Part shown: piece after piece, positions 1 to 64,000 of the stretch | How positions within the stretch are numbered: the stretch's first letter is position 1 | How the letters are laid out: every line of letters begins with the position of its first letter | Translations under genes and position numbers: made by a program | The notes under the pieces: model-generated | The model's input: the letters and a program-made list of their open reading frames with translations, nothing else | Told to the model about the DNA's origin: nothing | Database searches by the model: none | Source: an uncultured Pseudomonadota bacterium | Lineage (GTDB): Bacteria; Pseudomonadota; Alphaproteobacteria; Rs-D84 | Reading direction: 5' to 3' | Length of the DNA: 64,000 nucleotides | Assembly: GCA_949298405.1 (NCBI GenBank) | Contig: CASFWA010000002.1 | Coordinates: forward strand, 10,048 to 74,047

Positions 1-180
1 TTCTTGTTCGCGAATTTTTTCTTGCTGAGTTTTGAAACGGTCACCGATAAACTTTAAGAACACCAATGTCAGTAACAAATCGCGCTTGTCCGTCATAGGC
101 GCGCGGCCACGCAAATGATTACGACAATTGAATAATATAGTTTCCAGTGTTTCTTCTTTTATTTTTGCTGCCTTTGCCAT
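1..180 (-). CDS. hsdM: type I restriction-modification DNA methyltransferase subunit HsdM, N-terminal ~60 codons; the gene runs off the window start
   Basis: Minus-strand ATG at 178-180. Translation MAKAAKIKEETLETILFNCRNHLRGRAPMTDKRDLLLTLVFLKFIGDRFKTQQEKIREQE matches the conserved HsdM N-terminal motif (..LRG.......lL.l.FLKfisD.F). Absent from the ORF track because it is truncated by the window edge. Confidence 0.5.
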   Translation of the reverse strand, partial: MAKAAKIKEETLETILFNCRNHLRGRAPMTDKRDLLLTLVFLKFIGDRFKTQQEKIREQE

Positions 181-313
181 ATCACATCCATTTTTGTTTA
201 TTGGTATTTGTTTCTATCAATCTGTATTTGATTATACTCATATTTGTGATTTTTGTAAGAAAAAAGGTAAAAATTCCAAAATTTTACACAATGCACTAGC
301 GTCGTGATATCTA

Positions 314-655
314 TTATTCCCCATCCGGGATTTCGGGGCTGGACACTTCGGTAATATCATCAAAGGGGATTTTGGTTTTGACTATGGTGATGTATCGATA
401 TTCGGGGTCTATGCGGGTGACCAGGCCCGTTATAGTGTCATAGGCATCGGTCCGGTAAAATCGCACCGTTATCATCATGCCTTTTTTAACCAACCCAAGT
501 TTCCGAGACAGTCGTTCGGCGGCATCACCAATCAATTCCCGTCGGGGTTCAACCACCCGATTTTTAGCCAACACCATCGCATAATACCCACGCAGGGCCG
601 CAAAAGGCATAAACTGTTTTGCACGTGCGGTATTATCAGCCATTGTGTCCCCCAA
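314..655 (-). CDS. YolD-like protein (UmuD-analogue partner of Y-family polymerase)
   Basis: 113 aa. The C-terminal pattern ITVRFYR.DAYDTITGLVTRIDPEYRYITIV...IPFDDITEV resembles the YolD family. It overlaps the stop of the upstream umuC-like gene by 20 nt, indicating an operon. Confidence 0.5.
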   Translation of the reverse strand: MGDTMADNTARAKQFMPFAALRGYYAMVLAKNRVVEPRRELIGDAAERLSRKLGLVKKGMMITVRFYRTDAYDTITGLVTRIDPEYRYITIVKTKIPFDDITEVSSPEIPDGE

Positions 656-1898
656 CCAAAGTATTACGTTTGCGACCGGTGGACTTCTCGTGATAATTTA
701 TGCCACGCAGGATGGCATTCTTGCCAAACTTGCCCTTGATATCCAGCAGTGCGTGTTGCAGTTTGCTTTCGCGTTCATCCGCCGTTGTGTCCACAAATAA
801 ATCCAGTTGCAGATGCACCGTATCTGCATCGACCAGGTTCCCCAACCCAACCGTCAATTTATGTATCGGTGTGCGTTTGTCGGTTGTTTCACGATACAAT
901 CGCACAAAGTCCGCCACCAATGTCTTGTAAGACGATGTGTGCGCTGGCAATTTACGACTGCCCCCGGTTGGGCGTCGCACATCCCGTGAATACCCCACAG
1001 ACAGAGATATTTCATCAGCCACCAGGTTCTTTTCCACCAATTCCAAGACCAGGTTATCCACCATTTCCTGCATCACAATCTGTGCATCGTCAAAGTTATA
1101 ATCTTCGAACAGAATCTGGCCGTTGGACAGTGAATGGGATTTCGCCTGATAGTTATGAATGTCGGCAATTGTGCATGGCTCTATGCCGTTCGCATGGTCA
1201 ATCAGGTATTCTGCATTTGTGCCGAACTCACGATACAGGGTTTCAGCCGGCAACTGCGTCACCCCATACAGGTCATAAACACCATATTTTTCCAGTCGCC
1301 GTGCAATGCCCGCCCCAATGTTCCAAATGTCCGTTATTGGCCGATGATGCCACAGGTGTTCCCGGAACGATTCCGCATCCAAGTATCCGATATGATCGGG
1401 GACTTTCTTGGCCGTGATGTCCAGCGCAACCTTGGCCAAGAACAAGTTTGTGCCGATGCCGGCGGTGGCGCATATGCCCGTCTCGGACCGCACCGCATCC
1501 ATCAGCATTATCGCCATTTCTTTGGGCGACCGTTTATACATTTTCAAGTAAGGCGTGATATCGATAAAGCATTCGTCAATGGAATAGACATGGATGTCTT
1601 CGGGCGAGATATAGCGCAGATAAATCCCGTAAATCTGGGCGGATACCTCCATATACTTTTTCATGCGGGGCATGGCGGTGATGTATTCAACGTTTTTGGG
1701 GATTTCAAAGACCCGGCAACGATTACGAATCCCCAGCGCCTTCATCGCCGGCGTTATCGCCAGACAGACCGCCCCCTGCCCCCGTGACGGGTCCGCCACC
1801 ACCAGGTTTACCGCAAACGGGTCCAGCCCACGGTCAACCGCTTCGACCGAGGCAAAGAAACTCTTTAAATCAATGCAAAGATAAAACCTTTCCGCCAT
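636..1898 (-). CDS. umuC: Y-family (error-prone) DNA polymerase, UmuC/DinB-like
   Basis: 420 aa. N-terminus FYLCIDLKSFFASVE with IDECFIDIT (catalytic DE) and a little-finger region are typical of UmuC/PolIV. GC content is clearly higher than the backbone. Confidence 0.85.
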   Translation of the reverse strand: MAERFYLCIDLKSFFASVEAVDRGLDPFAVNLVVADPSRGQGAVCLAITPAMKALGIRNRCRVFEIPKNVEYITAMPRMKKYMEVSAQIYGIYLRYISPEDIHVYSIDECFIDITPYLKMYKRSPKEMAIMLMDAVRSETGICATAGIGTNLFLAKVALDITAKKVPDHIGYLDAESFREHLWHHRPITDIWNIGAGIARRLEKYGVYDLYGVTQLPAETLYREFGTNAEYLIDHANGIEPCTIADIHNYQAKSHSLSNGQILFEDYNFDDAQIVMQEMVDNLVLELVEKNLVADEISLSVGYSRDVRRPTGGSRKLPAHTSSYKTLVADFVRLYRETTDKRTPIHKLTVGLGNLVDADTVHLQLDLFVDTTADERESKLQHALLDIKGKFGKNAILRGINYHEKSTGRKRNTLVGGHNG

Positions 1899-1949
1899 TC
1901 CGGGAATCAGTATAAACTGAATTCACAGGATGTCAAAAAGGATTGCATG

Positions 1950-1980
1950 AATAAAGAAACCCGCCCATGTGGGGCGGGAA
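1950..1980 (-). terminator. rho-independent terminator downstream of the small secreted-protein gene
   Basis: Hairpin CCCGCCC-ATGT-GGGGCGGG; on the minus strand it is followed by TTTCTTTATT. Confidence 0.5.
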
Positions 1981-1986
1981 TTCTTA

Positions 1987-2184
1987 TTAAAAACGATAGC
2001 TCAAATTATTAGATTTGATACCATCTGGGCGTGTTCTGTAATGTGACTGCACATATGTGCCATTGCTTTTTGTATAACCGTTCACATACACATACCCTGA
2101 GCCACCATAATAACTGGCCTGAGCTGGTACATTAAACACACACAGCGACAACACCACAACCAAACAACTTATTACCTTCTTCAT
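1987..2184 (-). CDS. small secreted Gly/Tyr-rich protein, hypothetical
   Basis: 65 aa with a cleavable signal peptide (MKKVISCLVVVLSLCVFNVPAQA). An AAGGA Shine-Dalgarno lies 8 nt upstream of the ATG, and a terminator follows. Confidence 0.4.
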   Translation of the reverse strand: MKKVISCLVVVLSLCVFNVPAQASYYGGSGYVYVNGYTKSNGTYVQSHYRTRPDGIKSNNLSYRF

Positions 2185-2293
2185 TTCATATCCTTTTGGT
2201 TCCGCGCAAGCACCATGCTCACACTATATAGATAGTGCGAAAACATATAAAATCAATTCGTTTTTCAATATTCAACACACAAAGCTATTATAA

Positions 2294-3118
2294 TCAGCTC
2301 ACTTTGTCTCTGGCACATAATTTTAATTTTGTTACCTTGCAACCATATGATAGGTCCAGCACATAAACATCCCTGAATACAGACTCAAATTTATGCTTTT
2401 GTAATTTATCGGATAAATGCACAAAACCGTTTTCGACAACGACCAACAAATCGCATTCATCGCAATTCTTTTTGTATTGTTCGAACTTCTTGTTCTTGCC
2501 GTCTATCGTCTTTTGCAGGTCTTCGAACGGGTTTTCAATACACATTCCCTGATTATTTACATGCACAGATGTATGCGGCGCATGCATTTTGCTAGCATTT
2601 ACAATAAACGTCTGCCCTTTTACATCAACCCACTTCTTTGTTATTCCCCATTTTGGAATGCCGGCTTCCTCCAGCGCAGATATCAATGCATCCTTAATTT
2701 CTTTGTCTGTGGCACTTAATTTATTAAATCCGGGGTTATAGCACCTGTCAAAAAAATCTTCCCTGGTCATACTGAATTTTCGCGGGTCTTGAATATCTAT
2801 TAGCAAGGTAAGCGCGATTCCCTGTTTCTTAAAGTGGCCGACTATCTTCTTGGCAATTTCTTCCAAACGCATCGTGGCTATGTTCTTGGCACTTTTATTT
2901 ACGAAATTAACAATCTCTAAACCTATTGTGGGCCTATTTGGAACCTTGAATATAAAATCCGGGCTTTCGCTGCTTATTTTTTTGGTTATACCGTTTTCCT
3001 GCATCCAGCGTTCACCAAGTTTATGGCGTGTAAATAACGCTAGATAAGTTGCCTCTGCGCCTTTTTGACCATCATCTTGAATTATAAATTGCCCGCCCTT
3101 GTGTACAACTTCTGTCAT
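2294..3118 (-). CDS. hypothetical protein (island cargo)
   Basis: 274-aa ORF that abuts the DUF4143 ATPase gene on the same strand. No recognisable motif. Confidence 0.45.
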   Translation of the reverse strand: MTEVVHKGGQFIIQDDGQKGAEATYLALFTRHKLGERWMQENGITKKISSESPDFIFKVPNRPTIGLEIVNFVNKSAKNIATMRLEEIAKKIVGHFKKQGIALTLLIDIQDPRKFSMTREDFFDRCYNPGFNKLSATDKEIKDALISALEEAGIPKWGITKKWVDVKGQTFIVNASKMHAPHTSVHVNNQGMCIENPFEDLQKTIDGKNKKFEQYKKNCDECDLLVVVENGFVHLSDKLQKHKFESVFRDVYVLDLSYGCKVTKLKLCARDKVS

Positions 3119-3129
3119 TGTGTATTGTT

Positions 3130-4356
3130 TTACAAATACGCCACGGGGATGACGTTTACATCGGCCGTTAATGGCAGGTGAGTTTGCGCATTACAAACAA
3201 CCGCACCTGGGCCACGTTGGGCATGCAAGACGTCTTCTATGACCCTAAAATTTTTTATGTCGCCAACATTCGGTGTCGTTGTTCGTTTGATTTCCACAGG
3301 ATACAATTTACCGTTTTCTTCAATCAAAACATCGATTTCCGCACCATGATTATCACGATAGTAATATATGTTCGGGTTGCGACCATTGTACCAATAGCTT
3401 TTAATTATTTCGGATACAACGTATGTTTCAAATATACTGCCCGCCATAGCCCCATTTGCAAGTGTTTCCGGTGTGTTCCACCCAGTCAAGAATGCGGCCA
3501 GCCCTGTATCAACGAAATATACCTTTGGAGCTTTGATAATACGTTTGGTAACGTTGCTGTAATACGGACGCAACAAGAACACCAAGCCCGACGCTTCCAA
3601 TACAGACAGCCATGATTTAATCGTTGGTGCGGTTACACCAATGTCACGGGCAATGTCACTGTAATTCATTTCCTGGCCTGTTCTGGCCGCCAAGACACGC
3701 ATAAACGACACAAATGCCATAGTATCCCCAACCGCACCAAAACTTTTAACATCGCGTTCGATATAGGTCTGCAGATATGATTCATAAAACGTATTCCACA
3801 TGTCGTCTGGTGCACCGTGCATTTTCGGATACGAACCACGCCATATCACATCATACACACGATTGATGTCCATTGGCTTGGATATTTTTGCCTTGGCATC
3901 AATATATTCCATTGTTGGCAAGAACGGTTGTGCCATTGGATTATTATTCTTTTCATCTTGGGAAAATCCGTCCAGATGCAGTATGCCGACACGTCCCGCC
4001 AAACTTTCTGATACATTTTTCATCAAATGAAACTGTTGCGAACCGGTCAGCCAGTACATACCAGGCTTGTTTTCTTGGTCTACAATCGCCTTGATATATG
4101 GAAACAGTTGCGGTGCATATTGAACTTCATCAATCAAAACAGGGGCCGGGAAACGTTGCAAAAACAGTTCTGGTTCCGTCTGGGCCAGACTTCTGTTCGC
4201 CAACGTATCCAACGAAACATAGGTTGCAGGCGTATTTGCAACATTTTGCAAAACCGTTGTCTTACCAACTTGACGCGGTCCCGTGACCATAATCACAGGG
4301 AAAAAGTTGCTGATTTTTTCTATACTCTGTTCCAAAGTTCTGTTTATGTATGCCAT
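3130..4356 (-). CDS. AAA+ ATPase of the DUF4143/COG1373 family
   Basis: 408 aa. Walker A VIMVTGPRQVGKTT and Walker B-like VLIDEVQ. Overall architecture matches the widespread ATPase-plus-DUF4143 family. A GGAGG RBS sits 5 nt upstream. Confidence 0.7.
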   Translation of the reverse strand: MAYINRTLEQSIEKISNFFPVIMVTGPRQVGKTTVLQNVANTPATYVSLDTLANRSLAQTEPELFLQRFPAPVLIDEVQYAPQLFPYIKAIVDQENKPGMYWLTGSQQFHLMKNVSESLAGRVGILHLDGFSQDEKNNNPMAQPFLPTMEYIDAKAKISKPMDINRVYDVIWRGSYPKMHGAPDDMWNTFYESYLQTYIERDVKSFGAVGDTMAFVSFMRVLAARTGQEMNYSDIARDIGVTAPTIKSWLSVLEASGLVFLLRPYYSNVTKRIIKAPKVYFVDTGLAAFLTGWNTPETLANGAMAGSIFETYVVSEIIKSYWYNGRNPNIYYYRDNHGAEIDVLIEENGKLYPVEIKRTTTPNVGDIKNFRVIEDVLHAQRGPGAVVCNAQTHLPLTADVNVIPVAYL

Positions 4357-4364
4357 AGCATCCT

Positions 4365-4401
4365 CCGGCGGATTTAAAGTTATACTTTAGAATATCAAAA
4401 G
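4365..4401. repeat. direct repeat copy 1 (about 36 bp) in the ATPase 5' leader
   Basis: CGGCGGATTTAAAGTTATACTTTAGAATATCAAAAG; repeated 60 bp downstream with about 28/36 identity. Confidence 0.6.
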
Positions 4402-4424
4402 TCAGACCCAATGTCAAATATTTT

Positions 4425-4461
4425 CGGCGGATTTAAAGTGACGCTTTAGATTATCGAAAAT
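4425..4461. repeat. direct repeat copy 2
   Basis: CGGCGGATTTAAAGTGACGCTTTAGATTATCGAAAA. The first 15 nt are identical to copy 1. Confidence 0.6.
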
Positions 4462-4471
4462 GCAGCCATAT

Positions 4472-5449
4472 TTAGCAAAAATCATCGAACACATCACCAC
4501 CTGTCCATTCATAACCGCGTTCTATGGTATAATATTTTTCTGCGCCTTCGTCTGTAATAAACGTTCTTATAGAGGTATGATAGAACATGTTAGATTTATA
4601 CTCTATTTTTGCTAACGCATAGCCCATACCACCACTGGCCATAACCACAATGGCTTTTCTATCCTTATCGAAATCTGCTTTTATAACTTCAGATTGATAA
4701 ACAGCATTTTTAGCAAACAGTTTGCCCTCGCTTATATTGTTCAAGTAATCTTGCAATGGTTCATCTGATACCACGGATGGACATAATGGAAATTCTGATG
4801 GAACTTTCCAGTTAACTTGCATTGCATTAGGTGTAAGCGATTGTTTTTCTATCGGCATATCTTCTTCCACTGTATCTTCTGGGCCCCACTGTTTATCATG
4901 ATACACCCACTCACCCAATTTACCATTGCCTGTCGGCACAGAATCTTCTTTGGCCCAACGTTCTAATTTTTCTTTACTGATTTTTGCTTCATCTGGCGAA
5001 ACTGTGCGCATCCAGTCAAAATTCTGGTCCACACTACCAGCTCTTAAAAGTGCAGGATTTTCCAAGAAGTTTTCAATACTGCCACAACATAATATTATAC
5101 GCTTTCTGGTTATTGGATTGTTCAGTGCGTTTTCCAGTCTAGTTGCCCAACGCAAGTTGTCTGGCCGATTATTACACTTATTTGTGTCCTTGTGGTCTAT
5201 TACATGCGTGGACGATGGCTTTGGTTCAAGAAAGGCCTCTGCAACAATCTGATGAACACGCACAGAATTGATATACATATATCCATTCGTTTCGTTTTTG
5301 GTTCCAAAGGTCCAAACTTCATCTAGTTTGCGTTTTATCTTGTTGGGCCGAGCATGCCGCATTACCGCACCATTATTACGCACAGAGTACCTTTCGTCCT
5401 TGAACACACATTCCTTTTCTTGGTCAAAAAAAGAGTCAACACTTATCAT
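4472..5449 (-). CDS. HNH homing-type endonuclease with NUMOD4-like N-terminal region
   Basis: 325 aa. RYSVRNNGAV resembles NUMOD4. HVIDHKDTNKCNNRPDNLRWATRLEN is an HNH_3 nuclease motif. The gene starts 3 nt after the integrase stop, in an operon. Confidence 0.6.
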   Translation of the reverse strand: MISVDSFFDQEKECVFKDERYSVRNNGAVMRHARPNKIKRKLDEVWTFGTKNETNGYMYINSVRVHQIVAEAFLEPKPSSTHVIDHKDTNKCNNRPDNLRWATRLENALNNPITRKRIILCCGSIENFLENPALLRAGSVDQNFDWMRTVSPDEAKISKEKLERWAKEDSVPTGNGKLGEWVYHDKQWGPEDTVEEDMPIEKQSLTPNAMQVNWKVPSEFPLCPSVVSDEPLQDYLNNISEGKLFAKNAVYQSEVIKADFDKDRKAIVVMASGGMGYALAKIEYKSNMFYHTSIRTFITDEGAEKYYTIERGYEWTGGDVFDDFC

Positions 5450-5451
5450 TA

Positions 5452-6639
5452 TTATCCCCTTATATCCTCTGGCACAAATTCCAACATTTTATCGGCGGCA
5501 CGTTGGATAGAATCACGCACAGGGTCCATTGTTAAACGGGCATATACCTGGGTTGCTGCGCTGGTTTTATCGCCCAGGGCCTTGCCCACAATATGTAAAC
5601 TGGCACCGGTTATGGCCTGGTAACTGCCGAATGTACGACGCAGGTCATGGAACCGCAGGTCTTCGATATTCGCACGTTTTAACAATGCATACCAGGGACG
5701 GTGAAAGTCCTCGACATGACCGCTTTTGCTGCCGGCACGACTTGAAAACACCCAGTCATCAGTCGCATAAGTGCGCATATCTTGCAATATTTCAAGTGCC
5801 TGCGATATTAATGGGATGCGTTGCGGGTCACCATTTTTAGAATCCGGGAACAGCACAAACCCTAGATTCAAATCAACATTTGACCAGCGCATGGACAGCA
5901 TATTTTGCCGACGCTGACCAATAAACAGCGATAACAGCACATAGTTTTTAAACGCCTCGTTCGGCTCTTCGGCCAGTGCTGCAAAGAAACGTGTTATTTC
6001 ATCTGGCTGCAGGAAACGTTCACGGGACTTTTCACGAAACATTTTTATCCCGACCGCAGGATTACCATGATGTGCCGGATACCCCCATTCTATGGCCTTG
6101 TTATACATGTGTTTTATCAATCCAAGTGTCCGGTTGGCGGTGTATAAACTTATCTTGCTGCGCAACCCCGAATGTATCCGTTCCAGGTCAACACGCGTTA
6201 TGCTTATCATTTTACGGTTGTGCAATTCGGGCAGGTAATTGCGAAACATTGATTCAACCTTGGCCTGTGATTTTTGCTTTGTATACACCAAAACGTGCCG
6301 TGGGTAATACTGAGTATCAAAGAACTGTTTTAATGTCATATCACGCAGGGCTTCGTTGCGTTCTTGGCCGGGGTCTGTTCCGTGGTCGGCAACGGTCCGC
6401 AATTCACGTGCTTTCATCCGGGCTTCGACCAATTTTGTAACACCAACACGACCAATTTTTACACGCTTTGGCACCCCCAGGAACTTGGTATAGAAATAGT
6501 ACGTTTTTGTCCCGCCATAGGTCACAATGATGCACAAACCCGGTTGTCCATTGTCATAATAAGTCATTGGACGCTTGTCGGTCGGAATTGGCAATTCGGC
6601 CAACGTTTTTTCTGTAAAATTTATATGGTTATTGGTCAT
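5452..6639 (-). CDS. int: tyrosine site-specific integrase (phage/P4-type)
   Basis: 395 aa. N-terminal arm-binding-like region. C-terminal catalytic HDLRRTF and a Tyr in ATQVYARLT. Lies adjacent to the tRNA-Asn fragment. Confidence 0.85.
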   Translation of the reverse strand: MTNNHINFTEKTLAELPIPTDKRPMTYYDNGQPGLCIIVTYGGTKTYYFYTKFLGVPKRVKIGRVGVTKLVEARMKARELRTVADHGTDPGQERNEALRDMTLKQFFDTQYYPRHVLVYTKQKSQAKVESMFRNYLPELHNRKMISITRVDLERIHSGLRSKISLYTANRTLGLIKHMYNKAIEWGYPAHHGNPAVGIKMFREKSRERFLQPDEITRFFAALAEEPNEAFKNYVLLSLFIGQRRQNMLSMRWSNVDLNLGFVLFPDSKNGDPQRIPLISQALEILQDMRTYATDDWVFSSRAGSKSGHVEDFHRPWYALLKRANIEDLRFHDLRRTFGSYQAITGASLHIVGKALGDKTSAATQVYARLTMDPVRDSIQRAADKMLEFVPEDIRG

Positions 6640-7294
6640 CGTTTATATCCATTGTTGCTATTTTTTCCCAATCAACCCCGTATTTGTCGACAATATCTTG
6701 CATATCTGCAGAAAGATAAAAACTACGCTCGCTACGAATGTCGGTCGGAAATCGAGATGGATTTTTCCGATCATCATGTTCTTGTTGCCAAACTTCAAAA
6801 TCAGAAACAAAAATCCCCCTTTGAACAAAAGTGTCCGCAATCGGATTTTCTTGTAACTTATATCTATCTATGTTGAAAGAGTTCCTTTCCTTTTCCGGTG
6901 TCGAATAATAACAAATAAAACTTGCCAAGTATTTTAACTCGTCTACATTCAAATGCTCGAGCATGTTAGCATACCTGGCGAACAAATTTGATTTACGGTC
7001 GGGTTCTTCCACTTTTCCCATCCCTGAAATTAATCGAGCCAACAAAATCAAATTTCTTTTTGCAACCCCCTCTTGAACGGAACGAGAAAACCTTGCCAAC
7101 ATGCTAAAAAAATCATCCCGATGGATGGCAGTTAGGTCTCCACTGCGAATGTTTGTTAACAACACCTCCCTAGCCATGTTTATGTTTTTCTGACGCCATG
7201 CATCATATACGTGCTGCATTGCGCCACCAACCACCGGCACAGCACCCAAAACACTATCAACTATCTGCGGTAATACAGCATTTTCTTTTTCCAT
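6629..7294 (-). CDS. hypothetical protein, first gene of the hyp-int-HNH operon
   Basis: 221 aa. Overlaps the integrase start by 11 nt. Confidence 0.45.
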   Translation of the reverse strand: MEKENAVLPQIVDSVLGAVPVVGGAMQHVYDAWRQKNINMAREVLLTNIRSGDLTAIHRDDFFSMLARFSRSVQEGVAKRNLILLARLISGMGKVEEPDRKSNLFARYANMLEHLNVDELKYLASFICYYSTPEKERNSFNIDRYKLQENPIADTFVQRGIFVSDFEVWQQEHDDRKNPSRFPTDIRSERSFYLSADMQDIVDKYGVDWEKIATMDINDDQ

Positions 7295-7499
7295 TTCAAT
7301 CTCTTTTTGCTACCAAGGTCCGTGTTGCAAATGCCCCAGTCCGTGAGACGTCCGTTTGTCTTTATTTGTTACCTATTTGCTACCAACGGCGTTTTTTGCT
7401 ACCAATTTCCATTAATCTTCATCAAGTATAACATAGCCTATAACCCGCAGAAAATCAAGGAAAATTAAACTTTATCAATTTCTATCAATCTTAATAAAA

Positions 7500-7549
7500 A
7501 CGGACTGTTAATCCGTATGTCACTGGTTCGAGTCCAGTTGCCCGAGCCA
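7500..7549 (+). other. 3' 50-nt fragment of tRNA-Asn(GTT) (anticodon arm to CCA); integration-site (att) copy at the island boundary
   Basis: ACGGA-CTGTTAA-TCCGT (anticodon GTT), variable ATGTC, T-arm ACTGG-TTCGAGT-CCAGT, acceptor TGCCCGA-G-CCA. No matching 5' acceptor/D-arm lies upstream, so it is not a complete tRNA. Confidence 0.75.
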
Positions 7550-7556
7550 AGAATTT

Positions 7557-7580
7557 CCGCAGATTTCTGCGGATTTTTTA
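7557..7580 (+). terminator. rho-independent terminator (native tRNA-Asn terminator)
   Basis: CCGCAGA-TT-TCTGCGG followed by ATTTTTTA. Confidence 0.7.
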
Positions 7581-7791
7581 TTGTCTGTCTTCTACCCCGT
7601 TTTTATGCAAAATTGGATGAAAATGGCTCTAAATTGCCGGAGGAGTAAAACAAAAACACATATTTGACACACAGTAATATATACCATTACTGCTGAAATT
7701 TTATATATAAATAATATTTTTATAGAATTGCAATTTTTATTATTTTTATCTACAATTAAGACCGAAAAGAAACTATAAATAGGATATCAGG

Positions 7792-8613
7792 ATGGCAGGA
7801 AAAACAATCCAAATTTATTTACCAAGCGGAAAACTTAAAGGTATAAAAAAAGCTTCTATTACAACAGAAAAACCAATCGTTTTTCAAGTTCCTCTTACAG
7901 AAGTTAGTAATAATATTGATAAACTAGATTTTAATGGTATTTATATTTTAGTTGATAGTATAACAACTAACAAACCTCAACTTTATATTGGTAAAGGGAA
8001 AGTCAAACATAGAATACAACAACATATAAAAAAGAAAAGCTTTTGGAATACGGTTTTTGCAGTTAAACTTGATAGCATTAATGGTTTTAGTGATACAGAT
8101 ATTTCATATCTTGAGTATTATTTTATAAAAAAAGCTAAAGGCTTAACCAATATTATAACAGAAGAAAATAAACAAATCCCACAGATTCCAAAATTACAAG
8201 ATGAAAAATTGGACGAATTAACGTGTTATATTGAAACAATTGAGTTTATATTATCAACCCTGGGCTTAAAATGTTTTCAAAATGAAGACGAAAATAATAC
8301 TTTCACATGCCAAGATAAATACGGAAGTTTTGGCCAAGGAAAATATAATTCAGATTCAGGGCTTCTATTATTAAAGGGCTCTAAATGTAAAATGGCATTA
8401 CATAAAGGAACCAAAAATTTACCTAAAAGAACGGATTTAATTAAAAAAGGAATTTTAAAAGAAAAGGATGGATTCTATATCTTAACAGAAGATACAACTT
8501 TCTCTTCTGTTTCATCCGCAGCTCAAATCGTATTGGCAAGACGAGCTAATGGATGGACCGAGTGGAAAAATAAAGAAGGAAAAACATTGGATGAATTGTA
8601 TAGAATAAAATAA
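7792..8613 (+). CDS. GIY-YIG nuclease with C-terminal DUF4357-like domain
   Basis: 273 aa. GIYILVDS...LYIGKG is the GIY-YIG core. The C-terminal half resembles DUF4357. Local GC is extremely low. Confidence 0.65.
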   Translation: MAGKTIQIYLPSGKLKGIKKASITTEKPIVFQVPLTEVSNNIDKLDFNGIYILVDSITTNKPQLYIGKGKVKHRIQQHIKKKSFWNTVFAVKLDSINGFSDTDISYLEYYFIKKAKGLTNIITEENKQIPQIPKLQDEKLDELTCYIETIEFILSTLGLKCFQNEDENNTFTCQDKYGSFGQGKYNSDSGLLLLKGSKCKMALHKGTKNLPKRTDLIKKGILKEKDGFYILTEDTTFSSVSSAAQIVLARRANGWTEWKNKEGKTLDELYRIK

Positions 8614-8696
8614 AACAACTTAAATAAAAGTAATAAAATCTTATGATTTTTGTTTAAAAATCAAAAGATACTAATTAATAAAAAGGATTTTATAAA

Positions 8697-9530
8697 TTGT
8701 TAAAAAAATATATCAGTATTTATATGACCCAAGATGCATATCGCTCTTTTCGTGCCATATGCCCTAGGAAACTATTTTCTAAATTGATAATTTCTAACAT
8801 TCAATATAGTAATGAAACGTGTCATAAAAAATATCGCAGAAATTTTCAGTTTATACTTTCTGTTCCAAATACAAGTATTGATTCTATATGGAGAATAATA
8901 AATTCAAACATCAATATAAAACAAGAGATTCAATCTGATTGGGAACCTAAAACTACTACCGCACCACAAGTTACAGACAGTATAAAAAAAGACATCCTGC
9001 CTATAACCCAACATACACTACACAAACAATCAGCGACAAAATCTGAACAAGTTGCTGTTAACAAAAAAACTTTTAAAACATCTGAACTTACACCTAAAAT
9101 GGTGGAAGACATTCTTGGAATAGATTACAACCTTTTGCTGGACTCTTACTTTTATTACAATTCTAAATATAGCAACTACTTTGATAGTTATCTAGACGAA
9201 TTATACAATATTAAGGATATATTGGAAAACAATTCCATGTATAAAGAATACAAGCTAGCTTTCATTACATATGCCATAATTATAGAAGAAGAAGATTATA
9301 TAAAGTCTCCTACATTATACGACCCAAATAATTACGATGGAAGTATACCTTGGAATATCTACCCTAAGTACACAACTTTTATTTCATATAATTTAAAAAC
9401 AGAAACTTTTGAAAAATATCCACGAGGTTGGATAAAAATATACGGTTCGCATTTTGATGATATCAAGACTCTATTCAATAGTAAAAATGAAGAAATATTG
9501 TCGGCATTTAAAAATGAAAAAACACGATAA
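8697..9530 (+). CDS. hypothetical protein (AT-rich orphan)
   Basis: 277 aa. TTG start with AAGGA 10 nt upstream; an alternative ATG is at 8724. No motif recognised. Confidence 0.4.
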   Translation: MLKKYISIYMTQDAYRSFRAICPRKLFSKLIISNIQYSNETCHKKYRRNFQFILSVPNTSIDSIWRIINSNINIKQEIQSDWEPKTTTAPQVTDSIKKDILPITQHTLHKQSATKSEQVAVNKKTFKTSELTPKMVEDILGIDYNLLLDSYFYYNSKYSNYFDSYLDELYNIKDILENNSMYKEYKLAFITYAIIIEEEDYIKSPTLYDPNNYDGSIPWNIYPKYTTFISYNLKTETFEKYPRGWIKIYGSHFDDIKTLFNSKNEEILSAFKNEKTR

Positions 9531-9577
9531 AACTACCTTATTTATATGTTGTTTCTAAATTGCCAAAGATATTTTAT

Positions 9578-10153
9578 CTATCTGTTCCTTTCAAATACTT
9601 GTATCTGTATCAACTTTTGATACACTTCGTTATCCACGGCACAGAAGTTTTCTGAATCTATTAAGTTCGCTAAACCTGGTAACCCTAAACTTTTATATAC
9701 TCCTGGTTTTATACATGTACTAAAACCTGTGTAAAACCACTTATTCGGAATAGTAAGTATTTTACCACTCTTTTTATCACGGCATACGATAGTTCCTGCA
9801 TAACCTGTTTGACCCAAAAACTTGATACTTGGTTTAGCGTATCTGGGATTTCGTATAACTTTACCTATATAAGGAACACCAGAATAAGGACTTATACTTA
9901 AAGATACAACCGCAACTAATTCATAACTTTTATTAAACCTAGCATCTTTTTTTAAAATATTTCTAAAATTATTGTAAATTATATTGTCTTCTTTGGATGC
10001 TGCAACGCCATTATTAAGACAACCCGTATCATAATCAAACCATTCAACAAATTGATAATTTGCACCTAATAATTCGTGCATTTTATTTTGTGTTAAAGTT
10101 TCTTTTATTATAGCCATTAAGTAATAAACTAGCACAAAGGAATCCTTTTTCAA
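9578..10153 (-). CDS. hypothetical protein (AT-rich orphan)
   Basis: 191-aa ORF convergent with the 8697 gene. Confidence 0.4.
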   Translation of the reverse strand: MKKDSFVLVYYLMAIIKETLTQNKMHELLGANYQFVEWFDYDTGCLNNGVAASKEDNIIYNNFRNILKKDARFNKSYELVAVVSLSISPYSGVPYIGKVIRNPRYAKPSIKFLGQTGYAGTIVCRDKKSGKILTIPNKWFYTGFSTCIKPGVYKSLGLPGLANLIDSENFCAVDNEVYQKLIQIQVFERNR

Positions 10154-10162
10154 TGAAATTAT

Positions 10163-10197
10163 AAAAGAATCAGCGGTGAAATTCCGCTGATTCTTTT
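10163..10197 (-). terminator. rho-independent terminator after the 10204-11199 gene
   Basis: AAAAGAATCAGCGG-TGAAATT-CCGCTGATTCTTTT, a perfect 14-bp stem. Confidence 0.7.
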
Positions 10198-10203
10198 ATA
10201 TTA

Positions 10204-11199
10204 CTAATTTAACTCTATCAACTCATATTTTGTCGTGCCTAACCCTATTGATTCTGCATACGGTAAAATATGTCGCCCCATCTGTCTGTCAATTCGTTCT
10301 TGTAATTTCTTTGCACCTGTGTCTTTAGACGCATATATCATATCTACAAACGCTTGGTCATTAGCAACTGGATCCGTTGATGCAACAATCCCCAAGTCAG
10401 ACATAACTGGATCCGTTTGATGCGCATCGCAATCACAATCAACTGACAAAAAGTTCATAACTGTTATATATACAATCTGCTTGCCCTGCGAAGCAAAATA
10501 ATCACTAACAGATTTTGCCGCCTCTGCCATTGATTCTATAAATGCCTGTTGTTCTGGTAAATTAGACCACAATATTTCTGGGTCTTCTGTGAACCCTGCT
10601 GAATGAATATAAGCCTTGCCATTTCTTGACGCTATACCAATAGATTGATTCTTTAAACTCGCACCAAAGCCGCCCATTGCATGTCCCTTGCCATGTGCTA
10701 AATTTAATATTGAATCATAATTATCCAAATGTGTCCCAACAAGGTTATATTTTAAATGCTTGCCATTATTAACTGGTATTTTCTTTTCGCCTTCTGCATC
10801 CATAATATCAACGTCCGCAAATTTTGTAAAACCGTGTTCTTCTGCAACCTTTAAATGGTCTTCTACTGTATTGCGTTTTCCAGCATATGCCGTATTACAC
10901 TCAAGAATAGTACCCTTTAATTTCTGAACAAGCGGTCCTATTAATTCAGCCTTTAAATAACCGCGAGAACCAGCCTCGCCAGTTGAAACTTTTACCCCGA
11001 CCCTGCCCTTTAATTCTACGCCAAGTGCGTCATATATTTTTATCAAATTTTCTGGTGTTATATCTTTTACATAATATACTTTTGCTGGTTCGTTTTTCAT
11101 TTCTTTCTCCGCGTTACTAAAACTATTATATATAAACCATATTAATGTTATACCTATTAAAATACTTATAAAAAGTATAAACAATTTTTTATAATTCAT
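10204..11199 (-). CDS. membrane-anchored hypothetical protein, possibly DUF362 family
   Basis: 331 aa with an N-terminal TM helix. Contains a VDCDCDAHQ Cys cluster. The family assignment is a recollection, not verified. Confidence 0.35.
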   Translation of the reverse strand: MNYKKLFILFISILIGITLIWFIYNSFSNAEKEMKNEPAKVYYVKDITPENLIKIYDALGVELKGRVGVKVSTGEAGSRGYLKAELIGPLVQKLKGTILECNTAYAGKRNTVEDHLKVAEEHGFTKFADVDIMDAEGEKKIPVNNGKHLKYNLVGTHLDNYDSILNLAHGKGHAMGGFGASLKNQSIGIASRNGKAYIHSAGFTEDPEILWSNLPEQQAFIESMAEAAKSVSDYFASQGKQIVYITVMNFLSVDCDCDAHQTDPVMSDLGIVASTDPVANDQAFVDMIYASKDTGAKKLQERIDRQMGRHILPYAESIGLGTTKYELIELN

Positions 11200-11269
11200 A
11201 TATTCTCCTTTTTAAGGAAGATTAGCACTATTTAAAACGAAAAGTTATAAACTTTTTATAAGAAATTTA

Positions 11270-12622
11270 TCAAAACCTTTGCATCATAGAAAATTCTATA
11301 CCCCATTTATCAAATTCACGTTGCCATATATTTGAATCACGGCGCATATAACTGAATGTGAAAGTCGGAACAAAATTCCATACCTCCAATTTACTATTTG
11401 AAATTGATACCGCATACCTCTGTGTTAAACTGCTTTCTGCAATTTGTTCAAACTTTCCGTCTTTTACAACCCAGCGCATATCATCATAATCCTGCAAATA
11501 TACAGATACATCAAAATACACATTAAACTGTGCTGGCAAATCTATCCCAAAACCTATTCCTAAACTTGGTCGCCAATTTGAATACACTCTATCCTTTGTA
11601 ACCTCTCTTGCAACTCCTAGTCGCAACATTACGTATTTTGAGGAATCAAACGAATGTATAAAGCGACTTGTAGCGTCATACGTTTGACCATCTAAAATCA
11701 ATCCGAAATCATCGTATGTATTATCACTAACAAGAAACGACAGTTGCCCAGATGTCTTACGTGTAAAATCATAGTTTATATTTAAACGCCCACCAGCAGA
11801 CCAATTATAAGGGTTCCAACCATACCACCGCCTGCTTGCCGTTGCAGCAAACCATACATCACCGTTTTCCCATACATACCTTGGTCCTGAACTTACAAAC
11901 AATAACAAGTCATCAAAATCGTGCTTATTATAGATATTTGCATAAATATTCGCATCCGATTTCCAACGCCACTGTTCTGACAATCGAAACTCGTAATCAC
12001 CACCCAAAACGAAGTTAAACCCAACTGCTTTTTCTGGCTCAGGTAATTGTCTACATAATGGTCCAAAAATCGTATCAACACATTCTTCACCACCAACAGA
12101 AGTGTTAATATTATTATCTGGTGCCATGCCTAAGTTTAAATACACATTCCAGTTTTTGTTCTGACGAATTACGTATCTCATATAATTCATCACATTTTTT
12201 ATATCGTCTGGTAAGTCTTTACCCGCCATGGCACGACGTAACTGATAATCCGCCTGGCGCCATTGTTTTGTATTCATATAGCAAATTGCTAATTCAAATC
12301 GAACTCTTGCTAAATCTGGATATTTATCAAGAATCTTGCGATATATCTTTATCGCTGTTTCATAATCTTTGTTTGCAGTAGCAACACGCCCACGTAAGAA
12401 ATTTTGCTCAATATTTAATGCAACGCTTTCAAATTCTGGTAGGTTATCTAATATAGATTCTGCCTGTTCTATTTCACCCTTGTCTATCAACGCACCAGTT
12501 ATTTTTAGTGCATCAACTGCAGACATAGTAATTTCTTTCGAATTATCTTTCACCTTATGCGATTCTGCCTGGCATAAGCCAGGCAGAACGATAATGATAA
12601 AAGCAAACAATAATCTCTTCAC
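11270..12622 (-). CDS. Slam-like (surface lipoprotein assembly modulator, DUF560) outer-membrane protein
   Basis: 450 aa. Signal peptide, then N-terminal TPR-like repeats, then a C-terminal region of alternating hydrophobic beta-strand pattern ending in a terminal Phe (…MMQRF). Flanked by two lipoprotein genes with TbpB/fHbp-like C-terminal barrels. Confidence 0.6.
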   Translation of the reverse strand: MKRLLFAFIIIVLPGLCQAESHKVKDNSKEITMSAVDALKITGALIDKGEIEQAESILDNLPEFESVALNIEQNFLRGRVATANKDYETAIKIYRKILDKYPDLARVRFELAICYMNTKQWRQADYQLRRAMAGKDLPDDIKNVMNYMRYVIRQNKNWNVYLNLGMAPDNNINTSVGGEECVDTIFGPLCRQLPEPEKAVGFNFVLGGDYEFRLSEQWRWKSDANIYANIYNKHDFDDLLLFVSSGPRYVWENGDVWFAATASRRWYGWNPYNWSAGGRLNINYDFTRKTSGQLSFLVSDNTYDDFGLILDGQTYDATSRFIHSFDSSKYVMLRLGVAREVTKDRVYSNWRPSLGIGFGIDLPAQFNVYFDVSVYLQDYDDMRWVVKDGKFEQIAESSLTQRYAVSISNSKLEVWNFVPTFTFSYMRRDSNIWQREFDKWGIEFSMMQRF

Positions 12623-13530
12623 TATTTCACACCAAAAGCAACATCCATTTTAATACCAGATGTATGCTCTTTAAAATTCACAGTTCCTACTGCTTCTGTC
12701 GGCACACCAATTTCTGTTTTAGGTCCATAATAATTAACTGACATATTTGCACCAGAAGTTATAAATTTATTACCCCCGACATCAAATTTCACTAAATCTT
12801 CTTTGTTCTTATAATTACTAAATTCTATTGTACCTGCGGTATCATCTTTTACTGTGACATCATACCAGTTATCAAATGTAGCGCCAAGTGTACTAACACC
12901 CGTTTCTTTATCAAAGTTTAATACAGCATCACCATCTAATTTTACAAATTCTGAATCTGCACTTGCACCACCAACCGCACGCCCAGAAAATTGCACGTCT
13001 TTTACAATATCCGCAACATCTATCCTTTGTGTTGCATTACCACTAACAAAAACTTTATCTTCTATACCAGCACGATTTGCCTCATTTTCATTTGTAATTT
13101 CATACGTACCAAAGTCCGAATAAGACAAACCTAATTCTTTTCCCAAAGAAGAATAATCCAAACTTTCATCCGCAAATTCTATACGCACGCTAGAAATTCT
13201 ATTTCCACGCGAAGGTCTGGTTCCCCTATCAGATTGCACAATATTTTCTGCATCATTTCCCCTGTCTGTACTCGGCACATAATTTACATCATCACCACGT
13301 TCATCAGTTGGGTCACGTTCAGATGTATCGCCCCTGTCTTCACTTGGTTCTGGATTTGTTTCACCCCGATTGTCACTTGGTAAATAATTTGAACTATTTC
13401 CACGACCTGATGTCGGTATATGCTTAGTACAACCTTCGGCAGAATCAAGGCATGCTGGGGAATATCCACCGCCACCACCACCACAAGCAGCCAAAATAAC
13501 AGTCAGCATTAAACAAGTTATTTTTTTCAT
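12622..13530 (-). CDS. surface lipoprotein (SLP) with TbpB/fHbp-like C-terminal handle-barrel domain
   Basis: 302 aa. Lipobox ILAAC followed by a Gly run. The C-terminal domain ends ...DVAFGVK (FGAK-type ending) and is paralogous to the 13688-14932 product. Confidence 0.65.
   Translation of the reverse strand: MKKITCLMLTVILAACGGGGGGYSPACLDSAEGCTKHIPTSGRGNSSNYLPSDNRGETNPEPSEDRGDTSERDPTDERGDDVNYVPSTDRGNDAENIVQSDRGTRPSRGNRISSVRIEFADESLDYSSLGKELGLSYSDFGTYEITNENEANRAGIEDKVFVSGNATQRIDVADIVKDVQFSGRAVGGASADSEFVKLDGDAVLNFDKETGVSTLGATFDNWYDVTVKDDTAGTIEFSNYKNKEDLVKFDVGGNKFITSGANMSVNYYGPKTEIGVPTEAVGTVNFKEHTSGIKMDVAFGVK
12863..12897. repeat. inverted repeat core A (35 bp identical, within ~90 bp of ~80% identity), inside SLP gene 1
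   Basis: TACCAGTTATCAAATGTAGCGCCAAGTGTACTAAC; its exact reverse complement is at 14648-14682. Confidence 0.85.
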
Positions 13531-13687
13531 TTTCTTCCCCTTGCCTTTACATAATGATTATACCCTATATCTTTTTTATAAACAAGAACTTGTTTTTTAC
13601 GCCTGATGACTTTATTCCCTTGAAAAAGAAATCAGTCCTATACTATACTCAAATATATAAATAGTCCTGTTAGTTAGGAGGATATCC

Positions 13688-14932
13688 ATGAAAAAATTTG
13701 CTTTCTTATTTATTGTGAATGCTTTGGCTGCTTGTAGTTTAAGTAATAGCAATGTTGACGGTTATTCTGCATACCCTGGCAACAGGAATCAATATAATCC
13801 TGGTTTAGACCTACCTTATAAAAATACTGCACAGAATAGCAATAAAGAAATTACAGGAATGGTCTCAAGTTCTTATGACCAGTTAAATAGATTTATAGCA
13901 TACAGGTTATCTGGTTATACCAACTACCCTATTAGCAATTATCAAGAAATTGCAAATTTAGCTGTATGGCTGACTTCCGATGATAGAACTGCATCAGATA
14001 TAAAAGATAAGTTTTATGAGAACTCTACCTTATTACACAATGCAATGTATGTAATTAACAAAAGTTTAGCAAGTTGCGTTAAATTTGTATCTTCTTATTC
14101 TGGCGAAGATGTGGGTAATTGTTTTGTAAAATGGCGCGCAGATAACGCGGTCACTTTTGATAAAGCAGCGCAATCTATTCGTGAAAATGCCGACTTTATA
14201 AATATACAGTCCGCGGAATTTTCTACAAACGATGATATAGTATTAAAGTTCGTTATTGATGACGGCGAAGAAAATAATGGCCCTGGTAAAATAACTGCTA
14301 TAAAAGTCGCAGACCAACAATATAACCGTATTGAAAATACTAATACATTTGAAAATGAAGAATCTATTTTAACTTATAATTCTCTTGGTAAAGAGTTGGG
14401 ACTTTCTTATTCTGATTTCGGAACCTACAAAGTAGTAAACAAAATCAATAACGAAATTTTAACTGATAATACGCCTTTTGCAGGTGGTTATTCCGCAAAA
14501 GAAATTACAGATATTGCACAAAATATCGAATTTACAGGCAAGGCCATCGGCACCGTTTCAAAAATGGCAGAAGATGGCGAGCAAAAGAAACTAGAAAAAA
14601 TTGATATTGCTGGAAATGCTGCGCTAAACTTTGACCCAGAGACGGGCGTTAGTACACTTGGCGCTACATTTGATAACTGGTACGATGTCATAGTAAAAAA
14701 TGATTCTGCGGGTACAATAGAATTTAGTAATTATAAGAACAATGCTAACGAATATGACATGCAGGTATCTGGTGATATGATAGAAGATAAAATAACTGCA
14801 AGCGGTGCAAATATGGATGTAAATTATTATGGTCAATTTCCAGAAAATAAAATACCAACCGAGGCATCTGGATTAGTTCAATACAAAGACGCAAATGGTA
14901 TAAAGTTAGACATGGCATTTGGCGCGAAGTAA
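13688..14932 (+). CDS. surface lipoprotein (SLP) paralog with TbpB/fHbp-like C-terminal domain
   Basis: 414 aa. Lipobox ALAAC. Shares LGKELGLSYSDFGTY, ETGVSTLGATFDNWYDV, AGTIEFSNYKN and C-terminal ...DMAFGAK with the divergent 12622-13530 gene. A strong AGGAGG RBS is present. Confidence 0.65.
   Translation: MKKFAFLFIVNALAACSLSNSNVDGYSAYPGNRNQYNPGLDLPYKNTAQNSNKEITGMVSSSYDQLNRFIAYRLSGYTNYPISNYQEIANLAVWLTSDDRTASDIKDKFYENSTLLHNAMYVINKSLASCVKFVSSYSGEDVGNCFVKWRADNAVTFDKAAQSIRENADFINIQSAEFSTNDDIVLKFVIDDGEENNGPGKITAIKVADQQYNRIENTNTFENEESILTYNSLGKELGLSYSDFGTYKVVNKINNEILTDNTPFAGGYSAKEITDIAQNIEFTGKAIGTVSKMAEDGEQKKLEKIDIAGNAALNFDPETGVSTLGATFDNWYDVIVKNDSAGTIEFSNYKNNANEYDMQVSGDMIEDKITASGANMDVNYYGQFPENKIPTEASGLVQYKDANGIKLDMAFGAK
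14648..14682. repeat. inverted repeat core B (reverse complement of 12863-12897), inside SLP gene 2
   Basis: GTTAGTACACTTGGCGCTACATTTGATAACTGGTA. Confidence 0.85.
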
Positions 14933-14937
14933 AAATT

Positions 14938-16722
14938 TTACGATTTCATAGTCTTATCATCTGACTTGAACTGCATATCGTATAACGTTTTATATGCACC
15001 ACATTCACGGTTTAACAAGTCTTTATGAGTCCCCATTTCTACAATTTCACCATTGTTTATTACAACTATCTTTGATGCGTTCCTTATTGTAGAAAGTCTA
15101 TGTGCTATTACAAAAACTGTCTTATCCTGCATCAGGTTCTCTATCGCTTTTTGTACAACCGATTCCGCCTTGTTATCAAGCGCTGATGTTGCTTCATCCA
15201 AAACCAATATCGGTGCATTCTTTAAAAACGCGCGTGCAATAGCAACCCTTTGTTTCTGCCCACCAGAAAGTAAAATTCCTCGTTCCCCAATTTCTGTGTC
15301 TAAACCATCTTTTAAACTTGCAATAAATTTATCTAAATATGCCATTTTTACTGCTTTCTGTAATTCTTCTTCGCTAGCATCTTTATTACCCAGCATTATA
15401 TTTTCGCGAATTGTACCAGCGAATAAAAAATTATCTTGAAAAACCACACCTATATTCTGCCGAAGCGAATGTAATGTGAAGTCCCTTATATCTGTACCAT
15501 CAATGCAAATTTGCCCCGATGTCACATCATAAAATCTTGGCAGAAGACTTACTAACGTAGTCTTTCCACCACCAGAATTACCAACCAATGCTATTGTTTC
15601 ACCCTGCTTTACAGTTAAATTTATATTTTTTAAAATGGGAACCCCTTGATTATATTCAAACCCTAAATTCTTAAATTCTATCAACTTATGAGTGGCAGGC
15701 ATTTCTTTTGCATTAGGTTTATTTGTTATAGCGGGTTTCGCATTCAAAATATCGAATACTCTATCGATTGCCATAAAAGACATCAAAACAGAATTGTAAT
15801 TAGAACCTATACTTTTCATAGGTGTATACAACATAACCAACGCAGTTAAAAACGATACAAAGTTACCTGCAGAAATTTTACCTTCTAAAATTAAAAAAGA
15901 ACCAAACCAAATAGATAAACCTATACCAATAGACAATATGACATGCATAACCGGTGTCACCCAACGAGTACGCTGCAACATTTTTATCTTTAACCTAAAC
16001 ACACCGTCTAAAACACTATTAAACTTACCTTTTTGATGTTCAGATAAATTATAAGCAATAACCGTCTTGTTCCCAGAATAAGATTCATTATATGCAGTCA
16101 AAAGTGCCGCATCGGCCGCAATAGACTGACTCATAACAGAGTCCACCTTTTTACGCAAAGAACTCATCGGTAAGAAAGCACCTATTAAAATCGCAACACA
16201 TAAAAATGCTAATTGCCACGAATTATAAAATAATACTGCTATCAGTGATATTGCGGTAAACAACTTCTGAACAAATGTTTTTAAATTTGTTAATAATCCT
16301 GCACAGGCCAAATCTGCATTATTATTAAACATAAATATTATGTCACCAGAATTCTTGGTGTTAAAGAAGTTAGTTTCAAAATCTAACATTTTCTTATATA
16401 AATCTAACTTTAATAAATTCGTTATTTTTGCCCCAACCCAAGTATTTAAATAATTCGCAGCGTAAGTTAGTCCTCCTTGAATACAAGTAAACGTAATTAT
16501 AGCAAGCGGTATGTACCATGCGGTCTGTACCGATTTTTCTACCATAACTAAATCCATATACGGTTTTAGCGACAATGCAATTACTGCATCTAATGAACCG
16601 ATAGGAATTGTTATAAGTAAAGACATTAACCCAGGAAACCAATATGGCTTTATATACGGCCACATTCGCTTATAATTCTTTACAAACATATTCTGACTTA
16701 AACGCTGTTTTATTTTACTCAT
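14938..16722 (-). CDS. ABC exporter, fused permease/ATPase (MsbA-like lipid/polysaccharide exporter)
   Basis: 594 aa. Six N-terminal TM segments. Walker A GNSGGGKTT, ABC signature LSGGQKQR, Walker B ILVLDEATSALD. Confidence 0.85.
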   Translation of the reverse strand: MSKIKQRLSQNMFVKNYKRMWPYIKPYWFPGLMSLLITIPIGSLDAVIALSLKPYMDLVMVEKSVQTAWYIPLAIITFTCIQGGLTYAANYLNTWVGAKITNLLKLDLYKKMLDFETNFFNTKNSGDIIFMFNNNADLACAGLLTNLKTFVQKLFTAISLIAVLFYNSWQLAFLCVAILIGAFLPMSSLRKKVDSVMSQSIAADAALLTAYNESYSGNKTVIAYNLSEHQKGKFNSVLDGVFRLKIKMLQRTRWVTPVMHVILSIGIGLSIWFGSFLILEGKISAGNFVSFLTALVMLYTPMKSIGSNYNSVLMSFMAIDRVFDILNAKPAITNKPNAKEMPATHKLIEFKNLGFEYNQGVPILKNINLTVKQGETIALVGNSGGGKTTLVSLLPRFYDVTSGQICIDGTDIRDFTLHSLRQNIGVVFQDNFLFAGTIRENIMLGNKDASEEELQKAVKMAYLDKFIASLKDGLDTEIGERGILLSGGQKQRVAIARAFLKNAPILVLDEATSALDNKAESVVQKAIENLMQDKTVFVIAHRLSTIRNASKIVVINNGEIVEMGTHKDLLNRECGAYKTLYDMQFKSDDKTMKS

Positions 16723-16730
16723 AACAGTCT

Positions 16731-17858
16731 CTACTTTGCTTTATAGTTATTAATAATTGCCTGAACCAACTGCATTTCTGTGAAATCGGCAGCGTCATAT
16801 TCTCTGACCTTATCGCTAACATTCGGTAAATGATGTACAGAATACAAATCTTTTATTCTTGCTGATGATATATGCGGTTTAAAAATTCTAAAATCTGTAT
16901 ATATTAAATCCATAGGACGATTGGCAGCAGTTAATAATACAGATAACCCAGACGCTAAACCTATGATTCCAGCAGACCGCTCTGCCAATGCAAATATTTC
17001 TGCCATATTTGTATCAAATGATACAGAATCTGAAAAAATATTGTTAATATCATTTACAAAAACATCATACCCTATTCTTTTAAACTCTTTTATCAGCAAA
17101 TGCCAAAAAGCATTAGACATTCCAGATAAAGAATTTGCACCAGGTAAAATAATAACGAATGGGTGCTTAAATTTATCTGCAAGTTTTCTATCTATTTTTA
17201 ATGCAACAGACTTATCAATTTTAGGTTTTTGCATTACAGATTTTTTAGTTAAATCAAAATCTTTGCATATATAATCATAAAAATTTGCCAGACCTGTTTC
17301 TTCATATATTCTGTTAAGATTTTCTGCGATTTTATATGTAGGACAAAATAACTTTCTGCCCTTATATTCAACACTTTCACAATCCAAGGCATCTTGAAGG
17401 TTATTTTTATCTATTTCAATGTATTTAATATCAATGCCTCTTGGTAAAAACATCTTATAAAAAGGAATATATTTTTTCTGCCAAACTATCAATAAAGGCT
17501 TTCTGGTGCCGCTGGCTTTTACCCACGATTTCAAATGGGTCAAGTATATATAACTTTCCCCGATATTATGTCGAATTATATAAACCCCATCATATTTTTT
17601 ACTGATTTGGTTAAATAACTTATTAAGAATTTTTCGTCTAAGGTTTTCCCTATATACCGGCAGGCAGCAAACTTTACTTATAGCATAATGATTTTTTATG
17701 CGCCTTTTATAAAGTCTAAGCCCTAACAGCCTGAAATCTTGTGTACCACGTGACGACTTTTTAAAACGCAATACGCCGCATAATATCGAATAAGTCTTTT
17801 CATTACCCCAATCATGATTATATGATGCGGAATTATAAATAATATTTTTAATCATCAC
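16731..17858 (-). CDS. putative glycosyltransferase (GT9-like C-terminal half)
   Basis: 375 aa. The C-terminal VIILPGANS...AGIIGLASGLSVLLTAANRPMDLIY resembles the heptosyltransferase (GT9) donor-binding region. Confidence 0.35.
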   Translation of the reverse strand: MMIKNIIYNSASYNHDWGNEKTYSILCGVLRFKKSSRGTQDFRLLGLRLYKRRIKNHYAISKVCCLPVYRENLRRKILNKLFNQISKKYDGVYIIRHNIGESYIYLTHLKSWVKASGTRKPLLIVWQKKYIPFYKMFLPRGIDIKYIEIDKNNLQDALDCESVEYKGRKLFCPTYKIAENLNRIYEETGLANFYDYICKDFDLTKKSVMQKPKIDKSVALKIDRKLADKFKHPFVIILPGANSLSGMSNAFWHLLIKEFKRIGYDVFVNDINNIFSDSVSFDTNMAEIFALAERSAGIIGLASGLSVLLTAANRPMDLIYTDFRIFKPHISSARIKDLYSVHHLPNVSDKVREYDAADFTEMQLVQAIINNYKAK

Positions 17859-17869
17859 TTCATATACTC

Positions 17870-18991
17870 TTAATTCTTATATTTCTGGTATACCCTTTCA
17901 GAAATCAAATCTCTTTCCCGTGCGATACCTAAAATATCATTCTCAAAATCGTAAGTTGTGCTGTAAAACTCGTTTAAAAAATCAGACGCAGCATTATTAT
18001 CTAAACCTATATCTATCCTTACACAATCTTTATAAACAGGTATATGTCGCCATACCTTTTCATCGTATAACATATCAAGAACAGGCAAATACAAAACACC
18101 CTTGTGCCATTTCAAAACAAATGCCCAGTGTCTTGAAAGCGCAATATCTGGCATGTGAATTACCATGGAATTATCTATATAAAATGTTTTTAAATTTAAC
18201 TGCTCTGTATCCCTTAGAAAAGTAAATACCCAATCAACATTGAAGTTAAACTCGTCTACATATTTTGTTGAATACTTTTCAATTAAATACTCGTTATAAC
18301 GCCAACCTATATTTTTCTTTACTACATCTAAACATTTCTGAGGATTTCTAACATACACAACCCCAAAAGACCAATGTACACCAAAAGATTTTGATACAAA
18401 CATATCGAAGTTAAAGCAATCTAAATCATTTTCTTCCGCATAAAATTCGGCTTTTTTCAGTGCTTCTGCTATTAATTCTGGCTTGGTCAAAATCATTATA
18501 TCGTCTGCATCAATATTATAAGTCCTTTTATAGTTATGTCTTGCAGCATGAACGAATGGGGTTAACATAGAATACGCAATTCTATGCCATAACTTCTGCC
18601 TTTCAACTTCATGCAATAATAATGGAACTTCTTTTTTTAATGTTTTCCTGTCACTTTTTATAAACGCGAAATCTTCGTTATAAAAGAAGCACGGTTTCTT
18701 AAAAATGCCTTCTTTCATTTTTTTATTGTCGCATACAAAATAGATAAAAGCGTCCATTCTGGCAATTATGTCCATCCAATGCTGAATACAATCAAAACTG
18801 GTTGTATGAACACGATGAACTTTTAAATAAAAAACCCGCTGTCCAGGTTTAGGCTTATGCCTTCTGCAACGTTCTATTTTCAATTTACCGTTTTGGTGTG
18901 TGTACTGAAAAACAGGAATTCCTAAAAGATAGAATTTTCTTATTTTTTCCCCATTTACTAATCTTACTTTTACTTTTTTTACAATTTTCAT
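17870..18991 (-). CDS. hypothetical protein within the polysaccharide cluster
   Basis: 373-aa ORF on the same strand as, and tightly packed with, its neighbours. Confidence 0.45.
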   Translation of the reverse strand: MKIVKKVKVRLVNGEKIRKFYLLGIPVFQYTHQNGKLKIERCRRHKPKPGQRVFYLKVHRVHTTSFDCIQHWMDIIARMDAFIYFVCDNKKMKEGIFKKPCFFYNEDFAFIKSDRKTLKKEVPLLLHEVERQKLWHRIAYSMLTPFVHAARHNYKRTYNIDADDIMILTKPELIAEALKKAEFYAEENDLDCFNFDMFVSKSFGVHWSFGVVYVRNPQKCLDVVKKNIGWRYNEYLIEKYSTKYVDEFNFNVDWVFTFLRDTEQLNLKTFYIDNSMVIHMPDIALSRHWAFVLKWHKGVLYLPVLDMLYDEKVWRHIPVYKDCVRIDIGLDNNAASDFLNEFYSTTYDFENDILGIARERDLISERVYQKYKN

Positions 18992-19002
18992 AACATTTAC
19001 CC

Positions 19003-19932
19003 CTAATTATTTTCACCAGTCATTTCAAAAGCTTGGTCCCAAGTATCTATTCTTTTTACCCCCCTTTTTAAAACATGTGCCGGATTTCCGCCAATCACCG
19101 TATAAGATTCTTCAAATGGCTTTACAACATTACTCTGCGCAGCAACAATCGTATAATCTGGCAGGCTTGCGTTTTTCCCTATAAAACTGCCCGTCCCTAT
19201 CCAACAATTATTGCCTATTCGCAGGACTCTTTTACGATGTCCATAATTTATTACTTTGTTTGTTTCAACATCTATTATCGGATGCGCGTCACTTACATAT
19301 ATCTTTGATTCAGCGGCAAGTCTTACATTATTTCCAATAAAGCACTTTAATCCGTATTCACACATATGAATTATAACCAAAGGATTTACGACCAAGTTAT
19401 CTCCTATTACTAATTCGCAATCTCCCATAGTCATAAAAATCACAAGACAAACTATTTTCTTGTCGTAAATCTTATTAGTAAAATTACCAAGCGAGAACTT
19501 ATGACCATCCCCAAGCATAGTAAGTTCTAATCTTTCTATTATCTTAGGCGCGCGAATTTTTATGGTGTTATTATTACCTTCTATTGTAAGAATTAAACCT
19601 GGTATTATTTTTGTCGTTTCAACATAATCACCAACCGCATCATTCCAAACTAATAACTTATTATTTTCCCCATGAAATACATAGTCGCTTGGACCAGCGG
19701 GTGGTGTTATTGCCTGTCTGAAATCGCTTTCTACTTTTGATAATTCTGACTTTGTTGTAAATGTTTCAAGTTTTGGGTAAATATCATTTACACCTTTTCT
19801 TAAATCTTCAATTTGTCCGCGCAAATCGTCTATCGGGTTATACATTAGTTTTTCACGAAAAGACTTTCTGCGTTCTTCATTTGGTATGAAACGACAAAGT
19901 GTATCTACCCAAAACTTTTTCATTATAATCAC
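19003..19932 (-). CDS. left-handed beta-helix (hexapeptide) acyl/acetyltransferase
   Basis: 309 aa. C-terminal hexapeptide repeats (IGNNCWIGTGSFIGKNASLPDYTIVAAQSNV). Overlaps the rpe-like gene by 4 nt. Confidence 0.6.
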   Translation of the reverse strand: MIIMKKFWVDTLCRFIPNEERRKSFREKLMYNPIDDLRGQIEDLRKGVNDIYPKLETFTTKSELSKVESDFRQAITPPAGPSDYVFHGENNKLLVWNDAVGDYVETTKIIPGLILTIEGNNNTIKIRAPKIIERLELTMLGDGHKFSLGNFTNKIYDKKIVCLVIFMTMGDCELVIGDNLVVNPLVIIHMCEYGLKCFIGNNVRLAAESKIYVSDAHPIIDVETNKVINYGHRKRVLRIGNNCWIGTGSFIGKNASLPDYTIVAAQSNVVKPFEESYTVIGGNPAHVLKRGVKRIDTWDQAFEMTGENN

Positions 19933-20582
19933 CTTAACTTTTCTACAATTTCTTTGTAAGTACGCAGTCCTCTTTTCTTACCGAACATTTCTGACGCAGT
20001 ACCACATACAAATTCTTCAATACCACGCGCAGACCACTTTGAAATTACATCTGGTGACACACAACCGTCTAAACGAATAGAAAATTTTCTATTTGGCATA
20101 TCTGCTAAAAACGCTAATTTTTTTTCAACTTCTGGTACAGCAGACTGACCCGCAAACCCAGGATTCACCCGCATAACCAATAAAGTATCTATTAATGGAA
20201 ACAAATTCTGAACTTCTTCAATTCTTGTTCCTGGGTTTATAGCAAGCCCCGCTTTTCTGCCGTTTAATTTTATTTCTTGCAAATATTTAGCAGAATCCCC
20301 AGATTCATAATGCACATAAATTATATCCGCACCATTTTTAAAAGCATAAGGTAAATGAATGCTAGGTACTTTTACCATTAAATGTGCATCTAGTGGTTTA
20401 GAAGTCATCTTTCTGACCGCCGCAAAATCTGCCCAAGACAAAGCAAAGTTCGGCACGAACTCCCCGTCCATAATATCCATGTGATATTGGTCTATTCCTG
20501 CTGCATCCATATCGGCAATTTCCGAACGGAAACTGCCGAAGTCTGCGCACATAATCGAAGGGCACAATATTTTATACGCCAT
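19929..20582 (-). CDS. rpe: ribulose-phosphate 3-epimerase family enzyme (Rpe/AlsE-like)
   Basis: The ORF track gives 19929-20606. The likely true start is MAYKILCPSIMCADFG at 20582 (Rpe N-terminal motif). HMDIMDGEFVPN, VNPGFAGQ and GCVSPDV are Rpe signatures. Confidence 0.75.
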   Translation of the reverse strand: MAYKILCPSIMCADFGSFRSEIADMDAAGIDQYHMDIMDGEFVPNFALSWADFAAVRKMTSKPLDAHLMVKVPSIHLPYAFKNGADIIYVHYESGDSAKYLQEIKLNGRKAGLAINPGTRIEEVQNLFPLIDTLLVMRVNPGFAGQSAVPEVEKKLAFLADMPNRKFSIRLDGCVSPDVISKWSARGIEEFVCGTASEMFGKKRGLRTYKEIVEKLR

Positions 20583-20583
20583 T

Positions 20584-21480
20584 TTATGCCCTTTTAGGTT
20601 TAGCAATCATAAATTCGCAACCAGAAACATCTAGTTTTTCATTTGGTTCTAATAATATCGCTGTACCAGGTAAAATCTTTATACCGTCAATTTCTTTTTC
20701 ACCACGCAACATTACAGCAAACGCAAACATATCCCCCTTGTTTTCAAATGTATCAACACCTTTAACAAGTTGTGTCGAATACATACGTTCTTCGATAGGT
20801 TCGCCGTCTTTATACTTTCTGGACGTTGATTTCTTATTTACATCTAAACAAGCAAGTGCTTTTTCTAATTGCAATGGTCTTTTTTTACCGTCTTTATCAA
20901 CGCGGTCATAATCATAAAAGCGATAAGTTTTTTCACAATTTTCTTCTATTTCGAAATGAAGTGAACCTGCTGTTGCAGCATGCAAAGTACCCCCAACTAT
21001 ATAAACATAATCACCTTCTTCACACGGCATTGAATCCAAAGTTTCTGCAATTTTTCCGTCTTTTATTTTCTGCTTCATATCATCAACGGATTTCGCTTTA
21101 CAACCGTTATACATTTTTCCGCTTTTAGGTGCTTCTAGTGTGTAAAAAGACTCATTCTTTCCAAAGGGTTTATTCTCTAATTCCTGAGCCTTCTTATCGT
21201 CTGGGTGTACTTGTATAGAAAGGTCGTCGTCTGCTTCAACCAATGCCATTAATATAGGCAATTCAGGATATTTGCTTAGACCATACTTGTCACGATTTTC
21301 CATAAACCAATCGTGAATGTTTTTACCTTTATCTGGTCCATAAATTATCTCGTTCTTAAATTCTTCAGTATCTATTGCTGAATACAGGTGCCCTATTTTA
21401 TGACAATTAGAACCTGAATATGGTGTCAATTTTGCTCCACCCCAAATAGTTTCGTGTACAATAGGTTTTAATATTTGCAT
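20584..21480 (-). CDS. class I mannose-6-phosphate isomerase-like cupin (ManA family)
   Basis: 298 aa. N-terminal IWGG and LSIQVHPDD are characteristic of type I PMI. Confidence 0.7.
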   Translation of the reverse strand: MQILKPIVHETIWGGAKLTPYSGSNCHKIGHLYSAIDTEEFKNEIIYGPDKGKNIHDWFMENRDKYGLSKYPELPILMALVEADDDLSIQVHPDDKKAQELENKPFGKNESFYTLEAPKSGKMYNGCKAKSVDDMKQKIKDGKIAETLDSMPCEEGDYVYIVGGTLHAATAGSLHFEIEENCEKTYRFYDYDRVDKDGKKRPLQLEKALACLDVNKKSTSRKYKDGEPIEERMYSTQLVKGVDTFENKGDMFAFAVMLRGEKEIDGIKILPGTAILLEPNEKLDVSGCEFMIAKPKRA

Positions 21481-21496
21481 GGTATGTCCTTATTTT

Positions 21497-21898
21497 TTAT
21501 AAGTTTTCATCAATTATTACCGACAATTCTTGTAAGCCTTGATTTCTATCTGGCGCAACAACATGTGCGCAACATAGACCACTAGGTTTGTTATCGTTGA
21601 ATAAAATTCTTTCTCCCATTGGAATTGCGAACTTTATATCATCAAAACGAATACCCGCATCCAAAATAAAGTTGATTGTCTTATCACGAACATCTGGTTC
21701 ATCTTCGCGCGCAGTAAGAATCAACACATAATCTTCCTCTGGGATATTACGCAAAAAATCCAGCGCACCAGGCAACCATTCATCCTGATTTGATATTCCG
21801 TCTTTATAACCATTGTGCCTTACTAATGTCCCGTCAAAGTCCAGTATCCATGTATGACGTAATGGCGATAAACGCAGTTCTTTATTGCTCATTTTCAT
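21497..21898 (-). CDS. small HAD-superfamily phosphatase
   Basis: 133 aa. DFDGTL motif I near the N-terminus (ILDFDGTLV). Confidence 0.55.
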   Translation of the reverse strand: MKMSNKELRLSPLRHTWILDFDGTLVRHNGYKDGISNQDEWLPGALDFLRNIPEEDYVLILTAREDEPDVRDKTINFILDAGIRFDDIKFAIPMGERILFNDNKPSGLCCAHVVAPDRNQGLQELSVIIDENL

Positions 21899-23405
21899 AC
21901 TCCATTAGCCATTCGTTAAACAATAAAGTTCCGTTATAAAACGCTATGCACATAGAGTCATAGTCTTCCCATGCATGCGAAGCCAACGACAGCCAAATAA
22001 TCGCATGTATTAATTTGATTTCTTTTACACTTGCTTCTTCTTTCGGAATTAAATTCAAGAAATAATCTGTTAGATGTTCCCACCCACCACTATTAATACT
22101 GAATGTCACTTCTTTATCAGATATATCTAAACTGAACTTTTTTATATTAAATTGGTCAAAGTTGCCGTAAATCGCATAGTACATTTTTGCCCAGTCATAT
22201 CTGACATCACCAAGGACTTGACTCTTTCCAAAATAACCACGCGCATCTATGAAATAGATTTTTCCAAGGTCATCTATCATCGTGTTTGTTAACTGACAAT
22301 CACCATGTATAGGACCGTAATATGTACTCATTAATGTGTTCAGAACCGCATGACGCAAAAGGTCTATGTTCCACATTATGTTCTGACACTTTTTACCATT
22401 TATAGAAATAAATCTTTCATTAGCGAACGGTATCGCAGATATTATTCCCTGCAATCTGTGTATAGTTTTTTTCAAGTATTCGGTATATAAATCCCATGCA
22501 GATGAAGGTGCTTTTTCATAACTATGCATAGTCTGTAATGCATGCACCATTTTTCGTATGGTTTCTTTACGATTATCATCGTCCATCTCTGCAAGGAAGA
22601 CATTTTTACCATGTATTAGTTCCATTGTTAGTGGATTCGTATTATATACTTTTGGTATGTATTCGAATCCGTATTCTTCCATTTTCTTATACCAGACAAC
22701 CTCGCGTTCTATCAACTTTACCGCTTCTGGTGTAAGACCGGTCTTTACAACCTTGCCATCAATAAATTCTATCTTGTTATAAGGACGGCATCTGTTAGAT
22801 GCTGTAGAAATCTCGTTATATGCTTCTAAGGTTCCTACATCAATGCTGCCCATTAAAGATATCGGGCTTAATGGAATATCCTTTTCGGCCAGCCATTTTG
22901 TAAAAGAACCTTCTGTCGGAAAATCTGTAAACCAACTTTTGTTATCAAAGATATATAAACCTGCAACCCCTTTACCTGAAATTTGCTCGTTCACAAGTTT
23001 TCCTTCTTTTAAACTCCATGAACAAGGAAAATCAACCAAACCAATCTGACACCCTTTTACTATTTCATTTATGCAAAAGGAATCTGATAAAATTATATCC
23101 GACCAAATAATCATAAATGGTTCGTTATCAGGTATATAAGAAACTGCTTCTTTTATTCCCGCCGCATTACCCTTGGTTGTGGCACGAACTAACATATAAT
23201 TAACATCTTTCGCGAATGTAGATAAATATCTATCTAAAACATCAAACTTATAATCACCGATAATTATAAACTCGTCTTTCGGATACTTTTTAAACAAGTG
23301 AAATATTATAGGCATATATTTTGCAGAAATTAAACTTTTGGGTTTTACATGCGTCAAAGCCTTCATTCTGGAACCAAGTCCACCCGCTTGAATTATGATT
23401 TTCAT
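21882..23405 (-). CDS. bifunctional sugar-phosphate nucleotidyltransferase / APH-type (LicA/AmgK-like) kinase
   Basis: 507 aa. N-terminal IIQAGGLGSRM (the G-x-G-T/S-R nucleotidyltransferase motif). C-terminal HGDCQLTNTMID...IDARG resembles the HGD..N..D catalytic loop of aminoglycoside/choline-kinase-fold kinases. Confidence 0.65.
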   Translation of the reverse strand: MKIIIQAGGLGSRMKALTHVKPKSLISAKYMPIIFHLFKKYPKDEFIIIGDYKFDVLDRYLSTFAKDVNYMLVRATTKGNAAGIKEAVSYIPDNEPFMIIWSDIILSDSFCINEIVKGCQIGLVDFPCSWSLKEGKLVNEQISGKGVAGLYIFDNKSWFTDFPTEGSFTKWLAEKDIPLSPISLMGSIDVGTLEAYNEISTASNRCRPYNKIEFIDGKVVKTGLTPEAVKLIEREVVWYKKMEEYGFEYIPKVYNTNPLTMELIHGKNVFLAEMDDDNRKETIRKMVHALQTMHSYEKAPSSAWDLYTEYLKKTIHRLQGIISAIPFANERFISINGKKCQNIMWNIDLLRHAVLNTLMSTYYGPIHGDCQLTNTMIDDLGKIYFIDARGYFGKSQVLGDVRYDWAKMYYAIYGNFDQFNIKKFSLDISDKEVTFSINSGGWEHLTDYFLNLIPKEEASVKEIKLIHAIIWLSLASHAWEDYDSMCIAFYNGTLLFNEWLMEYENEQ

Positions 23406-23560
23406 CGTCTCTCCCCCTCTTTTCCAGTGATAAAATTACCACCCGTCTTACAAATAAGATTTAGTACTATAAATTCCTGTATAATTCGAGGAGTATACAT
23501 TCCTATATTCCTTAGGATTTTTTAGAAAATTCATAATGTTATCATATGAGAACACTAAAT

Positions 23561-23580
23561 AAAAAAGCCCCAAGTGGGGC
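23561..23580 (-). terminator. rho-independent terminator after the DUF378 gene
   Basis: GCCCCA-AG-TGGGGC with a T-run on the minus strand. Confidence 0.5.
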
Positions 23581-23612
23581 AAAATGACATGAACAATTTT
23601 TTTATTTATTTT

Positions 23613-23825
23613 TTAACGTTCACTGTTATCAGATTTATCAATGAACATCCAAATTAACCATATTAATGCAGCAATACCAACCAAACTATATACTATACTG
23701 CTGGCCAATGTGCCTGCACCAAAAATAAATGCAACCAAATCAAACCCAAATATACCTATCAAGCCCCAGTTCAAGGCACCGATAAATGTCAATGGTTTCA
23801 AAACATAATTTGTTAATCCTCTCAT
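23613..23825 (-). CDS. DUF378-family small membrane protein
   Basis: 70 aa. GALNWGLIGIFGFDLVAFIFG matches the DUF378 signature. Confidence 0.6.
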   Translation of the reverse strand: MRGLTNYVLKPLTFIGALNWGLIGIFGFDLVAFIFGAGTLASSIVYSLVGIAALIWLIWMFIDKSDNSER

Positions 23826-23989
23826 CTTTTCTCTCCTTTTAAGGTTTAGTTTTTACGTCCTGCGACAAAGCAATTATATATATTTTTTTACATACTTTCA
23901 ATCGCAATACTGCATTTAGGAAAAGATACTTAACCCATAATTCACAAGGATTTCAACAATATATACTAGATTAAATTGCCGCAAATCTC

Positions 23990-24664
23990 TTAGTGATTAA
24001 TTATGTTTTTAATCGCAAAATTTGCCAGGCACAAACCGAATGTTCCTGTCACGGTTATAACAGAACCAAACACCCTGCCTTTTACATTATCATCAGCAGG
24101 CTCGGTTGAATATACTGTATAAAAATCCTTAATTTTTTCTTCTTTTACAATCTTTCTTATCTTCGCTGCAAGTGGGCATACACTAGTCTTTGAAATCTTC
24201 CCCACTTTTATTTGTGAGATATCTGTCTTACGTGCTGCACCCATACTTGATATAAAAGGTATTTCTTTTTTTTGACACCATTTATATAACGCTATCTTCG
24301 ATTCAACCGTATCTATTGCATCTATTACAAAATCAGGTTTTATATCTAAATCCGTATCTTTATCAAAAAACATATCTAACGCATCAACTGTTATATCTGG
24401 TGATATATCTTTTATCCTGTCTTTTGCTACTTCTACTTTCTGCTTACCCAAAGTACTTTCCAAAGCAAATAATTGACGATTTATGTTTGTTTCTTCTACC
24501 TTATCAAAATCTATTACTATAAGATGCCCGATACCACTTCGTGCCAAAGCCTCTATCGCAAAAGAACCAACCGCACCACACCCCACAACCATCACCGTCG
24601 CATTCTGCAACTTACTTATAGCATCATCACCAAATAATAAACGCGTTCTGTGTAATCTATCCAT
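23990..24664 (-). CDS. tcdA: tRNA threonylcarbamoyladenosine dehydratase (ThiF/MoeB-fold, TcdA/CsdL-like)
   Basis: 224 aa. Rossmann motif VVGCGAVGS and E1-like fold. Confidence 0.7.
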   Translation of the reverse strand: MDRLHRTRLLFGDDAISKLQNATVMVVGCGAVGSFAIEALARSGIGHLIVIDFDKVEETNINRQLFALESTLGKQKVEVAKDRIKDISPDITVDALDMFFDKDTDLDIKPDFVIDAIDTVESKIALYKWCQKKEIPFISSMGAARKTDISQIKVGKISKTSVCPLAAKIRKIVKEEKIKDFYTVYSTEPADDNVKGRVFGSVITVTGTFGLCLANFAIKNIINH

Positions 24665-25385
24665 TATTCAATACTCTTTTACTATTTTCGTAAACTTGTT
24701 TTATAAAGTCTGATTTTTCTGCGTCACGCATTTCTGCAAGCCTTTCTGCAACTTTTATAACATTTTCTATTTTTTCATTGTCGCTTTCAATAAGTATCCT
24801 GTCATGCGGTGTTGCAACAGCAGATTCTTTTAACTTATTGTGCCCATCTGTAAAAACAAGTGGTGAATAAGAAAAATATACATTACCCAAACTCAACAAC
24901 CTTCCCATAACATCCGCGCCACCGTTATAAGAATGAAATATTAGTTTTGGTGGGATTTCTTTTCCGCGTTTCTTTAATATGTGCAATATTTTATCCCACC
25001 CACCGACACAATGTATATGTACAGTTCTGTTCAAATTAGTTGCGACATCAAGTTGCGCACAAAAGACTTTTTCCTGTAAGTCCATATCTGGCTTATATTT
25101 ATCAAGCCCTATTTCACCAACCATAAATTCTGAATTCTGATTTAAAACCTCGGTCAAACGCTGTTCCCACCCTTCTCTTAAATCTTTCACGTTCCAAGGA
25201 TGAATACCAAACGCACATTTTACTGCTGAATAATTTTTTGATAAATCAAGCAACTTTGTCCAATCCTTTTCAGATGTTGAATTACATACACAACAAACTA
25301 CGCCAGATTTTTCCGCACTATTCAGCACAATTTCTGGCTCAGGCACATTCTGTAAATGACAATGAATATCTATATATTTCGGCAT
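24657..25385 (-). CDS. tatD: TatD-family metal-dependent hydrolase/DNase
   Basis: 242 aa. N-terminal IDIHCHL (HxH) and later metal-binding H/E/D residues. Confidence 0.8.
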   Translation of the reverse strand: MPKYIDIHCHLQNVPEPEIVLNSAEKSGVVCCVCNSTSEKDWTKLLDLSKNYSAVKCAFGIHPWNVKDLREGWEQRLTEVLNQNSEFMVGEIGLDKYKPDMDLQEKVFCAQLDVATNLNRTVHIHCVGGWDKILHILKKRGKEIPPKLIFHSYNGGADVMGRLLSLGNVYFSYSPLVFTDGHNKLKESAVATPHDRILIESDNEKIENVIKVAERLAEMRDAEKSDFIKQVYENSKRVLNNG

Positions 25386-25435
25386 ACCACAAGGGTAAAA
25401 TTTATAAAACGTTTTTCAAGTACAACTTTATCATC

Positions 25436-25464
25436 TTGATTTTTTTACTATTTTATGATATACT
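25436..25464 (+). promoter_or_regulatory. sigma70-like promoter (TTGATT-17 bp-TATACT)
   Basis: -35 TTGATT at 25436-25441, a 17-nt spacer, -10 TATACT at 25459-25464. Read from sequence; strength and activity unknown. Confidence 0.45.
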
Positions 25465-25480
25465 ATATGCAATTGATAAG

Positions 25481-25505
25481 GTGGTCTTCGCGACCACTTT
25501 TTTTA
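25481..25505 (+). terminator. intrinsic terminator-like hairpin 1 in the methyltransferase leader
   Basis: GGTGGTC-TTCG-CGACCAC followed by TTTTTTTAT. Confidence 0.55.
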
Positions 25506-25507
25506 TT

Positions 25508-25538
25508 GCGCCCCGTTTTATGGGGCCTTTTTTATTTT
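25508..25538 (+). terminator. intrinsic terminator-like hairpin 2 in the methyltransferase leader
   Basis: GCGCCCC-GTTTTAT-GGGGCC followed by TTTTTTATTTT. It lies immediately before the AAGGAG RBS at 25540-25545. Confidence 0.5.
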
Positions 25539-25550
25539 CAAGGAGCCTTT

Positions 25551-26426
25551 ATGCAAAAATATAAATACATAAACCTATTTTCTGGCATCGGTGGCTGGGA
25601 ATTAGGACTGCAAGACTTACCAATGGAAAACATTTTGTCTTGTGAAATTGATAAGTATGCACGTCAAACTTTCCTTGCTAATTTTCCCGACCTGCCCTGC
25701 GTAAAAAAGAATAACTACCCAACGAATATTCGTGAACTTAACCCGCATGATATACCAGAATTTGATATTCTGGTTGGCAGCCCACCTTGCCAATCTTTCT
25801 CAACCGCAGGACTTCGTAAAGGCTTAAAAGACGATAAAGACGATAAGGGAAATATGTTCTTCTATGTCTTGAACATTATTAAACACCACCGTCCAAAAGC
25901 ATTTATTCTGGAAAATGTAAAGGGATTACTTACAGCCGAAGGTGGCAGAAGTTTTCGTATTATTCACGACCTATTCAGAAACGCAGGTTATTCGTTCCAT
26001 TATAAAGTAATAAAAGGTTGTGATTGTGGAATTCCACAGGTCCGACAGCGCGTCTTTATGGTCGGATTTCGTGACGAGAATCAAGAAACAAGCACATTTC
26101 AGTTTCCTTCCCCAGTCCCACTTAAATTTACTATGCGTGATGTGTTTAAGTGTAAGACTTGTAATAGAGATATTGGGCATACTGTTATGACAACCCGCCA
26201 CAACAAAAATTATGGCGAACCTTTAAATTGGTCTGCATATATAATTGACGGGAAGGAAAGACGTATAACATTAGATGAAATTCAAATGCTAATGGGGTTC
26301 CCCGATAACTTTTTATTTCCTGTTCCTAAAACCCAACGAATGAAACAACTTGGGAACAGTATAATACCCGATTGTGTTAATATGGTATCAAAACAGGTTC
26401 TTTTGTACTTGAAAAACGTTTTTTGA
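25551..26426 (+). CDS. DNA (cytosine-5)-methyltransferase
   Basis: Motif I FSGIGGWELG, motif IV PPCQSFS, motif VI ENVKGL. The true start at 25551 (AAGGAG 5 nt upstream) is preferred over the ORF-track start at 25455, because the extension contains two terminator hairpins. Confidence 0.85.
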   Translation: MQKYKYINLFSGIGGWELGLQDLPMENILSCEIDKYARQTFLANFPDLPCVKKNNYPTNIRELNPHDIPEFDILVGSPPCQSFSTAGLRKGLKDDKDDKGNMFFYVLNIIKHHRPKAFILENVKGLLTAEGGRSFRIIHDLFRNAGYSFHYKVIKGCDCGIPQVRQRVFMVGFRDENQETSTFQFPSPVPLKFTMRDVFKCKTCNRDIGHTVMTTRHNKNYGEPLNWSAYIIDGKERRITLDEIQMLMGFPDNFLFPVPKTQRMKQLGNSIIPDCVNMVSKQVLLYLKNVF

Positions 26427-26443
26427 TTGGTAATCATTCTTTT

Positions 26444-27466
26444 ATGAAAAAAATATTTGTGCTTTTTTTTAGTGCTTTTATGTTGATATTCCATAGTGCC
26501 ACAGCATTTGAAATATCAGACATAAAAAACTATCCTGCTATTGTTGTTAAAACAATGGTTGAAAGTGATACACTTCATAAAACAACAAGCAAGAAAACAG
26601 AAATACGAAATGGCGAGGCTTTACGAAAAATTCTAGGCGATGAAAAGGTAAAATTTGATACAGAATATGTATATATAGGTGATAAAAAAATAGAAGAAAA
26701 AGGCTCTACTACCTGGTATCATTACACAAGCCCAAAATCAAAAACTAAAAAGCCAGTTTATCATTTGTACTATCAAAAGAAACGTCCTATGTACGAAGGA
26801 CAAGTTGGTGACACATTGGCGGTTATACGAAAATCTGATAGCGAGATAGTTTTGCTTATCGTAAAGCAAAATAGTGATGCAGAAAAAGAATTATATGAAA
26901 TTATCGGTATACTGCCAAACCATACAACAAATAAAGAATCTACATTTTGGCAACGACTATGGAATACAGAATCAAAACAAACAGAAGATTATGAATTAGA
27001 AGAAGAATCTTTACCACTACCTGCAATACCAGAAAAATCTTGGGTGCGTGTTTATTTCACCCCAGGTCCAGATTGTGAAAATAATATTATCACAGAAATC
27101 AACAATGCTAAAAAGATTGATATCGCTGTTTATTCTATAACAAACCAGAATATAGTTGATGCTATAATAGAAGCAAAAGAACGTGGTGCAAAAATAAGAG
27201 TTATAACAGACAGATTACAATCAAAAGGTAAATATTCATTAGTTGATGAACTTTCTGATGCAGGTATCCCCGTTATAACAAATGTCGGACATAAGATTAT
27301 GCACAACAAGTTCGCTATATTTGACGGTAAAAGAATAGAAAGTGGCAGTTATAACTGGACTGAAAGTGCAACAGAATCAAACGCAGAAAATTGTACGTTC
27401 TTTGAACAAGAAAATAAAACCTTCTCTAAACAATTTGAATATCTTTGGGATTTGTATCAAAAATAA
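26444..27466 (+). CDS. secreted phospholipase-D-family (Nuc-like) nuclease
   Basis: Signal peptide MKKIFVLFFSAFMLIFHSATA. HNKFAIFDGKRIESGSYNWTESA is the HxK(x4)D...N PLD motif. The ORF track starts at 26423; the ATG at 26444 is the likely start. Confidence 0.7.
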   Translation: MKKIFVLFFSAFMLIFHSATAFEISDIKNYPAIVVKTMVESDTLHKTTSKKTEIRNGEALRKILGDEKVKFDTEYVYIGDKKIEEKGSTTWYHYTSPKSKTKKPVYHLYYQKKRPMYEGQVGDTLAVIRKSDSEIVLLIVKQNSDAEKELYEIIGILPNHTTNKESTFWQRLWNTESKQTEDYELEEESLPLPAIPEKSWVRVYFTPGPDCENNIITEINNAKKIDIAVYSITNQNIVDAIIEAKERGAKIRVITDRLQSKGKYSLVDELSDAGIPVITNVGHKIMHNKFAIFDGKRIESGSYNWTESATESNAENCTFFEQENKTFSKQFEYLWDLYQK

Positions 27467-27494
27467 AAAACCCGCTGAAATCAACAGGTTATCT

Positions 27495-27570
27495 TGGTGG
27501 GGACACAGGGACTCGAACCCTGGACCCAATGATTAAAAGTCATTTGCTCTACCAACTGAGCTATGTCCCC
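27495..27570 (-). tRNA. tRNA-Lys (anticodon TTT), 76 nt with encoded CCA
   Basis: Reverse complement GGGGACA-TA-GCTC-AGTTGGTA-GAGC-A-AATGA-CTTTTAA-TCATT-GGGTC-CAGGG-TTCGAGT-CCCTG-TGTCCCC-A-CCA folds as a canonical cloverleaf. Confidence 0.9.
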
Positions 27571-27687
27571 AAAACGGAACCGGAAATAAGATTCTTTGTG
27601 GTCTCTTTTTCCGTGGTTCGGGGGCAATTTTGACATAAAAAAATATAAATTGCAAGAAAAAATAATCTTTTTTTACTTTTTTCTTTA

Positions 27688-28353
27688 TCATATACCGTCC
27701 GCAGAATCTTCGGTAATATCCTGGGGCATCCCGGTGGATGCCGGGGTACCACTATCCTGCCACTCTATTATACGTAAAATTATGTTTTTTACATGTTTCG
27801 CCACTATCGTCTTGTCCCTGTGAAAATTATGTTCCGTCATCAAATGCAATATCTCGCGACTTAACGATGATAATATCTGCTCTTGGTCACTTGTTAATAC
27901 ATTCCCTTTACTGGCACGATATATTATCTCGTCTATTTCATACCGGTATGCGCGCAAATTATTCATCTCCGAACGAGTTATCTTTAGTCTTTCTGCTATC
28001 TTTTTTACAGACCAATCCTGCAATTTATTAAAAGTTTCTAAGTGCACATTTACTTTTAAACCTAATGAGTGGCGCAAAAACACAACTATGTTTAATATCA
28101 CAGAATTTACTTTATCCGAAATATTACTCGCAAGACTTCTATTAACCTGACGAGAAATTCTATAATTCGTATAGTCATAAAGTAAAAACACTAAGGGTAT
28201 CGACAATAACGACGCAGCAATATTATCTATCAACCCACTAACATTCGGATTCCGGAATTTATCTAGGGATATTAAAAATAAAGTTATGCCCCCTATTACA
28301 GATAATATATACGGTATCGTTTTTAATAAAAGGTTTTTCAGCATTATACTCAT
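27688..28353 (-). CDS. hypothetical membrane protein
   Basis: 221 aa. Two N-terminal TM helices, then a charged/helical region. Confidence 0.45.
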   Translation of the reverse strand: MSIMLKNLLLKTIPYILSVIGGITLFLISLDKFRNPNVSGLIDNIAASLLSIPLVFLLYDYTNYRISRQVNRSLASNISDKVNSVILNIVVFLRHSLGLKVNVHLETFNKLQDWSVKKIAERLKITRSEMNNLRAYRYEIDEIIYRASKGNVLTSDQEQILSSLSREILHLMTEHNFHRDKTIVAKHVKNIILRIIEWQDSGTPASTGMPQDITEDSADGI

Positions 28354-28402
28354 GCTGATATTTTAACCAAAATCCCAATAACTTTTATATAAGAAGGCTT
28401 TC

Positions 28403-29647
28403 CTATACTATATCACTGCCCCCAGGACGCATCGTTTTAAAGATTTCCCCTGTCTTATTTGGCTCGTATGCGCACTTATTTTTTACAAACAGCAATGCCC
28501 ATAATCCAGTTAAACCTAATATAAGCCCAGCAAATAAAACACCATATCGCCAACTGCCCAAAGTACCACCAAACCCAATTAATAAACACATTAACACATA
28601 ACTAACATTATCCCCAATACTATATAAAGACAGCATTACAGGTCTATGCGATGTTGGAATAAAGTCTTGCAATCGCGCAAATAATAAAATAAATAACCCG
28701 CTAAGCAAAACATAACCTATTCCTAAGAATAACAAACCTGAAACAGAATAAAAGATAGAAAATGCAACAAAACTGATACCCAATGCGCATATAGCAGTAT
28801 ATAAAATCCAATCTTTTATTTTACTAAATCTATATGCGAAAGTCTGCCCCAGCACAGAGCACCCCAAACAGAAAAATGACACAATACCAACATATTCAAC
28901 CGGCAGCCCTATTTCTACACCAATAAGGCTTAAATAATCATCCAGATATGCAAAATTTGAAAACAACCACAAAACCATCGCTACCATAAATATACAAGGC
29001 ATTTTTCTGCAAATTCTAAATGCTGTTTTTATGAAAGATATAGAACGGATTTTCTTTGCCTTTTTCGGTTCTTTTGTTTTTTTATGTTTAAACTTAATAG
29101 ATAGTATAAAAAGACTGGAAACAACCAATGCGGTAACTGATGCCAAAGTAATCCATTCATAACCAAAAAACATTAACAGAGACCCAGACGCTGCAAACGC
29201 AACCGCCATTGCTTGAATGTTATATATTACCCCAAGCACCCTCGCATAAAGATTCCGGTGGTGTCTGGCACTTAACTCGTCATAAACGACAGTCTCAAAC
29301 GATACATTATATATCGCGGTTTGCGTCCCCCATAAAAACATTCCCACTGCAAAACCCCAAAAAGTAGGGACAAATAGCCATAGTATAAATGCCGCCGCCT
29401 TTAAAAACTGCCCGAATATTATGGAATATTTATGACCTATTTTATTTGCAAGCCACGTGACCGGAATTTGTGATGCAATAATACCAACAGATAAAATTAT
29501 AAACAAAGAAGATAGTTGCATGTCTGTCATGCCGTTGTCTTGCATAAATACAGAATACACCGGTGCCAACAAAAGCATTTTATTAAAGAAAGAAAAACCG
29601 TAAATACATGTCAAAAAATGCTTTATGGCACTATGCGCCTTTTTCAT
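28403..29647 (-). CDS. MFS-type transporter
   Basis: 414 aa with about 12 hydrophobic segments in an MFS-like arrangement. Confidence 0.7.
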   Translation of the reverse strand: MKKAHSAIKHFLTCIYGFSFFNKMLLLAPVYSVFMQDNGMTDMQLSSLFIILSVGIIASQIPVTWLANKIGHKYSIIFGQFLKAAAFILWLFVPTFWGFAVGMFLWGTQTAIYNVSFETVVYDELSARHHRNLYARVLGVIYNIQAMAVAFAASGSLLMFFGYEWITLASVTALVVSSLFILSIKFKHKKTKEPKKAKKIRSISFIKTAFRICRKMPCIFMVAMVLWLFSNFAYLDDYLSLIGVEIGLPVEYVGIVSFFCLGCSVLGQTFAYRFSKIKDWILYTAICALGISFVAFSIFYSVSGLLFLGIGYVLLSGLFILLFARLQDFIPTSHRPVMLSLYSIGDNVSYVLMCLLIGFGGTLGSWRYGVLFAGLILGLTGLWALLFVKNKCAYEPNKTGEIFKTMRPGGSDIV

Positions 29648-29779
29648 ACCCTTCCCCGTTTATAAAGATAAATCACTTCTTTGATTATAACTCAAAAGCC
29701 CCCTTTTTTGTACTAAAAACATTGAATTTTTGTCAAAAAGCATTATAATTAATTGGGTATAAAGCAACAGAGGTTTCTG

Positions 29780-32191
29780 ATGGCAGATGTAAATATGAAC
29801 GATTTTCTTTTACAATATTATATGCAGTTGCATTTCAATGCAATGCCACCTGAAATCTTTGCTAAATATCAAGATTATGTAAAAGCAGATGACTTCCGTG
29901 GCAATATGAAAGATTGGAAGTCAAAATTAATGCACCAAGACAATAGTGGGAAATGGGTAAAAAATGGCCTACCTGACCCAAATGATGCAAATGGTAATTT
30001 CCACCTGACTGACGATGAATGGAAAAAGTTATTTAACGCTTTTCAGGGTGCTATGCGCGCCATGTCTGCCAACACCAAAAGTTTTGCAGAAAATTCTAAG
30101 GCAAACGCTTTCCTTAAAGAATATTTTGGCGATCCTGCTACACATCTATTCTCGAACGGTACCGCAAATCAGACCGCAGAAGCACAAATTCAAGTTCTGA
30201 AAAATTTGTTGTCTGACAATAATTTTCGATCAACCTTAAATTTCTATATCAAGGATATTTTAAAAGAAGCAGAAATTTCTTATTCCGATTTATTAAGTGG
30301 AATTAATTCTAAAAAATATAATACCGACCCTAAATTCCAAACAACTTTAAAACAAGTTGCAAGTTATATGAACTATTATGTTCATAACGACCAGAATTTG
30401 GCTAACTCCCCGTATGGGACACAAGACTTTTCTGCAATTGAATCTGGTTTTGATGACGCAACGGTTTCACAAAATAAACTTGATTACTTTAAAAGAAATT
30501 ATAAAACCCTTTTAAATACTCTGCATAACGATTCAAAAGTTTATGAAGTATTTAAAAGTTTTGATAAGGGTAAAATCTCTAAATCTTTAGATGCAGCATT
30601 AAGCAAAGTAGATTATGCAAATAAAGATAGCAAAGATTATGTTCCTCCAAAACGCAGTGACGAATTAACCCCATGGCAACACTTACAAGGTGAAATAAGC
30701 GATACACTTGAAGATTATATGGGGAAATATATTCATCTACGTGGTGATAGATTATATTTTTCTGATTCCGCAAAACTAATTATAAAAGCTATTGATGGAA
30801 CAAAGTTCAAACCGACTGACGGTATCGCAAAAGTATTGGAAAACGCAGGAAAAATTAAAGAAAACTTGCTTTATAAATCACCACGCGCGACTGACCATTT
30901 TGATTGGTTTTCTAAAACACTGGGTGAATTAAAATCTACTATGCCCAAGGCTTTTGATGGTGCTTTAAAAAATGCACGTCAAATGAAAGCGCTGATAGAA
31001 GAAATGATTATCAAAGTAGTTCGTGAAAATAAAATAGATGAAGCAAAAACTGCTATGGAGGTTCTATCCGTAATTAAGTATGGTTATACAACTAGCAAAA
31101 TTATGGACACACTTAGTAAAGAACAGTTAACTATATTCTCTGATGGTGGATTATCTTGGAATAAAAACGAAGGTGTAAAATTTGTCACAACTGCAATGGA
31201 CAAAAGTATAAAAGCGGCCTTTATGGGGGTTGGATATGTTATTACCGCTGCAGGAAACGCCTATAAACTGTCTGGCAGTAAATTTAACGGAAAAACAAAA
31301 CGCATAAAGGGCAAAAGGGATGCATGGTTAAATGATAACGCCACAGGATTACAAGCAGCAACACAAAACCGCGATACAGAAAATCAAATTGATATAACAG
31401 ACCGTGGCAATCAAGAAACTATACTGCAAGGTACAGGCATAACCGATCAAACAATAGCCCAAGAAAAACAAAACCTTGAAACATTTAAACAAGATGCAGA
31501 ACAAAAACACTCTGTTTTAGAAACGGCGTCAACAACTTATAATGATGCAAGAAGCCTTATTGATGAAGATGACTCTTATACCGCGCAAATAAACCAATTA
31601 AATGCTGATATGCAACAAATAGCAGCAGATATAGCACAGATAGATAACGATTTACGAAACCCCAATACTTTTGCTGGAATGCCGCCTGCCGCTGCAAATG
31701 CATACGCAAATGATTTAATGAGGCAAAAACGCGACAAACAAAATCTTGGTCAAAAGAAATTAAAACAAGCACAAGATTTAAGAAATCAACAAATGCAAAT
31801 TAATCAGCAGGCTTTAACAAATGCACGCGCAAATATAAACAGATATCAACAGAATTTTGTAAATGCAGAAAACGATTACAATGCTGCACAAACACGCGCA
31901 GACGATTTAAATACAAAAATAAATGATTTCACACTTGCGTCAAGCCGTATAAAAGAACTTAACGATAGAATAAACAAAAGAAATGAAGAGGTTTCAAACT
32001 GGGATAATAACCATAAAGACAAATATAAAGAACTTATGGCCTACTGGGACTTCTTAGAATCTGGTCGCGATTCTCATACAGGTAACATGTATTCTTGGAT
32101 GCCGGGCAGCGCAAAGAAAAAGCAAGCAAAATTTGATGCAAATAAAATTGCTCAACTTCAAGCGTATATGTCCAATTATAATGTGGCTTGA
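29780..32191 (+). CDS. large hypothetical protein with Q/N-rich coiled-coil C-terminal third
   Basis: About 803-812 aa (the ORF track starts at 29753; MADVNMNDF at 29780 is also possible). No signal peptide and no TM helix. The C-terminal 250 aa are heptad-like and Q/N/K-rich. Confidence 0.55.
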   Translation: MADVNMNDFLLQYYMQLHFNAMPPEIFAKYQDYVKADDFRGNMKDWKSKLMHQDNSGKWVKNGLPDPNDANGNFHLTDDEWKKLFNAFQGAMRAMSANTKSFAENSKANAFLKEYFGDPATHLFSNGTANQTAEAQIQVLKNLLSDNNFRSTLNFYIKDILKEAEISYSDLLSGINSKKYNTDPKFQTTLKQVASYMNYYVHNDQNLANSPYGTQDFSAIESGFDDATVSQNKLDYFKRNYKTLLNTLHNDSKVYEVFKSFDKGKISKSLDAALSKVDYANKDSKDYVPPKRSDELTPWQHLQGEISDTLEDYMGKYIHLRGDRLYFSDSAKLIIKAIDGTKFKPTDGIAKVLENAGKIKENLLYKSPRATDHFDWFSKTLGELKSTMPKAFDGALKNARQMKALIEEMIIKVVRENKIDEAKTAMEVLSVIKYGYTTSKIMDTLSKEQLTIFSDGGLSWNKNEGVKFVTTAMDKSIKAAFMGVGYVITAAGNAYKLSGSKFNGKTKRIKGKRDAWLNDNATGLQAATQNRDTENQIDITDRGNQETILQGTGITDQTIAQEKQNLETFKQDAEQKHSVLETASTTYNDARSLIDEDDSYTAQINQLNADMQQIAADIAQIDNDLRNPNTFAGMPPAAANAYANDLMRQKRDKQNLGQKKLKQAQDLRNQQMQINQQALTNARANINRYQQNFVNAENDYNAAQTRADDLNTKINDFTLASSRIKELNDRINKRNEEVSNWDNNHKDKYKELMAYWDFLESGRDSHTGNMYSWMPGSAKKKQAKFDANKIAQLQAYMSNYNVA

Positions 32192-32230
32192 TTTTTTCTG
32201 GTGTTTATGTTATAATTACGTTTATAAAAC

Positions 32231-32258
32231 AACCGCCGTTCTGGCGGTTTTCTTTTTT
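32231..32258 (+). terminator. rho-independent terminator
   Basis: AACCGCC-GTTCT-GGCGGTT followed by TTCTTTTTT. Confidence 0.7.
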
Positions 32259-32286
32259 CAATTTTTTATAACATAAAGGATTATAT

Positions 32287-32859
32287 ATGGCTCGCGTTTT
32301 ACAAATTCGACGCGGTACAACCGCTCAAAATGATAACTTTACAGGTTTATCTGGCGAAATCACTTTCGATACAGATGCAAAAACTATCCGCGTTCACGAC
32401 GGTCAAACCCTTGGAGGATTTCCTCTCGCACGCGCGAACAAAGATTCTTCATCCGGTGACGGTAGTTTTGATATAACATCCGTCCCAGATGAAACTTGGC
32501 AAGAAATTTTTGCCAACTTTGCCCCAGCACCATTGACAATGTTGGAAAGTACTTTAATCTCTGTTCCAAATGCGACTGCATTAGATTATATATTTGATTG
32601 CAATAAACCTGCTAAAATTATTCAGACTATGCTTGTATGTCAAACCCCAGAAGCAGGATACAGTATAGGTGATGAAGTTTCCGCTTTCGGTATAGACAAC
32701 AGAACCAACCCTGCACCAAACACTTTTATAGACCAAAGCGGTCTGCACGTTCGCCTGATGATAGGTAATAAACCTTTCTGGGTAAGCCATAAAGATACAG
32801 GAAATACAACAAATATAACAAACGAAAATTGGCGCATTTTATTCAGAGTTTACTGTTGA
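32287..32859 (+). CDS. phage tail-fibre-like protein with Mtd_N-type N-terminal domain
   Basis: The N-terminus VLQIRRGTTAQNDNFTGLSGEITFDTDAKTIRVHDGQTLGGFPLAR closely parallels the N-terminus of the Bordetella phage BPP-1 major tropism determinant (VQFRGGTTAQHATFTGAAREITVDTDKNTVVVHDGATAGGFPLAR, recalled from memory). The protein is short (190 aa). Confidence 0.55.
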   Translation: MARVLQIRRGTTAQNDNFTGLSGEITFDTDAKTIRVHDGQTLGGFPLARANKDSSSGDGSFDITSVPDETWQEIFANFAPAPLTMLESTLISVPNATALDYIFDCNKPAKIIQTMLVCQTPEAGYSIGDEVSAFGIDNRTNPAPNTFIDQSGLHVRLMIGNKPFWVSHKDTGNTTNITNENWRILFRVYC

Positions 32860-32910
32860 AACACTTAAAATCATCTGCTATGCTTGCCCCATAGAAAAAA
32901 GAGGTTTTAA

Positions 32911-34152
32911 ATGTACATACTTGCTTTGAACTGTGGTTCTTCTTCATTAAAGTATCAAGTCTTTGATGCAGATTCAAAAAAAGCCGTTGTTGGCGGAAAT
33001 GTGGAAAAAATCGGTCTGCCCGATTCTTTTATAACCCAGAAATATCCTGACGGCACAAAACAGCGCAAAGACACAGAAATGAAAAACCATGACGAAGCAC
33101 TGAATGTCGTATTATTTATGTTGCGCGAAGCATCTATTGATATGAATGAAATCAAGGGCGTTGGTCATCGCGTTGTTATGGGTGGCGACAAATTCGCTTC
33201 TTCCGTTGAAATTAATGACGAAGTTATCAAAACTATTGACGAACTTTCTTCAATAGCACCTTTACACAATCCTTCCGCACTAATGGGCATTGTCACCGCA
33301 AAACAACTTTTACCAAATGCTAAACAAGTTGCTGTTTTTGACACGGCTTTTCATCAGACAATGCCGGACTATGCGTATCGTTATGCAGTACCTAGTGCAT
33401 GGTATACAGAACTTGGCGTCCGCAGATATGGCTTTCATGGGACATCTCACTTGTATGTTTCTAAGCGCGCCGCAAAACTATTGGGCAAACCCGCTTCTGA
33501 ATGCAACCTGATTACTTTACATATTGGTTCTGGCGCATCTGCAACTGCAATCAAAAACGGTATATCTGTTGATACTTCTTTGGGTATGACACCACTGGCA
33601 GGTTTAACAATGGGTACAAGACCAGGTGACCTGGACCCAGGTGTTGTTCTTTATGTTATGCAACGTTTGGGACTAAGTGCAGACCAAATGCAAAAGCATT
33701 TAAATAAAGATTCCGGTCTGTTAGGTTTAACAGAATGCTTTGTTGACCGTAGAGATGTTGAATCCAATAGGGACGGAAACGACAAATGCCGTTTAGCCAT
33801 CGATACAGAAGTTCATAATGTAAAAAAATATATCGGTGCTTACATGGCAGAACTTGGACATGTAGACGCAATTGTCTTTACCGCGGGGGTTGGTGAAAAC
33901 GATGACTATCTGCGTGAAAAATTCTGCAGTGGTCTGGAAGAACTGGGAATAAAGTTAGATAAAGAAAAGAACGCTGTATCTTTGGCTCGCAAAGGTGTTG
34001 ATGAAGCAGAAATCAGCACCCCTGATAGCAAGGTCAAAGTATTTATGATTGCAACAAATGAAGAACTTGTAATCGTAGAAGATACATTGGCTATTATGAA
34101 CGGAACATATAATTCAAATCATTTGGAAATGGATTATTCATTTGCGAAATAA
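32911..34152 (+). CDS. ackA: acetate kinase
   Basis: 413 aa. N-terminal ILALNCGSSSLKYQVF and other conserved AckA motifs. Confidence 0.9.
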   Translation: MYILALNCGSSSLKYQVFDADSKKAVVGGNVEKIGLPDSFITQKYPDGTKQRKDTEMKNHDEALNVVLFMLREASIDMNEIKGVGHRVVMGGDKFASSVEINDEVIKTIDELSSIAPLHNPSALMGIVTAKQLLPNAKQVAVFDTAFHQTMPDYAYRYAVPSAWYTELGVRRYGFHGTSHLYVSKRAAKLLGKPASECNLITLHIGSGASATAIKNGISVDTSLGMTPLAGLTMGTRPGDLDPGVVLYVMQRLGLSADQMQKHLNKDSGLLGLTECFVDRRDVESNRDGNDKCRLAIDTEVHNVKKYIGAYMAELGHVDAIVFTAGVGENDDYLREKFCSGLEELGIKLDKEKNAVSLARKGVDEAEISTPDSKVKVFMIATNEELVIVEDTLAIMNGTYNSNHLEMDYSFAK

Positions 34153-34154
34153 AA

Positions 34155-34180
34155 AGCGCCCTTCGGGGCGTTTTTTATTT
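34155..34180. terminator. bidirectional rho-independent terminator between ackA and the convergent protease gene
   Basis: AAAAAGCGCCC-TTCG-GGGCGTTTTTT. Confidence 0.7.
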
Positions 34181-35467
34181 TATTAAATCACCTGCTTTTA
34201 TATATTCTGGGGAATCTTTTTTCAGATTTTTCCTTGCAAGTCGTGCATATTTTACAGAATTCTTTTTATCCCCCATCATATGATAATATTCTGCACGCGC
34301 CCAATCTGCTCTGCCATCATCGTATGCACGCGCCAATACCCAATAAGTTAATGGTGCGGGCTGTGATAATAAAGAACGCTTGCACAACTCTATTGCACGC
34401 GCTTTATCACCTGGCTTATTCCTTTCTGTTAAAACTAATGCCAGCGCAGTTTCTATCTGTGGTGCGCCCGACTGCAAAGACAAACTCTTTTCATATGCTT
34501 TTACACTATCATCATACCGCCCCAATTGATAATCTATATCGCCCAACAACTCATAAAAATATGGGTTACCCGGATTCTTAGAAATTAATGCTTGCGTTCC
34601 AACACGTGCACCTTCTAATTTTCCTGCCTGCATAAGTGCTATGGCACGTGCATAACCTGCAGCGTCTGATTTATCTGAATTCGGATATAGGGATGATACC
34701 CTATCTGGACTATCAAGATAGCCTATCAATTTTGCTTGTATTAATTTAAATTCTTCTTCCTGATTTTTTGTTGGTGCATTAGATGCCGTGTAATCTGAAT
34801 CTATGTTTTTTATCTGCGTCTTTATATTATTCAGTCGTTCAGATGTTAGTGGGTGGTTGATTTTATTCGGATTTACTTTGGATTCCAATACAGATGTCAT
34901 TTCACCCATTTGCTCTAAAACCTGCACAAAACCATTTGGGTCAAGTTTTGCTTTTACCAACAACTTCAACCCCATATCATCCGCAATTCTTTCTTCATCA
35001 CGAGTAAACGCCAGCATAGATTGCTGCGCTACACCACTGGACCCCGCCAAGACCCCTGCACCTAGTGACGGATTCCCACCAGCAACCATTAACCCCACAC
35101 CCAATGCTTGTATTAACATGGCGCGTTTTAATTCCGCATCCATTCGTGATGACATCTGTGCCATATGCCCGCCAATAGTATGCCCCATTTCGTGCGCTAT
35201 TACCGCTTGAAGCGCAGACGGGGACTTTATCTGTGTAAGTAACCCCGTATAAACATATATATCTTCGCCGCCCATTACAAATGCATTAAAATCATCACTG
35301 TTTATAATATGAACTTTCAATCTGCCGTCTGGAACATCTGCAGCACGACCAATTGGTGCCACCAATTCCATTAAAACTTTTTCTGTTTCTGTATCATTTA
35401 TTAATGATGCGGCATGTGCAGAAATAGAAAACAAAGCACTCATAAAAATCGTCAGAATCTTACGCAC
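34175..35467 (-). CDS. periplasmic M48 metalloprotease with TPR repeats (BepA/YfgC-like)
   Basis: 430 aa. Signal peptide, zinc motif HEMGHTIGGH, C-terminal TPR-like repeats. Confidence 0.7.
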   Translation of the reverse strand: MRKILTIFMSALFSISAHAASLINDTETEKVLMELVAPIGRAADVPDGRLKVHIINSDDFNAFVMGGEDIYVYTGLLTQIKSPSALQAVIAHEMGHTIGGHMAQMSSRMDAELKRAMLIQALGVGLMVAGGNPSLGAGVLAGSSGVAQQSMLAFTRDEERIADDMGLKLLVKAKLDPNGFVQVLEQMGEMTSVLESKVNPNKINHPLTSERLNNIKTQIKNIDSDYTASNAPTKNQEEEFKLIQAKLIGYLDSPDRVSSLYPNSDKSDAAGYARAIALMQAGKLEGARVGTQALISKNPGNPYFYELLGDIDYQLGRYDDSVKAYEKSLSLQSGAPQIETALALVLTERNKPGDKARAIELCKRSLLSQPAPLTYWVLARAYDDGRADWARAEYYHMMGDKKNSVKYARLARKNLKKDSPEYIKAGDLIK

Positions 35468-37514
35468 TGATTCCTACCCCCCTGTCAAAAATATACATCA
35501 AGTCACGAGTCCATGCATCAGGAACATCTACATCCCTTGCAGCATTTGCCGCCAATTTAAACAAATCATGATGCATTCTATAATCTACAAAGTGATAGTT
35601 TATCCAACCGCTTTGACGCGTTCCAAGTAATTCACCCGTGCCACGCATTATTAAATCTTGTTCCGCTATCTTAAACCCGTCTTCGGTTTCTGTTAGAACT
35701 TCTAATCTCTTTAAGCCCTCTTCGCTGATATTACGCCCATATACTAATATACAATAAGACTGTAAATTACCGCGCCCAACACGACCACGCAACTGATGCA
35801 ACGCCGCAAGCCCAAACCTTTCGGCATTCTCTATCACTATTATAGAAGCAGATGGAACATCAATACCAACCTCTATAACTGTTGTTGCTATCAATATACG
35901 CATATCTGACTTATCATCTGCAAACTTAGCCATAACCGCATCACGTTGCTTCTTGTCCATCTGCCCATGAACAAGCCTCGCATCAGGAAAATATTTCTTC
36001 AAGTCTTCATATCTTGACTCAACAGCGGTCATATCTGATTGCTCGGACTCTTCAACCAAAGGACATACCCAAAATACTTTGGCACCACCAGCAATCTGTG
36101 TGCGCAGACGATAAACCAGTTCTTCTAGTCTCGTAATCGACAACTTAGTAGTCTTAATCGGCAATCTGCCAGCTGGTTTTTCATTTATAATAGATACATC
36201 CATATCACCGTAAATTGTCATAGACAATGTTCGTGGTATCGGGGTTGCAGATAAAGCAAGTAAATCTGGGTTTTCTCCTTTTGCACGCAAGGCCTCGCGC
36301 TGAGATACACCAAACCTATGCTGTTCGTCCACAATAACCAAACCTAAATCTTTATATTCTACGTCTTCTGAAAAAAGAGCATGCGTACCAACAACTATTT
36401 TCGTTCTGCCAGAACGCAACGATACCAACTTTTCACGTCTGGCCACACCTTTATCACGCCCAGTTAAAACATCGCAGACTATACCAATTTTATCGCACAT
36501 CGGTTTTATCTTTGCGTAATGTTGCTGTGCCAAAGTATCTGTCGGTGCAAGTAATGCTGTCTGTGCACCACTTTCGGCCATCTTTACCGCTGCAGCAAGT
36601 GCGACTATTGTTTTGCCACTGCCTACATCCCCCTGCACCAGGCGCATCATAGGAATATCACGTGCCATATCTGTAAATATTTCTTCAACTGTACGCGACT
36701 GAGCCCCAGTCATAGAAAACGGCAACACAGAATAAAACTTTTCTAACAAATCGTATTTCTTTGCCCTGACCTTTCGTTTGTTTCGCGCGTCTTTTCTGTT
36801 TTTGCGGCTTATCACAATAGCAGATTGATGTGCCAATAGTTCCCAATATGCAAGTTTTACCACATATACAGAATTCGGATTCAAGTCATCTGCACTTTCT
36901 GGAAAATGCACATGACGAAGCGCATCAAAAAACTCTATGACCTGTGCGTCCGTTTCATACGATATCTTTTCTGGCAACATTGCGAATATCTGGTCACGAA
37001 CATTTGCAAAGGTCTTTTGTGTCAGACCTTCCCCGGAAGGATATATCGCCTGAATAGAAGGTATCTTTTCTGCATTTTGCATTTCTTCTATAAAATCAGG
37101 ATGATTTATTATTGCACGGTTGCCTTTTTCTAGTTTTCCACTTATCATACGCCACTGACCAATAGGAAGTTTCTTTAACCAATAATCTAAAAAATTAACA
37201 TTAAAAAACTGAATTAAAACTGTATTACCCATTTTATCGGCACATGTAATCTGCGTCGGTGTGCGTCTGCCACGAAAAAAGCCGCCCTTTTTATGCGCTT
37301 TTATTAATAAAGGCACAGTCACAATATCCCCCGCAACAGCAGTTGAAATGTCTTCGGTAATTCCACGCGCGCGAATATAAGCAGGTATATGCAGCATAAA
37401 GTCAAGAACTCTACGCCCACCTAAAACATCTTCAAAGCGCGCAGCCAAAACAGGCCCCACACCCTTTATAAACTGCAAATCTGTGTTTAAAAAATCAAAC
37501 AGTTCTTTCTTCAT
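35460..37514 (-). CDS. recG: ATP-dependent DNA helicase RecG
   Basis: 684 aa. Wedge domain, helicase motifs GDVGSGKT and DEQHRFG. Confidence 0.9.
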   Translation of the reverse strand: MKKELFDFLNTDLQFIKGVGPVLAARFEDVLGGRRVLDFMLHIPAYIRARGITEDISTAVAGDIVTVPLLIKAHKKGGFFRGRRTPTQITCADKMGNTVLIQFFNVNFLDYWLKKLPIGQWRMISGKLEKGNRAIINHPDFIEEMQNAEKIPSIQAIYPSGEGLTQKTFANVRDQIFAMLPEKISYETDAQVIEFFDALRHVHFPESADDLNPNSVYVVKLAYWELLAHQSAIVISRKNRKDARNKRKVRAKKYDLLEKFYSVLPFSMTGAQSRTVEEIFTDMARDIPMMRLVQGDVGSGKTIVALAAAVKMAESGAQTALLAPTDTLAQQHYAKIKPMCDKIGIVCDVLTGRDKGVARREKLVSLRSGRTKIVVGTHALFSEDVEYKDLGLVIVDEQHRFGVSQREALRAKGENPDLLALSATPIPRTLSMTIYGDMDVSIINEKPAGRLPIKTTKLSITRLEELVYRLRTQIAGGAKVFWVCPLVEESEQSDMTAVESRYEDLKKYFPDARLVHGQMDKKQRDAVMAKFADDKSDMRILIATTVIEVGIDVPSASIIVIENAERFGLAALHQLRGRVGRGNLQSYCILVYGRNISEEGLKRLEVLTETEDGFKIAEQDLIMRGTGELLGTRQSGWINYHFVDYRMHHDLFKLAANAARDVDVPDAWTRDLMYIFDRGVGISA

Positions 37515-37566
37515 ATACTATAAAATTAGCCAAAATACTAAAACTTCGCAATAAAATAAAAACATA

Positions 37567-37598
37567 AAAAGCGCCCCAAAAGGGACGCTTTTTATTCC
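37567..37598 (-). terminator. terminator after the ycgN-rph operon
   Basis: AGCGCCCC-AAAA-GGGACGCT with flanking A/T runs. Confidence 0.5.
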
Positions 37599-37613
37599 TT
37601 TCACGTTAACTAC

Positions 37614-38066
37614 TTATCTTTGCCACTTTATGGAATCTGTTAATATATGCCCCAAAACCTTACTTTGTGGCATCTTATTAAAATCTTTATCCTTGATTGG
37701 TTGTATACGAGAAAAATCTACTTTTGCAGGATATTTTGCAGGTCCGAAAATATATTCCACATACCCACAAGACGCAGGCAATAATTCATTATTCAGCACT
37801 ATATCTAAATTAACTTTCTGACATTCGCCCTTTTCTGCTTCTATTCTCTTTTTATAGATTTTACATGCTTTGGTTGAACAATCTAAATGTTCGCAACAAA
37901 AATCTGTATATAAAGTAATGTCTTTAAATCCTGATGATAATTTTATCAAACAACACATACCACACCTTTTACAAAGTGCTTCCCATTCTTTTGGCGTCAT
38001 TCGACGCAATTCCGCAACTCTCTTTAACTGTTCAGGGGTCAGTTTTACCTTATTATCTGATAGCAT
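37614..38066 (-). CDS. YcgN/UPF0260-family Cys-rich protein
   Basis: CKRCGMCC...C..L.C..C..Y is the CxxCGxCC zinc/iron-chelating pattern of YcgN. Start chosen at MLSDNKV (4-nt overlap with the rph stop); the ORF track extends to 38111. Confidence 0.55.
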   Translation of the reverse strand: MLSDNKVKLTPEQLKRVAELRRMTPKEWEALCKRCGMCCLIKLSSGFKDITLYTDFCCEHLDCSTKACKIYKKRIEAEKGECQKVNLDIVLNNELLPASCGYVEYIFGPAKYPAKVDFSRIQPIKDKDFNKMPQSKVLGHILTDSIKWQR

Positions 38067-38068
38067 AT

Positions 38069-38785
38069 TTATTCCAAAACCTGTTTCTGTAATTCTATTA
38101 AACGGGCGCACCCCCTTGATGCCATATCCATCAATTTTACAAGTTGGTCCTGAGTAAACGGATGCTGTTCCCCTGTTGCTTGAACTTCTATAAACCTGCC
38201 TGATTCAGATACAACAAAATTAGAATCTAATTCTGCAACACAATCTTCTTCATAGTCTAAGTCCAAAACTAAATCACCATCCCAAAGACCGGCAGAAATT
38301 GCGGCAACATGCTCTTGTATAGGATTTTCTTTGATACGCCCCTTTTCCAGCAACCAGCGCACCGCCAAAGCCATAGCAACGAAACCACCTGTTATTGACG
38401 CACATCTTGTGCCACCGTCTGCCTGGATAACATCGCAATCTATTGTTATTGTATGGCGCCCCAATTTTTCCATATCAACCACGCTTCGCATAGCGCGTCC
38501 TATCAACCTTGATATTTCTGCACTACGGTGGTCTTTCATTAATGTTTCACGGTTTTTTCTTGTGCCAACCGCACGCGGCAACATCGAATATTCTGCTGTC
38601 ACCCAACCACCCGTCTTATTTTGCAGACGTTTCCACAAAGGCTGGTTCAAATCAACAGATGCAGTACATAAAACCTGAGTTCCACCCATTTTTATAAGGC
38701 AAGACCCTTCTGCCCATTTATTTACACCCGTTTCCATAGATACAGGTCGTACTTGTTCTGCCTTTCTTAAAGATGGTCGCATCAT
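38069..38785 (-). CDS. rph: ribonuclease PH
   Basis: 238 aa with typical RNase PH core motifs. Confidence 0.9.
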   Translation of the reverse strand: MMRPSLRKAEQVRPVSMETGVNKWAEGSCLIKMGGTQVLCTASVDLNQPLWKRLQNKTGGWVTAEYSMLPRAVGTRKNRETLMKDHRSAEISRLIGRAMRSVVDMEKLGRHTITIDCDVIQADGGTRCASITGGFVAMALAVRWLLEKGRIKENPIQEHVAAISAGLWDGDLVLDLDYEEDCVAELDSNFVVSESGRFIEVQATGEQHPFTQDQLVKLMDMASRGCARLIELQKQVLE

Positions 38786-38910
38786 AGCAAAAGCCTTTAT
38801 TTTCTATAAACGAAGTGTCAGTATATAATAAGAATATAAAATTGCAATTTTTTTTAAATTTGCTTTTTTTTGTATATATTGCTATCCTGCCTTGCTGAAA
38901 AAGGATTTTT

Positions 38911-39942
38911 ATGTCGGCACAGACAAAACGCCGGTTTAAAAAACTGGTAAGTTATTCGGGAATATTTTTCTTTTTATTAGCCGCCTTTATGCTGTGGTGG
39001 CAACTACGCGATTACAGTATTTATGATATTATAAGCGCAATTTTTAGTATTCCTATGATAAACTTAATTGCTGCATGTATTGCTTGTTTTGCAGGGTACC
39101 TGGCTTTGTCTTTGTATGACTTTTTGGCTCTGCGATATGTTGGTGGTCACGTTTCTTGGTGGAAATGGATGTTGGCAGGTATGCTTGGGTTCGCAATCAG
39201 CAATAATGCAGGGCATGCTGTTGTCAGTGGGGGTGCAATTCGATATAGACTGTATACTCGGTGGAGAATAAGTGGTGGTGACATCGTAAAAATGCTTACT
39301 TTTTCCGGTTTTACTTTCTTCTTGGGTTGCTCTGCGATATTAATTATAGGCTATTTTCTAGTTCCTTCTGCCTTACTTGATAGGTCAGTCGGGGCAAGCG
39401 TCGGATTAAATACCTTATTCATCTTCTGTTCTGCGGCAGTCTTGGCATACTTTGCAGTCACCCTGTTCTTTTACAAAAAAAGCATAAAAATAGGAAACCT
39501 GAAATTTCAGGTACCTTCTACTAAAACCGCTTTCCTGCAAATGTTATTAGGAGCAGCCGATAGCGTTCTGGCAGGGTTGGTCTTGTATTTCTGCTTATTG
39601 CCTTTTGTACAAATTCCATTCGGTACTTATATCGGTCTCTTCGTAATAGCCCAAACTACCGGTGTATTCAGTCAAGTACCAGGTGGTATAGGCGTTTTTG
39701 AAACTATTTTCTTACTGGCTTTACCAGAACATATAGATAAAGCAGATATTTTCGGTGCTTTATTGGCTTATAGAATTATCTATTACCTGCTGCCGTTAAT
39801 TGGTGCGGGCGGGCTGTTCTTTATATATGAAAATTGGCTGCGTGCGCGTATGAAAAGATGGCTAGAAGAAGCAAAAGCCAAAATTCCACAAATTCCTGCA
39901 AAAATCAAAAACATAAAAAATCTTAAAAATAAGAAAAAATAA
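38911..39942 (+). CDS. integral membrane protein, UPF0104 / lysylphosphatidylglycerol-synthase-TM-like (flippase-like) family
   Basis: 343 aa, about 8 TM segments, with a Lys-rich C-terminal tail. Family assignment is by overall similarity only. Confidence 0.45.
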   Translation: MSAQTKRRFKKLVSYSGIFFFLLAAFMLWWQLRDYSIYDIISAIFSIPMINLIAACIACFAGYLALSLYDFLALRYVGGHVSWWKWMLAGMLGFAISNNAGHAVVSGGAIRYRLYTRWRISGGDIVKMLTFSGFTFFLGCSAILIIGYFLVPSALLDRSVGASVGLNTLFIFCSAAVLAYFAVTLFFYKKSIKIGNLKFQVPSTKTAFLQMLLGAADSVLAGLVLYFCLLPFVQIPFGTYIGLFVIAQTTGVFSQVPGGIGVFETIFLLALPEHIDKADIFGALLAYRIIYYLLPLIGAGGLFFIYENWLRARMKRWLEEAKAKIPQIPAKIKNIKNLKNKKK

Positions 39943-40148
39943 ATACCTTGCCATACTGTATATTCGCATGATATGCTATGAGTTATCGTATGACATGGGG
40001 TTAATATAAGTGTTTGTATTATCACTATTTTCTGTAATTCGATTTGCGCTTTTTGTTATCGTTGCGCATTCCCTTGGCATGGGCTTGGACGCCCCACGGG
40101 GACGGGTTATTTCCATCGCATACGCATACAGAACAAAAGGATTATTAA

Positions 40149-41945
40149 ATGTCAAAGAAGATTTATGTGGACGCAGTCCACCCGGAAGAAACAAGGGTGG
40201 TGGTGGTGGATACTGCTACCAACCGCGTTTCTGATTTTGACGTTGAAACAACGACAAAACCCCAGATAAAAGGGAACATTTATCTGGCAAAGGTCATTCG
40301 CGTCGAACCTTCCTTGCAGGCGGCTTTCGTTGATTACGGGTCTGGTAAAAATGGCTTCTTACCTTTTTCAGAAATTCACCCCGATTATTATCAGGTGACC
40401 CCTGAACAAAAAAAGAAATTGTTGGAACTGGCTCATGCTAATATCGTTGATGACGATGAAGACCCAGATGATGAAAATGATGAAGTAGCAGAATACGACG
40501 ACCAAAGCGCAGGTGATGATAATAAAGAATTCACAAAACGCGCACATGAATTCAAAATTCAGGACGTTATAAAACCAAAACAAATTTTGCTGGTTCAAGG
40601 GGTTAAGGAAGAACGTGGTCAAAAAGGCGCATCAATGACAACTTATTTGTCATTGGCGGGGCGTTTTGCCGTTTTAATGCCAAATTCCAGAAAACGCAAT
40701 AGTTATGGTATTTCTAAAAAGATTTCTGATAAATCAGAACGCGCACGCTTGCGTGAAATACTACACGAACTTAAAATACCAAAAGGTATGACCGTCGTTT
40801 TGCGTACTGCTGCTTTTGAAGCAAATGCGGCAGAAATTGCAAAAGACTATGATTACTTGGTTAACTTATGGAATGAAATCCGTAAAACTACCTTGGAATC
40901 TGTTGCACCTATTACTATACATACAGAAGATTCCTTATTGCGTCGCGTAGTTCGTGACTTCCTGTCCGACAAAGAAGATGTCTTGGTTGTTCAAGGTGAA
41001 GAAGCATTTGATGCGGCAAAACAATATTTTCAGCAGATGTATGGGCGCACACCACGCAAACAGTTGGTTCAATATAAAGATGCTGCGGTTCCTTTAATGG
41101 TAAAAGCGGGCGTTGAAAAACAATTAGAAGGTTTGCATGGCCCATATGTTCAATTGCCTTCTGGCGGTTCGCTGGTTATAAACCAGACAGAAGCAATGGT
41201 TACAATTGACGTTAACTCGTCCCGTGCTATCAAAGAAAAAGATATTGAACAAACCGCGTTAAACACTAATTTAGAAGCAGCAGAAGAAATTGCATTACAA
41301 CTTCGTCTTCGTGACTTGGCGGGTATTGTCGCAATCGACTTTATCGATATGGAAGAAGAAAAGAACAACCGCAAGTTAGAAATGAAAATGCGCGAAGTTA
41401 TGAAACGTGACCGCGCACGCACTCAAGTTGCAAAAATAAACAACTTTGGTGTTTTGATGCTATCACGTCAGCGCTTGCGCAGTAGTTTTATGGAATCTTC
41501 ATACGTTCAATGCCCACACTGCATGGGTGCAGGCGTAGTTCCAAGCATACAGACAGCGGCAATAATCTTATTCCGTCACTTGCAAGAAAAACTGCTTGCA
41601 AAAAGTGCACAGAAAATCATTATGACAGTACCAACTGATGTAGCGATTTATCTTTTAAATCATAAACGCGCAGAACTGGCAGCAATGGAAGCCGAATTTG
41701 AAACTGAAATTGTTATAGTCGGTGATGACAGTTTAATGAATATTGACCAATATTCAATTCAACGCGTTGCACCAGAACAAAACAAGACGGAAGAATTATT
41801 GGGCGCATACGAGCCATCTACAGATGTGAAAAAGAAAAACGCACAGCATGTAGAAGCACGCAAAACGACAATGAACGCGCCGCGCCGTCGTCGCAAGAAT
41901 GATTCAAAAAAGAAATCCAGCCTGTGGCACAAATTGGTTGGTTAA
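40149..41945 (+). CDS. rne: ribonuclease E/G family endoribonuclease
   Basis: 598 aa. N-terminal S1 domain and catalytic core with an acidic insert (DDDEDPDDENDE). A long 5' UTR of about 200 nt precedes it. Confidence 0.85.
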   Translation: MSKKIYVDAVHPEETRVVVVDTATNRVSDFDVETTTKPQIKGNIYLAKVIRVEPSLQAAFVDYGSGKNGFLPFSEIHPDYYQVTPEQKKKLLELAHANIVDDDEDPDDENDEVAEYDDQSAGDDNKEFTKRAHEFKIQDVIKPKQILLVQGVKEERGQKGASMTTYLSLAGRFAVLMPNSRKRNSYGISKKISDKSERARLREILHELKIPKGMTVVLRTAAFEANAAEIAKDYDYLVNLWNEIRKTTLESVAPITIHTEDSLLRRVVRDFLSDKEDVLVVQGEEAFDAAKQYFQQMYGRTPRKQLVQYKDAAVPLMVKAGVEKQLEGLHGPYVQLPSGGSLVINQTEAMVTIDVNSSRAIKEKDIEQTALNTNLEAAEEIALQLRLRDLAGIVAIDFIDMEEEKNNRKLEMKMREVMKRDRARTQVAKINNFGVLMLSRQRLRSSFMESSYVQCPHCMGAGVVPSIQTAAIILFRHLQEKLLAKSAQKIIMTVPTDVAIYLLNHKRAELAAMEAEFETEIVIVGDDSLMNIDQYSIQRVAPEQNKTEELLGAYEPSTDVKKKNAQHVEARKTTMNAPRRRRKNDSKKKSSLWHKLVG

Positions 41946-41975
41946 AAAAATCCCGCAACTGCGGGATTTTTATTA
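41946..41975. terminator. rho-independent terminator after rne
   Basis: AAAAAAATCCCGC-AACT-GCGGGATTTTTATT. Confidence 0.75.
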
Positions 41976-41977
41976 TT

Positions 41978-41994
41978 CTGGGGCGGATGACCGG
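41978..41994. repeat. 17-bp direct repeat of the tRNA-His 3' end (CTGGGGCGGATGACCGG); second copy at 42186-42202
   Basis: Identical 17-mer. It brackets a GC-rich segment of about 190 bp (41995-42185). Confidence 0.8.
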
Positions 41995-42149
41995 GACACC
42001 TGCGCCAGGCAATTTTATTGTCTGGCTTCGTATTGTTCGCTTATCGCACCTAACGGTGCTGCTCACCACTCGTTCACGTTCGACTTCCCTTCGGTCGTCT
42101 TACTGACTCGTATGCGAACCTCGGTTCGAACCCGACCCGTCCAAAGTTA

Positions 42150-42183
42150 TAAAAAATACTGGCATAACGCCAGTATTTTTTAT
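42150..42183 (-). terminator. rho-independent terminator of the tRNA-Ala/tRNA-His transcript
   Basis: AAAAAATACTGGC-ATAAC-GCCAGTATTTTTT. Confidence 0.65.
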
Positions 42184-42186
42184 AAC

Positions 42187-42264
42187 TGGGGCGGATGACC
42201 GGATTCGAACCGGCGACATTTGGTACCACAAACCAACGCTCTAACCAACTGAGCTACATCCGCC
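42187..42264 (-). tRNA. tRNA-His (anticodon GTG) with encoded G-1 and CCA
   Basis: Reverse complement G-GCGGATG-TA-GCTC-AGTTGGTTA-GAGC-G-TTGGT-TTGTGGT-ACCAA-ATGTC-GCCGG-TTCGAAT-CCGGT-CATCCGC-C-CCA. The extra 5' G pairs with discriminator C. Confidence 0.85.
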
Positions 42265-42279
42265 ATACTCAATTCTTCT

Positions 42280-42355
42280 TGGTGGAGCTGATCAGACTCG
42301 AACTGACGACCCCTTGCATGCCATGCAAGTGCTCTACCAACTGAGCTACAACCCC
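42280..42355 (-). tRNA. tRNA-Ala (anticodon GGC), 76 nt with encoded CCA
   Basis: Reverse complement GGGGTTG-TA-GCTC-AGTTGGTA-GAGC-A-CTTGC-ATGGCAT-GCAAG-GGGTC-GTCAG-TTCGAGT-CTGAT-CAGCTCC-A-CCA. The G3.U70 Ala identity pair is present. Confidence 0.85.
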
Positions 42356-42435
42356 CTTGCGAAGCATTATTCTATATTTCTTCTTGCAAAAAGTCAAATC
42401 AATTTGCTAATCTTTTTACACATAAGGAGATTAAT

Positions 42436-42996
42436 ATGGATTATCAATCTTTAAAAGCAGAAGTTGAACAAAAAACCTTGCAAACACTAGAAGTTTTGAA
42501 AAATGAATACGCTGGTCTGCGTACTGGTCGCGCTTCCGTTCACCTTTTAGATGGCGTTCGTGTACCTGTATATGGTTCCGATATGCCTTTAAACCAAATC
42601 GCAACCGTTGCAACACCAGACAATCAAACTCTTACAGTCACTGTATGGGATATTAATAATGCAGGTGCCGCAGAAAAAGCAATTCGCGATTCTGGGCTGG
42701 GCTTAAACCCTATGACAGCTGGTGGGGTTATTCGTTTAAACATGCCGCCACTTACAGAAGAACGCCGTAAAGAATTAACTAAAGTTGCTGGAAAATATGC
42801 AGAAGAAGCAAAAATTTCTATGCGCAATATCCGTCAAGATGCTATGGGTAAAATTAAACGCGCTGTCACAGATAAAGAAATTTCTGAAGACGATCAACGC
42901 AAATTCGAAGATGACTTACAGAAAGTTTTTGATAATCGCGCCGCAGAAGTTGACGCATTGGCAAAACAAAAAGAAGCTGACATCATGTCTGTTTAA
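42436..42996 (+). CDS. frr: ribosome recycling factor
   Basis: 186 aa with a typical RRF sequence. Confidence 0.9.
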   Translation: MDYQSLKAEVEQKTLQTLEVLKNEYAGLRTGRASVHLLDGVRVPVYGSDMPLNQIATVATPDNQTLTVTVWDINNAGAAEKAIRDSGLGLNPMTAGGVIRLNMPPLTEERRKELTKVAGKYAEEAKISMRNIRQDAMGKIKRAVTDKEISEDDQRKFEDDLQKVFDNRAAEVDALAKQKEADIMSV

Positions 42997-43019
42997 CTTC
43001 AAAACTTCGGATATAAAAA

Positions 43020-43781
43020 ATGCTAAAACTATTTAAAAAGAAAAAAGAATCTCAATCTACCGAACCAGCGAAGTTGCCGCAGCATATCGCCTTTATATGC
43101 GATGGTAATCGACGCTGGGCAGAAGCACGCGGTTTGCCACCGCTTATGGGGCATAAAGCAGGTATTTCAAACTTTGAAAATCTGGTCGATTGGTTCATTG
43201 CTCGCGGTGTTTCAACAATCACCTTCTTTATTTTCTCTACAGAAAATTGGAACCGTTCAAAAGAAGAAATTGATTTCTTGATGGACCTGTTCTATACAGA
43301 ATTAAAGAAAAATCTTAAACACGCGGTTGAAAAAAACTTGCGATATCGTGTAATTGGCTCGCGCGATAGATTGCCTAAAAAACTAGCAAAACTATGTGAC
43401 GAACTAGAAGAAAAGTCTGCTGAAAACACAGGTGGTACCGTTGTATTTGCTTTGAATTACGGCGGTCAAGATGAAATCATAAATGCAGTAAATGATGCCA
43501 TTGCTGCTGGTAAACCCGTTGATAAAGAAACTTTTGAAACATTCTTGGATACGGGCGAACTTTTACCAATCGATTTAATGGTAAGAACAAGCAATGAATA
43601 CAGAATATCTAACTTCTTATTATGGAAATTAGCATATGCAGAATTATTATTCTTACCAGAACATTGGCCAGATTTAGTAAAAAGTGAAAAACTGTGGCAA
43701 TTTACTTTGGATGAATTCGCAAAACGCAATAGACGTTTTGGTGGCGGTAAAAAAGCCAACTATGCAGGTATAAAAAAATAA
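43020..43781 (+). CDS. uppS: isoprenyl transferase (undecaprenyl-diphosphate synthase)
   Basis: HIAFICDGNRRWA and a conserved cis-prenyltransferase core. Confidence 0.9.
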   Translation: MLKLFKKKKESQSTEPAKLPQHIAFICDGNRRWAEARGLPPLMGHKAGISNFENLVDWFIARGVSTITFFIFSTENWNRSKEEIDFLMDLFYTELKKNLKHAVEKNLRYRVIGSRDRLPKKLAKLCDELEEKSAENTGGTVVFALNYGGQDEIINAVNDAIAAGKPVDKETFETFLDTGELLPIDLMVRTSNEYRISNFLLWKLAYAELLFLPEHWPDLVKSEKLWQFTLDEFAKRNRRFGGGKKANYAGIKK

Positions 43782-43793
43782 GGGACGTAAACT

Positions 43794-44438
43794 ATGTCGA
43801 ACACAACGCAAAGAGTAATTGTTGGTGCTGTAATGGCTCTTATCGCTATCGCGGCAGCAGTCGGTGAATATTTCGGATTCCCAGCCGTTAAATACTTAGG
43901 TATTTTTGTCGTTCTGGCTATGATTTTGGAAATGATTATTTGCACTACTCATACACCAAAAGAAACATTAAAAAATAACTGGTTATCTTTTGCTTTATTC
44001 TTTGCGTGGTTGTTTGTCATGCTGGCCGCCGTCAACTATGTCGGAACCCGCCCTTGGATTATGCTATTATTACTTTTAATCATAAGTTGTGCAGATATCG
44101 GTGCATGGTTCTTTGGTCGCCTGTTTGGTGGTGACAAAATGTGGGAAAGATTATCGTCTGGTAAAACTTGGTCCGGTCAAATTGCAGGGATTCTGTGCGG
44201 TACTGCGGCATCAATAATGTATGGATTGCTGGGGACAGATACTTTCATGCCACAATTAATGTGGATTGGTATTAGTGTCGCACTGCTAAGCCAATATGGT
44301 GACTTGACTGCAAGTTGGATAAAACGCAAAATGGGCATAAAAGATTTTGGCCGTATTCTACCTGGACACGGTGGCATGCTGGATAGATTTGACGGGTGGA
44401 TTTATGTTCTTCCCCTGATATGGCTTGTTATGTTGTAA
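43794..44438 (+). CDS. cdsA: phosphatidate cytidylyltransferase
   Basis: 214 aa. Multiple TM segments and the CdsA signature LPGHGGMLDRFDG. Confidence 0.8.
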   Translation: MSNTTQRVIVGAVMALIAIAAAVGEYFGFPAVKYLGIFVVLAMILEMIICTTHTPKETLKNNWLSFALFFAWLFVMLAAVNYVGTRPWIMLLLLLIISCADIGAWFFGRLFGGDKMWERLSSGKTWSGQIAGILCGTAASIMYGLLGTDTFMPQLMWIGISVALLSQYGDLTASWIKRKMGIKDFGRILPGHGGMLDRFDGWIYVLPLIWLVML

Positions 44439-44468
44439 TTGTTTTTGGGTTAAAAAGGAAAGGGAATT

Positions 44469-45527
44469 ATGCAAATTATTTTAACCATTGTCGCATTATT
44501 AATTGTTCTGGGCGTAGTGGTTTTTGTACACGAACTGGGACATTTCTTGGCCGCTCGTTGGGCCGGTGTACACGTAAATACTTTTTCTATCGGTTTCGGC
44601 CCCGCAATCGTAAAATGGCACGATAAAAAGGGTACTGTGTGGAAAATTGCGTGCTTGCCTCTGGGCGGATACGTTTCTATTTATGGTCAAGAGGACATGT
44701 TTGACCGTAAAAAATATAAAGAAATGCCAGAAGATAAAAAGAAAGGTCACTACCTTTCAGCACCAGCATGGAAACAGTTTATTATAATAGCCGCGGGTGT
44801 ATTCATGAACTTCGTCCTTGCTTGGGGTATTTATTCCGCAATGTTTATGTTCCAACCGAAAACAGTTCAACTACCCGTTGTCGGACAAGTCATTCAAGAA
44901 AGCATCGCTTTTAATGCTGGCGTTAAACCAGGTGATATAATTGTTCGTATCGATAAAGAAAAAATTACTAATTGGGGCGAACTTATTATAGCAAAAGAAC
45001 TGGCCGCTAATCGTGATGCAAATGTTCTTATTGCACGTGGAAACGATTTGATAACCGTTCAACTGTCCCCAGCAGAAAGATGGGGATTAATAGCCGACGG
45101 CAGTAAAACAGAATTACGCAAAAAGGGTTTCTTTGGCGCGCTGTATTCTGGTGCACGTGAGACTTACTATCAATCAAAAACTTTGTTAGTTGTGTTAAAG
45201 CAAATTGTCACCGGTGAAAGGTCTTCTAAGCAACTGGGGTCTTTTATTACCATCGCAGAAGTATCCGGGAAAGCCATGGCAATGGGATTCTTTGCACTAC
45301 TGTCAATTATTGCATTGCTGTCTGTTAACTTAGGTGTTATAAACTTATTACCCCTGCCGGTTCTGGACGGTGGTTATTTGCTGATATTAATTATAGAAGG
45401 CATTACCAGAAAAAAACTTGGTGGGAAAAGCATGGAAATCGCAATCATCGCTGGCTGGTTGTTTATATTCGCGCTGTTTGCACTGACTATGTGGAATGAC
45501 TTGGCACGTGTATTTGGGTTGAATTAA
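44469..45527 (+). CDS. rseP: RIP zinc metalloprotease RseP
   Basis: HELGHFLAAR zinc motif, PDZ region and C-terminal TM segments. Confidence 0.85.
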   Translation: MQIILTIVALLIVLGVVVFVHELGHFLAARWAGVHVNTFSIGFGPAIVKWHDKKGTVWKIACLPLGGYVSIYGQEDMFDRKKYKEMPEDKKKGHYLSAPAWKQFIIIAAGVFMNFVLAWGIYSAMFMFQPKTVQLPVVGQVIQESIAFNAGVKPGDIIVRIDKEKITNWGELIIAKELAANRDANVLIARGNDLITVQLSPAERWGLIADGSKTELRKKGFFGALYSGARETYYQSKTLLVVLKQIVTGERSSKQLGSFITIAEVSGKAMAMGFFALLSIIALLSVNLGVINLLPLPVLDGGYLLILIIEGITRKKLGGKSMEIAIIAGWLFIFALFALTMWNDLARVFGLN

Positions 45528-45528
45528 A

Positions 45529-47802
45529 ATGAAAAAAAATACTACTTTTGTTTTAGCAGCATGTTCAATTTTTGTCGCCCCATTGGCAAACGCTGCAAAT
45601 GTTTCAAGAATTGATGTCAGCGGTAACCAACGCATGGATGCAGAGTCTATCCGCATACTGTCTGATGTGAAAATTGGGGAAAATATAGGCACAGAACGCG
45701 CAAACCAAATCGCAAAAAAACTGCAAGAAAGTGGCTATTTTTCTAAGGTCAGTGTTCGCATGTCTGGTGATGTCTTGAAAATTGATATTAAAGAAGCACC
45801 AATCGTAAATATGGTGACAGTCGAAGGTAATGACGACATATCTACCGATGACCTAAAAAAAGAACTGCGCCTTAAAGAACGTTCTTCTTATGACGAATCT
45901 GTCATAGGCGCAGATGTACAAAGAATGTTAACCCTTTATCAACGAAAAGGCTTCTTTGGCACAAAAATAGAACCTAAAAAGATAGAACTAGAAGATAATC
46001 GTGTTAATGTCGTCTATGAAATTAAAGAAGGTCACCCTACTTATATAACAAGCATCGATTTTGAGGGAAATAAAAAATTTAGTGACCGAACTCTTCGTGG
46101 CGAAATTTTATCCCGTGAGCATGCTTGGTGGCGATTTATGACACAATTCGATGTATTTGATGAAGATAGAATCAAATATGATGAACAAATGTTGCGCCAA
46201 TTTTATATGCGTAATGGTTATGTTGATATTCAAATCACAGATGCTAATGGTAAATTTACACCAGATAGACAATATTATTCTGTCGTGTTCACAATCGATG
46301 AAGGTGAAAAATATAAGTTCGGCAAACTTACAATAGACAATCCTTTTGATGATGTACCAGATGAAGAACTATATGATGTTATCGTTATGTCCAAAGGTGA
46401 TGTCTATAATATTGACGAAGTAGATGAAACTATATCTGCCCTGCGTGGTGCTGTTGCAGATCATGGGTATGCTTTTATCAATGTTGAACCTGTACCTGTT
46501 AAAAACGACGATACAAAAACAATCGATTTAGAATTTAAAATTCAAAAGACTAATCGCGTTTATCTGAATAGCATAAATATTTTAGGTAATGTTCGTACTT
46601 TCGATAGCGTCATAGAACAATTAATTCCTATGCGTCCAGGTGACCCATTCTCGCTACAAACTATTGAAGAAGGTCGTCAAAATTTAATGCGCACACGCTT
46701 CTTTAAAGACGTACAAATGGTTCCAAGTCGTGTTGCAGATGCAAATATGATGAACCTGGATATTAAAGTAGAAGAACAGCCAACAGGTGAATTATCCGGT
46801 GGTTTTGGCTGGTCTAATATCAATGGTTTTATGGTTGATGCCGGTATTACCGAAAGCAACTTTATGGGGCGTGGACAAGTGGTACAACTGCGCGGTTCCA
46901 TCGCACAATATCAAAAACAAGCATTGTTTAGTTTTACTGAACCTTACCTTTTCGGTCGTCAATTATCTGGTGGTTTCGATGTTTCTTATACCATGTATGA
47001 TTATTCTTCACTTGGTGGGTTCGGTTATGACCGCGACTCGCTGACTGTCGCAACTCGTATGGGGTGGAGGCTCACTGACCACTGGACCCAGAATGTCAGA
47101 TTGTCCGCTTCTTTCGACCAGAACTATGACCTGCAATCCGCAAATGGTTGGCGGGATGCTAATTTATATACTTTAAGCACCAACCTTAGATACTATAATC
47201 TTGATACGAATTTTGAACAAAATACTCATACCGGAGTTGTTGCAAATCTGGGCGTTGCTTATACAGGTTTTGGCGGAACAGAAACTTATATGCGATACAG
47301 CGCAGATATTACCGGTATGATAAAATTCTTTGACGATAGATGGCAATTGCGTTCTTCACTTGATTTCGGTTTATTACAATCAATCGGTGGGGACTATATT
47401 TCTCGTGTTTACCGTTATTTCTTGGGTGGTGAATCATTGCGCGGTTTTGATATCGCAGGTGTCGGTTCCAGAAACTGGGCTTATACAACTTATTCATTGG
47501 GCGGTCTGTGGAAGATTAACGGTTCAACACAATTGAACTTCCCTATCTTTATTCCAGATGAATATCAAATAAAAGGTTTCGTATTCTTTGATTATGGCAT
47601 CCTAGGTAAACCACCAAAAGAAGAATATTATTATGCAGGTCGCCCCAATTATATAGATGATAACATCAGAACTTCTGCGGGTGTCGGTGTCTATTGGAAT
47701 ACACCAATGGGGCCAATGAATTTTAGTTGGGGTTGGCCACTTAAAATGGATAAATACGATAGAGAACAAAGATTCTTGTTATCTTTTGAAACCCAGTTCT
47801 AA
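45529..47802 (+). CDS. bamA: outer membrane protein assembly factor BamA
   Basis: 757 aa. Signal peptide, POTRA repeats and a C-terminal beta-barrel ending ...SFETQF. Confidence 0.9.
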   Translation: MKKNTTFVLAACSIFVAPLANAANVSRIDVSGNQRMDAESIRILSDVKIGENIGTERANQIAKKLQESGYFSKVSVRMSGDVLKIDIKEAPIVNMVTVEGNDDISTDDLKKELRLKERSSYDESVIGADVQRMLTLYQRKGFFGTKIEPKKIELEDNRVNVVYEIKEGHPTYITSIDFEGNKKFSDRTLRGEILSREHAWWRFMTQFDVFDEDRIKYDEQMLRQFYMRNGYVDIQITDANGKFTPDRQYYSVVFTIDEGEKYKFGKLTIDNPFDDVPDEELYDVIVMSKGDVYNIDEVDETISALRGAVADHGYAFINVEPVPVKNDDTKTIDLEFKIQKTNRVYLNSINILGNVRTFDSVIEQLIPMRPGDPFSLQTIEEGRQNLMRTRFFKDVQMVPSRVADANMMNLDIKVEEQPTGELSGGFGWSNINGFMVDAGITESNFMGRGQVVQLRGSIAQYQKQALFSFTEPYLFGRQLSGGFDVSYTMYDYSSLGGFGYDRDSLTVATRMGWRLTDHWTQNVRLSASFDQNYDLQSANGWRDANLYTLSTNLRYYNLDTNFEQNTHTGVVANLGVAYTGFGGTETYMRYSADITGMIKFFDDRWQLRSSLDFGLLQSIGGDYISRVYRYFLGGESLRGFDIAGVGSRNWAYTTYSLGGLWKINGSTQLNFPIFIPDEYQIKGFVFFDYGILGKPPKEEYYYAGRPNYIDDNIRTSAGVGVYWNTPMGPMNFSWGWPLKMDKYDREQRFLLSFETQF

Positions 47803-47836
47803 AAATATTGCGGACAACCGCAATATTTTTCTTTTA
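47802..47836 (+). terminator. rho-independent terminator after bamA
   Basis: AATATTGCGG-ACAA-CCGCAATATT followed by TTTCTTTT. Confidence 0.7.
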
Positions 47837-47895
47837 GGCTTGACGCATTAAGTGTATTTTTCTTATAATTCAATTAATCTAAGGGGGAAAAAGAT

Positions 47896-48042
47896 ATGAA
47901 AAAGGTTATTCTCGGGATTTTCGTTGCGTTGGCTTTGGCAGGTTGTGGTCAGGTATATGACCGTGAACCAGTCGGTGTCGGATACGATAATAACGAACTG
48001 AAACTTAGCCCTTGCGCGTGCATAATGGTATATCAGGCTTAA
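47896..48042 (+). CDS. small lipoprotein (48 aa)
   Basis: Not in the ORF track (below 60 aa). AAGGGGGAAA RBS, MKKVILGIFVALALAGC lipobox. Similar in its signal/lipobox region to the 56129-56278 ORF. Confidence 0.4.
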   Translation: MKKVILGIFVALALAGCGQVYDREPVGVGYDNNELKLSPCACIMVYQA

Positions 48043-48072
48043 TACTTTATTTTACCATAGGGAGGGAAATCT

Positions 48073-48774
48073 TTGGACTATCCAAGCAGTTTTGAAACGC
48101 CTGCTTTCCCTGCGGGAAAACGCATAGCCGTTTCCCGCTTTATGGCTATTGGTATATCGGTTTTATTTCTGCTTATAATCTTTATGTGCGGAATCTTGTT
48201 TTGGGTCTCACGTTCACAGAAAATTGATCCTTTTCTGGTTTCTATAAATAATGTGACGGGGCGTTGGATTGATGTAGGTCATTCACATGGTAATGCACCT
48301 TTTGAATACTCTACAACACGTACAATGCAGGAATCCGTCGTCGGAAATTTTGCAGCAAAATGGTTCATGATTTCAGAAGATGCAGAAAATAATGATGCTC
48401 TATGGAAAACTTGCGAAAGAAATGTTGACTGTATAGGTGAAAATACACCCGCATATGGAATTAATGATTGCGCAATATTCTGTATGACTAGCGAAGAATT
48501 ATTCTCTCGGTTCGTGTACGATATTGTACCAGACTATCAAAATAGATTTGCAAATGGTGAACGTTGGAATCTGGATAAAGCAAACATTCAAATAGAACCC
48601 GCTAGTACAGTTTCTGATGTTGGGGGTACTTGGTTACTGCGCGCAAATATCCAATCTAATATGTCAGCAGATATTAATATCGTTGCTTTTGTAAAAGTTG
48701 CAAGAAATGTCGCTTTTTATCCACAAAACTTGGGGTACTATGTGGCGGACTTTAACGCATATAAGATAAATTAA
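48073..48774 (+). CDS. membrane-anchored hypothetical protein (N-in, single TM, periplasmic domain)
   Basis: 233 aa with a TM helix near residues 25-45. Weakly paralogous to the next gene. Confidence 0.5.
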   Translation: MDYPSSFETPAFPAGKRIAVSRFMAIGISVLFLLIIFMCGILFWVSRSQKIDPFLVSINNVTGRWIDVGHSHGNAPFEYSTTRTMQESVVGNFAAKWFMISEDAENNDALWKTCERNVDCIGENTPAYGINDCAIFCMTSEELFSRFVYDIVPDYQNRFANGERWNLDKANIQIEPASTVSDVGGTWLLRANIQSNMSADINIVAFVKVARNVAFYPQNLGYYVADFNAYKIN

Positions 48775-49415
48775 TGAGAAAGTTGATTATGTTCTTTGCC
48801 GGTTTGGTTTTATTAGTGCTAACATTCATAGCACTGTACACAACTGGTGCTATATATGATGCAGGAAGCAATTTAACCGTTCAACCTTATTTCTTTCAAC
48901 CAAATAATTTATCAGAACGCCGTTTAGGGAAACCCCTGACCGCAGAAGAAATCGGAGATAACAAATTTATGGATATGTTGGTGCGTAAATATGTAAATGA
49001 ATATTTTTATGCCGCACCAGACCCAGAAAACCTTGCACGAAGAACACGTGGTAATAGTACACTTGCAAGCCTTTCTTCTGCAAAAGTTTTTGATGAATGG
49101 CTAGCAACAGAAGGACAAACCATTCAGAAACTGGCAGAAGAAAAATCTTTGCGAATAGTTAGTCTTATTGATGAAATTTATAAACCAGCCGACAGTGATT
49201 ATTGGATTATAAATTATGAATTAAAAATATGGTCAAAGCCTAACGATTTTTCTATAATACCAGAAACAAATCGCGGAACGCTGTATATGAAAATAAGATA
49301 TGAACCAGGTATGCGTAAAGATGTTGACTTGGAAACAATACACGACTTCCTAGAAAATGGTGGCGACCCCGCAGTAGTGTTTCAATTTAGAGTCGAAGAA
49401 GTAATTAGAGGTTAA
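48774..49415 (+). CDS. membrane-anchored hypothetical protein, paralog of the previous gene
   Basis: 213 aa with an N-terminal TM helix. Its start overlaps the upstream stop. Confidence 0.5.
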   Translation: MRKLIMFFAGLVLLVLTFIALYTTGAIYDAGSNLTVQPYFFQPNNLSERRLGKPLTAEEIGDNKFMDMLVRKYVNEYFYAAPDPENLARRTRGNSTLASLSSAKVFDEWLATEGQTIQKLAEEKSLRIVSLIDEIYKPADSDYWIINYELKIWSKPNDFSIIPETNRGTLYMKIRYEPGMRKDVDLETIHDFLENGGDPAVVFQFRVEEVIRG

Positions 49416-49424
49416 AAAAGCAAA

Positions 49425-50216
49425 ATGACAAAAAAACTTACTTATTTTTTTAGTGCTTTCTTTGTATTTGCTTTGCCTTTGATTCCTTGTCATGCCGCAA
49501 CTGATGACGCTTTTGATTTTAGCAACTTTGCAATTACAGAAAGTACAGATGCTGATTTAACCACAGAATCTGTATCTCTTAACCTGGATGCAGAACCAGC
49601 GAATGTTAACAGTTTTGATATAGCAGGCGTTATGCTGGGTATGCCATTCGAAGATGTAGAAACGTTATTCTTTAAAGCAAAGGGACTGTACGCCCCCCGC
49701 AAAGACAATAGCATAATCTATACCATACAAAAAGACTGGAAATATAATCTTGATTATGAATGTAGGCAACAAGGTATATATGCACCAGCAGACCTTGAAC
49801 AGTGTATAAACACTTTGGCAAAAAATCGCGGGTTATTATACGCATCTGAATTACATTTAGTGCGTGAAAATACAGGAGAAACGCTTGTAATCTATTTTAC
49901 AAGTAATGCAACAGATAACCTTGTATGGCGTATAGTTTATACAAATGATGTTAACGATATAGAAGGAGCACACGAAAAATTTGAAAACCAACGTGAAAAG
50001 AAAATCTTGGCATTCTGGCAGAACGTTCTGGATAAATATGGCGCCCCAAATTCAGGTACAGATAAATGGATTTCAACAAATAATTCTTATGACCCAATGA
50101 TGACTGCTTATTACGGTTCGTTGGACTTGGTTGATATGGGTCGCTGGACATCAGATGTCGCAAAGAATGTACAACAAGCACGCGAAAATTTCCAGGCAAA
50201 GCCATACGCTTTTTAA
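49425..50216 (+). CDS. secreted hypothetical protein
   Basis: 263 aa with signal peptide MTKKLTYFFSAFFVFALPLIPCHA. Confidence 0.5.
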   Translation: MTKKLTYFFSAFFVFALPLIPCHAATDDAFDFSNFAITESTDADLTTESVSLNLDAEPANVNSFDIAGVMLGMPFEDVETLFFKAKGLYAPRKDNSIIYTIQKDWKYNLDYECRQQGIYAPADLEQCINTLAKNRGLLYASELHLVRENTGETLVIYFTSNATDNLVWRIVYTNDVNDIEGAHEKFENQREKKILAFWQNVLDKYGAPNSGTDKWISTNNSYDPMMTAYYGSLDLVDMGRWTSDVAKNVQQARENFQAKPYAF

Positions 50217-50222
50217 ATATAT

Positions 50223-50250
50223 AAAAAGACCGTTTTATAAGGTCTTTTTT
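50223..50250 (+). terminator. rho-independent terminator
   Basis: AAAAAGACC-GTTTTATAA-GGTCTTTTTT. Confidence 0.65.
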
Positions 50251-50546
50251 CCTTTACAATCATATATATTCTCTCTACAATTAGCGTGGATTTCAATAGG
50301 TATTGAAGTTCGGGGCTTAGAAATATAAACCAATTTACAATTTTACAAAAAATTGTGATATTAATTACAATGTTTCTAAAAAACCGACCGCTAATTTTAT
50401 AATTGGTGGTTATTCTTTACCTTATGATTCCGACTTTATTCCCAAATGGGTGGATGCGCATGGTTATATATTGAAAACCAGCGGAATTAGAAAAAAGTTT
50501 TCTGATTATTTGAACGTCCACCCCCAGAGTAAAAAGGTAAAAAACT

Positions 50547-51386
50547 ATGCCAAAAGTATCTGTTTTAACACCGATTTATAATACCAACCCAGAATTCTTA
50601 AAAGAATGTATAGAAAGTATTTTAAATCAAACATTTAAAGACTTTGAATTCTTAATACTTAACGATAGTCCAGATAATATAGAAATAGAAAAAGTTGTAA
50701 AATCTTATAACGACAAAAGAATAAAATATATAAAAAATGAAAAAAACCTTGGGATATCTGAGTCAAGGAATAAACTTTTAAGCCTTGCACAAGGTGAATA
50801 CTTGGCAATATTTGATCACGATGATATATCTATGCCTGATAGACTTGAAGTAGAGGTTAAATATCTTGACGCAAATCCAGAAATAGGCGCGGTTTCTGGT
50901 TGGTTGGAGCTTTTCGATAAAAAAACAGAAATATGGTACACCCCAGAATTTGATATAGATATAAAAAAGATTATGACGGAAGATTGTTCTTTCTTTCATA
51001 CCGCAGCAATGATAAGACGAGATATATTAATTAATAACAACATCAAATACGAACCTTATTATACACCAGCGGAAGATTATCGTCTGTGGGCCAGATTGAT
51101 GAACGTAACAAAATTTTATAATTTTCAACGCCCCCTAGTAAAATATCGTTGGTTTGAAAATAATACAACAAACCTACAAGCAGAAAAAATGTCAAGGGCA
51201 CATGATGCCATACAAATAGACATAATAAATGAATTTCCTGCTTATAGATGGGCTTTTTTGCAAATGAAAAACCAACAAACAATATTCCGCCTTCGGTTAT
51301 TCAATTTGATACCAATATTAAAAATAAAAAACAACTGGGTATTATTATTTGAGTTTATCCCAGTATTCAAAATAAAATGGAAATAA
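50547..51386 (+). CDS. family 2 glycosyltransferase
   Basis: VSVLTPIYNTNPEFLKECIESILNQT...LNDSPD and a DxD motif (FDHDDIS). Confidence 0.8.
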   Translation: MPKVSVLTPIYNTNPEFLKECIESILNQTFKDFEFLILNDSPDNIEIEKVVKSYNDKRIKYIKNEKNLGISESRNKLLSLAQGEYLAIFDHDDISMPDRLEVEVKYLDANPEIGAVSGWLELFDKKTEIWYTPEFDIDIKKIMTEDCSFFHTAAMIRRDILINNNIKYEPYYTPAEDYRLWARLMNVTKFYNFQRPLVKYRWFENNTTNLQAEKMSRAHDAIQIDIINEFPAYRWAFLQMKNQQTIFRLRLFNLIPILKIKNNWVLLFEFIPVFKIKWK

Positions 51387-51410
51387 ATTCTATATCAAAA
51401 TGAGTTTATC

Positions 51411-53528
51411 ATGAAACGAACATTTAACACAGATTCTTTAAAGATAAAAAAATATACCTTTTTTGGTATTTGCTTTCTTACAAAAATTTGGGAATATAAT
51501 TTTAGAGAAACAAGATTATTAGGAATAACTATAAGTCGTAAAAATAATAAACAATTTATAATAAAAAATTCTATAAATTTTAATAATATATTTAATAAAA
51601 ATATAATAAAAACAAATAAGACTATAGATATAATTATTCCTATATATAACGGTGCAGAACATTTAGACCCACTATTAAACTCTGTAATTTCTAATACAGA
51701 TTTAAACTATAAACTTTTCTTAATAGATGATAAAAGCACGGATTCAAATGTTGAACAAATACTAAAAAAATGGCATGACAAATTTGGCAACAAGGCAATA
51801 ATAATACATAATGAACAAAACTTAGGTTTCGTTCAAACTGTTAATAAAGCTTTATCATATACGACAAACGATGTTGTAATATTAAACACAGATGTCAGAG
51901 TCCCTAAAAACTGGGCTTCCAGGCTTATGCAACCTATTTTTGAAAATCCTAATGTTGCGTCCGTCACACCCTTTTCAAACGCGGCAACCATTTTTTCTTT
52001 CCCCAAGCAATGGGAAAACAATGAATTAGAAATACCACTGCAAGAAATAGACGATATATTTTCTAAATTAAATTTTGATAATAATATTATACAACAACTA
52101 CAATTTCCTACTGGTGTTGGTTTTTGTATGGCGATGAGTCGTAAAGCTTTAAACAAAATAGGTGTTTTTGATTCTGTATTTGGTCGGGGATATGGTGAAG
52201 AAAATGATTGGTGCATGAGAGCCGTAAAAGCAGGTTTTATAAATACATTGGCGTATAATCTTTTTGTTTACCATAAACATGGTGGAAGTTTTTTGACAAA
52301 CGAAAAAAAGCTTTTATGTGAAAACCATAATAAAATTATAAAAAAACGTTATACTAGTTATGATAAAAATATAAAATTAGCTGCTTCAAGTTATAATTAT
52401 CAATCTATACTTTTTTTATTAAAACTTCTTTATTTTAATAAAATTGTAAACACAACTGTTTTGTATGTAGACCATTCTTTGGGTGGGGGAACAGAGTCTT
52501 ATTTTCTTGATCAAATCTCTACAATTAAGAATCAAACCCTGATAATAAGAATGCAGTATTTTCACGATTATAGAAAATATGTATTAAGTATTATTTATAA
52601 AGATACTAATGTTACACTAGGTGGTTTATTATTAAATGATTTGCTACTGCTTTTAAAAGAACTAAATTTTACTGAAATTATTATAAATAATCTTGTAGGA
52701 TATGAAAATACATTAGAGTTTCTTGATATAATAAAAAATTTAAAAAATAAAAATACCATATTAACGATGCGCGGTCATGATTATCAAGCAATATGCCCCT
52801 TTTTTACTTTACTTAATTACAAAAAGGATTTTTGTAATTTGCCATTGCCAGAAAAATGTAAACAATGTTTTTTAAATAATTCATTCGGTACAGATAAAGA
52901 ATCAGAAGTAATCTTGAAATCTGGCGCAACCAGTATAACAGAATGGCGCGCAAAATGGAACGATTTTTTAGAAAAATATCTTGATGAACTTATCGTTTTT
53001 TCTGAAAGTGGGAAAAATTTATTTTTAAAAACTTACCCTTGTTTAAAAGACAAAATAAAAATTATACCGCACAAGATTTTACCGCTACGCAAAGTCAATA
53101 TAAAACCATCTAAAAAACATACAATTGGTATTTTAGGTAATATTTATAGTGCTTCAAAAGGTTTAAATATTTTATCTGAAATCATAAAATTACAGAAAAA
53201 ATATAATATTTCTGTAATACTTATAGGTAACACAAATAAAAATATAAAAATAAAAAAAACAGGTACATACAAAAGAGAAGAACTTCCTAATCTTTTAGAA
53301 AAATATAAAATAGATATAATATTTATACCATCTGTCTGGCCAGAAACATTTTCATACACTACATCAGAAGCAATGGAAATGGATATCCCAGTAGCATGTT
53401 TTGATTTGGGTGCACCAGCAGAAAGGGTGATAAATTATAAAAAAGGATTGATTATAGATAAAATAAACGCAGAATATGCGTTACAAAAAATTCTCTTATT
53501 TATTAAAAAGCAAAAGAAAAATTTATGA
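51411..53528 (+). CDS. two-domain glycosyltransferase (N-terminal GT2 plus C-terminal GT1/GT4-like)
   Basis: IDIIIPIYNGAEHL...LIDDKSTD is the GT2 domain. The C-terminal ...ETFSYTTSEAMEMDIPVACFDLGAPAE is the GT-B EX7E motif. The true start may be internal. Confidence 0.65.
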   Translation: MKRTFNTDSLKIKKYTFFGICFLTKIWEYNFRETRLLGITISRKNNKQFIIKNSINFNNIFNKNIIKTNKTIDIIIPIYNGAEHLDPLLNSVISNTDLNYKLFLIDDKSTDSNVEQILKKWHDKFGNKAIIIHNEQNLGFVQTVNKALSYTTNDVVILNTDVRVPKNWASRLMQPIFENPNVASVTPFSNAATIFSFPKQWENNELEIPLQEIDDIFSKLNFDNNIIQQLQFPTGVGFCMAMSRKALNKIGVFDSVFGRGYGEENDWCMRAVKAGFINTLAYNLFVYHKHGGSFLTNEKKLLCENHNKIIKKRYTSYDKNIKLAASSYNYQSILFLLKLLYFNKIVNTTVLYVDHSLGGGTESYFLDQISTIKNQTLIIRMQYFHDYRKYVLSIIYKDTNVTLGGLLLNDLLLLLKELNFTEIIINNLVGYENTLEFLDIIKNLKNKNTILTMRGHDYQAICPFFTLLNYKKDFCNLPLPEKCKQCFLNNSFGTDKESEVILKSGATSITEWRAKWNDFLEKYLDELIVFSESGKNLFLKTYPCLKDKIKIIPHKILPLRKVNIKPSKKHTIGILGNIYSASKGLNILSEIIKLQKKYNISVILIGNTNKNIKIKKTGTYKREELPNLLEKYKIDIIFIPSVWPETFSYTTSEAMEMDIPVACFDLGAPAERVINYKKGLIIDKINAEYALQKILLFIKKQKKNL

Positions 53529-54274
53529 AAAAAGTTGTTTATACATGCATAACAGGGAATTATGATGATGTCCCTGAATATAAATATATAGATAAAACCT
53601 GGGATTATTTCTTATTTACTGATAATCCAGAATTATTAAAACATAAAAAAATTAAACATTGGAATATTGAACCGCTTGTTTATAAAAAACTTGATAATGT
53701 TCGGAATGCCCGTTGGCATAAAATAAATACCCACATACTATTTCCTGATTATAATTATAGTTTATGGTTAGATGCTAACATTTCAATAAACACAAAAAAT
53801 ATTTTTGAAAAATGTAACAAATATATAAAAAAGGATGTATTAATTGCTATTCCTTTACATCCAGAAAGAAATTGTATTTATAAAGAAGCAGAAATAATAA
53901 AACAATTAAATATCGATTATCCCCAAAAAGTTAATAAAGAAATGCGTTTTTTGCAAAAGAATCATTACCCACAAAATAATGGATTATCAGAAACATGTAT
54001 AATATTTAGACAACACAATAAAATTCAACCGATGTTAGATTTATGGTGGGAAATGATAAAAAAATACTCTAAAAGAGACCAATTGTCTTGTAATTTTGCA
54101 GCTTGGAGGTATAATATAAAAATAATCCCAATGTATAACCAAGCAGGTGCACACAGAACAAATAAAGATTTTACTTTTTCGTATAAATCAACTCATAATC
54201 AAGATAAAATTAATACAAATAAAATCAAAAAAATTTTATGTTTTTTGACAAATTATTTAAAGGTTCAAAAATGA
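53525..54274 (+). CDS. putative glycosyltransferase-like protein (TGNYD motif)
   Basis: 249 aa. N-terminal VYTCITGNYDDV. Family assignment uncertain. Confidence 0.45.
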   Translation: MKKVVYTCITGNYDDVPEYKYIDKTWDYFLFTDNPELLKHKKIKHWNIEPLVYKKLDNVRNARWHKINTHILFPDYNYSLWLDANISINTKNIFEKCNKYIKKDVLIAIPLHPERNCIYKEAEIIKQLNIDYPQKVNKEMRFLQKNHYPQNNGLSETCIIFRQHNKIQPMLDLWWEMIKKYSKRDQLSCNFAAWRYNIKIIPMYNQAGAHRTNKDFTFSYKSTHNQDKINTNKIKKILCFLTNYLKVQK

Positions 54275-55137
54275 TTTTTAATCGTATATCAAAGGAAAAA
54301 GAAAAAGCAAATGATGCTAATTTATTAATTTATTCTTATGCTAACAAAAAATATTATGAATTTGCAATTTTATACCCTATATGGGTACTTCAAAATAATC
54401 AAGATGCAAAAATAGAAATTGCTTTAGAAGATAAAGATTTATTCTATAAAAAGTATTCTCATTTAATAGAATATTACGAAAAAAACTATACCAATAAAGT
54501 ACTTTTTACACAGATAGATAAAAAAGTTATACAATACCCTGCTGGAACAATACGTTTTATAACACAACCAAAAAGCAAAGCAAAATATGTATACATAGGA
54601 GATATAGATATAATTGTTCTTCACAATATCTGTACCCTGCACATTCCTAACATAGAAAAAAATGCCCTGGATTTTTCAAATATAAAACGCATCGGACAAA
54701 ATAAGTTATCAGGTTTGCACTTCATTGAATATGAAAAAATGTACCCTGTTGAAAAAATAAAAAAGAAGTTAAAACATATAAATGATGAAGAACTTCTTTA
54801 TATTCTAATGAAAAATAAAGGTTATAAGATTCCTGATGAAAATAAAAACAAATATCGTCCACTGTGCGGAATACATATCAGTTATTTTTCGCGCCCGCCA
54901 TTAAAAACTTTAACCACAAAAGACGAAGAAACCACATTTCCTTCATGGTATGATAATTGTAATAATGAAAAACTTCTTTATTCAGAAATAGAAAATTTTT
55001 TTAATTTAAGATATTCAGAAAAAATAAAAAATTTCTATAATAATATAAAAGAAACAGATATAGATTTGCGTAGAATAATTCAATTTATAGATTTATTTGC
55101 TTTTTATTTGAAAAACAATCAACAACTTTTAAGTTAA
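54238..55137 (+). CDS. hypothetical protein in the glycosyltransferase cluster
   Basis: 299 aa; an alternative start is at 54271. Very AT-rich. Confidence 0.4.
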   Translation: MFFDKLFKGSKMIFNRISKEKEKANDANLLIYSYANKKYYEFAILYPIWVLQNNQDAKIEIALEDKDLFYKKYSHLIEYYEKNYTNKVLFTQIDKKVIQYPAGTIRFITQPKSKAKYVYIGDIDIIVLHNICTLHIPNIEKNALDFSNIKRIGQNKLSGLHFIEYEKMYPVEKIKKKLKHINDEELLYILMKNKGYKIPDENKNKYRPLCGIHISYFSRPPLKTLTTKDEETTFPSWYDNCNNEKLLYSEIENFFNLRYSEKIKNFYNNIKETDIDLRRIIQFIDLFAFYLKNNQQLLS

Positions 55138-55176
55138 AAACCGAAGAGGGAAATAAGCCCTCTTCGGTTTTTTATT
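55137..55176. terminator. bidirectional rho-independent terminator
   Basis: AAAACCGAAGAGGG-AAATAAG-CCCTCTTCGGTTTTTTATT. Confidence 0.8.
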
Positions 55177-55654
55177 CCGCAACATAACCGCATATACGCC
55201 AGGAACGAAGGAGATTTGTAAAATCAGTACCAGTACCAGTACGAGCTTTGACAACCATACCCGTTGTTGTTTTATTCGTACAAACTATATGTATACCGTA
55301 ATTATCATCGCCCCCACACGCAATATATGAATATTTATTATCAGCCATTTCCAGTTTAAACGTTATATTTTTTTCACCAGATGACATTATACCGCCCTGT
55401 TCTACCCAACCGCTTTTGTACTTGCGGTACCAACTGCTGCCGTCGGAGGCTCGCCAAGTTTCCGTCACATAATCCGCGGTCATTATATCTGCTGGTATCT
55501 CACTCTTTTTCGCCAATACCGTTCCACCTGCCGTTTCTCCGTCATGAACGCGCAAAGTATTGTTCGTCGTATCCATTGTCACTTCCCCAATGGCACCAGT
55601 AAATTCTTCGTGCTGGTCCGCACTACCACGACGAAACTGCACACATTTCGACAT
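55172..55654 (-). CDS. phage tail-fibre-like protein with Mtd_N-type N-terminal domain (second copy)
   Basis: The N-terminus VQFRRGSADQHEEFTGAIGEVTMDTTNNTLRVHDGETAGG shares the same motif as 32287-32859 and the BPP-1 Mtd N-terminus. Confidence 0.55.
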   Translation of the reverse strand: MSKCVQFRRGSADQHEEFTGAIGEVTMDTTNNTLRVHDGETAGGTVLAKKSEIPADIMTADYVTETWRASDGSSWYRKYKSGWVEQGGIMSSGEKNITFKLEMADNKYSYIACGGDDNYGIHIVCTNKTTTGMVVKARTGTGTDFTNLLRSWRICGYVAE

Positions 55655-55701
55655 CTTATAATCCTTTTTATACTATCTTTTGTGTTTGTAAAAATTGAAA
55701 C

Positions 55702-56064
55702 TTGATGCTAGGATTTAAAATTATGACATCTTATACAACTGGCTTATTTACTGAATTTTTAACTCGTTTATTTCTTCGAATTCATGGCTTTCGTATCTTA
55801 AAATCCCGCTATGTGACGGGGCACTATACTAACCGTGCAGAAATTGATATAATTGCGAAAAAAGCAAACCTTATAGTCTTCGTCGAAGTAAAAAAACGAC
55901 GTACTACTATTGATGCTTTTAATGCTATATCTGCTACACAAGTAAAACGCCTAAGACGGGCTGCAGAAACTTTTTTAGCCCAAAATCACTGGTCTGGTGA
56001 TGCCAGATTCGATGTCGTTATATTTACTCCTTTCAAGATTCAATGGTTTAAGGGTGCTTTATAA
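55702..56064 (+). CDS. YraN/UPF0102-family endonuclease-like protein
   Basis: 120 aa. AEIDIIAKKANLIVFVEVKKR resembles the YraN PD-(D/E)xK-like core. Confidence 0.6.
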   Translation: MMLGFKIMTSYTTGLFTEFLTRLFLRIHGFRILKSRYVTGHYTNRAEIDIIAKKANLIVFVEVKKRRTTIDAFNAISATQVKRLRRAAETFLAQNHWSGDARFDVVIFTPFKIQWFKGAL

Positions 56065-56128
56065 ACTTGAAAAAATGACTTTTTTCTTTTATAATCATTA
56101 TACGCTTTTTACAGAAAAGGAGTAAAAT

Positions 56129-56278
56129 ATGAAAAAAGTTATGTTGGCTCTGTTCGCAGTTTTGACTTTGGCTGCTTGCACAGGTTCTTATAAACAAGGT
56201 AACTGTGAATACGATTTCTTGCTTCACAAAGATATTTCTATTTCTAAACTTATCGGCAACGCAACTGGTGGTTGCTAA
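56129..56278 (+). CDS. small lipoprotein (49 aa)
   Basis: Not in the ORF track. AAAGGAG RBS, MKKVMLALFAVLTLAAC lipobox, followed by a terminator. Confidence 0.4.
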   Translation: MKKVMLALFAVLTLAACTGSYKQGNCEYDFLLHKDISISKLIGNATGGC

Positions 56279-56283
56279 AAAAG

Positions 56284-56311
56284 TTAATCCCGCGAAATCG
56301 CGGGATTTTTT
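56284..56311. terminator. rho-independent terminator
   Basis: AATCCCGCG-AAA-TCGCGGGATTTTTTATT. Confidence 0.75.
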
Positions 56312-56567
56312 ATTCTATAACCGCCGTTTTTATCAAGGCTACATCCTCTTTTATCCCATCCAGTTTTATTTGCAATTGCCCTATACCCGTTTCTAATATA
56401 GTCGCACGATTCTCTAGTGCGGTTATTCTGTGGTCCGCTCGTTCAAGCTCTGCCAGTGAGGAATCTTGACGCGCAACCCAATATATCATCCCAGCAATAA
56501 ATGCTATCAGGAACCAACTGTCTCGCAAAACGTCAATTATACCAGTTAGCCCCGTCTGATTTGTCAT
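56310..56567 (-). CDS. small membrane/coiled-coil protein, hypothetical (last gene of the phage-like operon)
   Basis: 85 aa with one TM helix. Its start overlaps the stop of the upstream ORF. Confidence 0.35.
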   Translation of the reverse strand: MTNQTGLTGIIDVLRDSWFLIAFIAGMIYWVARQDSSLAELERADHRITALENRATILETGIGQLQIKLDGIKEDVALIKTAVIE

Positions 56568-56758
56568 TATTTGCCCCGTTCTATCATGTTCTCTATCAAG
56601 TGAACAAGTGCTCGTTGTGCCTCTAGACCGCGTAATTCTGAATCACTGGCGTTCGGACCTAGGACCCTTTCTATGGTTATTTTACGTAAGTGCGCCAATA
56701 CCGCTGCACCCGCGGATGTGGAAAAGGCACGTGTAAAGTTCTGTTCTATCTCTTTCAT
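56567..56758 (-). CDS. hypothetical 63-aa protein downstream of the portal gene
   Basis: Short ORF translationally coupled to its neighbours. Confidence 0.3.
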   Translation of the reverse strand: MKEIEQNFTRAFSTSAGAAVLAHLRKITIERVLGPNASDSELRGLEAQRALVHLIENMIERGK

Positions 56759-56768
56759 TGTCCTCTCC

Positions 56769-57992
56769 TTATATCAAAGTTTCTTCTAATGCCATCTGCG
56801 CAATCGGGGCAATATATTTTAATTCTGCATCGCTATGTAGGGATATTTTATCTATCACCCCACGACGCGATAATATCTGCAGTCCCCTTTCACATAGTGG
56901 TCTGATAAACTCATGCAGCAATCTGCCGTATGTCGCACCAAGTATTCGCATCATATCCGCATTACGCGCCATTATCTCGGTCGCGGTCATCTCTTTTTCA
57001 GATAACAAACCTAATCTATCCGCTAGTAATGCATGACGAATTCGCTCGCGCAGGTCCTTTAATATTATCTGCGACACATCAAAATCTGCACCAGAAGAAA
57101 GCGGTGTTAAACCCGAACTACCTACTGCTTTCGGAATAATCGCACCAGGGGTTAGGTTTATATTTGATAGATTTATTACCCCGTCATCATCGGCCTGCCA
57201 AATACCTGAAACTGCTATTGTTGCATTCTTTAGCACTAATTCTACAACCTTGTTCGCAGTTTTTATATCGGGTAAAGCACGTAATACGGGACCACGCCCA
57301 TATAACTCGCCACTGGCAACAGACCAGCGAAAAATTAAGTACGGGTTCGTTTCAAATGTACCTGTTGATACAATGTTGTTTTCTATATCCCCACCGACAT
57401 CTAACCATGCGGTAAAATCTTTACCAACAAGACTTTGCACAAGTCGCAAAGGCATATCTGGGTCTTTCTTTATAGTATCCCGAATATCCGCAGGCGGTGT
57501 CCAAGACGGGTACTTTTCCATAACTTCGCGCGCAGGCATACTTGCAGTATGAAAAACTGCGTTCGGCAATATCGCAATATCCTTCATAGGTATCGCAGTA
57601 AAGGAAAATGCAGAATCTGCACCAATTGGATTTTCTGCCATAAATAAACAAGCAGTTCCTAAAATCACTAAATCTAAATAACACTGATGTATAGTTGTAT
57701 AAAAGTTAGAATCATTCAGGTTTGCGCGTAATGCCGCTGCAGCAGTTGTAGCATCTGGTGAATCTTCACTTTCTGGTATCAATGAAATCCATAAAGATTC
57801 TGGTGGTGTAAGCAAAGAATACATTGACGCAGCCAAATTATCTACTGCATCAGCAGCAGTAGCATCAAACAATGTTGCGGCATCATCGTCTTCTGTCGGC
57901 ATTGTATAGCGCAATGCACTATCCCATCTATTTAACCATGGCGCACGCATATCCAGCGCACGACGATACATCTGTTGTAAATTATTTTGCAT
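56769..57992 (-). CDS. phage portal protein (HK97/GTA-like size class)
   Basis: 407 aa, lying immediately downstream of the terminase nuclease fragment. Length and the acidic/helical C-terminus are consistent with a portal. The assignment rests on context and overall resemblance. Confidence 0.55.
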   Translation of the reverse strand: MQNNLQQMYRRALDMRAPWLNRWDSALRYTMPTEDDDAATLFDATAADAVDNLAASMYSLLTPPESLWISLIPESEDSPDATTAAAALRANLNDSNFYTTIHQCYLDLVILGTACLFMAENPIGADSAFSFTAIPMKDIAILPNAVFHTASMPAREVMEKYPSWTPPADIRDTIKKDPDMPLRLVQSLVGKDFTAWLDVGGDIENNIVSTGTFETNPYLIFRWSVASGELYGRGPVLRALPDIKTANKVVELVLKNATIAVSGIWQADDDGVINLSNINLTPGAIIPKAVGSSGLTPLSSGADFDVSQIILKDLRERIRHALLADRLGLLSEKEMTATEIMARNADMMRILGATYGRLLHEFIRPLCERGLQILSRRGVIDKISLHSDAELKYIAPIAQMALEETLI

Positions 57993-58012
57993 GTTTGCTC
58001 CTTTTAAAATTA

Positions 58013-58876
58013 TTACAACTTAAATTCTGTGTTCGCAGTAAACGGTCTGAACCCCTGCCCCAGTGGTCTAACAGGTGAAGGCAATGCACAAATTGCACCC
58101 GCAACTGCATCAATACCATCATCATGACCACTGCTTCCTAGTGGTGTCCAACCTAACATTTCCGATAAAAGAGGCGTAAATTGAACGCTACGATGAGCAT
58201 GCAACCTGCCCGTTGTCAAAATAGGTTCTATTGCATCTAAGATTCTATTTTCTTTATTCTTGTTATTTAAAATCTTCTGAACTTGAATTTTTATACCGCG
58301 CTGTTTAGCGACTGTTCTCATTATCTCTGGCAGCGCGTTTCCCATACCATTTGTTTCTATATAAATTTTATATAAAGAATGCTTTAATAAAAAATCTAAG
58401 GCCATTTCACACTGACGAGCCAATGGATAATTATCTTCATCAGAAACCAGCAAATATTTAATATCATGTATAAAAAAATGTTTATTCTTATCATCTCGAT
58501 ATATCAATACGCAAACACTGCCGTCTGATTTCCTTCGCCCAGACGACGGGTCCCAGTATGCAGTAACACCTGTTATAAAAAATTCTCCTATCTTTGCATT
58601 TCGTGGTTCAAAATCTTCGTCATATAGATGCAAAGAGTCTGGGTCAAGACGTGCCCTGTCTGGTGCGACAAACCGCAACATCATCTGAGCAGAAAAGTAC
58701 CTTTCCCCAACCGTTTTTCGCAATTCTTCTATTTTTTCTATTGAAAACAGCTCTGGCCATGCCGGTTTTCCGTCAGAATCAATTATTGGTATCCTTAATT
58801 CCCTAAAACCGTTCAAAAAAGGCGTTGAAAAAGCAAAATTTTTATATAACATATCTGACATGGACTTCACTCCCAA
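58013..58876 (-). CDS. large terminase subunit, C-terminal nuclease half (fragment of a split gene)
   Basis: 287 aa. PAWPELFS...GERYFSAQMM linker, then RNase-H-like nuclease motifs TAYWDPSS, SVCVLIYRDD, IYIETNGMG and HDDGIDAVAGA. The ATPase half is missing from this ORF and is found at 62190-62798. Confidence 0.7.
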   Translation of the reverse strand: MGVKSMSDMLYKNFAFSTPFLNGFRELRIPIIDSDGKPAWPELFSIEKIEELRKTVGERYFSAQMMLRFVAPDRARLDPDSLHLYDEDFEPRNAKIGEFFITGVTAYWDPSSGRRKSDGSVCVLIYRDDKNKHFFIHDIKYLLVSDEDNYPLARQCEMALDFLLKHSLYKIYIETNGMGNALPEIMRTVAKQRGIKIQVQKILNNKNKENRILDAIEPILTTGRLHAHRSVQFTPLLSEMLGWTPLGSSGHDDGIDAVAGAICALPSPVRPLGQGFRPFTANTEFKL

Positions 58877-60410
58877 AACCTTGCCAACGAATTTAGAAGC
58901 AGAACAGGCTGTTCTGGCCGCGGTTCTTATGAATAACCGCGCATTGGAAAAGGTTTCTGAATTCCTAAAACCTGAGCATTTTTCTCATCCTGCACACCAA
59001 GAAATTTATAAACTTGCAGAAAGACAATTCGCTTCTGGGGTTCCTTTTGACATAATCACCGCAAAAAACTATCTGGACCAACAAGGTGTTTTGGAATCTG
59101 TCGGTGGTATCGATTATTTAACTCAACTATCTAGCGCAGGTGCAACTGTTGTAAATGTTGAACAATATGGTCGCATTGTTTATGAAAATGCTTTACGTCG
59201 TGATTTGATAAATCTTGGTCAATCTATTACTGATGCTGCTTTTGTCGAAGACTTGGACAACCCTGTTTCTGCACAAATAGAAACAGCCGAACAAAAACTT
59301 TTTGAAATGGCTTCTGCTGGTGTTTCAGAACGCGAAGTATCTTCTATCGCTACCGCATTGCAAAGTGCTTTATTAGAAGCAGAAATCGCCTATAAAGCAG
59401 ACGGTAAATTATCAGGTCTGACAACTGGTTTAACTGCATTGGATAAATCTATTAGTGGTCTGCATCACTCTGACCTTATAATAATCGCAGGTCGTCCCGC
59501 GATGGGTAAAACCACCCTTGCGATGAATATCGCTTTTAACGCGGCGAACGCTATTCTTTACGGGCGCGCGAACGAAAAATATAAGGGGGCTGTTGCTTTC
59601 TTTAGTCTTGAAATGTCTGCGTCTCAGTTGGCGGCACGTGTGCTGTCTTCACAATCAAAAGTACCTGCATCGTCTATGCGCGAAGGTAATCTGACTGATG
59701 AAGACTTTTTAAAAATGTCCCAGTATTCTGCGGCTATCGGTAAAGTGCCACTGTTTATAGATGACACACCTGGTATGTCTGTACCTATGATTAGAACACG
59801 TGCAAGAAGGCTTGCAAGAAAATGTGGCGGTATCGCGCTTATTGTTATTGACTACTTGCAACTTATGACTTCACCTGGTGGTAAACGAAGCGAAAACCGC
59901 GTTCAAGAAATTTCAGAAATTACCCGTGGTCTTAAAATGCTTGCAAAAGAACTGGACGTTCCTGTCATCGCACTATCACAATTATCACGTAGTGTTGAAT
60001 CGCGTGATGATAAACGCCCGCAGTTGGCAGACTTGCGTGAATCTGGTTCCATTGAGCAAGATGCTGATATTGTTATGTTTACTTACCGTGAAGAATACTA
60101 TCTTGAAAATCGTGACCCTTCACAAAGAATTTCTGGTAATACAAACGAAAAAATTATCGAAAGTTATCAGAAACGGTTGGAACGCGCACGCGGTAAGGCA
60201 GATGTTATAATCGGTAAAAACCGTCATGGCAGACCTGAAACTGTACGTCTTGCTTTCTTCGGAGATTACAGTTTGTTCGACAACCTCGACGAGATGGAAG
60301 GAAGACCTGTTGAAGAGTTCTCTTCTTCACCCGCACAAATATCAGATGTTTCAGATTTCCAACCTGAACCCATCGATACAAACGAAATTCCTGACGATAT
60401 GCCACTGTAA
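58860..60410 (+). CDS. dnaB: replicative DNA helicase DnaB
   Basis: 516 aa. N-terminal DnaB domain, Walker A GRPAMGKTT, and a full RecA-like C-terminal domain. It overlaps the terminase-C start by 17 nt, on the opposite strand. Confidence 0.9.
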   Translation: MDFTPKTLPTNLEAEQAVLAAVLMNNRALEKVSEFLKPEHFSHPAHQEIYKLAERQFASGVPFDIITAKNYLDQQGVLESVGGIDYLTQLSSAGATVVNVEQYGRIVYENALRRDLINLGQSITDAAFVEDLDNPVSAQIETAEQKLFEMASAGVSEREVSSIATALQSALLEAEIAYKADGKLSGLTTGLTALDKSISGLHHSDLIIIAGRPAMGKTTLAMNIAFNAANAILYGRANEKYKGAVAFFSLEMSASQLAARVLSSQSKVPASSMREGNLTDEDFLKMSQYSAAIGKVPLFIDDTPGMSVPMIRTRARRLARKCGGIALIVIDYLQLMTSPGGKRSENRVQEISEITRGLKMLAKELDVPVIALSQLSRSVESRDDKRPQLADLRESGSIEQDADIVMFTYREEYYLENRDPSQRISGNTNEKIIESYQKRLERARGKADVIIGKNRHGRPETVRLAFFGDYSLFDNLDEMEGRPVEEFSSSPAQISDVSDFQPEPIDTNEIPDDMPL

Positions 60411-60478
60411 TCATTTTGTGCTTGATAAACCTCTAAAAATTGACTAATATTTTGTCAAGAAATTCAAGGGGTTTTACA

Positions 60479-61486
60479 ATGGCTCAAGAAGAAATCATCT
60501 TTCCAAATAATATAAGAAATATTCGTCTGGCAAACGGCATGAAAATGACCGAGTTGGCACGTCAGGCAAACTTATCCCTGTCCGCTGTTTCAAAAATTGA
60601 AAAAGGCGTACGTCGCTTGAACCAAAAACAACTGTTAAATATATGTAATATTCTTGGTTGTAAATTATCTGACATTTTCATCAAGGAATCTGATGAAGTT
60701 GCTAATCAGTGGCAAGACGAAATTAAACGCCGTCTAACCGATAATGAAGATAGCGGTTTAAAAATATTCGGAAGCGGTCTGCGTAAAATTCGTCAGCAAT
60801 CTGGTAAAACTATCGCCCAAGCCGCAAAAGATGCAGGTATGACATTGTCCGTATACCATAAAATAGAAGTCGGACAACGTGAAATTTACCAGAATGAAAT
60901 TGAACCTTTGGCAAACTCATTTAAACTTACCGCGGAGACTTTGTTCGATAAAATCGCAAACTTATATAAATCTGGCGAACTTAATAAACAAATTAACAAA
61001 GTCAAAGAACGCGTAAAATCTGTACTTATCCCAGGGAATCCTTTATCTGGTATCGATATGCATAGCAGTTTATACGGTGCAAAATTATATGATAGCGCAC
61101 GTAAAAAGTTAGTACCTGTTTTCGGCACACCTGATGGCAAGGCTATCGCATTCAAAAAATCTGACAAGACAATGATTGTAGCCCCGATGATGTTAGAAGG
61201 TCGCAAAGGGATTTATGCAGTTATTCCTAATTCTAAACGTTTGAGTGGTTTCATACCTGAAAAATCTTATCTTTTCGTTGATTCCGAAACACCTGCACAA
61301 GTTGGCGACTTGGCAATATGTATCGATACAGATTTTGAATCAATTGATGCCGAAGAAACTGCAACCGCACAGGTGGTTAGTGTCAAACAAGATTCAAAAG
61401 GTAAAATATACGGACAAATATCTTCACCAGAAGAAAAAATTGTCGGCAAATCTTTACATAAAGTCGTTATGATTGTTATGGAATAA
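60479..61486 (+). CDS. tandem-HTH (XRE-family) transcriptional regulator with cI/LexA-like C-terminal domain
   Basis: Two HTH_3-like segments (IRNIRLANGMKMTELARQANLSLSAVSKIEKG and LRKIRQQSGKTIAQAAKDAGMTLSVYHKIEVG) and a C-terminal beta-rich domain. A GDSM-type Ser/Lys dyad is not clearly present. The ORF track starts at 60440. Confidence 0.55.
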   Translation: MAQEEIIFPNNIRNIRLANGMKMTELARQANLSLSAVSKIEKGVRRLNQKQLLNICNILGCKLSDIFIKESDEVANQWQDEIKRRLTDNEDSGLKIFGSGLRKIRQQSGKTIAQAAKDAGMTLSVYHKIEVGQREIYQNEIEPLANSFKLTAETLFDKIANLYKSGELNKQINKVKERVKSVLIPGNPLSGIDMHSSLYGAKLYDSARKKLVPVFGTPDGKAIAFKKSDKTMIVAPMMLEGRKGIYAVIPNSKRLSGFIPEKSYLFVDSETPAQVGDLAICIDTDFESIDAEETATAQVVSVKQDSKGKIYGQISSPEEKIVGKSLHKVVMIVME

Positions 61487-61512
61487 TCTTTATACTGTAG
61501 GGGGGATACAAA

Positions 61513-62193
61513 ATGAAAACTAAAATTAGTGTGACAGCACAAAGATTATTAAATTTATATCGCCAAGAACACGTAATTTTTGGTGGTTGGGCTGCCGTTA
61601 ATTCTGTATTTATAAAAGAAGCAACCCCCGAAGTTCTGAAAGAATTACGAGATATGCCAACTGGTAAAAACCTAATAAAGCATATTGAAAATCTACGCAG
61701 TGGAAAAACCCCAATGGATTCTATTGAACGTGACTTACTTCCTTATGGTGGTATGATGACCGAAAGTGTCGCAACCATTTATTTGACCCCAAGCGAGTGG
61801 GAAGAATTAGAAACGGGAATCAACAACTTTATTCCTACGGAAGAGGGATTGAACACTTTACAACAATTAAACATTGTAAAAAAATTCGGGGACCAATGGT
61901 TAGTTGCAATTAAAGCGGCTCTGGCTGCTAGACCAGAATTATTAGAAAAATGGTCTGTTGTCAAAAAAACTTATCGCGCATACTACTTATGGAAAGTCGC
62001 CAGTGACATGATTAATCAACCTTTGTCCGAACGTGCACGCGCCCAATTACAAGCAGATATGCCTGAATATGAAACATATCTTCCAATGTTCGGTAATGAA
62101 GGCACAGAACTATTAGAAAAATTACGTTCCTTCATCACAACCATGAAACCTATTGATACCGATAACGCACCAGATGCGCCAACGTCTATTTAA
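61513..62193 (+). CDS. hypothetical protein
   Basis: 226-aa ORF. Its stop overlaps the stop of the convergent terminase-N fragment by 4 nt. Confidence 0.4.
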   Translation: MKTKISVTAQRLLNLYRQEHVIFGGWAAVNSVFIKEATPEVLKELRDMPTGKNLIKHIENLRSGKTPMDSIERDLLPYGGMMTESVATIYLTPSEWEELETGINNFIPTEEGLNTLQQLNIVKKFGDQWLVAIKAALAARPELLEKWSVVKKTYRAYYLWKVASDMINQPLSERARAQLQADMPEYETYLPMFGNEGTELLEKLRSFITTMKPIDTDNAPDAPTSI

Positions 62194-62798
62194 GAAAACT
62201 CTTCTTTTGTTCTATAAATCGTGTCCATTGTATGTGGGGTGCCAATGTATATCATCGAACCAGTCGGAGATAAAATAAAATCCAATTCCCGCAGTCGTTC
62301 TCTTAACGCTTCCCGTTTCTGAGCGGTATTACATGTATTTGGCACCTCTACATCATCGCAAATTATTAAGTCAGCACGCATACCAGTTATATTTCCATGT
62401 ACACCCTGACAAATTACAGAAGGCTCACGAATACCTATTGGTCTGTTTACCGTTATTCTGCCCTGTGCCCACTCTTTCTTTACATTAGGCACTAAATCCA
62501 CACAACGCGGATGATTTTCTAGTATATGCCGAATATGAGCCACCATACGCGAAGATAAACCACTTTCTGCAGATAATATTAAAATCCTAGTTTCTGGTCT
62601 AAGATACAATGCACATGCTGCAAAAATCCCCACAACTGTAGATTTTCCAGAATGACGAAATGCCATTAACAAACCTTTATGAGGTTCTTCATCTAAAACG
62701 GAAACCAGAAATTTCATAATTTCTTTATGATGCGAAGGTGTTGTAAACCCAAGAACTTCGTTCCATTCATCTAAAAAATTATAAAAGTCCGTAATCAT
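62190..62798 (-). CDS. large terminase subunit, N-terminal ATPase half (fragment of a split gene)
   Basis: 202 aa. Walker A AFRHSGKST, Walker B ADLIICDDVE, and IYIGTPHTMD (the conserved GTP..H segment after the coupling motif). Ends in a stop; no nuclease domain. Confidence 0.7.
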   Translation of the reverse strand: MITDFYNFLDEWNEVLGFTTPSHHKEIMKFLVSVLDEEPHKGLLMAFRHSGKSTVVGIFAACALYLRPETRILILSAESGLSSRMVAHIRHILENHPRCVDLVPNVKKEWAQGRITVNRPIGIREPSVICQGVHGNITGMRADLIICDDVEVPNTCNTAQKREALRERLRELDFILSPTGSMIYIGTPHTMDTIYRTKEEFS

Positions 62799-63360
62799 CT
62801 TTTGTTTCGTTTGGCGCAGGCTCTGTTATACTTCCATAATCATTGATTAACTTAGGTAATGCGTTATCTAATACAGATAACAGATTGTTATATAACCCCA
62901 GTACACTACCACCTGATAATTTATCTTCTATAACCTGAAGGTTATAATTTAAAAAGTTCATCACATTATCGTGTATATTCGCCCATTCAGTTAAATTAAT
63001 ATCTATGGAATGTAAATCCTTAAATGCTTCTAGTAAAAAATTAAAATCTGAATTTAAACTTTCAGGGTCTATCTTCGATGTCGGCTGATAATCTACAACA
63101 CGTGACAAAGAAATCTGACGAAATATATCTATCTTACTTCCTTCTGATGGGGCAGTAGAAAAAATAACCGTACCACCGTCAAAATCATCATTGGCATAAA
63201 CAGAGTATAAAGTATCTGATACAATCTTTTCGTCTATGGCAACCCTTATATCTGCATCTTGAAAAAATGGAAATGCGAATAAAAACTCAGATGTCGTGCC
63301 GTCACCAACATAAGATATTTTATACATAATCGCCCCCTTTTTACCCCAATAAATCGTCAA
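62779..63360 (-). CDS. phage-like hypothetical protein; N-terminus resembles the podovirus tail-fibre N-terminal motif
   Basis: 193 aa. KISYVGDGTTSEFLFAFPFF parallels the T7 gp17 N-terminus (LTYQLDGSNRDFNIPFEY). Weak. Confidence 0.3.
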   Translation of the reverse strand: MTIYWGKKGAIMYKISYVGDGTTSEFLFAFPFFQDADIRVAIDEKIVSDTLYSVYANDDFDGGTVIFSTAPSEGSKIDIFRQISLSRVVDYQPTSKIDPESLNSDFNFLLEAFKDLHSIDINLTEWANIHDNVMNFLNYNLQVIEDKLSGGSVLGLYNNLLSVLDNALPKLINDYGSITEPAPNETKDDYGLL

Positions 63361-63688
63361 ATCTGTCTAATATAGATTTCAATAAATTAGGTTTTGACGC
63401 TTTTATCTTGTTAAGTTTTTCCGCGTTGTTTTTACGCTTTGTTTCATAGGGTTCTTCTGTTTCTTGTTTCAATCTTTTTAATACTGCACCTTCTGTCATA
63501 CTTTTCCCAGACATACCTGATGCACCATACTTTGCACGCTGAGTCGCCAAAGTTTTCTTTACTAAATTAGTCTTCTCTTTTTCATCGGCCGCCATGTCAG
63601 CAAGAACTTTCTGACGTTCTGTTTCTGCTTCTTTCTTTGATTTTTTATAATCTAAAATATCTGTCACATCTGATACAAGTTGTCCCAT
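63341..63688 (-). CDS. hypothetical charged/coiled-coil protein (phage-like region)
   Basis: 115-aa ORF overlapping the downstream gene by 20 nt. Confidence 0.35.
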   Translation of the reverse strand: MGQLVSDVTDILDYKKSKKEAETERQKVLADMAADEKEKTNLVKKTLATQRAKYGASGMSGKSMTEGAVLKRLKQETEEPYETKRKNNAEKLNKIKASKPNLLKSILDRFDDLLG

Positions 63689-63706
63689 GATTTTCTCCCT
63701 TGTTTT

Positions 63707-63919
63707 TTAAACTAGATAATATCCATACATGCTTACTGATAATACTGTTGCTGGTAATTGCTCGCTGCTTTTAATTGTCCATGGCGCTTCCATACAATTA
63801 CGTTGGATTCCAAATAAATTAATGGAAACATCCCCACTATACCCAAGCGAACTTTCCTCAAATACTTCATTAGGTAAATCTGCCCGTGCATCATTTATAA
63901 ACAATGTCTTGGTATTCAA
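63707..63919 (-). CDS. hypothetical protein (phage-like region)
   Basis: 70-aa ORF. Further minus-strand coding sequence may continue to the window end. Confidence 0.25.
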   Translation of the reverse strand: MNTKTLFINDARADLPNEVFEESSLGYSGDVSINLFGIQRNCMEAPWTIKSSEQLPATVLSVSMYGYYLV

Positions 63920-64000
63920 AACACGCGCCGCTATTTTCCTTAATCTTATTTTACTTGCATTATGACCTGATGCGCGTAATGGTAATGCAGACGCACAGAA

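What the first reader, a model, noticed from the sequence alone, without database searches (positions are those of the whole stretch)
1..7580. GC-richer integrative island bounded by a tRNA-Asn 3' fragment carries type I RM, YolD/UmuC, DUF4143 ATPase and HNH endonuclease cargo
Positions 7500-7549 are the 3' 50 nt of tRNA-Asn(GTT) with its native terminator, but no 5' half. Next to it is a P4-type tyrosine integrase in an operon with a 221-aa ORF and a NUMOD4-HNH endonuclease. The segment to the left is visibly more GC-rich than the AT-rich backbone. It carries a DUF4143 AAA ATPase, an unknown 274-aa protein, a YolD-like/UmuC mutagenesis pair and the start of an hsdM gene that runs off the window. 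This is the architecture of an integrative element or defence island. The intact tRNA-Asn (attL) should lie beyond the window start. The integrase sits next to the displaced 3' fragment rather than next to the intact tRNA, which is the less common arrangement.
Basis: partly seen in the sequence, partly recalled or inferred. Interest (0 to 1): 0.55.

Follow-up and report, generated by a model that had tools for sequence, protein, structure and literature searches.

The report
tRNA-Asn integrative defence island, 18.5 kb
The window's first 7.5 kb is the right-hand part of an ordinary but cleanly defined 18.5-kb mobile island that inserted into the tRNA-Asn gene of an uncultured gut alphaproteobacterium and carries mostly anti-phage genes.

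Summary
Window 7500-7549 is the 3' 50 nt of tRNA-Asn(GTT) with a terminator and no 5' half. To its left lies a tyrosine-integrase operon, then GC-richer cargo: HNH, DUF4143/PDC-S01, a 274-aa unknown, UmuC/YolD and the hsdM start. The predicted intact tRNA-Asn exists. A metagenome contig of 18,537 nt, 99.99% identical to window 1-7528, starts inside a tRNA-Asn and ends inside the window's fragment. That gives an 18.5-kb island whose left end lies about 11.0 kb before the window start. Beyond the window it carries hsdS, hsdR, DUF4268/PDC-S11, a small-terminase-like 108-aa protein and an excisionase-family HTH_17 gene beside attL. About 18 related integrases (58-98% identity) all sit next to a tRNA-Asn 3' fragment. 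Two related islands are seen complete, with an intact tRNA-Asn at the far end. A TTTGCTACC motif is conserved at fixed offsets on both sides of the core and probably marks arm-type integrase binding sites. The island is near-identical across diverged host backbones, and alternative islands occupy the same site, so it was recently mobile. Corrections: NUMOD4 was not detected, the repeat is 46/50 identical, only the right half is GC-rich, and the integrase is only distantly P4-like. This is a new member of a known kind.

The parts
1..180 (-). 5' end of hsdM (type I RM methylase). The gene continues beyond the window, followed by hsdS and hsdR.
   Evidence: Translation equals the N-terminus of the 526-aa HsdM_N+N6_Mtase protein of L001. 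hsdS and hsdR (1079 aa) follow.
314..655 (-). YolD-like protein (113 aa; called as 109 aa in public contigs), overlapping the end of the polymerase gene
   Evidence: Pfam YolD E 3.4e-5, 24.3 bits, below the 27.5 cut-off. GC3 0.52.
636..1898 (-). Y-family (UmuC/DinB-like) translesion DNA polymerase, 420 aa
   Evidence: Pfam IMS, IMS_C and IMS_HHH. NCBIfam best hit is the Pol IV subfamily PRK03103, 207 bits, below cut-off. GC3 0.60, the most atypical gene.
1953..2184 (-). 65-aa ORF (1987-2184) and a GC-rich hairpin plus T-run (about 1953-1985) that probably ends the integrase-side transcription unit
   Evidence: ORF. The hairpin CCCGCCC..GGGCGGG+TTTCTTT is visible in the spurious Leu_leader alignment. 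Its role as a terminator is inferred.
2294..3118 (-). 274-aa protein of unknown function (cargo)
   Evidence: No Pfam, PHROG, PADLOC or NCBIfam hit. A 67%-identical homologue occurs in related island L119.
3130..4356 (-). DUF4143/AAA_14 ATPase = PADLOC candidate defence gene PDC-S01
   Evidence: Pfam DUF4143 5e-49 and AAA_14 2.5e-27. PDC-S01 3.9e-114. The cassette 3126-4461 is 96% nt identical in L116 and L026, in other species.
4366..4459 (.). Two 35-nt direct repeats (4366-4400 and 4425-4459, 86% identical) upstream of the DUF4143 gene; possible operator or promoter elements
   Evidence: the repeat finder D1. They lie inside the 96%-conserved cassette. Function is inferred.
4472..5449 (-). 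HNH_3 endonuclease-domain protein, 325 aa, starting 2 nt after the integrase stop
   Evidence: Pfam HNH_3 2.2e-15; NUMOD4 not found. PHROG HNH endonucleases. Homologues follow the integrase in L026 (71%) and L126 (62%).
5452..6639 (-). Tyrosine integrase, 395 aa, with N-terminal arm-type DNA-binding domain
   Evidence: Pfam Arm-DNA-bind_3 1.8e-10 and Phage_integrase 4.4e-21. Box motifs GQRRQNML and HDLRRT...VYARL are read from the translation. The exact protein occurs on 9 contigs.
6629..7294 (-). 221-aa leader ORF overlapping the integrase start by 11 nt; function unknown
   Evidence: No family hit. Homologues at 43-59% sit in the same position in L131, L116 and L119. The AF2 model is too poor to use (pLDDT 47).
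7306..7403 (+). Candidate arm-type integrase binding sites: TTTGCTACC at 7306, 7376 and 7395, plus TTTGTTACC at 7365
   Evidence: TTTGCTACC occurs nowhere else in the 64-kb window. The 8-mer core TTGCTACC is conserved at -134/-123/-104 from the core in 11 related loci, and at +48/+59 after the attL tRNA in 4 loci. Background is 0.2 per 320 nt.
7500..7549 (+). attR core: displaced 3' 50 nt of tRNA-Asn(GTT)
7556..7583 (+). Native tRNA-Asn intrinsic terminator (host side of attR)
   Evidence: The same hairpin follows intact tRNA-Asn in L005 and L090.

Best explanation
Window 1-7549 is the right-hand 7.5 kb of an 18.5-kb integrative genetic element. It is inserted in the single-copy-looking tRNA-Asn(GTT) gene of an uncultured, probably reduced-genome, gut alphaproteobacterium related to Candidatus Enterousia.

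Mechanism, inferred from anatomy. The circular element carries an attP made of three parts. First come three or four TTTGCTACC arm sites. Then comes a copy of tRNA-Asn positions 27-76 with its own terminator. Then come two more arm sites. The heterobivalent tyrosine integrase binds the arm sites through its N-terminal Arm-DNA-bind_3 domain. It binds the core at the anticodon stem and exchanges strands in or near the anticodon loop. Integration leaves a chimeric but foldable tRNA-Asn at attL, about window -11026 to -10951. That gene has a host 5' part and an island 3' part with a compensated T-stem variant and an island terminator. Integration also displaces the native 3' 50 nt and native terminator to attR (7500-7583).

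The integrase operon (221-aa ORF, int, HNH) reads inward from attR. An excisionase-family HTH_17 gene reads inward from attL, so in the circle both diverge from attP. Between these end modules lies exchangeable cargo, mostly anti-phage: a complete type I RM system (hsdMSR), PDC-S01 (DUF4143), PDC-S11 (DUF4268) and an HNH nuclease. There is also a Firmicutes-like UmuC/YolD mutagenesis pair.

Shown: both att ends, the gene content, the conserved motifs, the family-wide geometry and the horizontal spread. Inferred: the crossover position, arm-site binding, the excisionase role and the defence activity.
For: attR and the genes. attL: contig L100+L108 reconstructed (18,537 nt; 99.987% identical to window 1-7528; 100% to L001; starts in tRNA-Asn; repeat spacing 18,500 nt). 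L091 shows fabI, a complete tRNA-Asn (8188-8263) and then the same left module at 99.3%.

The chimeric and native tRNAs fold to the same cloverleaf (-25.5 and -25.4 kcal/mol). The island-borne terminator folds at -13.2 kcal/mol. The T-stem is GTTGG/CCAAC at attL and ACTGG/CCAGT at attR, so perfect identity is limited to the 22 nt of the anticodon arm and variable loop.

Family geometry: about 18 metagenome loci have Int at 58-98% identity. In all but one of those holding upstream sequence, a tRNA-Asn 3' fragment lies 160-1600 nt upstream of int on the opposite strand. The fragment starts at tRNA position 27/28 or 32/33. L125 (12.5 kb) and L131 (9.2 kb) are complete, with an intact tRNA-Asn at the far end. 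Only Int and HTH_17 are universal. HTH_17 passes NCBIfam TIGR01764 'excisionase family' (34.7 bits, cut-off 28.8). Arm-site motif. P4's annotated attP has the same int, arm repeats, core, tandem arm repeats layout.

Cargo. Recent mobility: the island has 1 difference in 8 kb between two strains whose adjacent backbone has 133 differences in 8.7 kb. L093 has a 99.86%-identical backbone but a different island. L116 has Int and DUF4143 at about 96% nt in a backbone about 67% identical. L091 and L109 backbones are 70-75% identical but share a left module at 97%. Composition.
Against: The left junction was not read from the window's own assembly. It rests on a contig from another sample of the same study that differs by 1 nt in 7.5 kb, and on L091. 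That contig holds only 8 nt of the tRNA 5' of the repeat, so the intact tRNA at attL of this exact island is inferred from L091, L125 and L131.

No excised circle (attP) or truly empty attB was seen in the same species. Most contigs simply break at the site. No transfer genes (relaxase, T4SS, capsid) were found, so the route between cells is unknown. PDC-S01 and PDC-S11 are only candidate defence genes. Several genes (221, 242, 274, 289 and 206 aa) have no assignable function. Only the right half is compositionally atypical.
Confidence: 0.9

Rival explanations
1. The element is a phage satellite (PICI/SaPI-like). It would be an int+xis island that is induced and packaged by a helper phage and uses its own small-terminase-like protein (p108), perhaps with the HNH nuclease, to redirect packaging. 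The defence cargo would be its payload. This is a subtype of the best explanation rather than its opposite.
For: p108 lies in the left module, outside the window. It matches phrog_2412 (E 3.7e-16) and is 33-40% identical to proteins of 23 Streptococcus prophages and one annotated Streptococcus satellite phage. In three of those phages the homologue overlaps the start of the large terminase gene and is followed by the portal gene, which is the small-terminase position. The island has int, an excisionase-family gene and an HNH nuclease. It has no conjugation genes yet spreads between species.
Against: No replication module or capsid or morphogenesis gene was recognised. p108 covers only profile positions 7-98 of 150. 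It is absent from the complete relatives L125 and L131. The integrase has no relatives in IMG/VR. The p108 family has only one 27% hit there, so no helper candidate emerged. phrog_2412 itself is unannotated. The AF2 model (pLDDT 58) was too poor to test the fold.
Confidence: 0.2
2. The island is an immobilised remnant. On this view it arose from an ancient insertion and is now just a variable chromosomal region, and its diversity comes from homologous recombination between strains rather than integrase activity.
For: No attP circle or empty attB was observed in the same species. The att repeat is imperfect at 46/50. Cargo cassettes such as DUF4143 move between islands independently of the integrase. 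Small integrase-less inserts flanked by tRNA-Asn fragments exist in L005 and L085.
Against: The integrase, excisionase and all arm-site motifs are intact, and they are conserved at fixed offsets across integrases only 69-85% identical. The identical integrase is seen on 9 contigs from several samples. The island is nearly identical between strains whose flanks have diverged 1.5%. It occurs in backbones only 67-75% identical. The 22-nt perfect block covers the presumed crossover region.
Confidence: 0.08
3. The 50-nt tRNA-like segment is a chance match, or a relic of tRNA gene duplication or decay unrelated to integration.
For: ARAGORN calls nothing there and the Rfam score is below gathering.
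Against: All 50 of 50 nt are identical to the 3' part of intact tRNA-Asn genes of relatives, and the same terminator follows. The same fragment sits next to related integrases in about 18 independent loci. The matching intact end has been found.
Confidence: 0.01

Closest known systems
tRNA-gene integrative genetic elements / genomic islands as defined by Islander and TIGER (PMC4383910, PMC7192596)
   Same: A tyrosine integrase gene lies near one end. The target tRNA gene is regenerated at one end and its displaced 3' fragment sits in the same orientation at the other. Occurrence among relatives is sporadic and composition is atypical.
   Different: Nothing fundamental. The host clade (uncultured gut Alphaproteobacteria related to Ca. 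Enterousia, order Rs-D84) and this integrase lineage are not, as far as I could find, described.
P4-family integrase elements: phage P4 (NC_001609) and, from my own knowledge, asn-tRNA islands of Enterobacteria such as the Yersinia high-pathogenicity island
   Same: Arm-DNA-bind_3 + Phage_integrase domain architecture. attP is built as int, arm repeats, core, tandem arm repeats. The target is the 3' part of a tRNA gene, and for HPI-type islands also tRNA-Asn (my knowledge, not tested).
   Different: Pairwise similarity to P4 Int is marginal (28% over 85 aa, E 0.01), and the best phage integrase hit is 30%. The HTH_17 protein shows no similarity to the P4 excisionase. Here int lies at the fragment (attR) end. 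In P4-like prophages of E. coli it lies directly after the intact tRNA (my knowledge). There is no P4 primase, sid, psu or delta.
Phage-inducible chromosomal islands (SaPI/PICI) and other satellites carrying defence cargo
   Same: A small int+xis island with a small-terminase-like gene and anti-phage cargo. A p108 homologue is present in an annotated Streptococcus satellite.
   Different: No recognisable replication, repressor or capsid-remodelling genes. The TerS-like gene is truncated and not universal in the family. There is no viral-database relative.
Defence islands and defence hotspots in mobile elements (general concept; PADLOC candidate systems PDC-S01, S11 and S14)
   Same: Type I RM, PDC-S01 and PDC-S11 cluster together, with PDC-S14 just outside. 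Sister islands carry CBASS-like SMODS/AGS_C, SNF2/PLD+Eco57I methylase, Fic, AbiU2 and KAP NTPase cargo between the same end modules.
   Different: Also carries a UmuC/YolD pair. Defence activity is untested for every gene.

Membership tests
tRNA-integrated integrative genetic element (Islander/TIGER definition) | Contains a tyrosine integrase gene | tested here: met
   Window 5452-6639: Phage_integrase 4.4e-21 and Arm-DNA-bind_3 1.8e-10.
tRNA-integrated integrative genetic element (Islander/TIGER definition) | Intact target tRNA gene at one end and a cognate fragment at the other, in the same orientation, with a 3' fragment downstream of the tRNA | tested here: met
   attR fragment at 7500-7549 (+). 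The attL tRNA end is at the start of contig L108, same strand, 18,500 nt upstream. A full tRNA-Asn is seen in L091 with the same left module and in complete relatives L125 and L131. It was not read on the window's own contig.
tRNA-integrated integrative genetic element (Islander/TIGER definition) | Integrase near an end of the element | tested here: met
   The int start lies 861 nt from the attR core. [quoted passage not shown]
tRNA-integrated integrative genetic element (Islander/TIGER definition) | Sporadic occurrence: uninterrupted attB in related genomes | tested here: inconclusive
   Intact tRNA-Asn joined to the same native terminator is seen in related species L005 and L090. Alternative islands occupy the same species and site (L093). 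No contig of the same species was found with a truly empty site.
P4-family (arm-type) tyrosine integrases | N-terminal Arm-DNA-bind_3/DUF4102 domain plus C-terminal catalytic domain | tested here: met
P4-family (arm-type) tyrosine integrases | Significant full-length sequence similarity to P4 Int | tested here: not met
   BLASTP finds 28% over 85 aa of the N-terminal domain only, E 0.01. The protein is therefore filed as 'P4-like architecture', not as a close P4 relative.
P4-family (arm-type) tyrosine integrases | attP with repeated arm sites on both sides of the core | tested here: met
   TTGCTACC sits at -134/-123/-104 and +48/+59, conserved across 11 and 4 loci respectively. Compare P4's annotated arm repeats. 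Binding itself was not tested.
Type I restriction-modification system | hsdM, hsdS and hsdR genes together | tested here: met
   HsdM_N+N6_Mtase (526 aa), an S subunit (372/383 aa; Methylase_S only as a faint hit) and HSDR_N+ResIII+T1RH-like_C (1079 aa) lie in one operon. Only the first 180 nt of hsdM lies in the window.
UmuDC-like / YolD-UvrX-like mutagenesis module | Y-family polymerase plus an adjacent UmuD or YolD accessory protein | tested here: inconclusive
   The polymerase domains are clear (IMS 3.7e-28, IMS_C 1.5e-12). The YolD hit scores 24.3 bits, below the 27.5 cut-off. NCBIfam places the polymerase nearest a Pol IV subfamily, below cut-off.
Phage satellite (PICI/SaPI-like) | Integrase, excision/regulation genes, a replication module and packaging-hijack genes; induced and packaged by a helper phage | tested here: inconclusive
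   Int, an excisionase-family gene and a TerS-like protein are present. No replication or morphogenesis genes were recognised, and no viral-database relatives were found. Induction and packaging cannot be tested with these tools.
NUMOD4-HNH homing endonuclease | NUMOD4 domain together with HNH_3 | tested here: not met
   Only HNH_3 is reported, even at E<=10.

The most novel reading that the evidence does not exclude
These int+xis-only islands would form an undescribed family of helper-dependent, satellite-like defence shuttles. On this reading the conserved attL-side module (242-aa protein, excisionase, truncated small-terminase homologue) hijacks a phage's packaging machinery. That would move interchangeable anti-phage cassettes between species of reduced-genome gut Alphaproteobacteria through their tRNA-Asn hotspot.
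Probability: 0.15. Interest if true: 0.5.

Novelty: new member of a known kind. Interest (0 to 1): 0.3.

Why it matters
As a genomic island this is textbook, and the value lies in the context. The host clade has genomes of roughly 0.75-1.0 Mb according to the literature on Ca. Enterousia (PMC12306168). An 18.5-kb island would therefore be about 2% of the genome, devoted largely to anti-phage functions. The single tRNA-Asn locus acts as a busy exchange point. Strains with near-identical backbones carry different islands, and different species carry near-identical modules. The work also gives a precisely mapped attL, attR and reconstructed attP, with candidate arm sites, for a tRNA-Asn-specific integrase lineage. 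That is a usable starting point for integrase bioprospecting or for genetic tools in an uncultured clade. It also flags several uncharacterised genes that are repeatedly associated with defence cargo.

Tried and rejected
1. I looked for the intact tRNA or any repeat of at least 14 nt of the fragment within 9.4 kb left of the window in L001 and L002. There was none, because the island is longer than that.

3. I used fabI of L005 to find the left junction. It led to a different species (about 71% nt identity), with an intact tRNA-Asn and a hypervariable downstream region. That was useful context but not the source genome. L091's fabI matched no retrievable protein exactly.

4. I looked for fabI, ligA and the other left-flank genes inside the window, to test for a rearrangement. 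They are absent.

5. Look-ups with the exact DUF362 and PDC-S14 proteins, made to find an empty site in the same species, returned only occupied sites or contigs broken at the site.

6. The integrase and the p108 family were searched in IMG/VR. The integrase gave no relatives, and p108 gave one 27% hit.

7. AF2 models of the p108 family (pLDDT 58) and of the 221-aa leader ORF (pLDDT 47) were too poor, so fold searches were not run.

8. A literature search for how often the integrase lies at the fragment end found only the statement that int lies near an end. Williams 2002 is not held in the library.

9. The Rfam hits OrzO-P (10163-10232) and Leu_leader (1953-2068) are sub-threshold terminator hairpins, not RNAs of those families.

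10. The 242-aa attL-proximal protein gave no hit in Pfam, PHROGs, NCBIfam or the phage collection.

Full report
OBSERVATION

Window 7500-7549 (+) reads ACGGACTGTTAATCCGTATGTCACTGGTTCGAGTCCAGTTGCCCGAGCCA. It comprises an anticodon arm with GTT, a variable loop, a T arm, an acceptor 3' strand, a discriminator and CCA. ARAGORN finds three tRNAs in the window but none here. Rfam gives a partial, sub-threshold tRNA match (26.6 bits against 29). So it is a fragment and not a gene.

It is identical to positions 27-76 of intact tRNA-Asn genes of related genomes. A hairpin plus T-run follows at 7556-7583 (-14 kcal/mol, z -4.6). The same terminator follows the intact tRNA-Asn in relatives L005 and L090, so 'native terminator' is justified.

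All genes to the left are on the minus strand:
- a 221-aa ORF (6629-7294) that overlaps the integrase by 11 nt
- the tyrosine integrase (5452-6639; Arm-DNA-bind_3 + Phage_integrase)
- an HNH_3 protein (4472-5449) that starts 2 nt after the integrase stop
- DUF4143/AAA_14 (3130-4356)
- a 274-aa unknown (2294-3118)
- a Y-family polymerase (636-1898)
- a YolD-like ORF (314-655, below Pfam's cut-off)
- hsdM, starting at 180 and running off the window

NUMOD4 was not detected.

GC is 43.5% for window 1-7549. Same-sized backbone windows give 36.4 +/- 2.9%. GC3 is 0.35-0.60, against 0.29 +/- 0.05 for the backbone.

FINDING THE OTHER END

A look-up of the exact UmuC protein returned L001 (ENA ERZ16268163 scaffold_31, 152.8 kb; 99.2% identical, reverse orientation) and L002 (100% identical, ending at window 7399). 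Beyond the window start come hsdM-hsdS-hsdR, a 206-aa ORF, a 289-aa ORF, DUF4268 (PADLOC PDC-S11) and a 108-aa phrog_2412 protein. There is no tRNA within 9.4 kb.

It identified the host as an uncultured gut alphaproteobacterium. In L005 it gave the reference layout: PBP, OMP, ligA, fabI, intact tRNA-Asn, a 2.6-kb insert, a tRNA fragment with terminator, a 179-aa gene, then DUF362. fabI and ligA are not in the window, L001 or L002.

A homologue of the 108-aa protein led to L091. There fabI is followed by a complete tRNA-Asn (8188-8263), a 265-aa gene, an HTH_17 gene, the 108-aa gene, DUF4268 and the 289-aa gene. That stretch is 99.3% identical to the far end of L001. Different cargo then follows.

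A look-up of the exact integrase revealed a Logan contig of 18,537 nt (L100). Its other half was obtained through the HTH_17 protein (L108). Reconstructed, this contig is 100% identical to L001 over 16.9 kb and 99.987% identical to window 1-7528. It begins GTAGAACA|ACGGACTGTTAATCCGTATGTC..., which is tRNA-Asn from the end of the D arm. It ends inside the window's fragment.

Repeat start to repeat start is 18,500 nt. The attL core therefore lies at about window coordinate -11000, and the tRNA-Asn gene starts at about -11026.

ATT SITES AND MECHANISM

The attL copy has T-stem GTTGG/CCAAC, whereas attR has the native ACTGG/CCAGT. These are two compensated pair changes. Both versions fold into the same cloverleaf with equal energy. 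The repeat is therefore 46/50 identical, and the perfect block is 22 nt covering the anticodon arm and variable loop. This places the crossover there, as does the fact that family fragments begin at tRNA position 27/28 or 32/33. The island supplies its own terminator after the attL tRNA.

TTTGCTACC occurs five times in the island, always on the same strand. Three copies lie between the integrase operon and the core (window 7306, 7376, 7395, plus a degenerate copy at 7365). Two lie just after the attL terminator. It occurs nowhere else in the 64-kb window.

The 8-mer is conserved at -134/-123/-104 and at +48/+59 in islands whose integrases are only 69-85% identical. Background is 0.2 per 320 nt. 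This is the layout of an arm-type attP, and phage P4's annotated attP is organised in the same way. The 70-aa HTH_17 protein next to attL passes NCBIfam's excisionase-family cut-off.

I therefore infer a lambda/P4-style heterobivalent integrase reaction. Int reads inward from attR and Xis reads inward from attL, so both diverge from attP in the circular form.

FAMILY

A metagenome scan found about 18 loci with integrases 58-98% identical. In every one that held upstream sequence, except one, a tRNA-Asn 3' fragment lies 160-1600 nt upstream of int on the opposite strand. L125 (12.5 kb) and L131 (9.2 kb) are complete, with an intact tRNA-Asn at the far end. Integrase-next-to-fragment is therefore a lineage property.

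Only Int and HTH_17 are universal. Cargo seen between the same end modules includes:
- other type I RM systems
- CBASS-like SMODS/AGS_C
- SNF2/PLD with an Eco57I-type methylase
- Fic
- HEPN AbiU2
- KAP NTPase
- SocA

The integrase is at most 30% identical to any phage integrase in the collection. It aligns only marginally with P4 Int. It has no relative in IMG/VR.

MOBILITY

Between the window's strain and the L001 strain the island has 1 difference in 8 kb, while the adjacent backbone has 133 differences in 8.7 kb. L093 has a backbone 99.86% identical to the window's. It shares the fragment and about 50 nt of island-side sequence, but then carries a different integrase (55% identical), DUF4238 and another type I RM system.

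L116 carries Int and DUF4143 at about 96% nt identity in a backbone about 67% identical. L091 and L109 backbones are 70-75% identical but share a left module at 97%. Most assemblies break at the site.

Together this indicates recent horizontal movement and replacement at a hotspot. No attP circle or empty attB in the same species was seen.

SATELLITE QUESTION

The 108-aa protein belongs to phrog_2412. Its homologues in three Streptococcus prophages overlap the start of the large terminase gene, and one lies in an annotated satellite phage. It is therefore probably a small-terminase homologue, truncated here to two-thirds of the profile.

With int, xis and an HNH nuclease, this hints at a PICI-like lifestyle. 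Against that, no replication or morphogenesis genes were recognised. p108 is absent from L125 and L131. No viral relatives or helper candidates were found. The structure models were unusable. I give this reading about 0.15-0.2.

HOST

The closest named relative is Candidatus Enterousia intestinigallinarum. This rests on the fabI cluster P0005, which is identical over 271 aa to L091's fabI. Enterousia (order Rs-D84) genomes are about 0.75-1.0 Mb (PMC12306168). The genus assignment for the window itself is tentative. Its backbone is 81-86% nt identical to unnamed alphaproteobacterial MAGs.

VERDICT

It is a new member of a well-known kind, a tRNA-integrated integrative defence island. The host and hotspot context is modestly interesting, and the satellite-like possibility is unproven.

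Noticed in passing
window 7600-9560: Immediately right of attR, outside the island, lies a very low-GC (28.5%) block with a DUF4357 protein (PADLOC PDC-S14, 7792-8613) and a 277-aa unknown. The block is absent from relative L005, where the terminator flank abuts the 179-aa gene. In L093 a 69-nt deletion breaks the gene into fragments. The identical PDC-S14 protein also occurs in a quite different context (L204-L206, next to PLD, DNA methylase and Mtd_N genes). It looks like a second, integrase-less defence insertion.
   Followed up: partly
window 4366-4400 and 4425-4459: Two 35-nt direct repeats (86% identical, each with an internal TAAAGT..ACTTTA palindrome) sit upstream of the DUF4143/PDC-S01 gene. 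They lie inside a 1.34-kb cassette (about 3126-4461) that is 96% nt identical in islands of two other species (L116, L026), although the neighbouring genes differ. They may be an operator for a self-contained mobile cassette.
   Followed up: partly
L108 1-60 (attL; about window -11008 to -10950) versus window 7500-7549: The island-borne copy of the tRNA-Asn 3' half has T-stem GTTGG/CCAAC, whereas the host's is ACTGG/CCAGT (two compensated pairs). L131's host has GCTGG/CCAGC at both ends. The host therefore probably uses a chimeric tRNA-Asn whose T arm came from another lineage.
   Followed up: yes
L005 11660-14378; L085 6466-9864: Related species have small inserts (2.6 and 3.3 kb) between an intact tRNA-Asn and a second 44-47-nt 3' fragment. 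They carry no tyrosine integrase. L005 has a serine resolvase and a 362-aa protein, and L085 has an N6_N4 methylase and two unknowns. In L005 the repeat extends about 110 nt past the tRNA. These may be decayed islands or a different insertion mechanism.
   Followed up: no
window 10204-11199 (DUF362 gene): Outside the four alphaproteobacterial MAGs, the closest relatives of this backbone protein (66-82% aa identity) lie in MAGs labelled Clostridia, Bacilli, Erysipelotrichaceae, Tenericutes and Candidatus Saccharibacteria from animal guts. This suggests cross-phylum transfer among small-genome gut bacteria, or mis-binning.
   Followed up: no
window 12803-12934 and 14611-14742: A 132-nt inverted repeat, 88% complementary, lies near the 3' ends of two divergently transcribed ORFs with no Pfam hit (302 aa on the minus strand, 414 aa on the plus strand). 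The two proteins therefore share a C-terminal segment of about 44 aa. The repeat is conserved in other strains.
   Followed up: no
window 50500-55200: A block of 25-28% GC encodes glycosyltransferases (GT2, GT2+GT1 fusion, TOD1/MUCI70-like). It is probably a variable surface-polysaccharide locus. Similar glycosyltransferase clusters sit directly downstream of tRNA-Asn in some relatives (L086-L088).
   Followed up: partly
L108 1749-2075 (about window -9260 to -8934): The conserved 108-aa island protein is a truncated homologue of phrog_2412, a family unannotated in PHROGs. In three Streptococcus phages that family occupies the small-terminase position, overlapping the large terminase gene.
   Followed up: yes
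window 636-1898 and 314-655: The UmuC/YolD pair has by far the highest GC3 in the region (0.60 and 0.52, against 0.29 for the backbone). Its best curated match is a Pol IV subfamily. The YolD partner is a type best known from Bacillus and SP-beta (my knowledge). This suggests a different donor from the rest of the island.
   Followed up: no

What the first reader, a model, noticed from the sequence alone, without database searches (positions are those of the whole stretch)
7600..10200. Extremely AT-rich module with a GIY-YIG/DUF4357 nuclease and two orphan ORFs immediately outside the att site
Right after the tRNA-Asn fragment and its terminator the composition drops sharply (long A/T runs, GC well below neighbouring regions). 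The three ORFs here are a GIY-YIG nuclease with a DUF4357-like C-terminal domain, followed by two unknown proteins of 277 and 191 aa. Standalone GIY-YIG/DUF4357 proteins recur in defence islands. The two orphans may be partners (specificity or sensor components) of an uncharacterised defence system, or simply a second acquisition at the same tRNA hotspot.
Basis: partly seen in the sequence, partly recalled or inferred. Interest (0 to 1): 0.5.

Follow-up and report, generated by a model that had tools for sequence, protein, structure and literature searches.

The report
Lone GIY-YIG nuclease, unrelated neighbour genes
Next to a tRNA-Asn integration site sits one stand-alone GIY-YIG/DUF4357 nuclease gene of a catalogued but untested anti-phage candidate family (PADLOC PDC-S14), and the two unknown genes beside it are not its partners, so the locus is ordinary rather than a new three-gene defence system.

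Summary
There is a 50-nt tRNA-Asn 3' fragment (7501-7550), its terminator, and then a 28% GC stretch with three ORFs of 273, 277 and 191 aa. The low GC is about 2 SD below the host mean and is not the lowest in the window.

ORF1 (7792-8613) is a full-length member of the GIY-YIG + DUF4357/RAMA-like family, which PADLOC lists as the untested single-gene candidate PDC-S14. All catalytic GIY-YIG residues are conserved.

The three-gene reading fails. Outside the same species, ORF2 and ORF3 never occur beside a GIY-YIG/DUF4357 gene. No homologue appeared at the loci of the 77-80% relatives or in 80 species-representative loci. No neighbour family recurs in more than 9 of 74 of those loci; the commonest are type I R-M subunits.

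ORF3 is a genus-conserved chromosomal gene that marks the edge of a variable region. ORF2 belongs to a tiny orphan family (20 representatives among 1.84 billion) found elsewhere in unrelated contexts.

The best reading is a lone candidate restriction-like nuclease in a tRNA-adjacent variable region, with a lineage-specific orphan and a backbone gene as neighbours. It is a new member of a known, uncharacterised kind, and interest is low.

The parts
7501..7550 (+). 3' 50 nt of tRNA-Asn(GTT). This is the att core copy at the right end of the integrase island. The island-type bases GA at 7551-7552 suggest that strand exchange occurred just 3' of the tRNA.
   Evidence: Identical to intact tRNA-Asn in L004 and L014. 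Partial Rfam tRNA hit. No intact tRNA-Asn in the window.
7556..7580 (+). Native tRNA-Asn intrinsic terminator: a 7-bp stem with 5 GC pairs, followed by a T-run.
   Evidence: The sequence is conserved in the island-free strain L004.
7792..8613 (+). GIY-YIG + DUF4357/RAMA-like nuclease gene, 273 aa. This is a PADLOC PDC-S14 type single-gene defence candidate. The GIY-YIG core spans about aa 45-130 (nt 7924-8181). DUF4357 spans aa 213-266 (nt 8428-8589).
   Evidence: Pfam DUF4357 at 7.5e-22 and RAMA at 8e-4. PDC-S14 at 1.3e-63 over the full length. Invariant G49, Y51, Y65, G67, R74, E108 and N126. 13 of 23 family members hit PF01541.
8697..9530 (+). ORF2, 277 aa with a TTG start and an AAGGA 9 nt upstream. 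It is a lineage-restricted orphan built from two modules: an N-module of about 75 aa, a disordered linker, and a C-module of about 150 aa. It is not a conserved partner of the nuclease.
9578..10135 (-). ORF3, probably 185 aa from GTG 10135; the maximal ORF runs to TTG 10153 and gives 191 aa. It is a genus-conserved chromosomal gene of unknown function that marks the border of the variable region. It is not part of the nuclease module.
   Evidence: 11 homologues at 58-99% identity. Syntenic position after the RgpF-GT/ABC transporter/.../DUF362 block in several species, 3 bp after DUF362 in L013. No GIY-YIG or ORF2 next to it in other species.
10160..10200 (-). 17-bp hairpin followed by an A/T-rich tail that only loosely meets the T-run criterion. 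It lies between the DUF362 gene and ORF3 and is a terminator-like or intercistronic stem-loop.
   Evidence: the sequence is.
10204..11199 (-). DUF362 gene, a backbone neighbour upstream of ORF3. It is listed for context only.
   Evidence: Pfam 1.7e-43. 88% identical orthologue directly upstream of the ORF3 homologue in L013.

Best explanation
The region is not one system. It holds three independent genes.

(1) Window 7792-8613 encodes a stand-alone nuclease of the GIY-YIG + DUF4357/RAMA-like family (PADLOC candidate PDC-S14). Most likely mechanism (inferred, not shown): the C-terminal DUF4357/RAMA-like domain binds DNA, probably reading a feature or modification typical of foreign DNA. It does this in the way the same domain is appended to type IV enzymes such as GmrSD and McrB. 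It then positions the N-terminal GIY-YIG catalytic domain to cut that DNA. The protein would act as a single-protein, restriction-like (type IV-like) barrier with no cognate methyltransferase. The gene is an accessory resident of a tRNA-adjacent variable region in gut Alphaproteobacteria related to Candidatus Enterousia.

(2) ORF2 (8697-9530) is a rare lineage-specific orphan of unknown role that happens to lie downstream.

(3) ORF3 (9578-10135, minus strand) is a genus-conserved backbone gene at the edge of the variable region.

Shown here: family membership, conserved catalytic residues, absence of any conserved partner, defence-gene neighbourhoods, and dispensability (the gene is deleted in a sister lineage). 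Inferred: DNA cleavage, the target, and anti-phage activity.
For: Family and domains:
- Full-length PDC-S14 match at 1.3e-63; DUF4357 at 7.5e-22.
- 89 homologues.
- G49, Y51, Y65, G67, R74, E108 and N126 are invariant across 23 diverse members. The NGW..W motif in the C-domain is also invariant.
- 13 of 23 members hit Pfam GIY-YIG and 20 of 23 hit RAMA.

No partner:
- tblastn of ORF2 and ORF3 against 109 loci finds them beside GIY only in same-species contigs L003-L008.
- Clustering of +/-3 neighbours in 74 species-representative loci gives no family in more than 9 loci. The top three are HsdR, HsdS and HsdM.
- Immediate neighbours hit many different PADLOC families, none in more than 3 of 145 proteins.

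Defence context of the 77-80% relatives:
- McrBC + KAP NTPase + AbiJ in one set. PLDc_2 + EcoRI methylase + AAA_21 + resolvase in the other.
- Two plasmid copies lie next to type I R-M genes.

Cellular rather than viral:
- 409 loci in 185,579 species genomes, against 5 distant hits in 2.9 million viral contigs and none in 50,697 phage records.

Accessory status:
- A 68-bp frameshifting deletion in sister lineage L003/L005.

ORF3 synteny. ORF2 rarity and foreign contexts.

Literature:
- DUF4357 is fused to GmrSD and McrB type IV enzymes (PMC4619093, PMC5714182, PMC11090510).
- The GIY-YIG-RAMA fusion has been proposed as a candidate modification reader-nuclease (PMC11037411).
- PDC systems are defined by embedding in RM, BREX or DISARM and are untested (bioRxiv 10.1101/2024.01.29.577857).
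Against: - No experiment shows that any PDC-S14 member defends against phage or cuts DNA. The source paper calls the PDCs untested.
- The window protein itself does not reach Pfam GIY-YIG significance. Membership is by transitive full-length homology plus motif conservation.
- No solved structure matches by sequence, and I did not model this protein.
- DUF4357 was not predicted to bind DNA by one sequence-based predictor (PMC5714182).
- The RAMA protein MPND showed no confirmed preference for m6A DNA (cited in PMC11037411).
- Frequent residence next to N6-adenine methyltransferases argues against generic m6A-dependent cutting. These are type I HsdM, type III Mod and an EcoRI-like methylase. 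The target therefore remains open.
- ORF2 lies 83 bp downstream on the same strand with no clear terminator. It is frameshifted in the same lineage that lost the nuclease. A species-specific functional link is therefore not strictly excluded.
Confidence: 0.7

Rival explanations
1. The nuclease forms a two- or three-gene defence system with ORF2 and possibly ORF3, which would act as sensor, specificity or immunity partners.
For: - ORF2 follows the nuclease on the same strand after an 83-bp spacer with no strong terminator.
- The trio is conserved at 97-100% identity in six same-species contigs.
- In lineage L003/L005 both the nuclease (68-bp deletion) and ORF2 (1-bp deletion) are disrupted.
Against: - No ORF2 or ORF3 homologue appears at the loci of the 77-80% relatives (L014-L029) or in 80 species-representative GIY-YIG/DUF4357 loci.
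- ORF2 relatives (L001, L002, L110-L112) and ORF3 relatives (L009-L013, L115-L120) lie in contexts without the nuclease.
- ORF3 is convergent, is syntenic with backbone genes, and sits in an operon-like position after DUF362 in L013.
- Neither orphan hits any PADLOC model.
- Conservation within one species says nothing about linkage.
Confidence: 0.07
2. The GIY-YIG/DUF4357 gene is a selfish, homing-type endonuclease or a cargo remnant of tRNA-targeting mobile elements, and provides no host defence.
For: - The architecture resembles free-standing GIY-YIG homing endonucleases such as I-TevI: an N-terminal GIY-YIG domain, a linker and a C-terminal DNA-binding domain (my knowledge of that family).
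- The gene is patchily distributed across phyla, including archaea and CPR.
- In this clade it lies 0.25-2 kb downstream of different tRNA genes: Asn, Gln and Met. It also lies near a tRNA-Lys in L023.
- It matches phrog_12629 at 2e-34.
Against: - It is almost absent from viral collections.
- It is single-copy in the window.
- There is no second att repeat or inverted repeat around it.
- Its neighbours are overwhelmingly defence genes, and the family was found by embedding inside R-M, BREX or DISARM operons (bioRxiv 10.1101/2024.01.29.577857).
Confidence: 0.1
3. The module is a decaying, functionless remnant. The AT-rich stretch is old horizontally acquired DNA drifting towards loss.
For: - GC is lower than the host mean.
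- Both ORF1 and ORF2 are broken in sister lineage L003/L005, and ORF2 has an in-frame 3-bp deletion in L004.
- The ORF2 family is tiny.
Against: - In the window and in L004 and L006-L008 the nuclease ORF is intact, at 100% amino-acid identity.
- All family-invariant residues are kept.
- 77-81% orthologues are intact in several related species, which indicates purifying selection.
Confidence: 0.08

Closest known systems
PADLOC PDC-S14, an untested single-gene phage defence candidate found by guilt-by-embedding (Payne et al., bioRxiv 10.1101/2024.01.29.577857)
   Same: Full-length HMM match at 1.3e-63, covering residues 1-270 of 273. It matches all five PDC-S14 models. The architecture is the same: GIY-YIG plus DUF4357. 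It has the same habit of lying beside type I R-M and other defence genes.
   Different: In the window it is not embedded in an R-M, BREX or DISARM operon. It sits alone downstream of a tRNA-Asn, next to an orphan gene and a backbone gene. It comes from an uncultured gut alphaproteobacterium with about 36% GC.
Type IV modification-dependent restriction enzymes that carry DUF4357/RAMA-like reader domains, namely GmrSD and McrB fusions (PMC4619093, PMC5714182, PMC11090510). Related to these are the GIY-YIG-RAMA and RAMA-Mrr fusions proposed in PMC11037411.
   Same: The C-terminal domain family is the same. The logic is the same: one polypeptide combining a DNA-reader domain with a nuclease. No cognate methyltransferase is present in the window.
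   Different: The catalytic domain is GIY-YIG, not HNH/DUF1524, PD-(D/E)XK or a GTPase-coupled McrC. The modification dependence of DUF4357/RAMA is unproven. Many family members lie next to m6A methyltransferases, so the target is unlikely to be generic m6A.
GIY-YIG restriction and homing endonucleases such as Eco29kI, Hpy188I and I-TevI (my knowledge of the superfamily)
   Same: The catalytic motif set GIY...YIG, Arg, Glu and Asn is conserved at positions 49-51, 65-67, 74, 108 and 126.
   Different: There is no detectable sequence similarity to any solved GIY-YIG structure. The family has an N-terminal extension of about 45 aa and a RAMA-like C-domain. No adjacent methyltransferase is present, so it is not a type II R-M pair. 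It is not in an intron or a phage intergenic setting.

Membership tests
GIY-YIG nuclease superfamily | GIY and YIG motifs about 10-15 residues apart, followed by a conserved Arg, a catalytic Glu and an Asn | tested here: met
   G49-I-Y51, Y65-I-G67, R74, E108 and N126 are invariant in a 23-member alignment spanning 32-80% identity.
GIY-YIG nuclease superfamily | Significant match to the Pfam GIY-YIG model PF01541 | tested here: inconclusive
   The window protein has no PF01541 hit at E <= 0.1. However, 13 of 23 full-length homologues hit it, with a best E-value of 7.9e-6.
GIY-YIG nuclease superfamily | The alpha/beta GIY-YIG fold | not tested
A profile search against PDB sequences found nothing.
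DUF4357 (PF14267) / RAMA-like domain | Match above the Pfam gathering score | tested here: met
   DUF4357 scores 77.5 bits against a 38.4-bit cut-off, over residues 213-266 and the full model. RAMA scores 19.7 bits, below its 35.2-bit cut-off. 23 of 23 homologues hit DUF4357 and 20 of 23 hit RAMA.
PADLOC PDC-S14 | Full-length match to the PDC-S14 HMMs as a single-gene system | tested here: met
   PDLC04925 matches at 1.3e-63 over residues 1-270. Four further PDC-S14 models match. No conserved partner gene appears in 74 loci.
PADLOC PDC-S14 | Demonstrated anti-phage activity | not testable with these tools
   The source paper describes the 145 PDC systems as untested. The three other papers that mention PDC-S14 were found by a text search. 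The one read reports it only as a PADLOC prediction.
Multi-gene defence system (nuclease plus the two orphans) | Co-occurrence of the component genes across unrelated genomes | tested here: not met
   ORF2 and ORF3 homologues are absent from the loci of the 77-80% relatives and from 80 species-representative nuclease loci. Nuclease homologues are absent from all ORF2-family and ORF3-family loci outside the same species.
Type IV (modification-dependent) restriction enzyme | Cleavage only of modified DNA, and absence of a cognate methyltransferase | not testable with these tools
   No methyltransferase lies next to the gene in the window. Modification dependence needs biochemistry. Frequent m6A-methyltransferase neighbours elsewhere argue against generic m6A targeting.

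The most novel reading that the evidence does not exclude
The GIY-YIG-DUF4357 protein is a modification-dependent (type IV-like) nuclease, and its specificity collided with methylation introduced by a type I R-M island. In sister lineage L003/L005, a different island carrying hsdM/S/R occupies the same tRNA-Asn att site. In exactly that lineage the nuclease carries a 68-bp frameshifting deletion and ORF2 carries a 1-bp frameshift. This would be a natural incompatibility experiment. It could reveal what DUF4357/RAMA reads, and possibly that ORF2 is a lineage-specific accessory factor.
Probability: 0.08. Interest if true: 0.5.

Novelty: new member of a known kind. Interest (0 to 1): 0.2.

Why it matters
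The practical value is a correction. This is not an uncharacterised three-gene defence system. It is one more copy of a widespread candidate that is already catalogued (PDC-S14).

The family itself is worth testing experimentally:
- It is common, with 409 loci among 185,579 species genomes.
- It spans bacteria and archaea.
- It joins a GIY-YIG nuclease to a DUF4357/RAMA-like domain whose ligand is unknown.

The tRNA-Asn locus in these gut Alphaproteobacteria is a small natural series that could guide such tests. It includes an intact allele, a deleted allele and two alternative islands, one of which carries type I R-M.

Tried and rejected
- Family searches on the orphans. Pfam, PADLOC, PHROGs and NCBIfam returned nothing for ORF2 or ORF3. 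The same was true for distant ORF2 relatives.
- Profile searches against PDB sequences. None of the three proteins gave a hit below E = 0.5.
- AlphaFold2 model of ORF3. Mean pLDDT was 52.5, too poor for a fold search, so none was run.
- Search for a second att repeat. I looked for a repeat that would delimit an older island holding ORF1 and ORF2. None was found. The 23-nt tRNA 3' end occurs once in the window, and the region has no meaningful direct repeats.
- Wider scans. Viral-contig scans for the ORF2 and ORF3 families found nothing. The metagenome scan for ORF2 gave only three contigs of 1.2-1.6 kb, with no context.
- Cluster look-up for source names gave no names.
- Generic m6A-dependent restriction. 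I considered this as the mechanism and rejected it, because family members often sit next to N6-adenine methyltransferases.
Full report
**1. What is in the sequence**

Window 7501-7550 is the 3' 50 nt of a tRNA-Asn(GTT).
- It is identical to the corresponding part of intact tRNA-Asn genes in related contigs L004 and L014.
- Rfam scores it as a partial tRNA just below threshold.
- ARAGORN finds no intact tRNA-Asn anywhere in the window.
- A GC-rich hairpin with a T-run follows at 7556-7580.

To the left lies an integrase island.
- It carries a 221-aa ORF, a tyrosine integrase (5452-6639), an HNH_3 protein, an AAA_14/DUF4143 ATPase and a Y-family polymerase.
- Its GC is 43%.
- It runs off the left end of the window.

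To the right, GC falls to 28.3% over 7600-10200, against 36.4 +/- 3.9% for the rest of the window.
- About 5% of host 2.6-kb windows are as low.
- A glycosyltransferase cluster at 51-55 kb is lower, at 24.9%.
- The drop is real but only moderately unusual for this genome.

The three ORFs exist.
- In the island-free sister contig L004, the intact tRNA-Asn directly abuts the same gene array. The module therefore lies outside the att site.

**2. ORF1 (7792-8613, 273 aa)**

Family matches:
- Pfam gives DUF4357 at E = 7.5e-22 over residues 213-266, and a sub-threshold RAMA match.
- PADLOC gives a full-length match to PDC-S14 at 1.3e-63, plus four further PDC-S14 models.
- PHROGs gives phrog_12629, of unknown function.
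- The protein database holds 89 relatives.

Catalytic residues:
- A 23-member alignment spans 32-80% identity.
- In it, G49, Y51, Y65, G67, R74, E108 and N126 are invariant. These are the GIY, YIG, Arg, Glu and Asn of the GIY-YIG active site.
- The C-terminal NGW..W motif is also invariant.
- The window protein itself does not reach Pfam GIY-YIG. However, 13 of 23 family members do, and 20 of 23 reach RAMA.
- No solved structure matches by sequence.

**3. Where the family lives**

Cellular genomes:
- A scan of one genome per species found 409 loci in Bacteroidota, Planctomycetota, Proteobacteria, Bacillota, CPR and archaea.
- The closest relatives (77-81%) are gut Alphaproteobacteria MAGs, some of them named Candidatus Enterousia.

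Viral collections:
- The family is nearly absent. No match in 50,697 phage records, and 5 distant matches in 2.9 million viral contigs.

Contexts of the closest relatives:
- The 80% relative lies beside Peptidase_S51, PLDc_2, an EcoRI-like methylase, an AAA_21 ATPase and a resolvase. This is again just outside a tRNA-Asn att site, which in some contigs carries the very same integrase/HNH island at 99-100% protein identity.
- The 77% relative lies beside McrBC, a KAP NTPase and an AbiJ-like protein, with a tRNA-Lys close by in the L023/L025 version of that locus.
- Other clade members lie 0.25-2 kb downstream of tRNA-Gln, tRNA-Met or tRNA-Asn.

Neighbours across 74 species-representative loci:
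- I clustered the +/-3 neighbours. No family occurs in more than 9 loci.
- The three largest clusters are HsdR, HsdS and HsdM of type I R-M.
- The 145 immediate neighbours hit many different PADLOC families, none in more than three proteins. These include type I REase, type III MTase, Zorya ZacC, DISARM DrmD, AbiLi and other PDCs.
- Two plasmid copies also sit next to type I R-M genes.

This matches how PDC systems were defined. They are genes embedded in R-M, BREX or DISARM operons, and their authors explicitly describe them as untested.

**4. The two orphans are not partners**

ORF2 (8697-9530):
- It is a real gene. Relatives at about 33% identity align end to end, including residues upstream of the first ATG. 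This supports the TTG start and 277 aa.
- The family is tiny: 20 representatives among 1.84 billion. There were three short hits in the metagenome scan and none in viral contigs.
- It has an N-module of about 75 aa that also occurs alone or duplicated, a disordered linker, and a C-module of about 150 aa.
- No family library recognises it.
- The AlphaFold model (pLDDT 76.5) finds only weak, generic fold matches.
- Its relatives lie next to RgpF/tRNA-Met/PagL/UDG/gyrB, or DUF5662/CBAH genes. None lies near a GIY-YIG gene.

ORF3 (9578-10135/10153, minus strand):
- It has 11 relatives at 58-99% identity.
- They occupy a conserved position in related species, at the end of a block that starts with an RgpF-type glycosyltransferase, a 225-aa protein and an ABC transporter.
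- Variable genes come in between: TetR/flavodoxin/cyclophilin-like/DUF362, an AIPR-like protein, or Slam/lipoprotein/DUF362.
- Variable or mobile genes come after.
- In L013 it starts 3 bp after the DUF362 gene.
- I read it as a backbone gene that marks the border of the variable region.
- Its model was too poor to use.

Co-occurrence test:
- tblastn of ORF2 and ORF3 against all 109 loci then held found them beside the nuclease only in same-species contigs, at 97-100% identity.
Its other criterion, loss of the catalytic residues, is also not met. What remains is a single-gene candidate.

**5. Variation at the locus**

- Sister lineage L003/L005 was seen in two independent samples.
- It carries a different island at the same att site: an integrase 56% identical to the window's, DUF4238 and hsdM/S/R.
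- In that lineage the nuclease has a 68-bp deletion (window 8199-8266) and ORF2 has a 1-bp deletion (window 8996).
- This shows both genes are dispensable.
- It is also the only hint of any link between them, or of a conflict between the nuclease and a newly acquired methyltransferase.
- Against a general m6A conflict, intact family members often sit next to N6-adenine methyltransferases.

**6. Mechanism**

Shown:
- an intact GIY-YIG catalytic set;
- a DUF4357/RAMA-like C-domain;
- no partner gene;
- defence-gene neighbourhoods;
- accessory status.

Inferred:
- The C-domain binds DNA and selects the substrate, and the GIY-YIG domain cuts it. This would be a one-protein, restriction-like barrier.
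- The inference rests on the same domain being fused to the type IV enzymes GmrSD and McrB (PMC4619093, PMC5714182, PMC11090510).
- It also rests on the published suggestion that GIY-YIG-RAMA fusions are reader-nucleases (PMC11037411).
- That paper also notes that an m6A preference of a RAMA protein could not be confirmed.
- The target is unknown.

**7. Verdict**

- The nuclease annotation and its defence-island association are supported.
- The partner hypothesis is not supported.
- The gene is a new member of a known but experimentally uncharacterised kind.
- Interest is low (0.2). A small residual chance remains that the locus series reveals a modification conflict or a lineage-specific accessory role for ORF2.

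Noticed in passing
window 4472-7294; L015, L018 and L019 at 1706-4528: The island module made of the integrase (395 aa), the HNH_3 protein (325 aa) and a 221-aa protein recurs at 99-100% protein identity. It sits at the tRNA-Asn att site of a different species background, where the neighbouring GIY-YIG is only 80% identical and the flanks differ. This points to recent inter-species spread of a tRNA-Asn-targeting island.
   Followed up: partly
L003 12529-20558 and L005 3892-6578 (sister strain of the window species): A different island occupies the same att site. It carries an integrase 56% identical to the window's, DUF4238 and type I R-M hsdM/S/R. In that lineage the GIY-YIG gene has a 68-bp deletion (window 8199-8266) and ORF2 has a 1-bp deletion (window 8996).
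   Followed up: partly
L030, L014, L036, L037, L043, L023: Close GIY-YIG/DUF4357 homologues in gut Alphaproteobacteria lie 0.25-2 kb downstream of tRNA-Asn, tRNA-Gln and tRNA-Met genes. One also lies beside a tRNA-Lys (L023). This suggests the gene travels as att-proximal cargo of tRNA-integrating elements.
   Followed up: partly
window 51411-55137: The lowest GC in the window (24.9%) is in a glycosyltransferase cluster (GT2, GT1 and TOD1/MUCI70-like). This is lower than the flagged module.
   Followed up: partly
window 55172-55654 (-): A 160-aa ORF carries an Mtd_N (major tropism determinant N-terminal) domain at E = 5e-13. A similar 190-aa Mtd_N protein appears in related contigs L023 and L025. 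It could be a remnant of a diversity-generating retroelement or of a phage tail fibre.
   Followed up: no
window 11270-13530 (-): A Slam-type outer-membrane protein (TPR plus SlipAM/DUF560, 450 aa) is paired with a 302-aa lipoprotein that has a poly-Gly lipobox region. This is a surface-lipoprotein export pair, in an uncultured gut alphaproteobacterium.
   Followed up: no
window 636-1898 (-) and 3130-4356 (-): The integrase island also carries a Y-family (ImpB/UmuC-like) polymerase gene and an AAA_14/DUF4143 ATPase gene. The island continues beyond the left end of the window, and the intact tRNA-Asn is not in view.
   Followed up: no
P0138, P0139 and P0146-P0152 (ORF2 family): The N-terminal module of ORF2, about 75 aa with the motif IYMTQDAY..FR..C..LF.KL..SNI.Y, also exists as stand-alone proteins of 100-180 aa. 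It is duplicated in 418-435 aa proteins. This is an undescribed small domain.
   Followed up: partly

What the first reader, a model, noticed from the sequence alone, without database searches (positions are those of the whole stretch)
11270..14932. Slam-like translocator flanked by two divergent paralogous TbpB/fHbp-type surface lipoproteins in an AT-rich genome
The 450-aa protein has a signal peptide, N-terminal TPR repeats and a C-terminal beta-barrel-like domain ending in Phe, which is the Slam (DUF560) architecture. Immediately adjacent, and divergently oriented, are two lipoproteins (lipoboxes ILAAC and ALAAC). Their C-terminal ~130 aa are paralogous and end in the FGAK-type motif typical of Slam-dependent handle/8-strand-barrel SLPs; their N-terminal halves are unrelated. 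Slam-SLP loci are usually tied to nutrient piracy or complement evasion. The ligands here cannot be guessed from sequence.
Basis: partly seen in the sequence, partly recalled or inferred. Interest (0 to 1): 0.65.

Follow-up and report, generated by a model that had tools for sequence, protein, structure and literature searches.

The report
Slam translocator with two lipoprotein cargos
This is a genuine Slam (type 11 secretion) outer-membrane translocator next to two paralogous surface-lipoprotein cargo genes, in an uncultured gut alphaproteobacterium with a tiny genome; the system is a known kind, but the cargo family is unannotated and its ligands are unknown.

Summary
The three ORFs, both lipoboxes and the C-terminal FG(V/A)K endings are at the stated coordinates.

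- **Translocator:** the 450-aa protein passes Pfam's curated cut-offs for SlipAM/DUF560 (98.8 bits) and TPR_Slam.
- **Cargo sequence:** neither lipoprotein hits any Pfam, NCBIfam or PDB sequence model.
- **Corrections:** both lipoproteins lie on one side of the Slam gene. SLP-A overlaps the Slam start by 1 nt. The paralogy spans about 190-200 aa, not 130.
- **SLP-A:** its N-terminus is a disordered stalk of 12-residue P-S/T-x-D-R-G-D/N/E repeats.
- **SLP-B:** its N-terminus is a helical domain with no fold match among the listed hits.
- **Host:** relatives of Candidatus Enterousia, genomes about 1 Mb.
- **Family:** the cargo domain defines about 545 50%-identity clusters. Members sit next to Slam in 11 independent loci.
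- **Not iron piracy on present evidence:** no TonB-dependent receptor or Fur box was found in the 64 kb.
- **Unexpected:** the Slam barrel-coding tract is about 98% nucleotide-identical between species whose other genes are saturated at synonymous sites.

Verdict: a new member of a known kind, of moderate interest.

The parts
11270..12622 (-). Slam / type 11 secretion outer-membrane protein (450 aa). It has a Sec signal peptide (residues 1-19), a periplasmic TPR domain (about residues 37-157) and a DUF560 barrel (residues 158-450, ending in Phe).
   Evidence: Pfam PF04575 scores 98.8 bits (cut-off 22) and PF24575 TPR_Slam scores 39.4 (cut-off 35.2). Homologues at 52-98% identity all carry the same Pfam set. 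Some are named 'surface lipoprotein assembly modifier' by NCBI.
12622..13530 (-). SLP-A (302 aa), predicted Slam cargo lipoprotein. It has lipobox ILAAC, a poly-Gly run, a disordered repeat stalk, a 4-strand pedestal and an 8-strand barrel ending AFGVK. Its stop codon overlaps the Slam start by 1 nt.
13195..13482 (-). SLP-A stalk (residues 17-112). It contains G6, a small Cys-x8-Cys loop, then 6-7 tandem repeats of 11-12 residues, P-[ST]-x-[DN]-R-G-[DNE]-x4-5, with two RGD tripeptides.
   Evidence: RG spacing is 12, 11, 12, 12, 12, 6. No composition shuffle out of 2000 reached the observed RG count. The same periodicity is kept in 9 homologues. AF2 pLDDT is below 50.
13531..13687 (.). 157-bp divergent intergenic region that should hold the promoters of SLP-A/Slam and of SLP-B.
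   Evidence: A sigma-70-like site, TTGAAA-18-TATACT, lies at 13620-13649 upstream of SLP-B. The count of such sites is not above the shuffle expectation. A GGAGG ribosome-binding site sits before the SLP-B ATG. No Fur box was found.
13688..14932 (+). SLP-B (414 aa), predicted Slam cargo lipoprotein. It has lipobox ALAAC, a disordered tether (residues 17-45), a helical effector domain (about 46-170), an extended beta pedestal (about 171-279) and an 8-strand barrel (280-414) ending AFGAK.
13823..14197 (+). SLP-B N-terminal helical domain, with the conserved motifs SN..[IV]T.M.S, IA..A.WL and C-x14-C.
11270..12399 (-). Mosaic tract inside the Slam gene (last TPR repeat plus the whole barrel). It is 95-100% nucleotide-identical to three other species.
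   Evidence: Identity in 100-nt bins against L002, L003 and L004. Slam dS is 0.20-0.24, against 1.5-4.4 or not computable for all other shared genes.

Best explanation
The locus is a Slam / type 11 secretion module.

Proposed mechanism:
1. SLP-A and SLP-B are exported by Sec, lipidated at Cys16 and carried to the outer membrane. These steps are inferred from the lipoboxes and the established pathway.
2. Their shared C-terminal pedestal plus 8-stranded barrel is recognised by the adjacent DUF560 barrel protein. That protein threads them across the outer membrane and leaves them lipid-anchored on the cell surface. This step is inferred by homology to Neisseria Slam1/TbpB and the model in PMC9090332.
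3. The variable N-terminal parts are the effector ends presented to the environment. In SLP-A this is a roughly 95-residue disordered, acidic RG-repeat stalk. In SLP-B it is a roughly 125-residue helical domain.

Likely role: the host is an Enterousia-like (order Rs-D84) gut alphaproteobacterium with a genome of about 1 Mb. It lacks most biosynthesis and respiration and is thought to depend on partner cells (PMC12306168). No TonB-dependent receptor is nearby. The most likely role is therefore attachment to, or capture of material from, a host or partner surface, rather than transferrin- or haem-type iron piracy.

Shown here: the gene order, the Slam domain membership, the cargo fold and the conserved linkage. 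Inferred: surface exposure, Slam dependence and the role.
For: - **Slam membership:** Pfam SlipAM and TPR_Slam both score above the curated cut-offs.
- **Cargo fold:** the models are high-confidence. SLP-B has pLDDT 84.5 and SLP-A residues 113-301 score above 90.
- **Operon structure:** a 1-nt stop/start overlap joins SLP-A to Slam.
- **Conserved linkage:** members of this family lie next to Slam in the window, L001-L005, L009, L011, L012, L020 and L021. Slam identity across these ranges from about 54% to 97%.
- **Family properties:** the C-domain profile finds 545 50%-identity clusters, and the domain is always C-terminal. Of 138 sampled, 116 have a lipobox, 101 have poly-Gly after the Cys, and 135 end in an FG.K-like motif. 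One relative in 92 hits Pfam HphA_C at 8e-5.
- **Fit to the published cargo model:** the architecture matches the effector/pedestal/barrel model for T11SS cargo, which already includes disordered and helical effectors (bioRxiv 10.1101/2024.09.26.615229).
Against: - There is no experimental evidence for surface exposure or Slam dependence.
- The two lipoproteins hit no sequence model of known cargo (TbpB_B_D, Lipoprotein C, HphA_C) even at E<=10. They also give no PDB sequence hit.
- Six of 14 Slam loci show no family member within 8 kb, and three family members lie far from any Slam. Adjacency is therefore common but not obligatory.
- The 14-strand topology of the Slam barrel was not modelled.
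- The proposed adhesion or capture role rests on context only.
Confidence: 0.85

Rival explanations
1. Iron or haem piracy module. The SLPs would be TbpB/HpuA/HphA-like co-receptors or hemophores that hand a host metal source to a TonB-dependent transporter.
For: The fold family includes TbpB, LbpB, HpuA and HphA. One distant relative hits Pfam HphA_C. Six relatives give a very weak Shr-like Hb-interacting-domain hit, best E 0.38.
Against: None of the six ORFs of 590 aa or more in the 64 kb is a TonB-dependent receptor. They are an MsbA-like ABC transporter, RecG, RNase E/G, BamA, a glycosyltransferase, and one 812-aa protein with no Pfam hit. No Fur box was found within 3 mismatches. Each SLP has a single lobe. 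The Rs-D84 order, to which relatives of this organism belong, is described as fermentative and lacking respiratory chains (PMC12306168), which lowers haem demand.
Confidence: 0.1
2. The lipoproteins are ordinary periplasm-facing outer-membrane lipoproteins, or lipoproteins with a membrane-embedded 8-strand barrel. Their position next to Slam would be incidental.
Confidence: 0.05
3. Complement or immune-factor evasion proteins, like fHbp, PmSLP/fIbp or NHBA. They would bind a host regulator rather than a nutrient.
Against: The organism is a lumen or gut-associated anaerobe with no evidence of serum exposure. The SLP-A stalk is net acidic, not Arg-rich like the NHBA heparin-binding motif. There is no sequence similarity to the ligand-binding parts of fHbp or fIbp.
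Confidence: 0.1

Closest known systems
Neisseria meningitidis Slam1 with TbpB / LbpB / fHbp (Hooda 2016/2017, PMC5449769; Huynh 2022, PMC9090332)
   Same: The translocator has TPR plus DUF560 domains. The cargo are lipoproteins with a C-terminal 8-strand barrel preceded by a beta handle. Poly-Gly follows the lipidated Cys. The C-terminus has an FG.K motif. The cargo gene is adjacent to Slam.
   Different: The cargo here has a single lobe, is invisible to the TbpB_B_D and Lipoprotein C HMMs, and has no TbpA-like receptor nearby. The host is a gut alphaproteobacterium with a roughly 1-Mb genome, not a mucosal beta- or gammaproteobacterial pathogen.
NHBA (GNA2132) of Neisseria
   Different: The SLP-A disordered region is a regular 12-residue RG repeat and is net acidic, with no Arg-rich heparin-binding motif. 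SLP-A also has a 4-strand pedestal before the barrel.
Predicted T11SS cargo architectures 'disordered N-terminus' and alpha-helical effector types (bioRxiv 10.1101/2024.09.26.615229)
   Same: The three-part plan is the same: N-terminal effector, beta pedestal and C-terminal 8-strand barrel. Both disordered and helical effectors have been described.
   Different: Those cargos were found by BLAST (E<0.05) to known cargo domains. The present family gives no such Pfam-level signal and, where members are named, comes only from uncultured Alphaproteobacteria MAGs.
Hemophilin / HphA / HrpC (T11SS-1B soluble cargo; PMC8406197, PMC8560813)
   Different: HphA-type cargo is soluble (signal peptidase I) and binds haem through an N-terminal clamp. 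SLP-A and SLP-B are lipidated and have unrelated N-termini.
Xenorhabdus NilB / NilC (PMC9100927)
   Same: A T11SS outer-membrane protein paired with a lipoprotein cargo that mediates host colonisation rather than metal uptake.
   Different: No sequence relationship to NilC was detected. The host and ligand are unknown here.

Membership tests
Slam / T11SS outer-membrane protein (DUF560, PF04575) | C-terminal DUF560 barrel domain | tested here: met
   PF04575 scores E 5.4e-28 and 98.8 bits against a cut-off of 22. It covers residues 158-438 and profile positions 1-276 of 288.
Slam / T11SS outer-membrane protein (DUF560, PF04575) | N-terminal periplasmic TPR domain | tested here: met
   PF24575 TPR_Slam scores 39.4 against 35.2. 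TPR_19 scores 45.2 against 25.
Slam / T11SS outer-membrane protein (DUF560, PF04575) | Sec signal peptide and a C-terminal aromatic OMP signal | tested here: met
   Read from the sequence: MKRLLFAFIIIVLPGLCQA|ESHK, and the protein ends ...FSMMQRF. No dedicated signal-peptide predictor was available.
Slam / T11SS outer-membrane protein (DUF560, PF04575) | 14-stranded barrel topology | not tested
No solved Slam turned up by sequence search.
Slam / T11SS outer-membrane protein (DUF560, PF04575) | Translocates cognate lipoprotein to the cell surface | not testable with these tools
   Needs co-expression followed by a flow-cytometry or protease-accessibility assay.
Slam-dependent surface lipoprotein / T11SS cargo | Signal peptidase II lipobox | tested here: met
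   LTVILAAC|GGGGGG in SLP-A and IVNALAAC|SLS in SLP-B. Of 138 relatives, 116 have a lipobox.
Slam-dependent surface lipoprotein / T11SS cargo | C-terminal soluble 8-stranded beta-barrel preceded by a beta handle/pedestal | tested here: met
Slam-dependent surface lipoprotein / T11SS cargo | Sequence match to a known cargo barrel model (TbpB_B_D, Lipoprotein C/GNA1870, HphA_C) | tested here: not met
   SLP-A, SLP-B and 45 close homologues give no hit at E<=10. One of 92 distant relatives hits HphA_C at 8.1e-5. PDB sequence profiles find nothing.
Slam-dependent surface lipoprotein / T11SS cargo | Genomic linkage to a Slam gene | tested here: met
   Adjacent to Slam in 11 loci. SLP-A overlaps Slam by 1 nt.
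Slam-dependent surface lipoprotein / T11SS cargo | Slam-dependent surface exposure | not testable with these tools
   Requires an experiment.
TbpB/LbpB bipartite receptor system | Bilobed lipoprotein (two handle-barrel lobes) paired with a TonB-dependent transporter | tested here: not met
   Each SLP has one lobe. None of the six ORFs of 590 aa or more in the window is a TonB-dependent receptor.
NHBA-like | Arg-rich glycosaminoglycan-binding motif in the disordered region | tested here: not met
   The stalk composition is D 11%, E 7%, R 10% and K 1%, so it is net acidic. Arg occurs only inside the RG repeats.

The most novel reading that the evidence does not exclude
The roughly 545-cluster lipoprotein family, invisible to Pfam, is the main host- or partner-contact repertoire of the obligately dependent Rs-D84 / Enterousia-like gut alphaproteobacteria (genomes under about 1 Mb). 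All members would be exported by one conserved Slam. New effector modules, including a regular RG(D)-repeat stalk and a new helical domain, would mediate attachment to eukaryotic or bacterial partner cells. The Slam barrel itself would be exchanged between species by recombination, so that a common translocator serves fast-turning cargo cassettes.
Probability: 0.2. Interest if true: 0.65.

Novelty: new member of a known kind. Interest (0 to 1): 0.4.

Why it matters
Slam / T11SS systems have been studied almost only in mucosal pathogens and nematode symbionts. Here a complete module is kept in a genome of about 1 Mb that has shed most of its metabolism, which suggests surface lipoprotein display is central to a dependent lifestyle.

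The cargo family is missed by every current sequence model. Neighbourhood- or HMM-based censuses of T11SS cargo therefore undercount it, and a profile of the C-domain (alignment A3) would recover more than 500 clusters.

The lipoproteins are the most obvious candidates for how these uncultured gut bacteria attach to or feed from partners. They could guide enrichment, labelling or co-culture attempts.

The mosaic Slam gene is a clean natural example of inter-species exchange of a secretion component without its cargo.

Tried and rejected
- Pfam and NCBIfam scans of SLP-A and SLP-B found nothing meaningful. Scans of 47 close and 92 distant homologues found no TbpB_B_D or Lipoprotein C hit.
- Sequence and profile searches of the PDB with the Slam, alignment A2 and alignment A3 found only generic TPR proteins or noise.
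- Fur-box search: 0 matches within 3 mismatches.
- Promoter and terminator scan: counts were not above the shuffle expectation, so no regulatory claim is made.
- Tandem-repeat scan of the DNA found only a (GGT)6 tract coding the poly-Gly. The protein-level 12-mer repeats are not DNA-level repeats.
- Rfam found only three tRNAs and one tRNA fragment.
- I considered that faster protein evolution of the SLPs explains the contrast between Slam and SLP divergence. I rejected this because synonymous sites differ as well (dS 0.2 against about 1.8), and a housekeeping gene (RNase E/G) is also saturated.
Full report
**1. The observation**

| ORF | Coordinates | Length | Key features |
|---|---|---|---|
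| Slam | 11270-12622 (-) | 450 aa | GTG start, signal peptide MKRLLFAFIIIVLPGLCQA|E, ends ...MMQRF |
| SLP-A | 12622-13530 (-) | 302 aa | ...LTVILAAC|GGGGGG..., ends AFGVK |
| SLP-B | 13688-14932 (+) | 414 aa | ...IVNALAAC|SLS..., ends AFGAK |

BLASTP of the two lipoproteins gives 50% identity over about 206 columns (A110-302 against B213-414, E 5e-55). There is nothing significant N-terminal to that.

The gene order needs correcting. Both lipoprotein genes lie on the same side of the Slam gene.
- SLP-A is upstream of Slam on the same strand. Its TAG stop overlaps the Slam GTG by one base (TAGTG).
- SLP-B is transcribed divergently from SLP-A across a 157-bp gap.
- The other neighbours are a DUF362 gene downstream of Slam and a convergent MsbA-like ABC exporter after SLP-B.

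**2. The translocator**

The 450-aa protein passes Pfam's curated thresholds for PF04575 SlipAM/DUF560 (98.8 bits against 22, covering profile positions 1-276 of 288). It also passes PF24575 TPR_Slam (39.4 against 35.2), and several generic TPR models hit residues 75-135.

A search of 5.8 billion proteins found 368 relatives at E<=1e-5. The 120 best listed have 52-98% identity and all carry PF04575. NCBI already names some of them 'surface lipoprotein assembly modifier' in Alphaproteobacteria or Rickettsiales MAGs. The Slam identification is therefore secure and not new in itself. Hooda et al. 2017 reported Slam homologues in all classes of Proteobacteria (PMC5449769).

**3. The cargo**

- **No sequence-level hits.** Neither lipoprotein hits any Pfam or NCBIfam model. 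None of 47 close homologues does so at E<=10. Profiles of the family find nothing in the PDB by sequence.
- **SLP-B model** (23-sequence alignment): mean pLDDT 84.5, pTM 0.80. It shows a disordered tether (1-41), a helical domain (helices 47-168), then beta strands from 176 to 413. The last eight strands (280-413) form the barrel.
- **SLP-A model:** residues 1-112 are disordered. Residues 113-301 have pLDDT mostly above 90, with four pedestal strands and eight barrel strands.
- **Foldseek against the PDB** with SLP-B: the top 26 hits are TbpB, LbpB, fHbp or NHBA. These include TbpB C-lobe 5kkx (E 6e-7), full TbpBs, LbpB N-lobe, fHbp and NHBA-C. HphA and HpuA follow at ranks 31-35, after one unrelated DUF3598 hit.

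The cargo fold is therefore met. The sequence-model membership (TbpB_B_D, Lipoprotein C) is tested and not met.

**4. Family and linkage**

*The host organism.*
- The genome scan returned 14 Slam loci. All are from uncultured gut Alphaproteobacteria, including 'Candidatus Enterousia avistercoris', 'uncultured Rickettsiales' UMGS bins, and Hadza and Brazilian MAGs.
- One of them is a closed 958,618-bp chromosome, OZ007020.1.
- Enterousia belongs to order Rs-D84. Its members have genomes mostly under about 1 Mb and lack biosynthesis and respiration. They are proposed to be obligate symbionts or parasites (PMC12306168).

*The cargo family.* An exhaustive HMMER search with a profile of the C-terminal domain (A3) found 545 50%-identity clusters at E<=1e-3, of which 361 score <=1e-10. 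The domain is always at the C-terminus of proteins of 160-650 aa. Of the 138 representatives sampled:
- 116 have a lipobox;
- 101 have a Gly-rich run after the Cys;
- 135 end in an FG.K-like motif.

Every member that carries a name is a 'hypothetical protein' from Alphaproteobacteria MAGs. One of 92 distant members hits Pfam HphA_C at 8e-5, a thin sequence bridge to known cargo.

*Linkage to Slam.*
- Family members lie next to Slam in the window, L001-L005, L009, L011 and L012. They also do so in L020 (SLP-A-like, then SLP-B-like, then Slam, with the SLP-B-like stop overlapping the Slam start) and L021.
- L003 has four paralogues in a row.
- Other members sit among housekeeping genes (L015, L017, L019). 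Six Slam loci show none within 8 kb.
- This is the pattern known from Neisseria, where some cargo is adjacent to Slam and some is not.

**5. Mechanism**

The pathway below is the established one (Huynh et al. 2022, PMC9090332).
1. Sec export, with the protein held unfolded in the periplasm.
2. Lipidation.
3. Lol transfer to the outer membrane.
4. Recognition of a C-terminal specificity element by Slam.
5. Threading through the DUF560 barrel.
6. Flipping of the lipid anchor through a lateral gate.

The two proteins match the effector/pedestal/barrel plan proposed for T11SS cargo. That plan already includes disordered and helical effector types (bioRxiv 10.1101/2024.09.26.615229).

The effectors differ between the two proteins.
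- **SLP-A** has G6, a Cys-x8-Cys loop and 6-7 tandem repeats of 11-12 residues, P-[ST]-x-[DN]-R-G-[DNE]. RG spacing is 12, 11, 12, 12, 12, 6. No shuffle out of 2000 reached the observed RG count. The periodicity is conserved in nine homologues, with 1-5 RGD tripeptides each. The composition is net acidic.

On the ligand:
- No TonB-dependent receptor is among the six ORFs of 590 aa or more in the window. They are MsbA-like, an 812-aa protein with no Pfam hit, RecG, RNase E/G, BamA and a glycosyltransferase.
- No Fur box is present.
- The adjacent genes form a lipid A or polysaccharide-type cluster.

I therefore favour surface attachment or capture functions over iron piracy. This is inference from context.

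**6. An unexpected finding: a mosaic Slam gene**

The comparison is between the window and L002, L003 and L004. These are three other species, one of them the closed long-read chromosome.
- **The conserved tract.** The stretch from 11270 to about 12399 covers the last TPR repeat and the whole barrel. It is 95-100% nucleotide-identical in 100-nt bins.
- **The flanks.** Identity falls to 59-70% upstream of about 12400 and to 43-61% after the stop codon.
- **Slam divergence.** Whole-gene Slam dS is 0.20-0.24.
- **Other genes.** The adjacent SLP genes have dS 1.5-3.8. RNase E/G (92% amino-acid identity) has dS 2.8. Other shared genes are saturated or not computable.
- **By domain.** At protein level the barrel is 99% identical, the TPR domain 89%, and the first 36 residues 29-37%.

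The simplest reading is a recent inter-species recombination or transfer of the translocator barrel without its cargo. Because the same structure appears in three independent assemblies, the shared tract is unlikely to be an assembly artefact. Contig joins across a shared tract cannot be fully excluded.

**7. Comparison, novelty and verdict**

The locus works like, and the translocator is a member of, the Slam / T11SS family. The cargo belongs to the Slam-SLP class by fold, lipidation, C-terminal motif and linkage. It is not a member of the TbpB_B_D, Lipoprotein C or HphA_C sequence families.

It is a new member of a known kind. Interest comes from three things: the reduced-genome host, the size of a cargo family that current models miss, and the two undescribed effector modules. 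The mosaic Slam gene adds to it. I score interest at 0.4.

My confidence that this is a functional Slam-SLP export module is about 0.85. Confidence in any specific ligand is low.

Noticed in passing
window 11270-12399 (-), compared with L002/L003/L004 8085-9358: The Slam barrel-coding tract is 95-100% nucleotide-identical to three other species. Their other shared genes, including RNase E/G, are saturated at synonymous sites (dS 0.2 against 1.5-4.4). There are sharp breakpoints inside the TPR region and at the stop codon. It looks like recent inter-species exchange of the translocator without its cargo.
   Followed up: partly
window 13195-13482 (-), SLP-A residues 17-112: A disordered stalk made of 6-7 tandem 11-12-residue repeats, P-[ST]-x-[DN]-R-G-[DNE], with two RGD tripeptides. 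The periodicity is conserved in homologues, which have 1-5 RGD each. The repeats are not visible at DNA level.
   Followed up: partly
window 13466-13484: A (GGT)6 trinucleotide tract encodes the poly-Gly run after the lipidated Cys of SLP-A. It is in frame, so slippage would change linker length rather than switch expression.
   Followed up: no
window 13823-13870 (+); alignments A1, A2, A4 and A5: The motif SN..[IV]T.M.S lies about 30-40 residues after the lipobox Cys. It is nearly invariant across most of the roughly 545-cluster family but absent from the SLP-A subgroup. Its role is unknown.
   Followed up: no
window 5452-9571: A phage-type integrase (5452-6639) sits near a 46-nt tRNA 3' fragment (7494-7539, Rfam 26.6 bits), which is followed by a hairpin and T-run. 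The low-GC (29%) stretch 7547-9571 carries a DUF4357 gene and a 277-aa ORF and is absent from the otherwise syntenic L001. This is probably a small integrated element beside the Slam locus.
   Followed up: partly
L001 9354-13030: The closest relative has a 3.7-kb insertion between Slam and the DUF362 gene. By reading the translations, it appears to encode a TetR-like regulator, a flavodoxin-like protein, a hydrolase-like protein, a small secreted protein and a cupin-like lipoprotein. No family search was run on these ORFs.
   Followed up: no
L003 1954-7867: The closed 958-kb chromosome carries four paralogues of the SLP family in a row upstream of Slam, against two in the window. This shows cassette-like expansion.
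   Followed up: partly
window 29753-32191 (+): An 812-aa ORF has no Pfam hit at 1e-5 and lies in a region of strong positive AT skew. It is the largest unannotated protein in the window.
   Followed up: no
window 14938-23405 (-): A surface-glycan-type cluster lies next to SLP-B. It contains an MsbA-like ABC exporter, two unknown proteins of about 375 aa, a hexapeptide transferase, ribulose-phosphate epimerase, a PMI-like protein, and an NTP-transferase/kinase fusion. More glycosyltransferases lie at 50547-55137 in very low-GC DNA (26-31%).
   Followed up: no
window 5455-6639 compared with L001 15456-17350: The integrase gene is only 70% nucleotide-identical to its L001 counterpart, while the gene next to it (4763-5488) is 99% identical. 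This is another local mosaic boundary.
   Followed up: no
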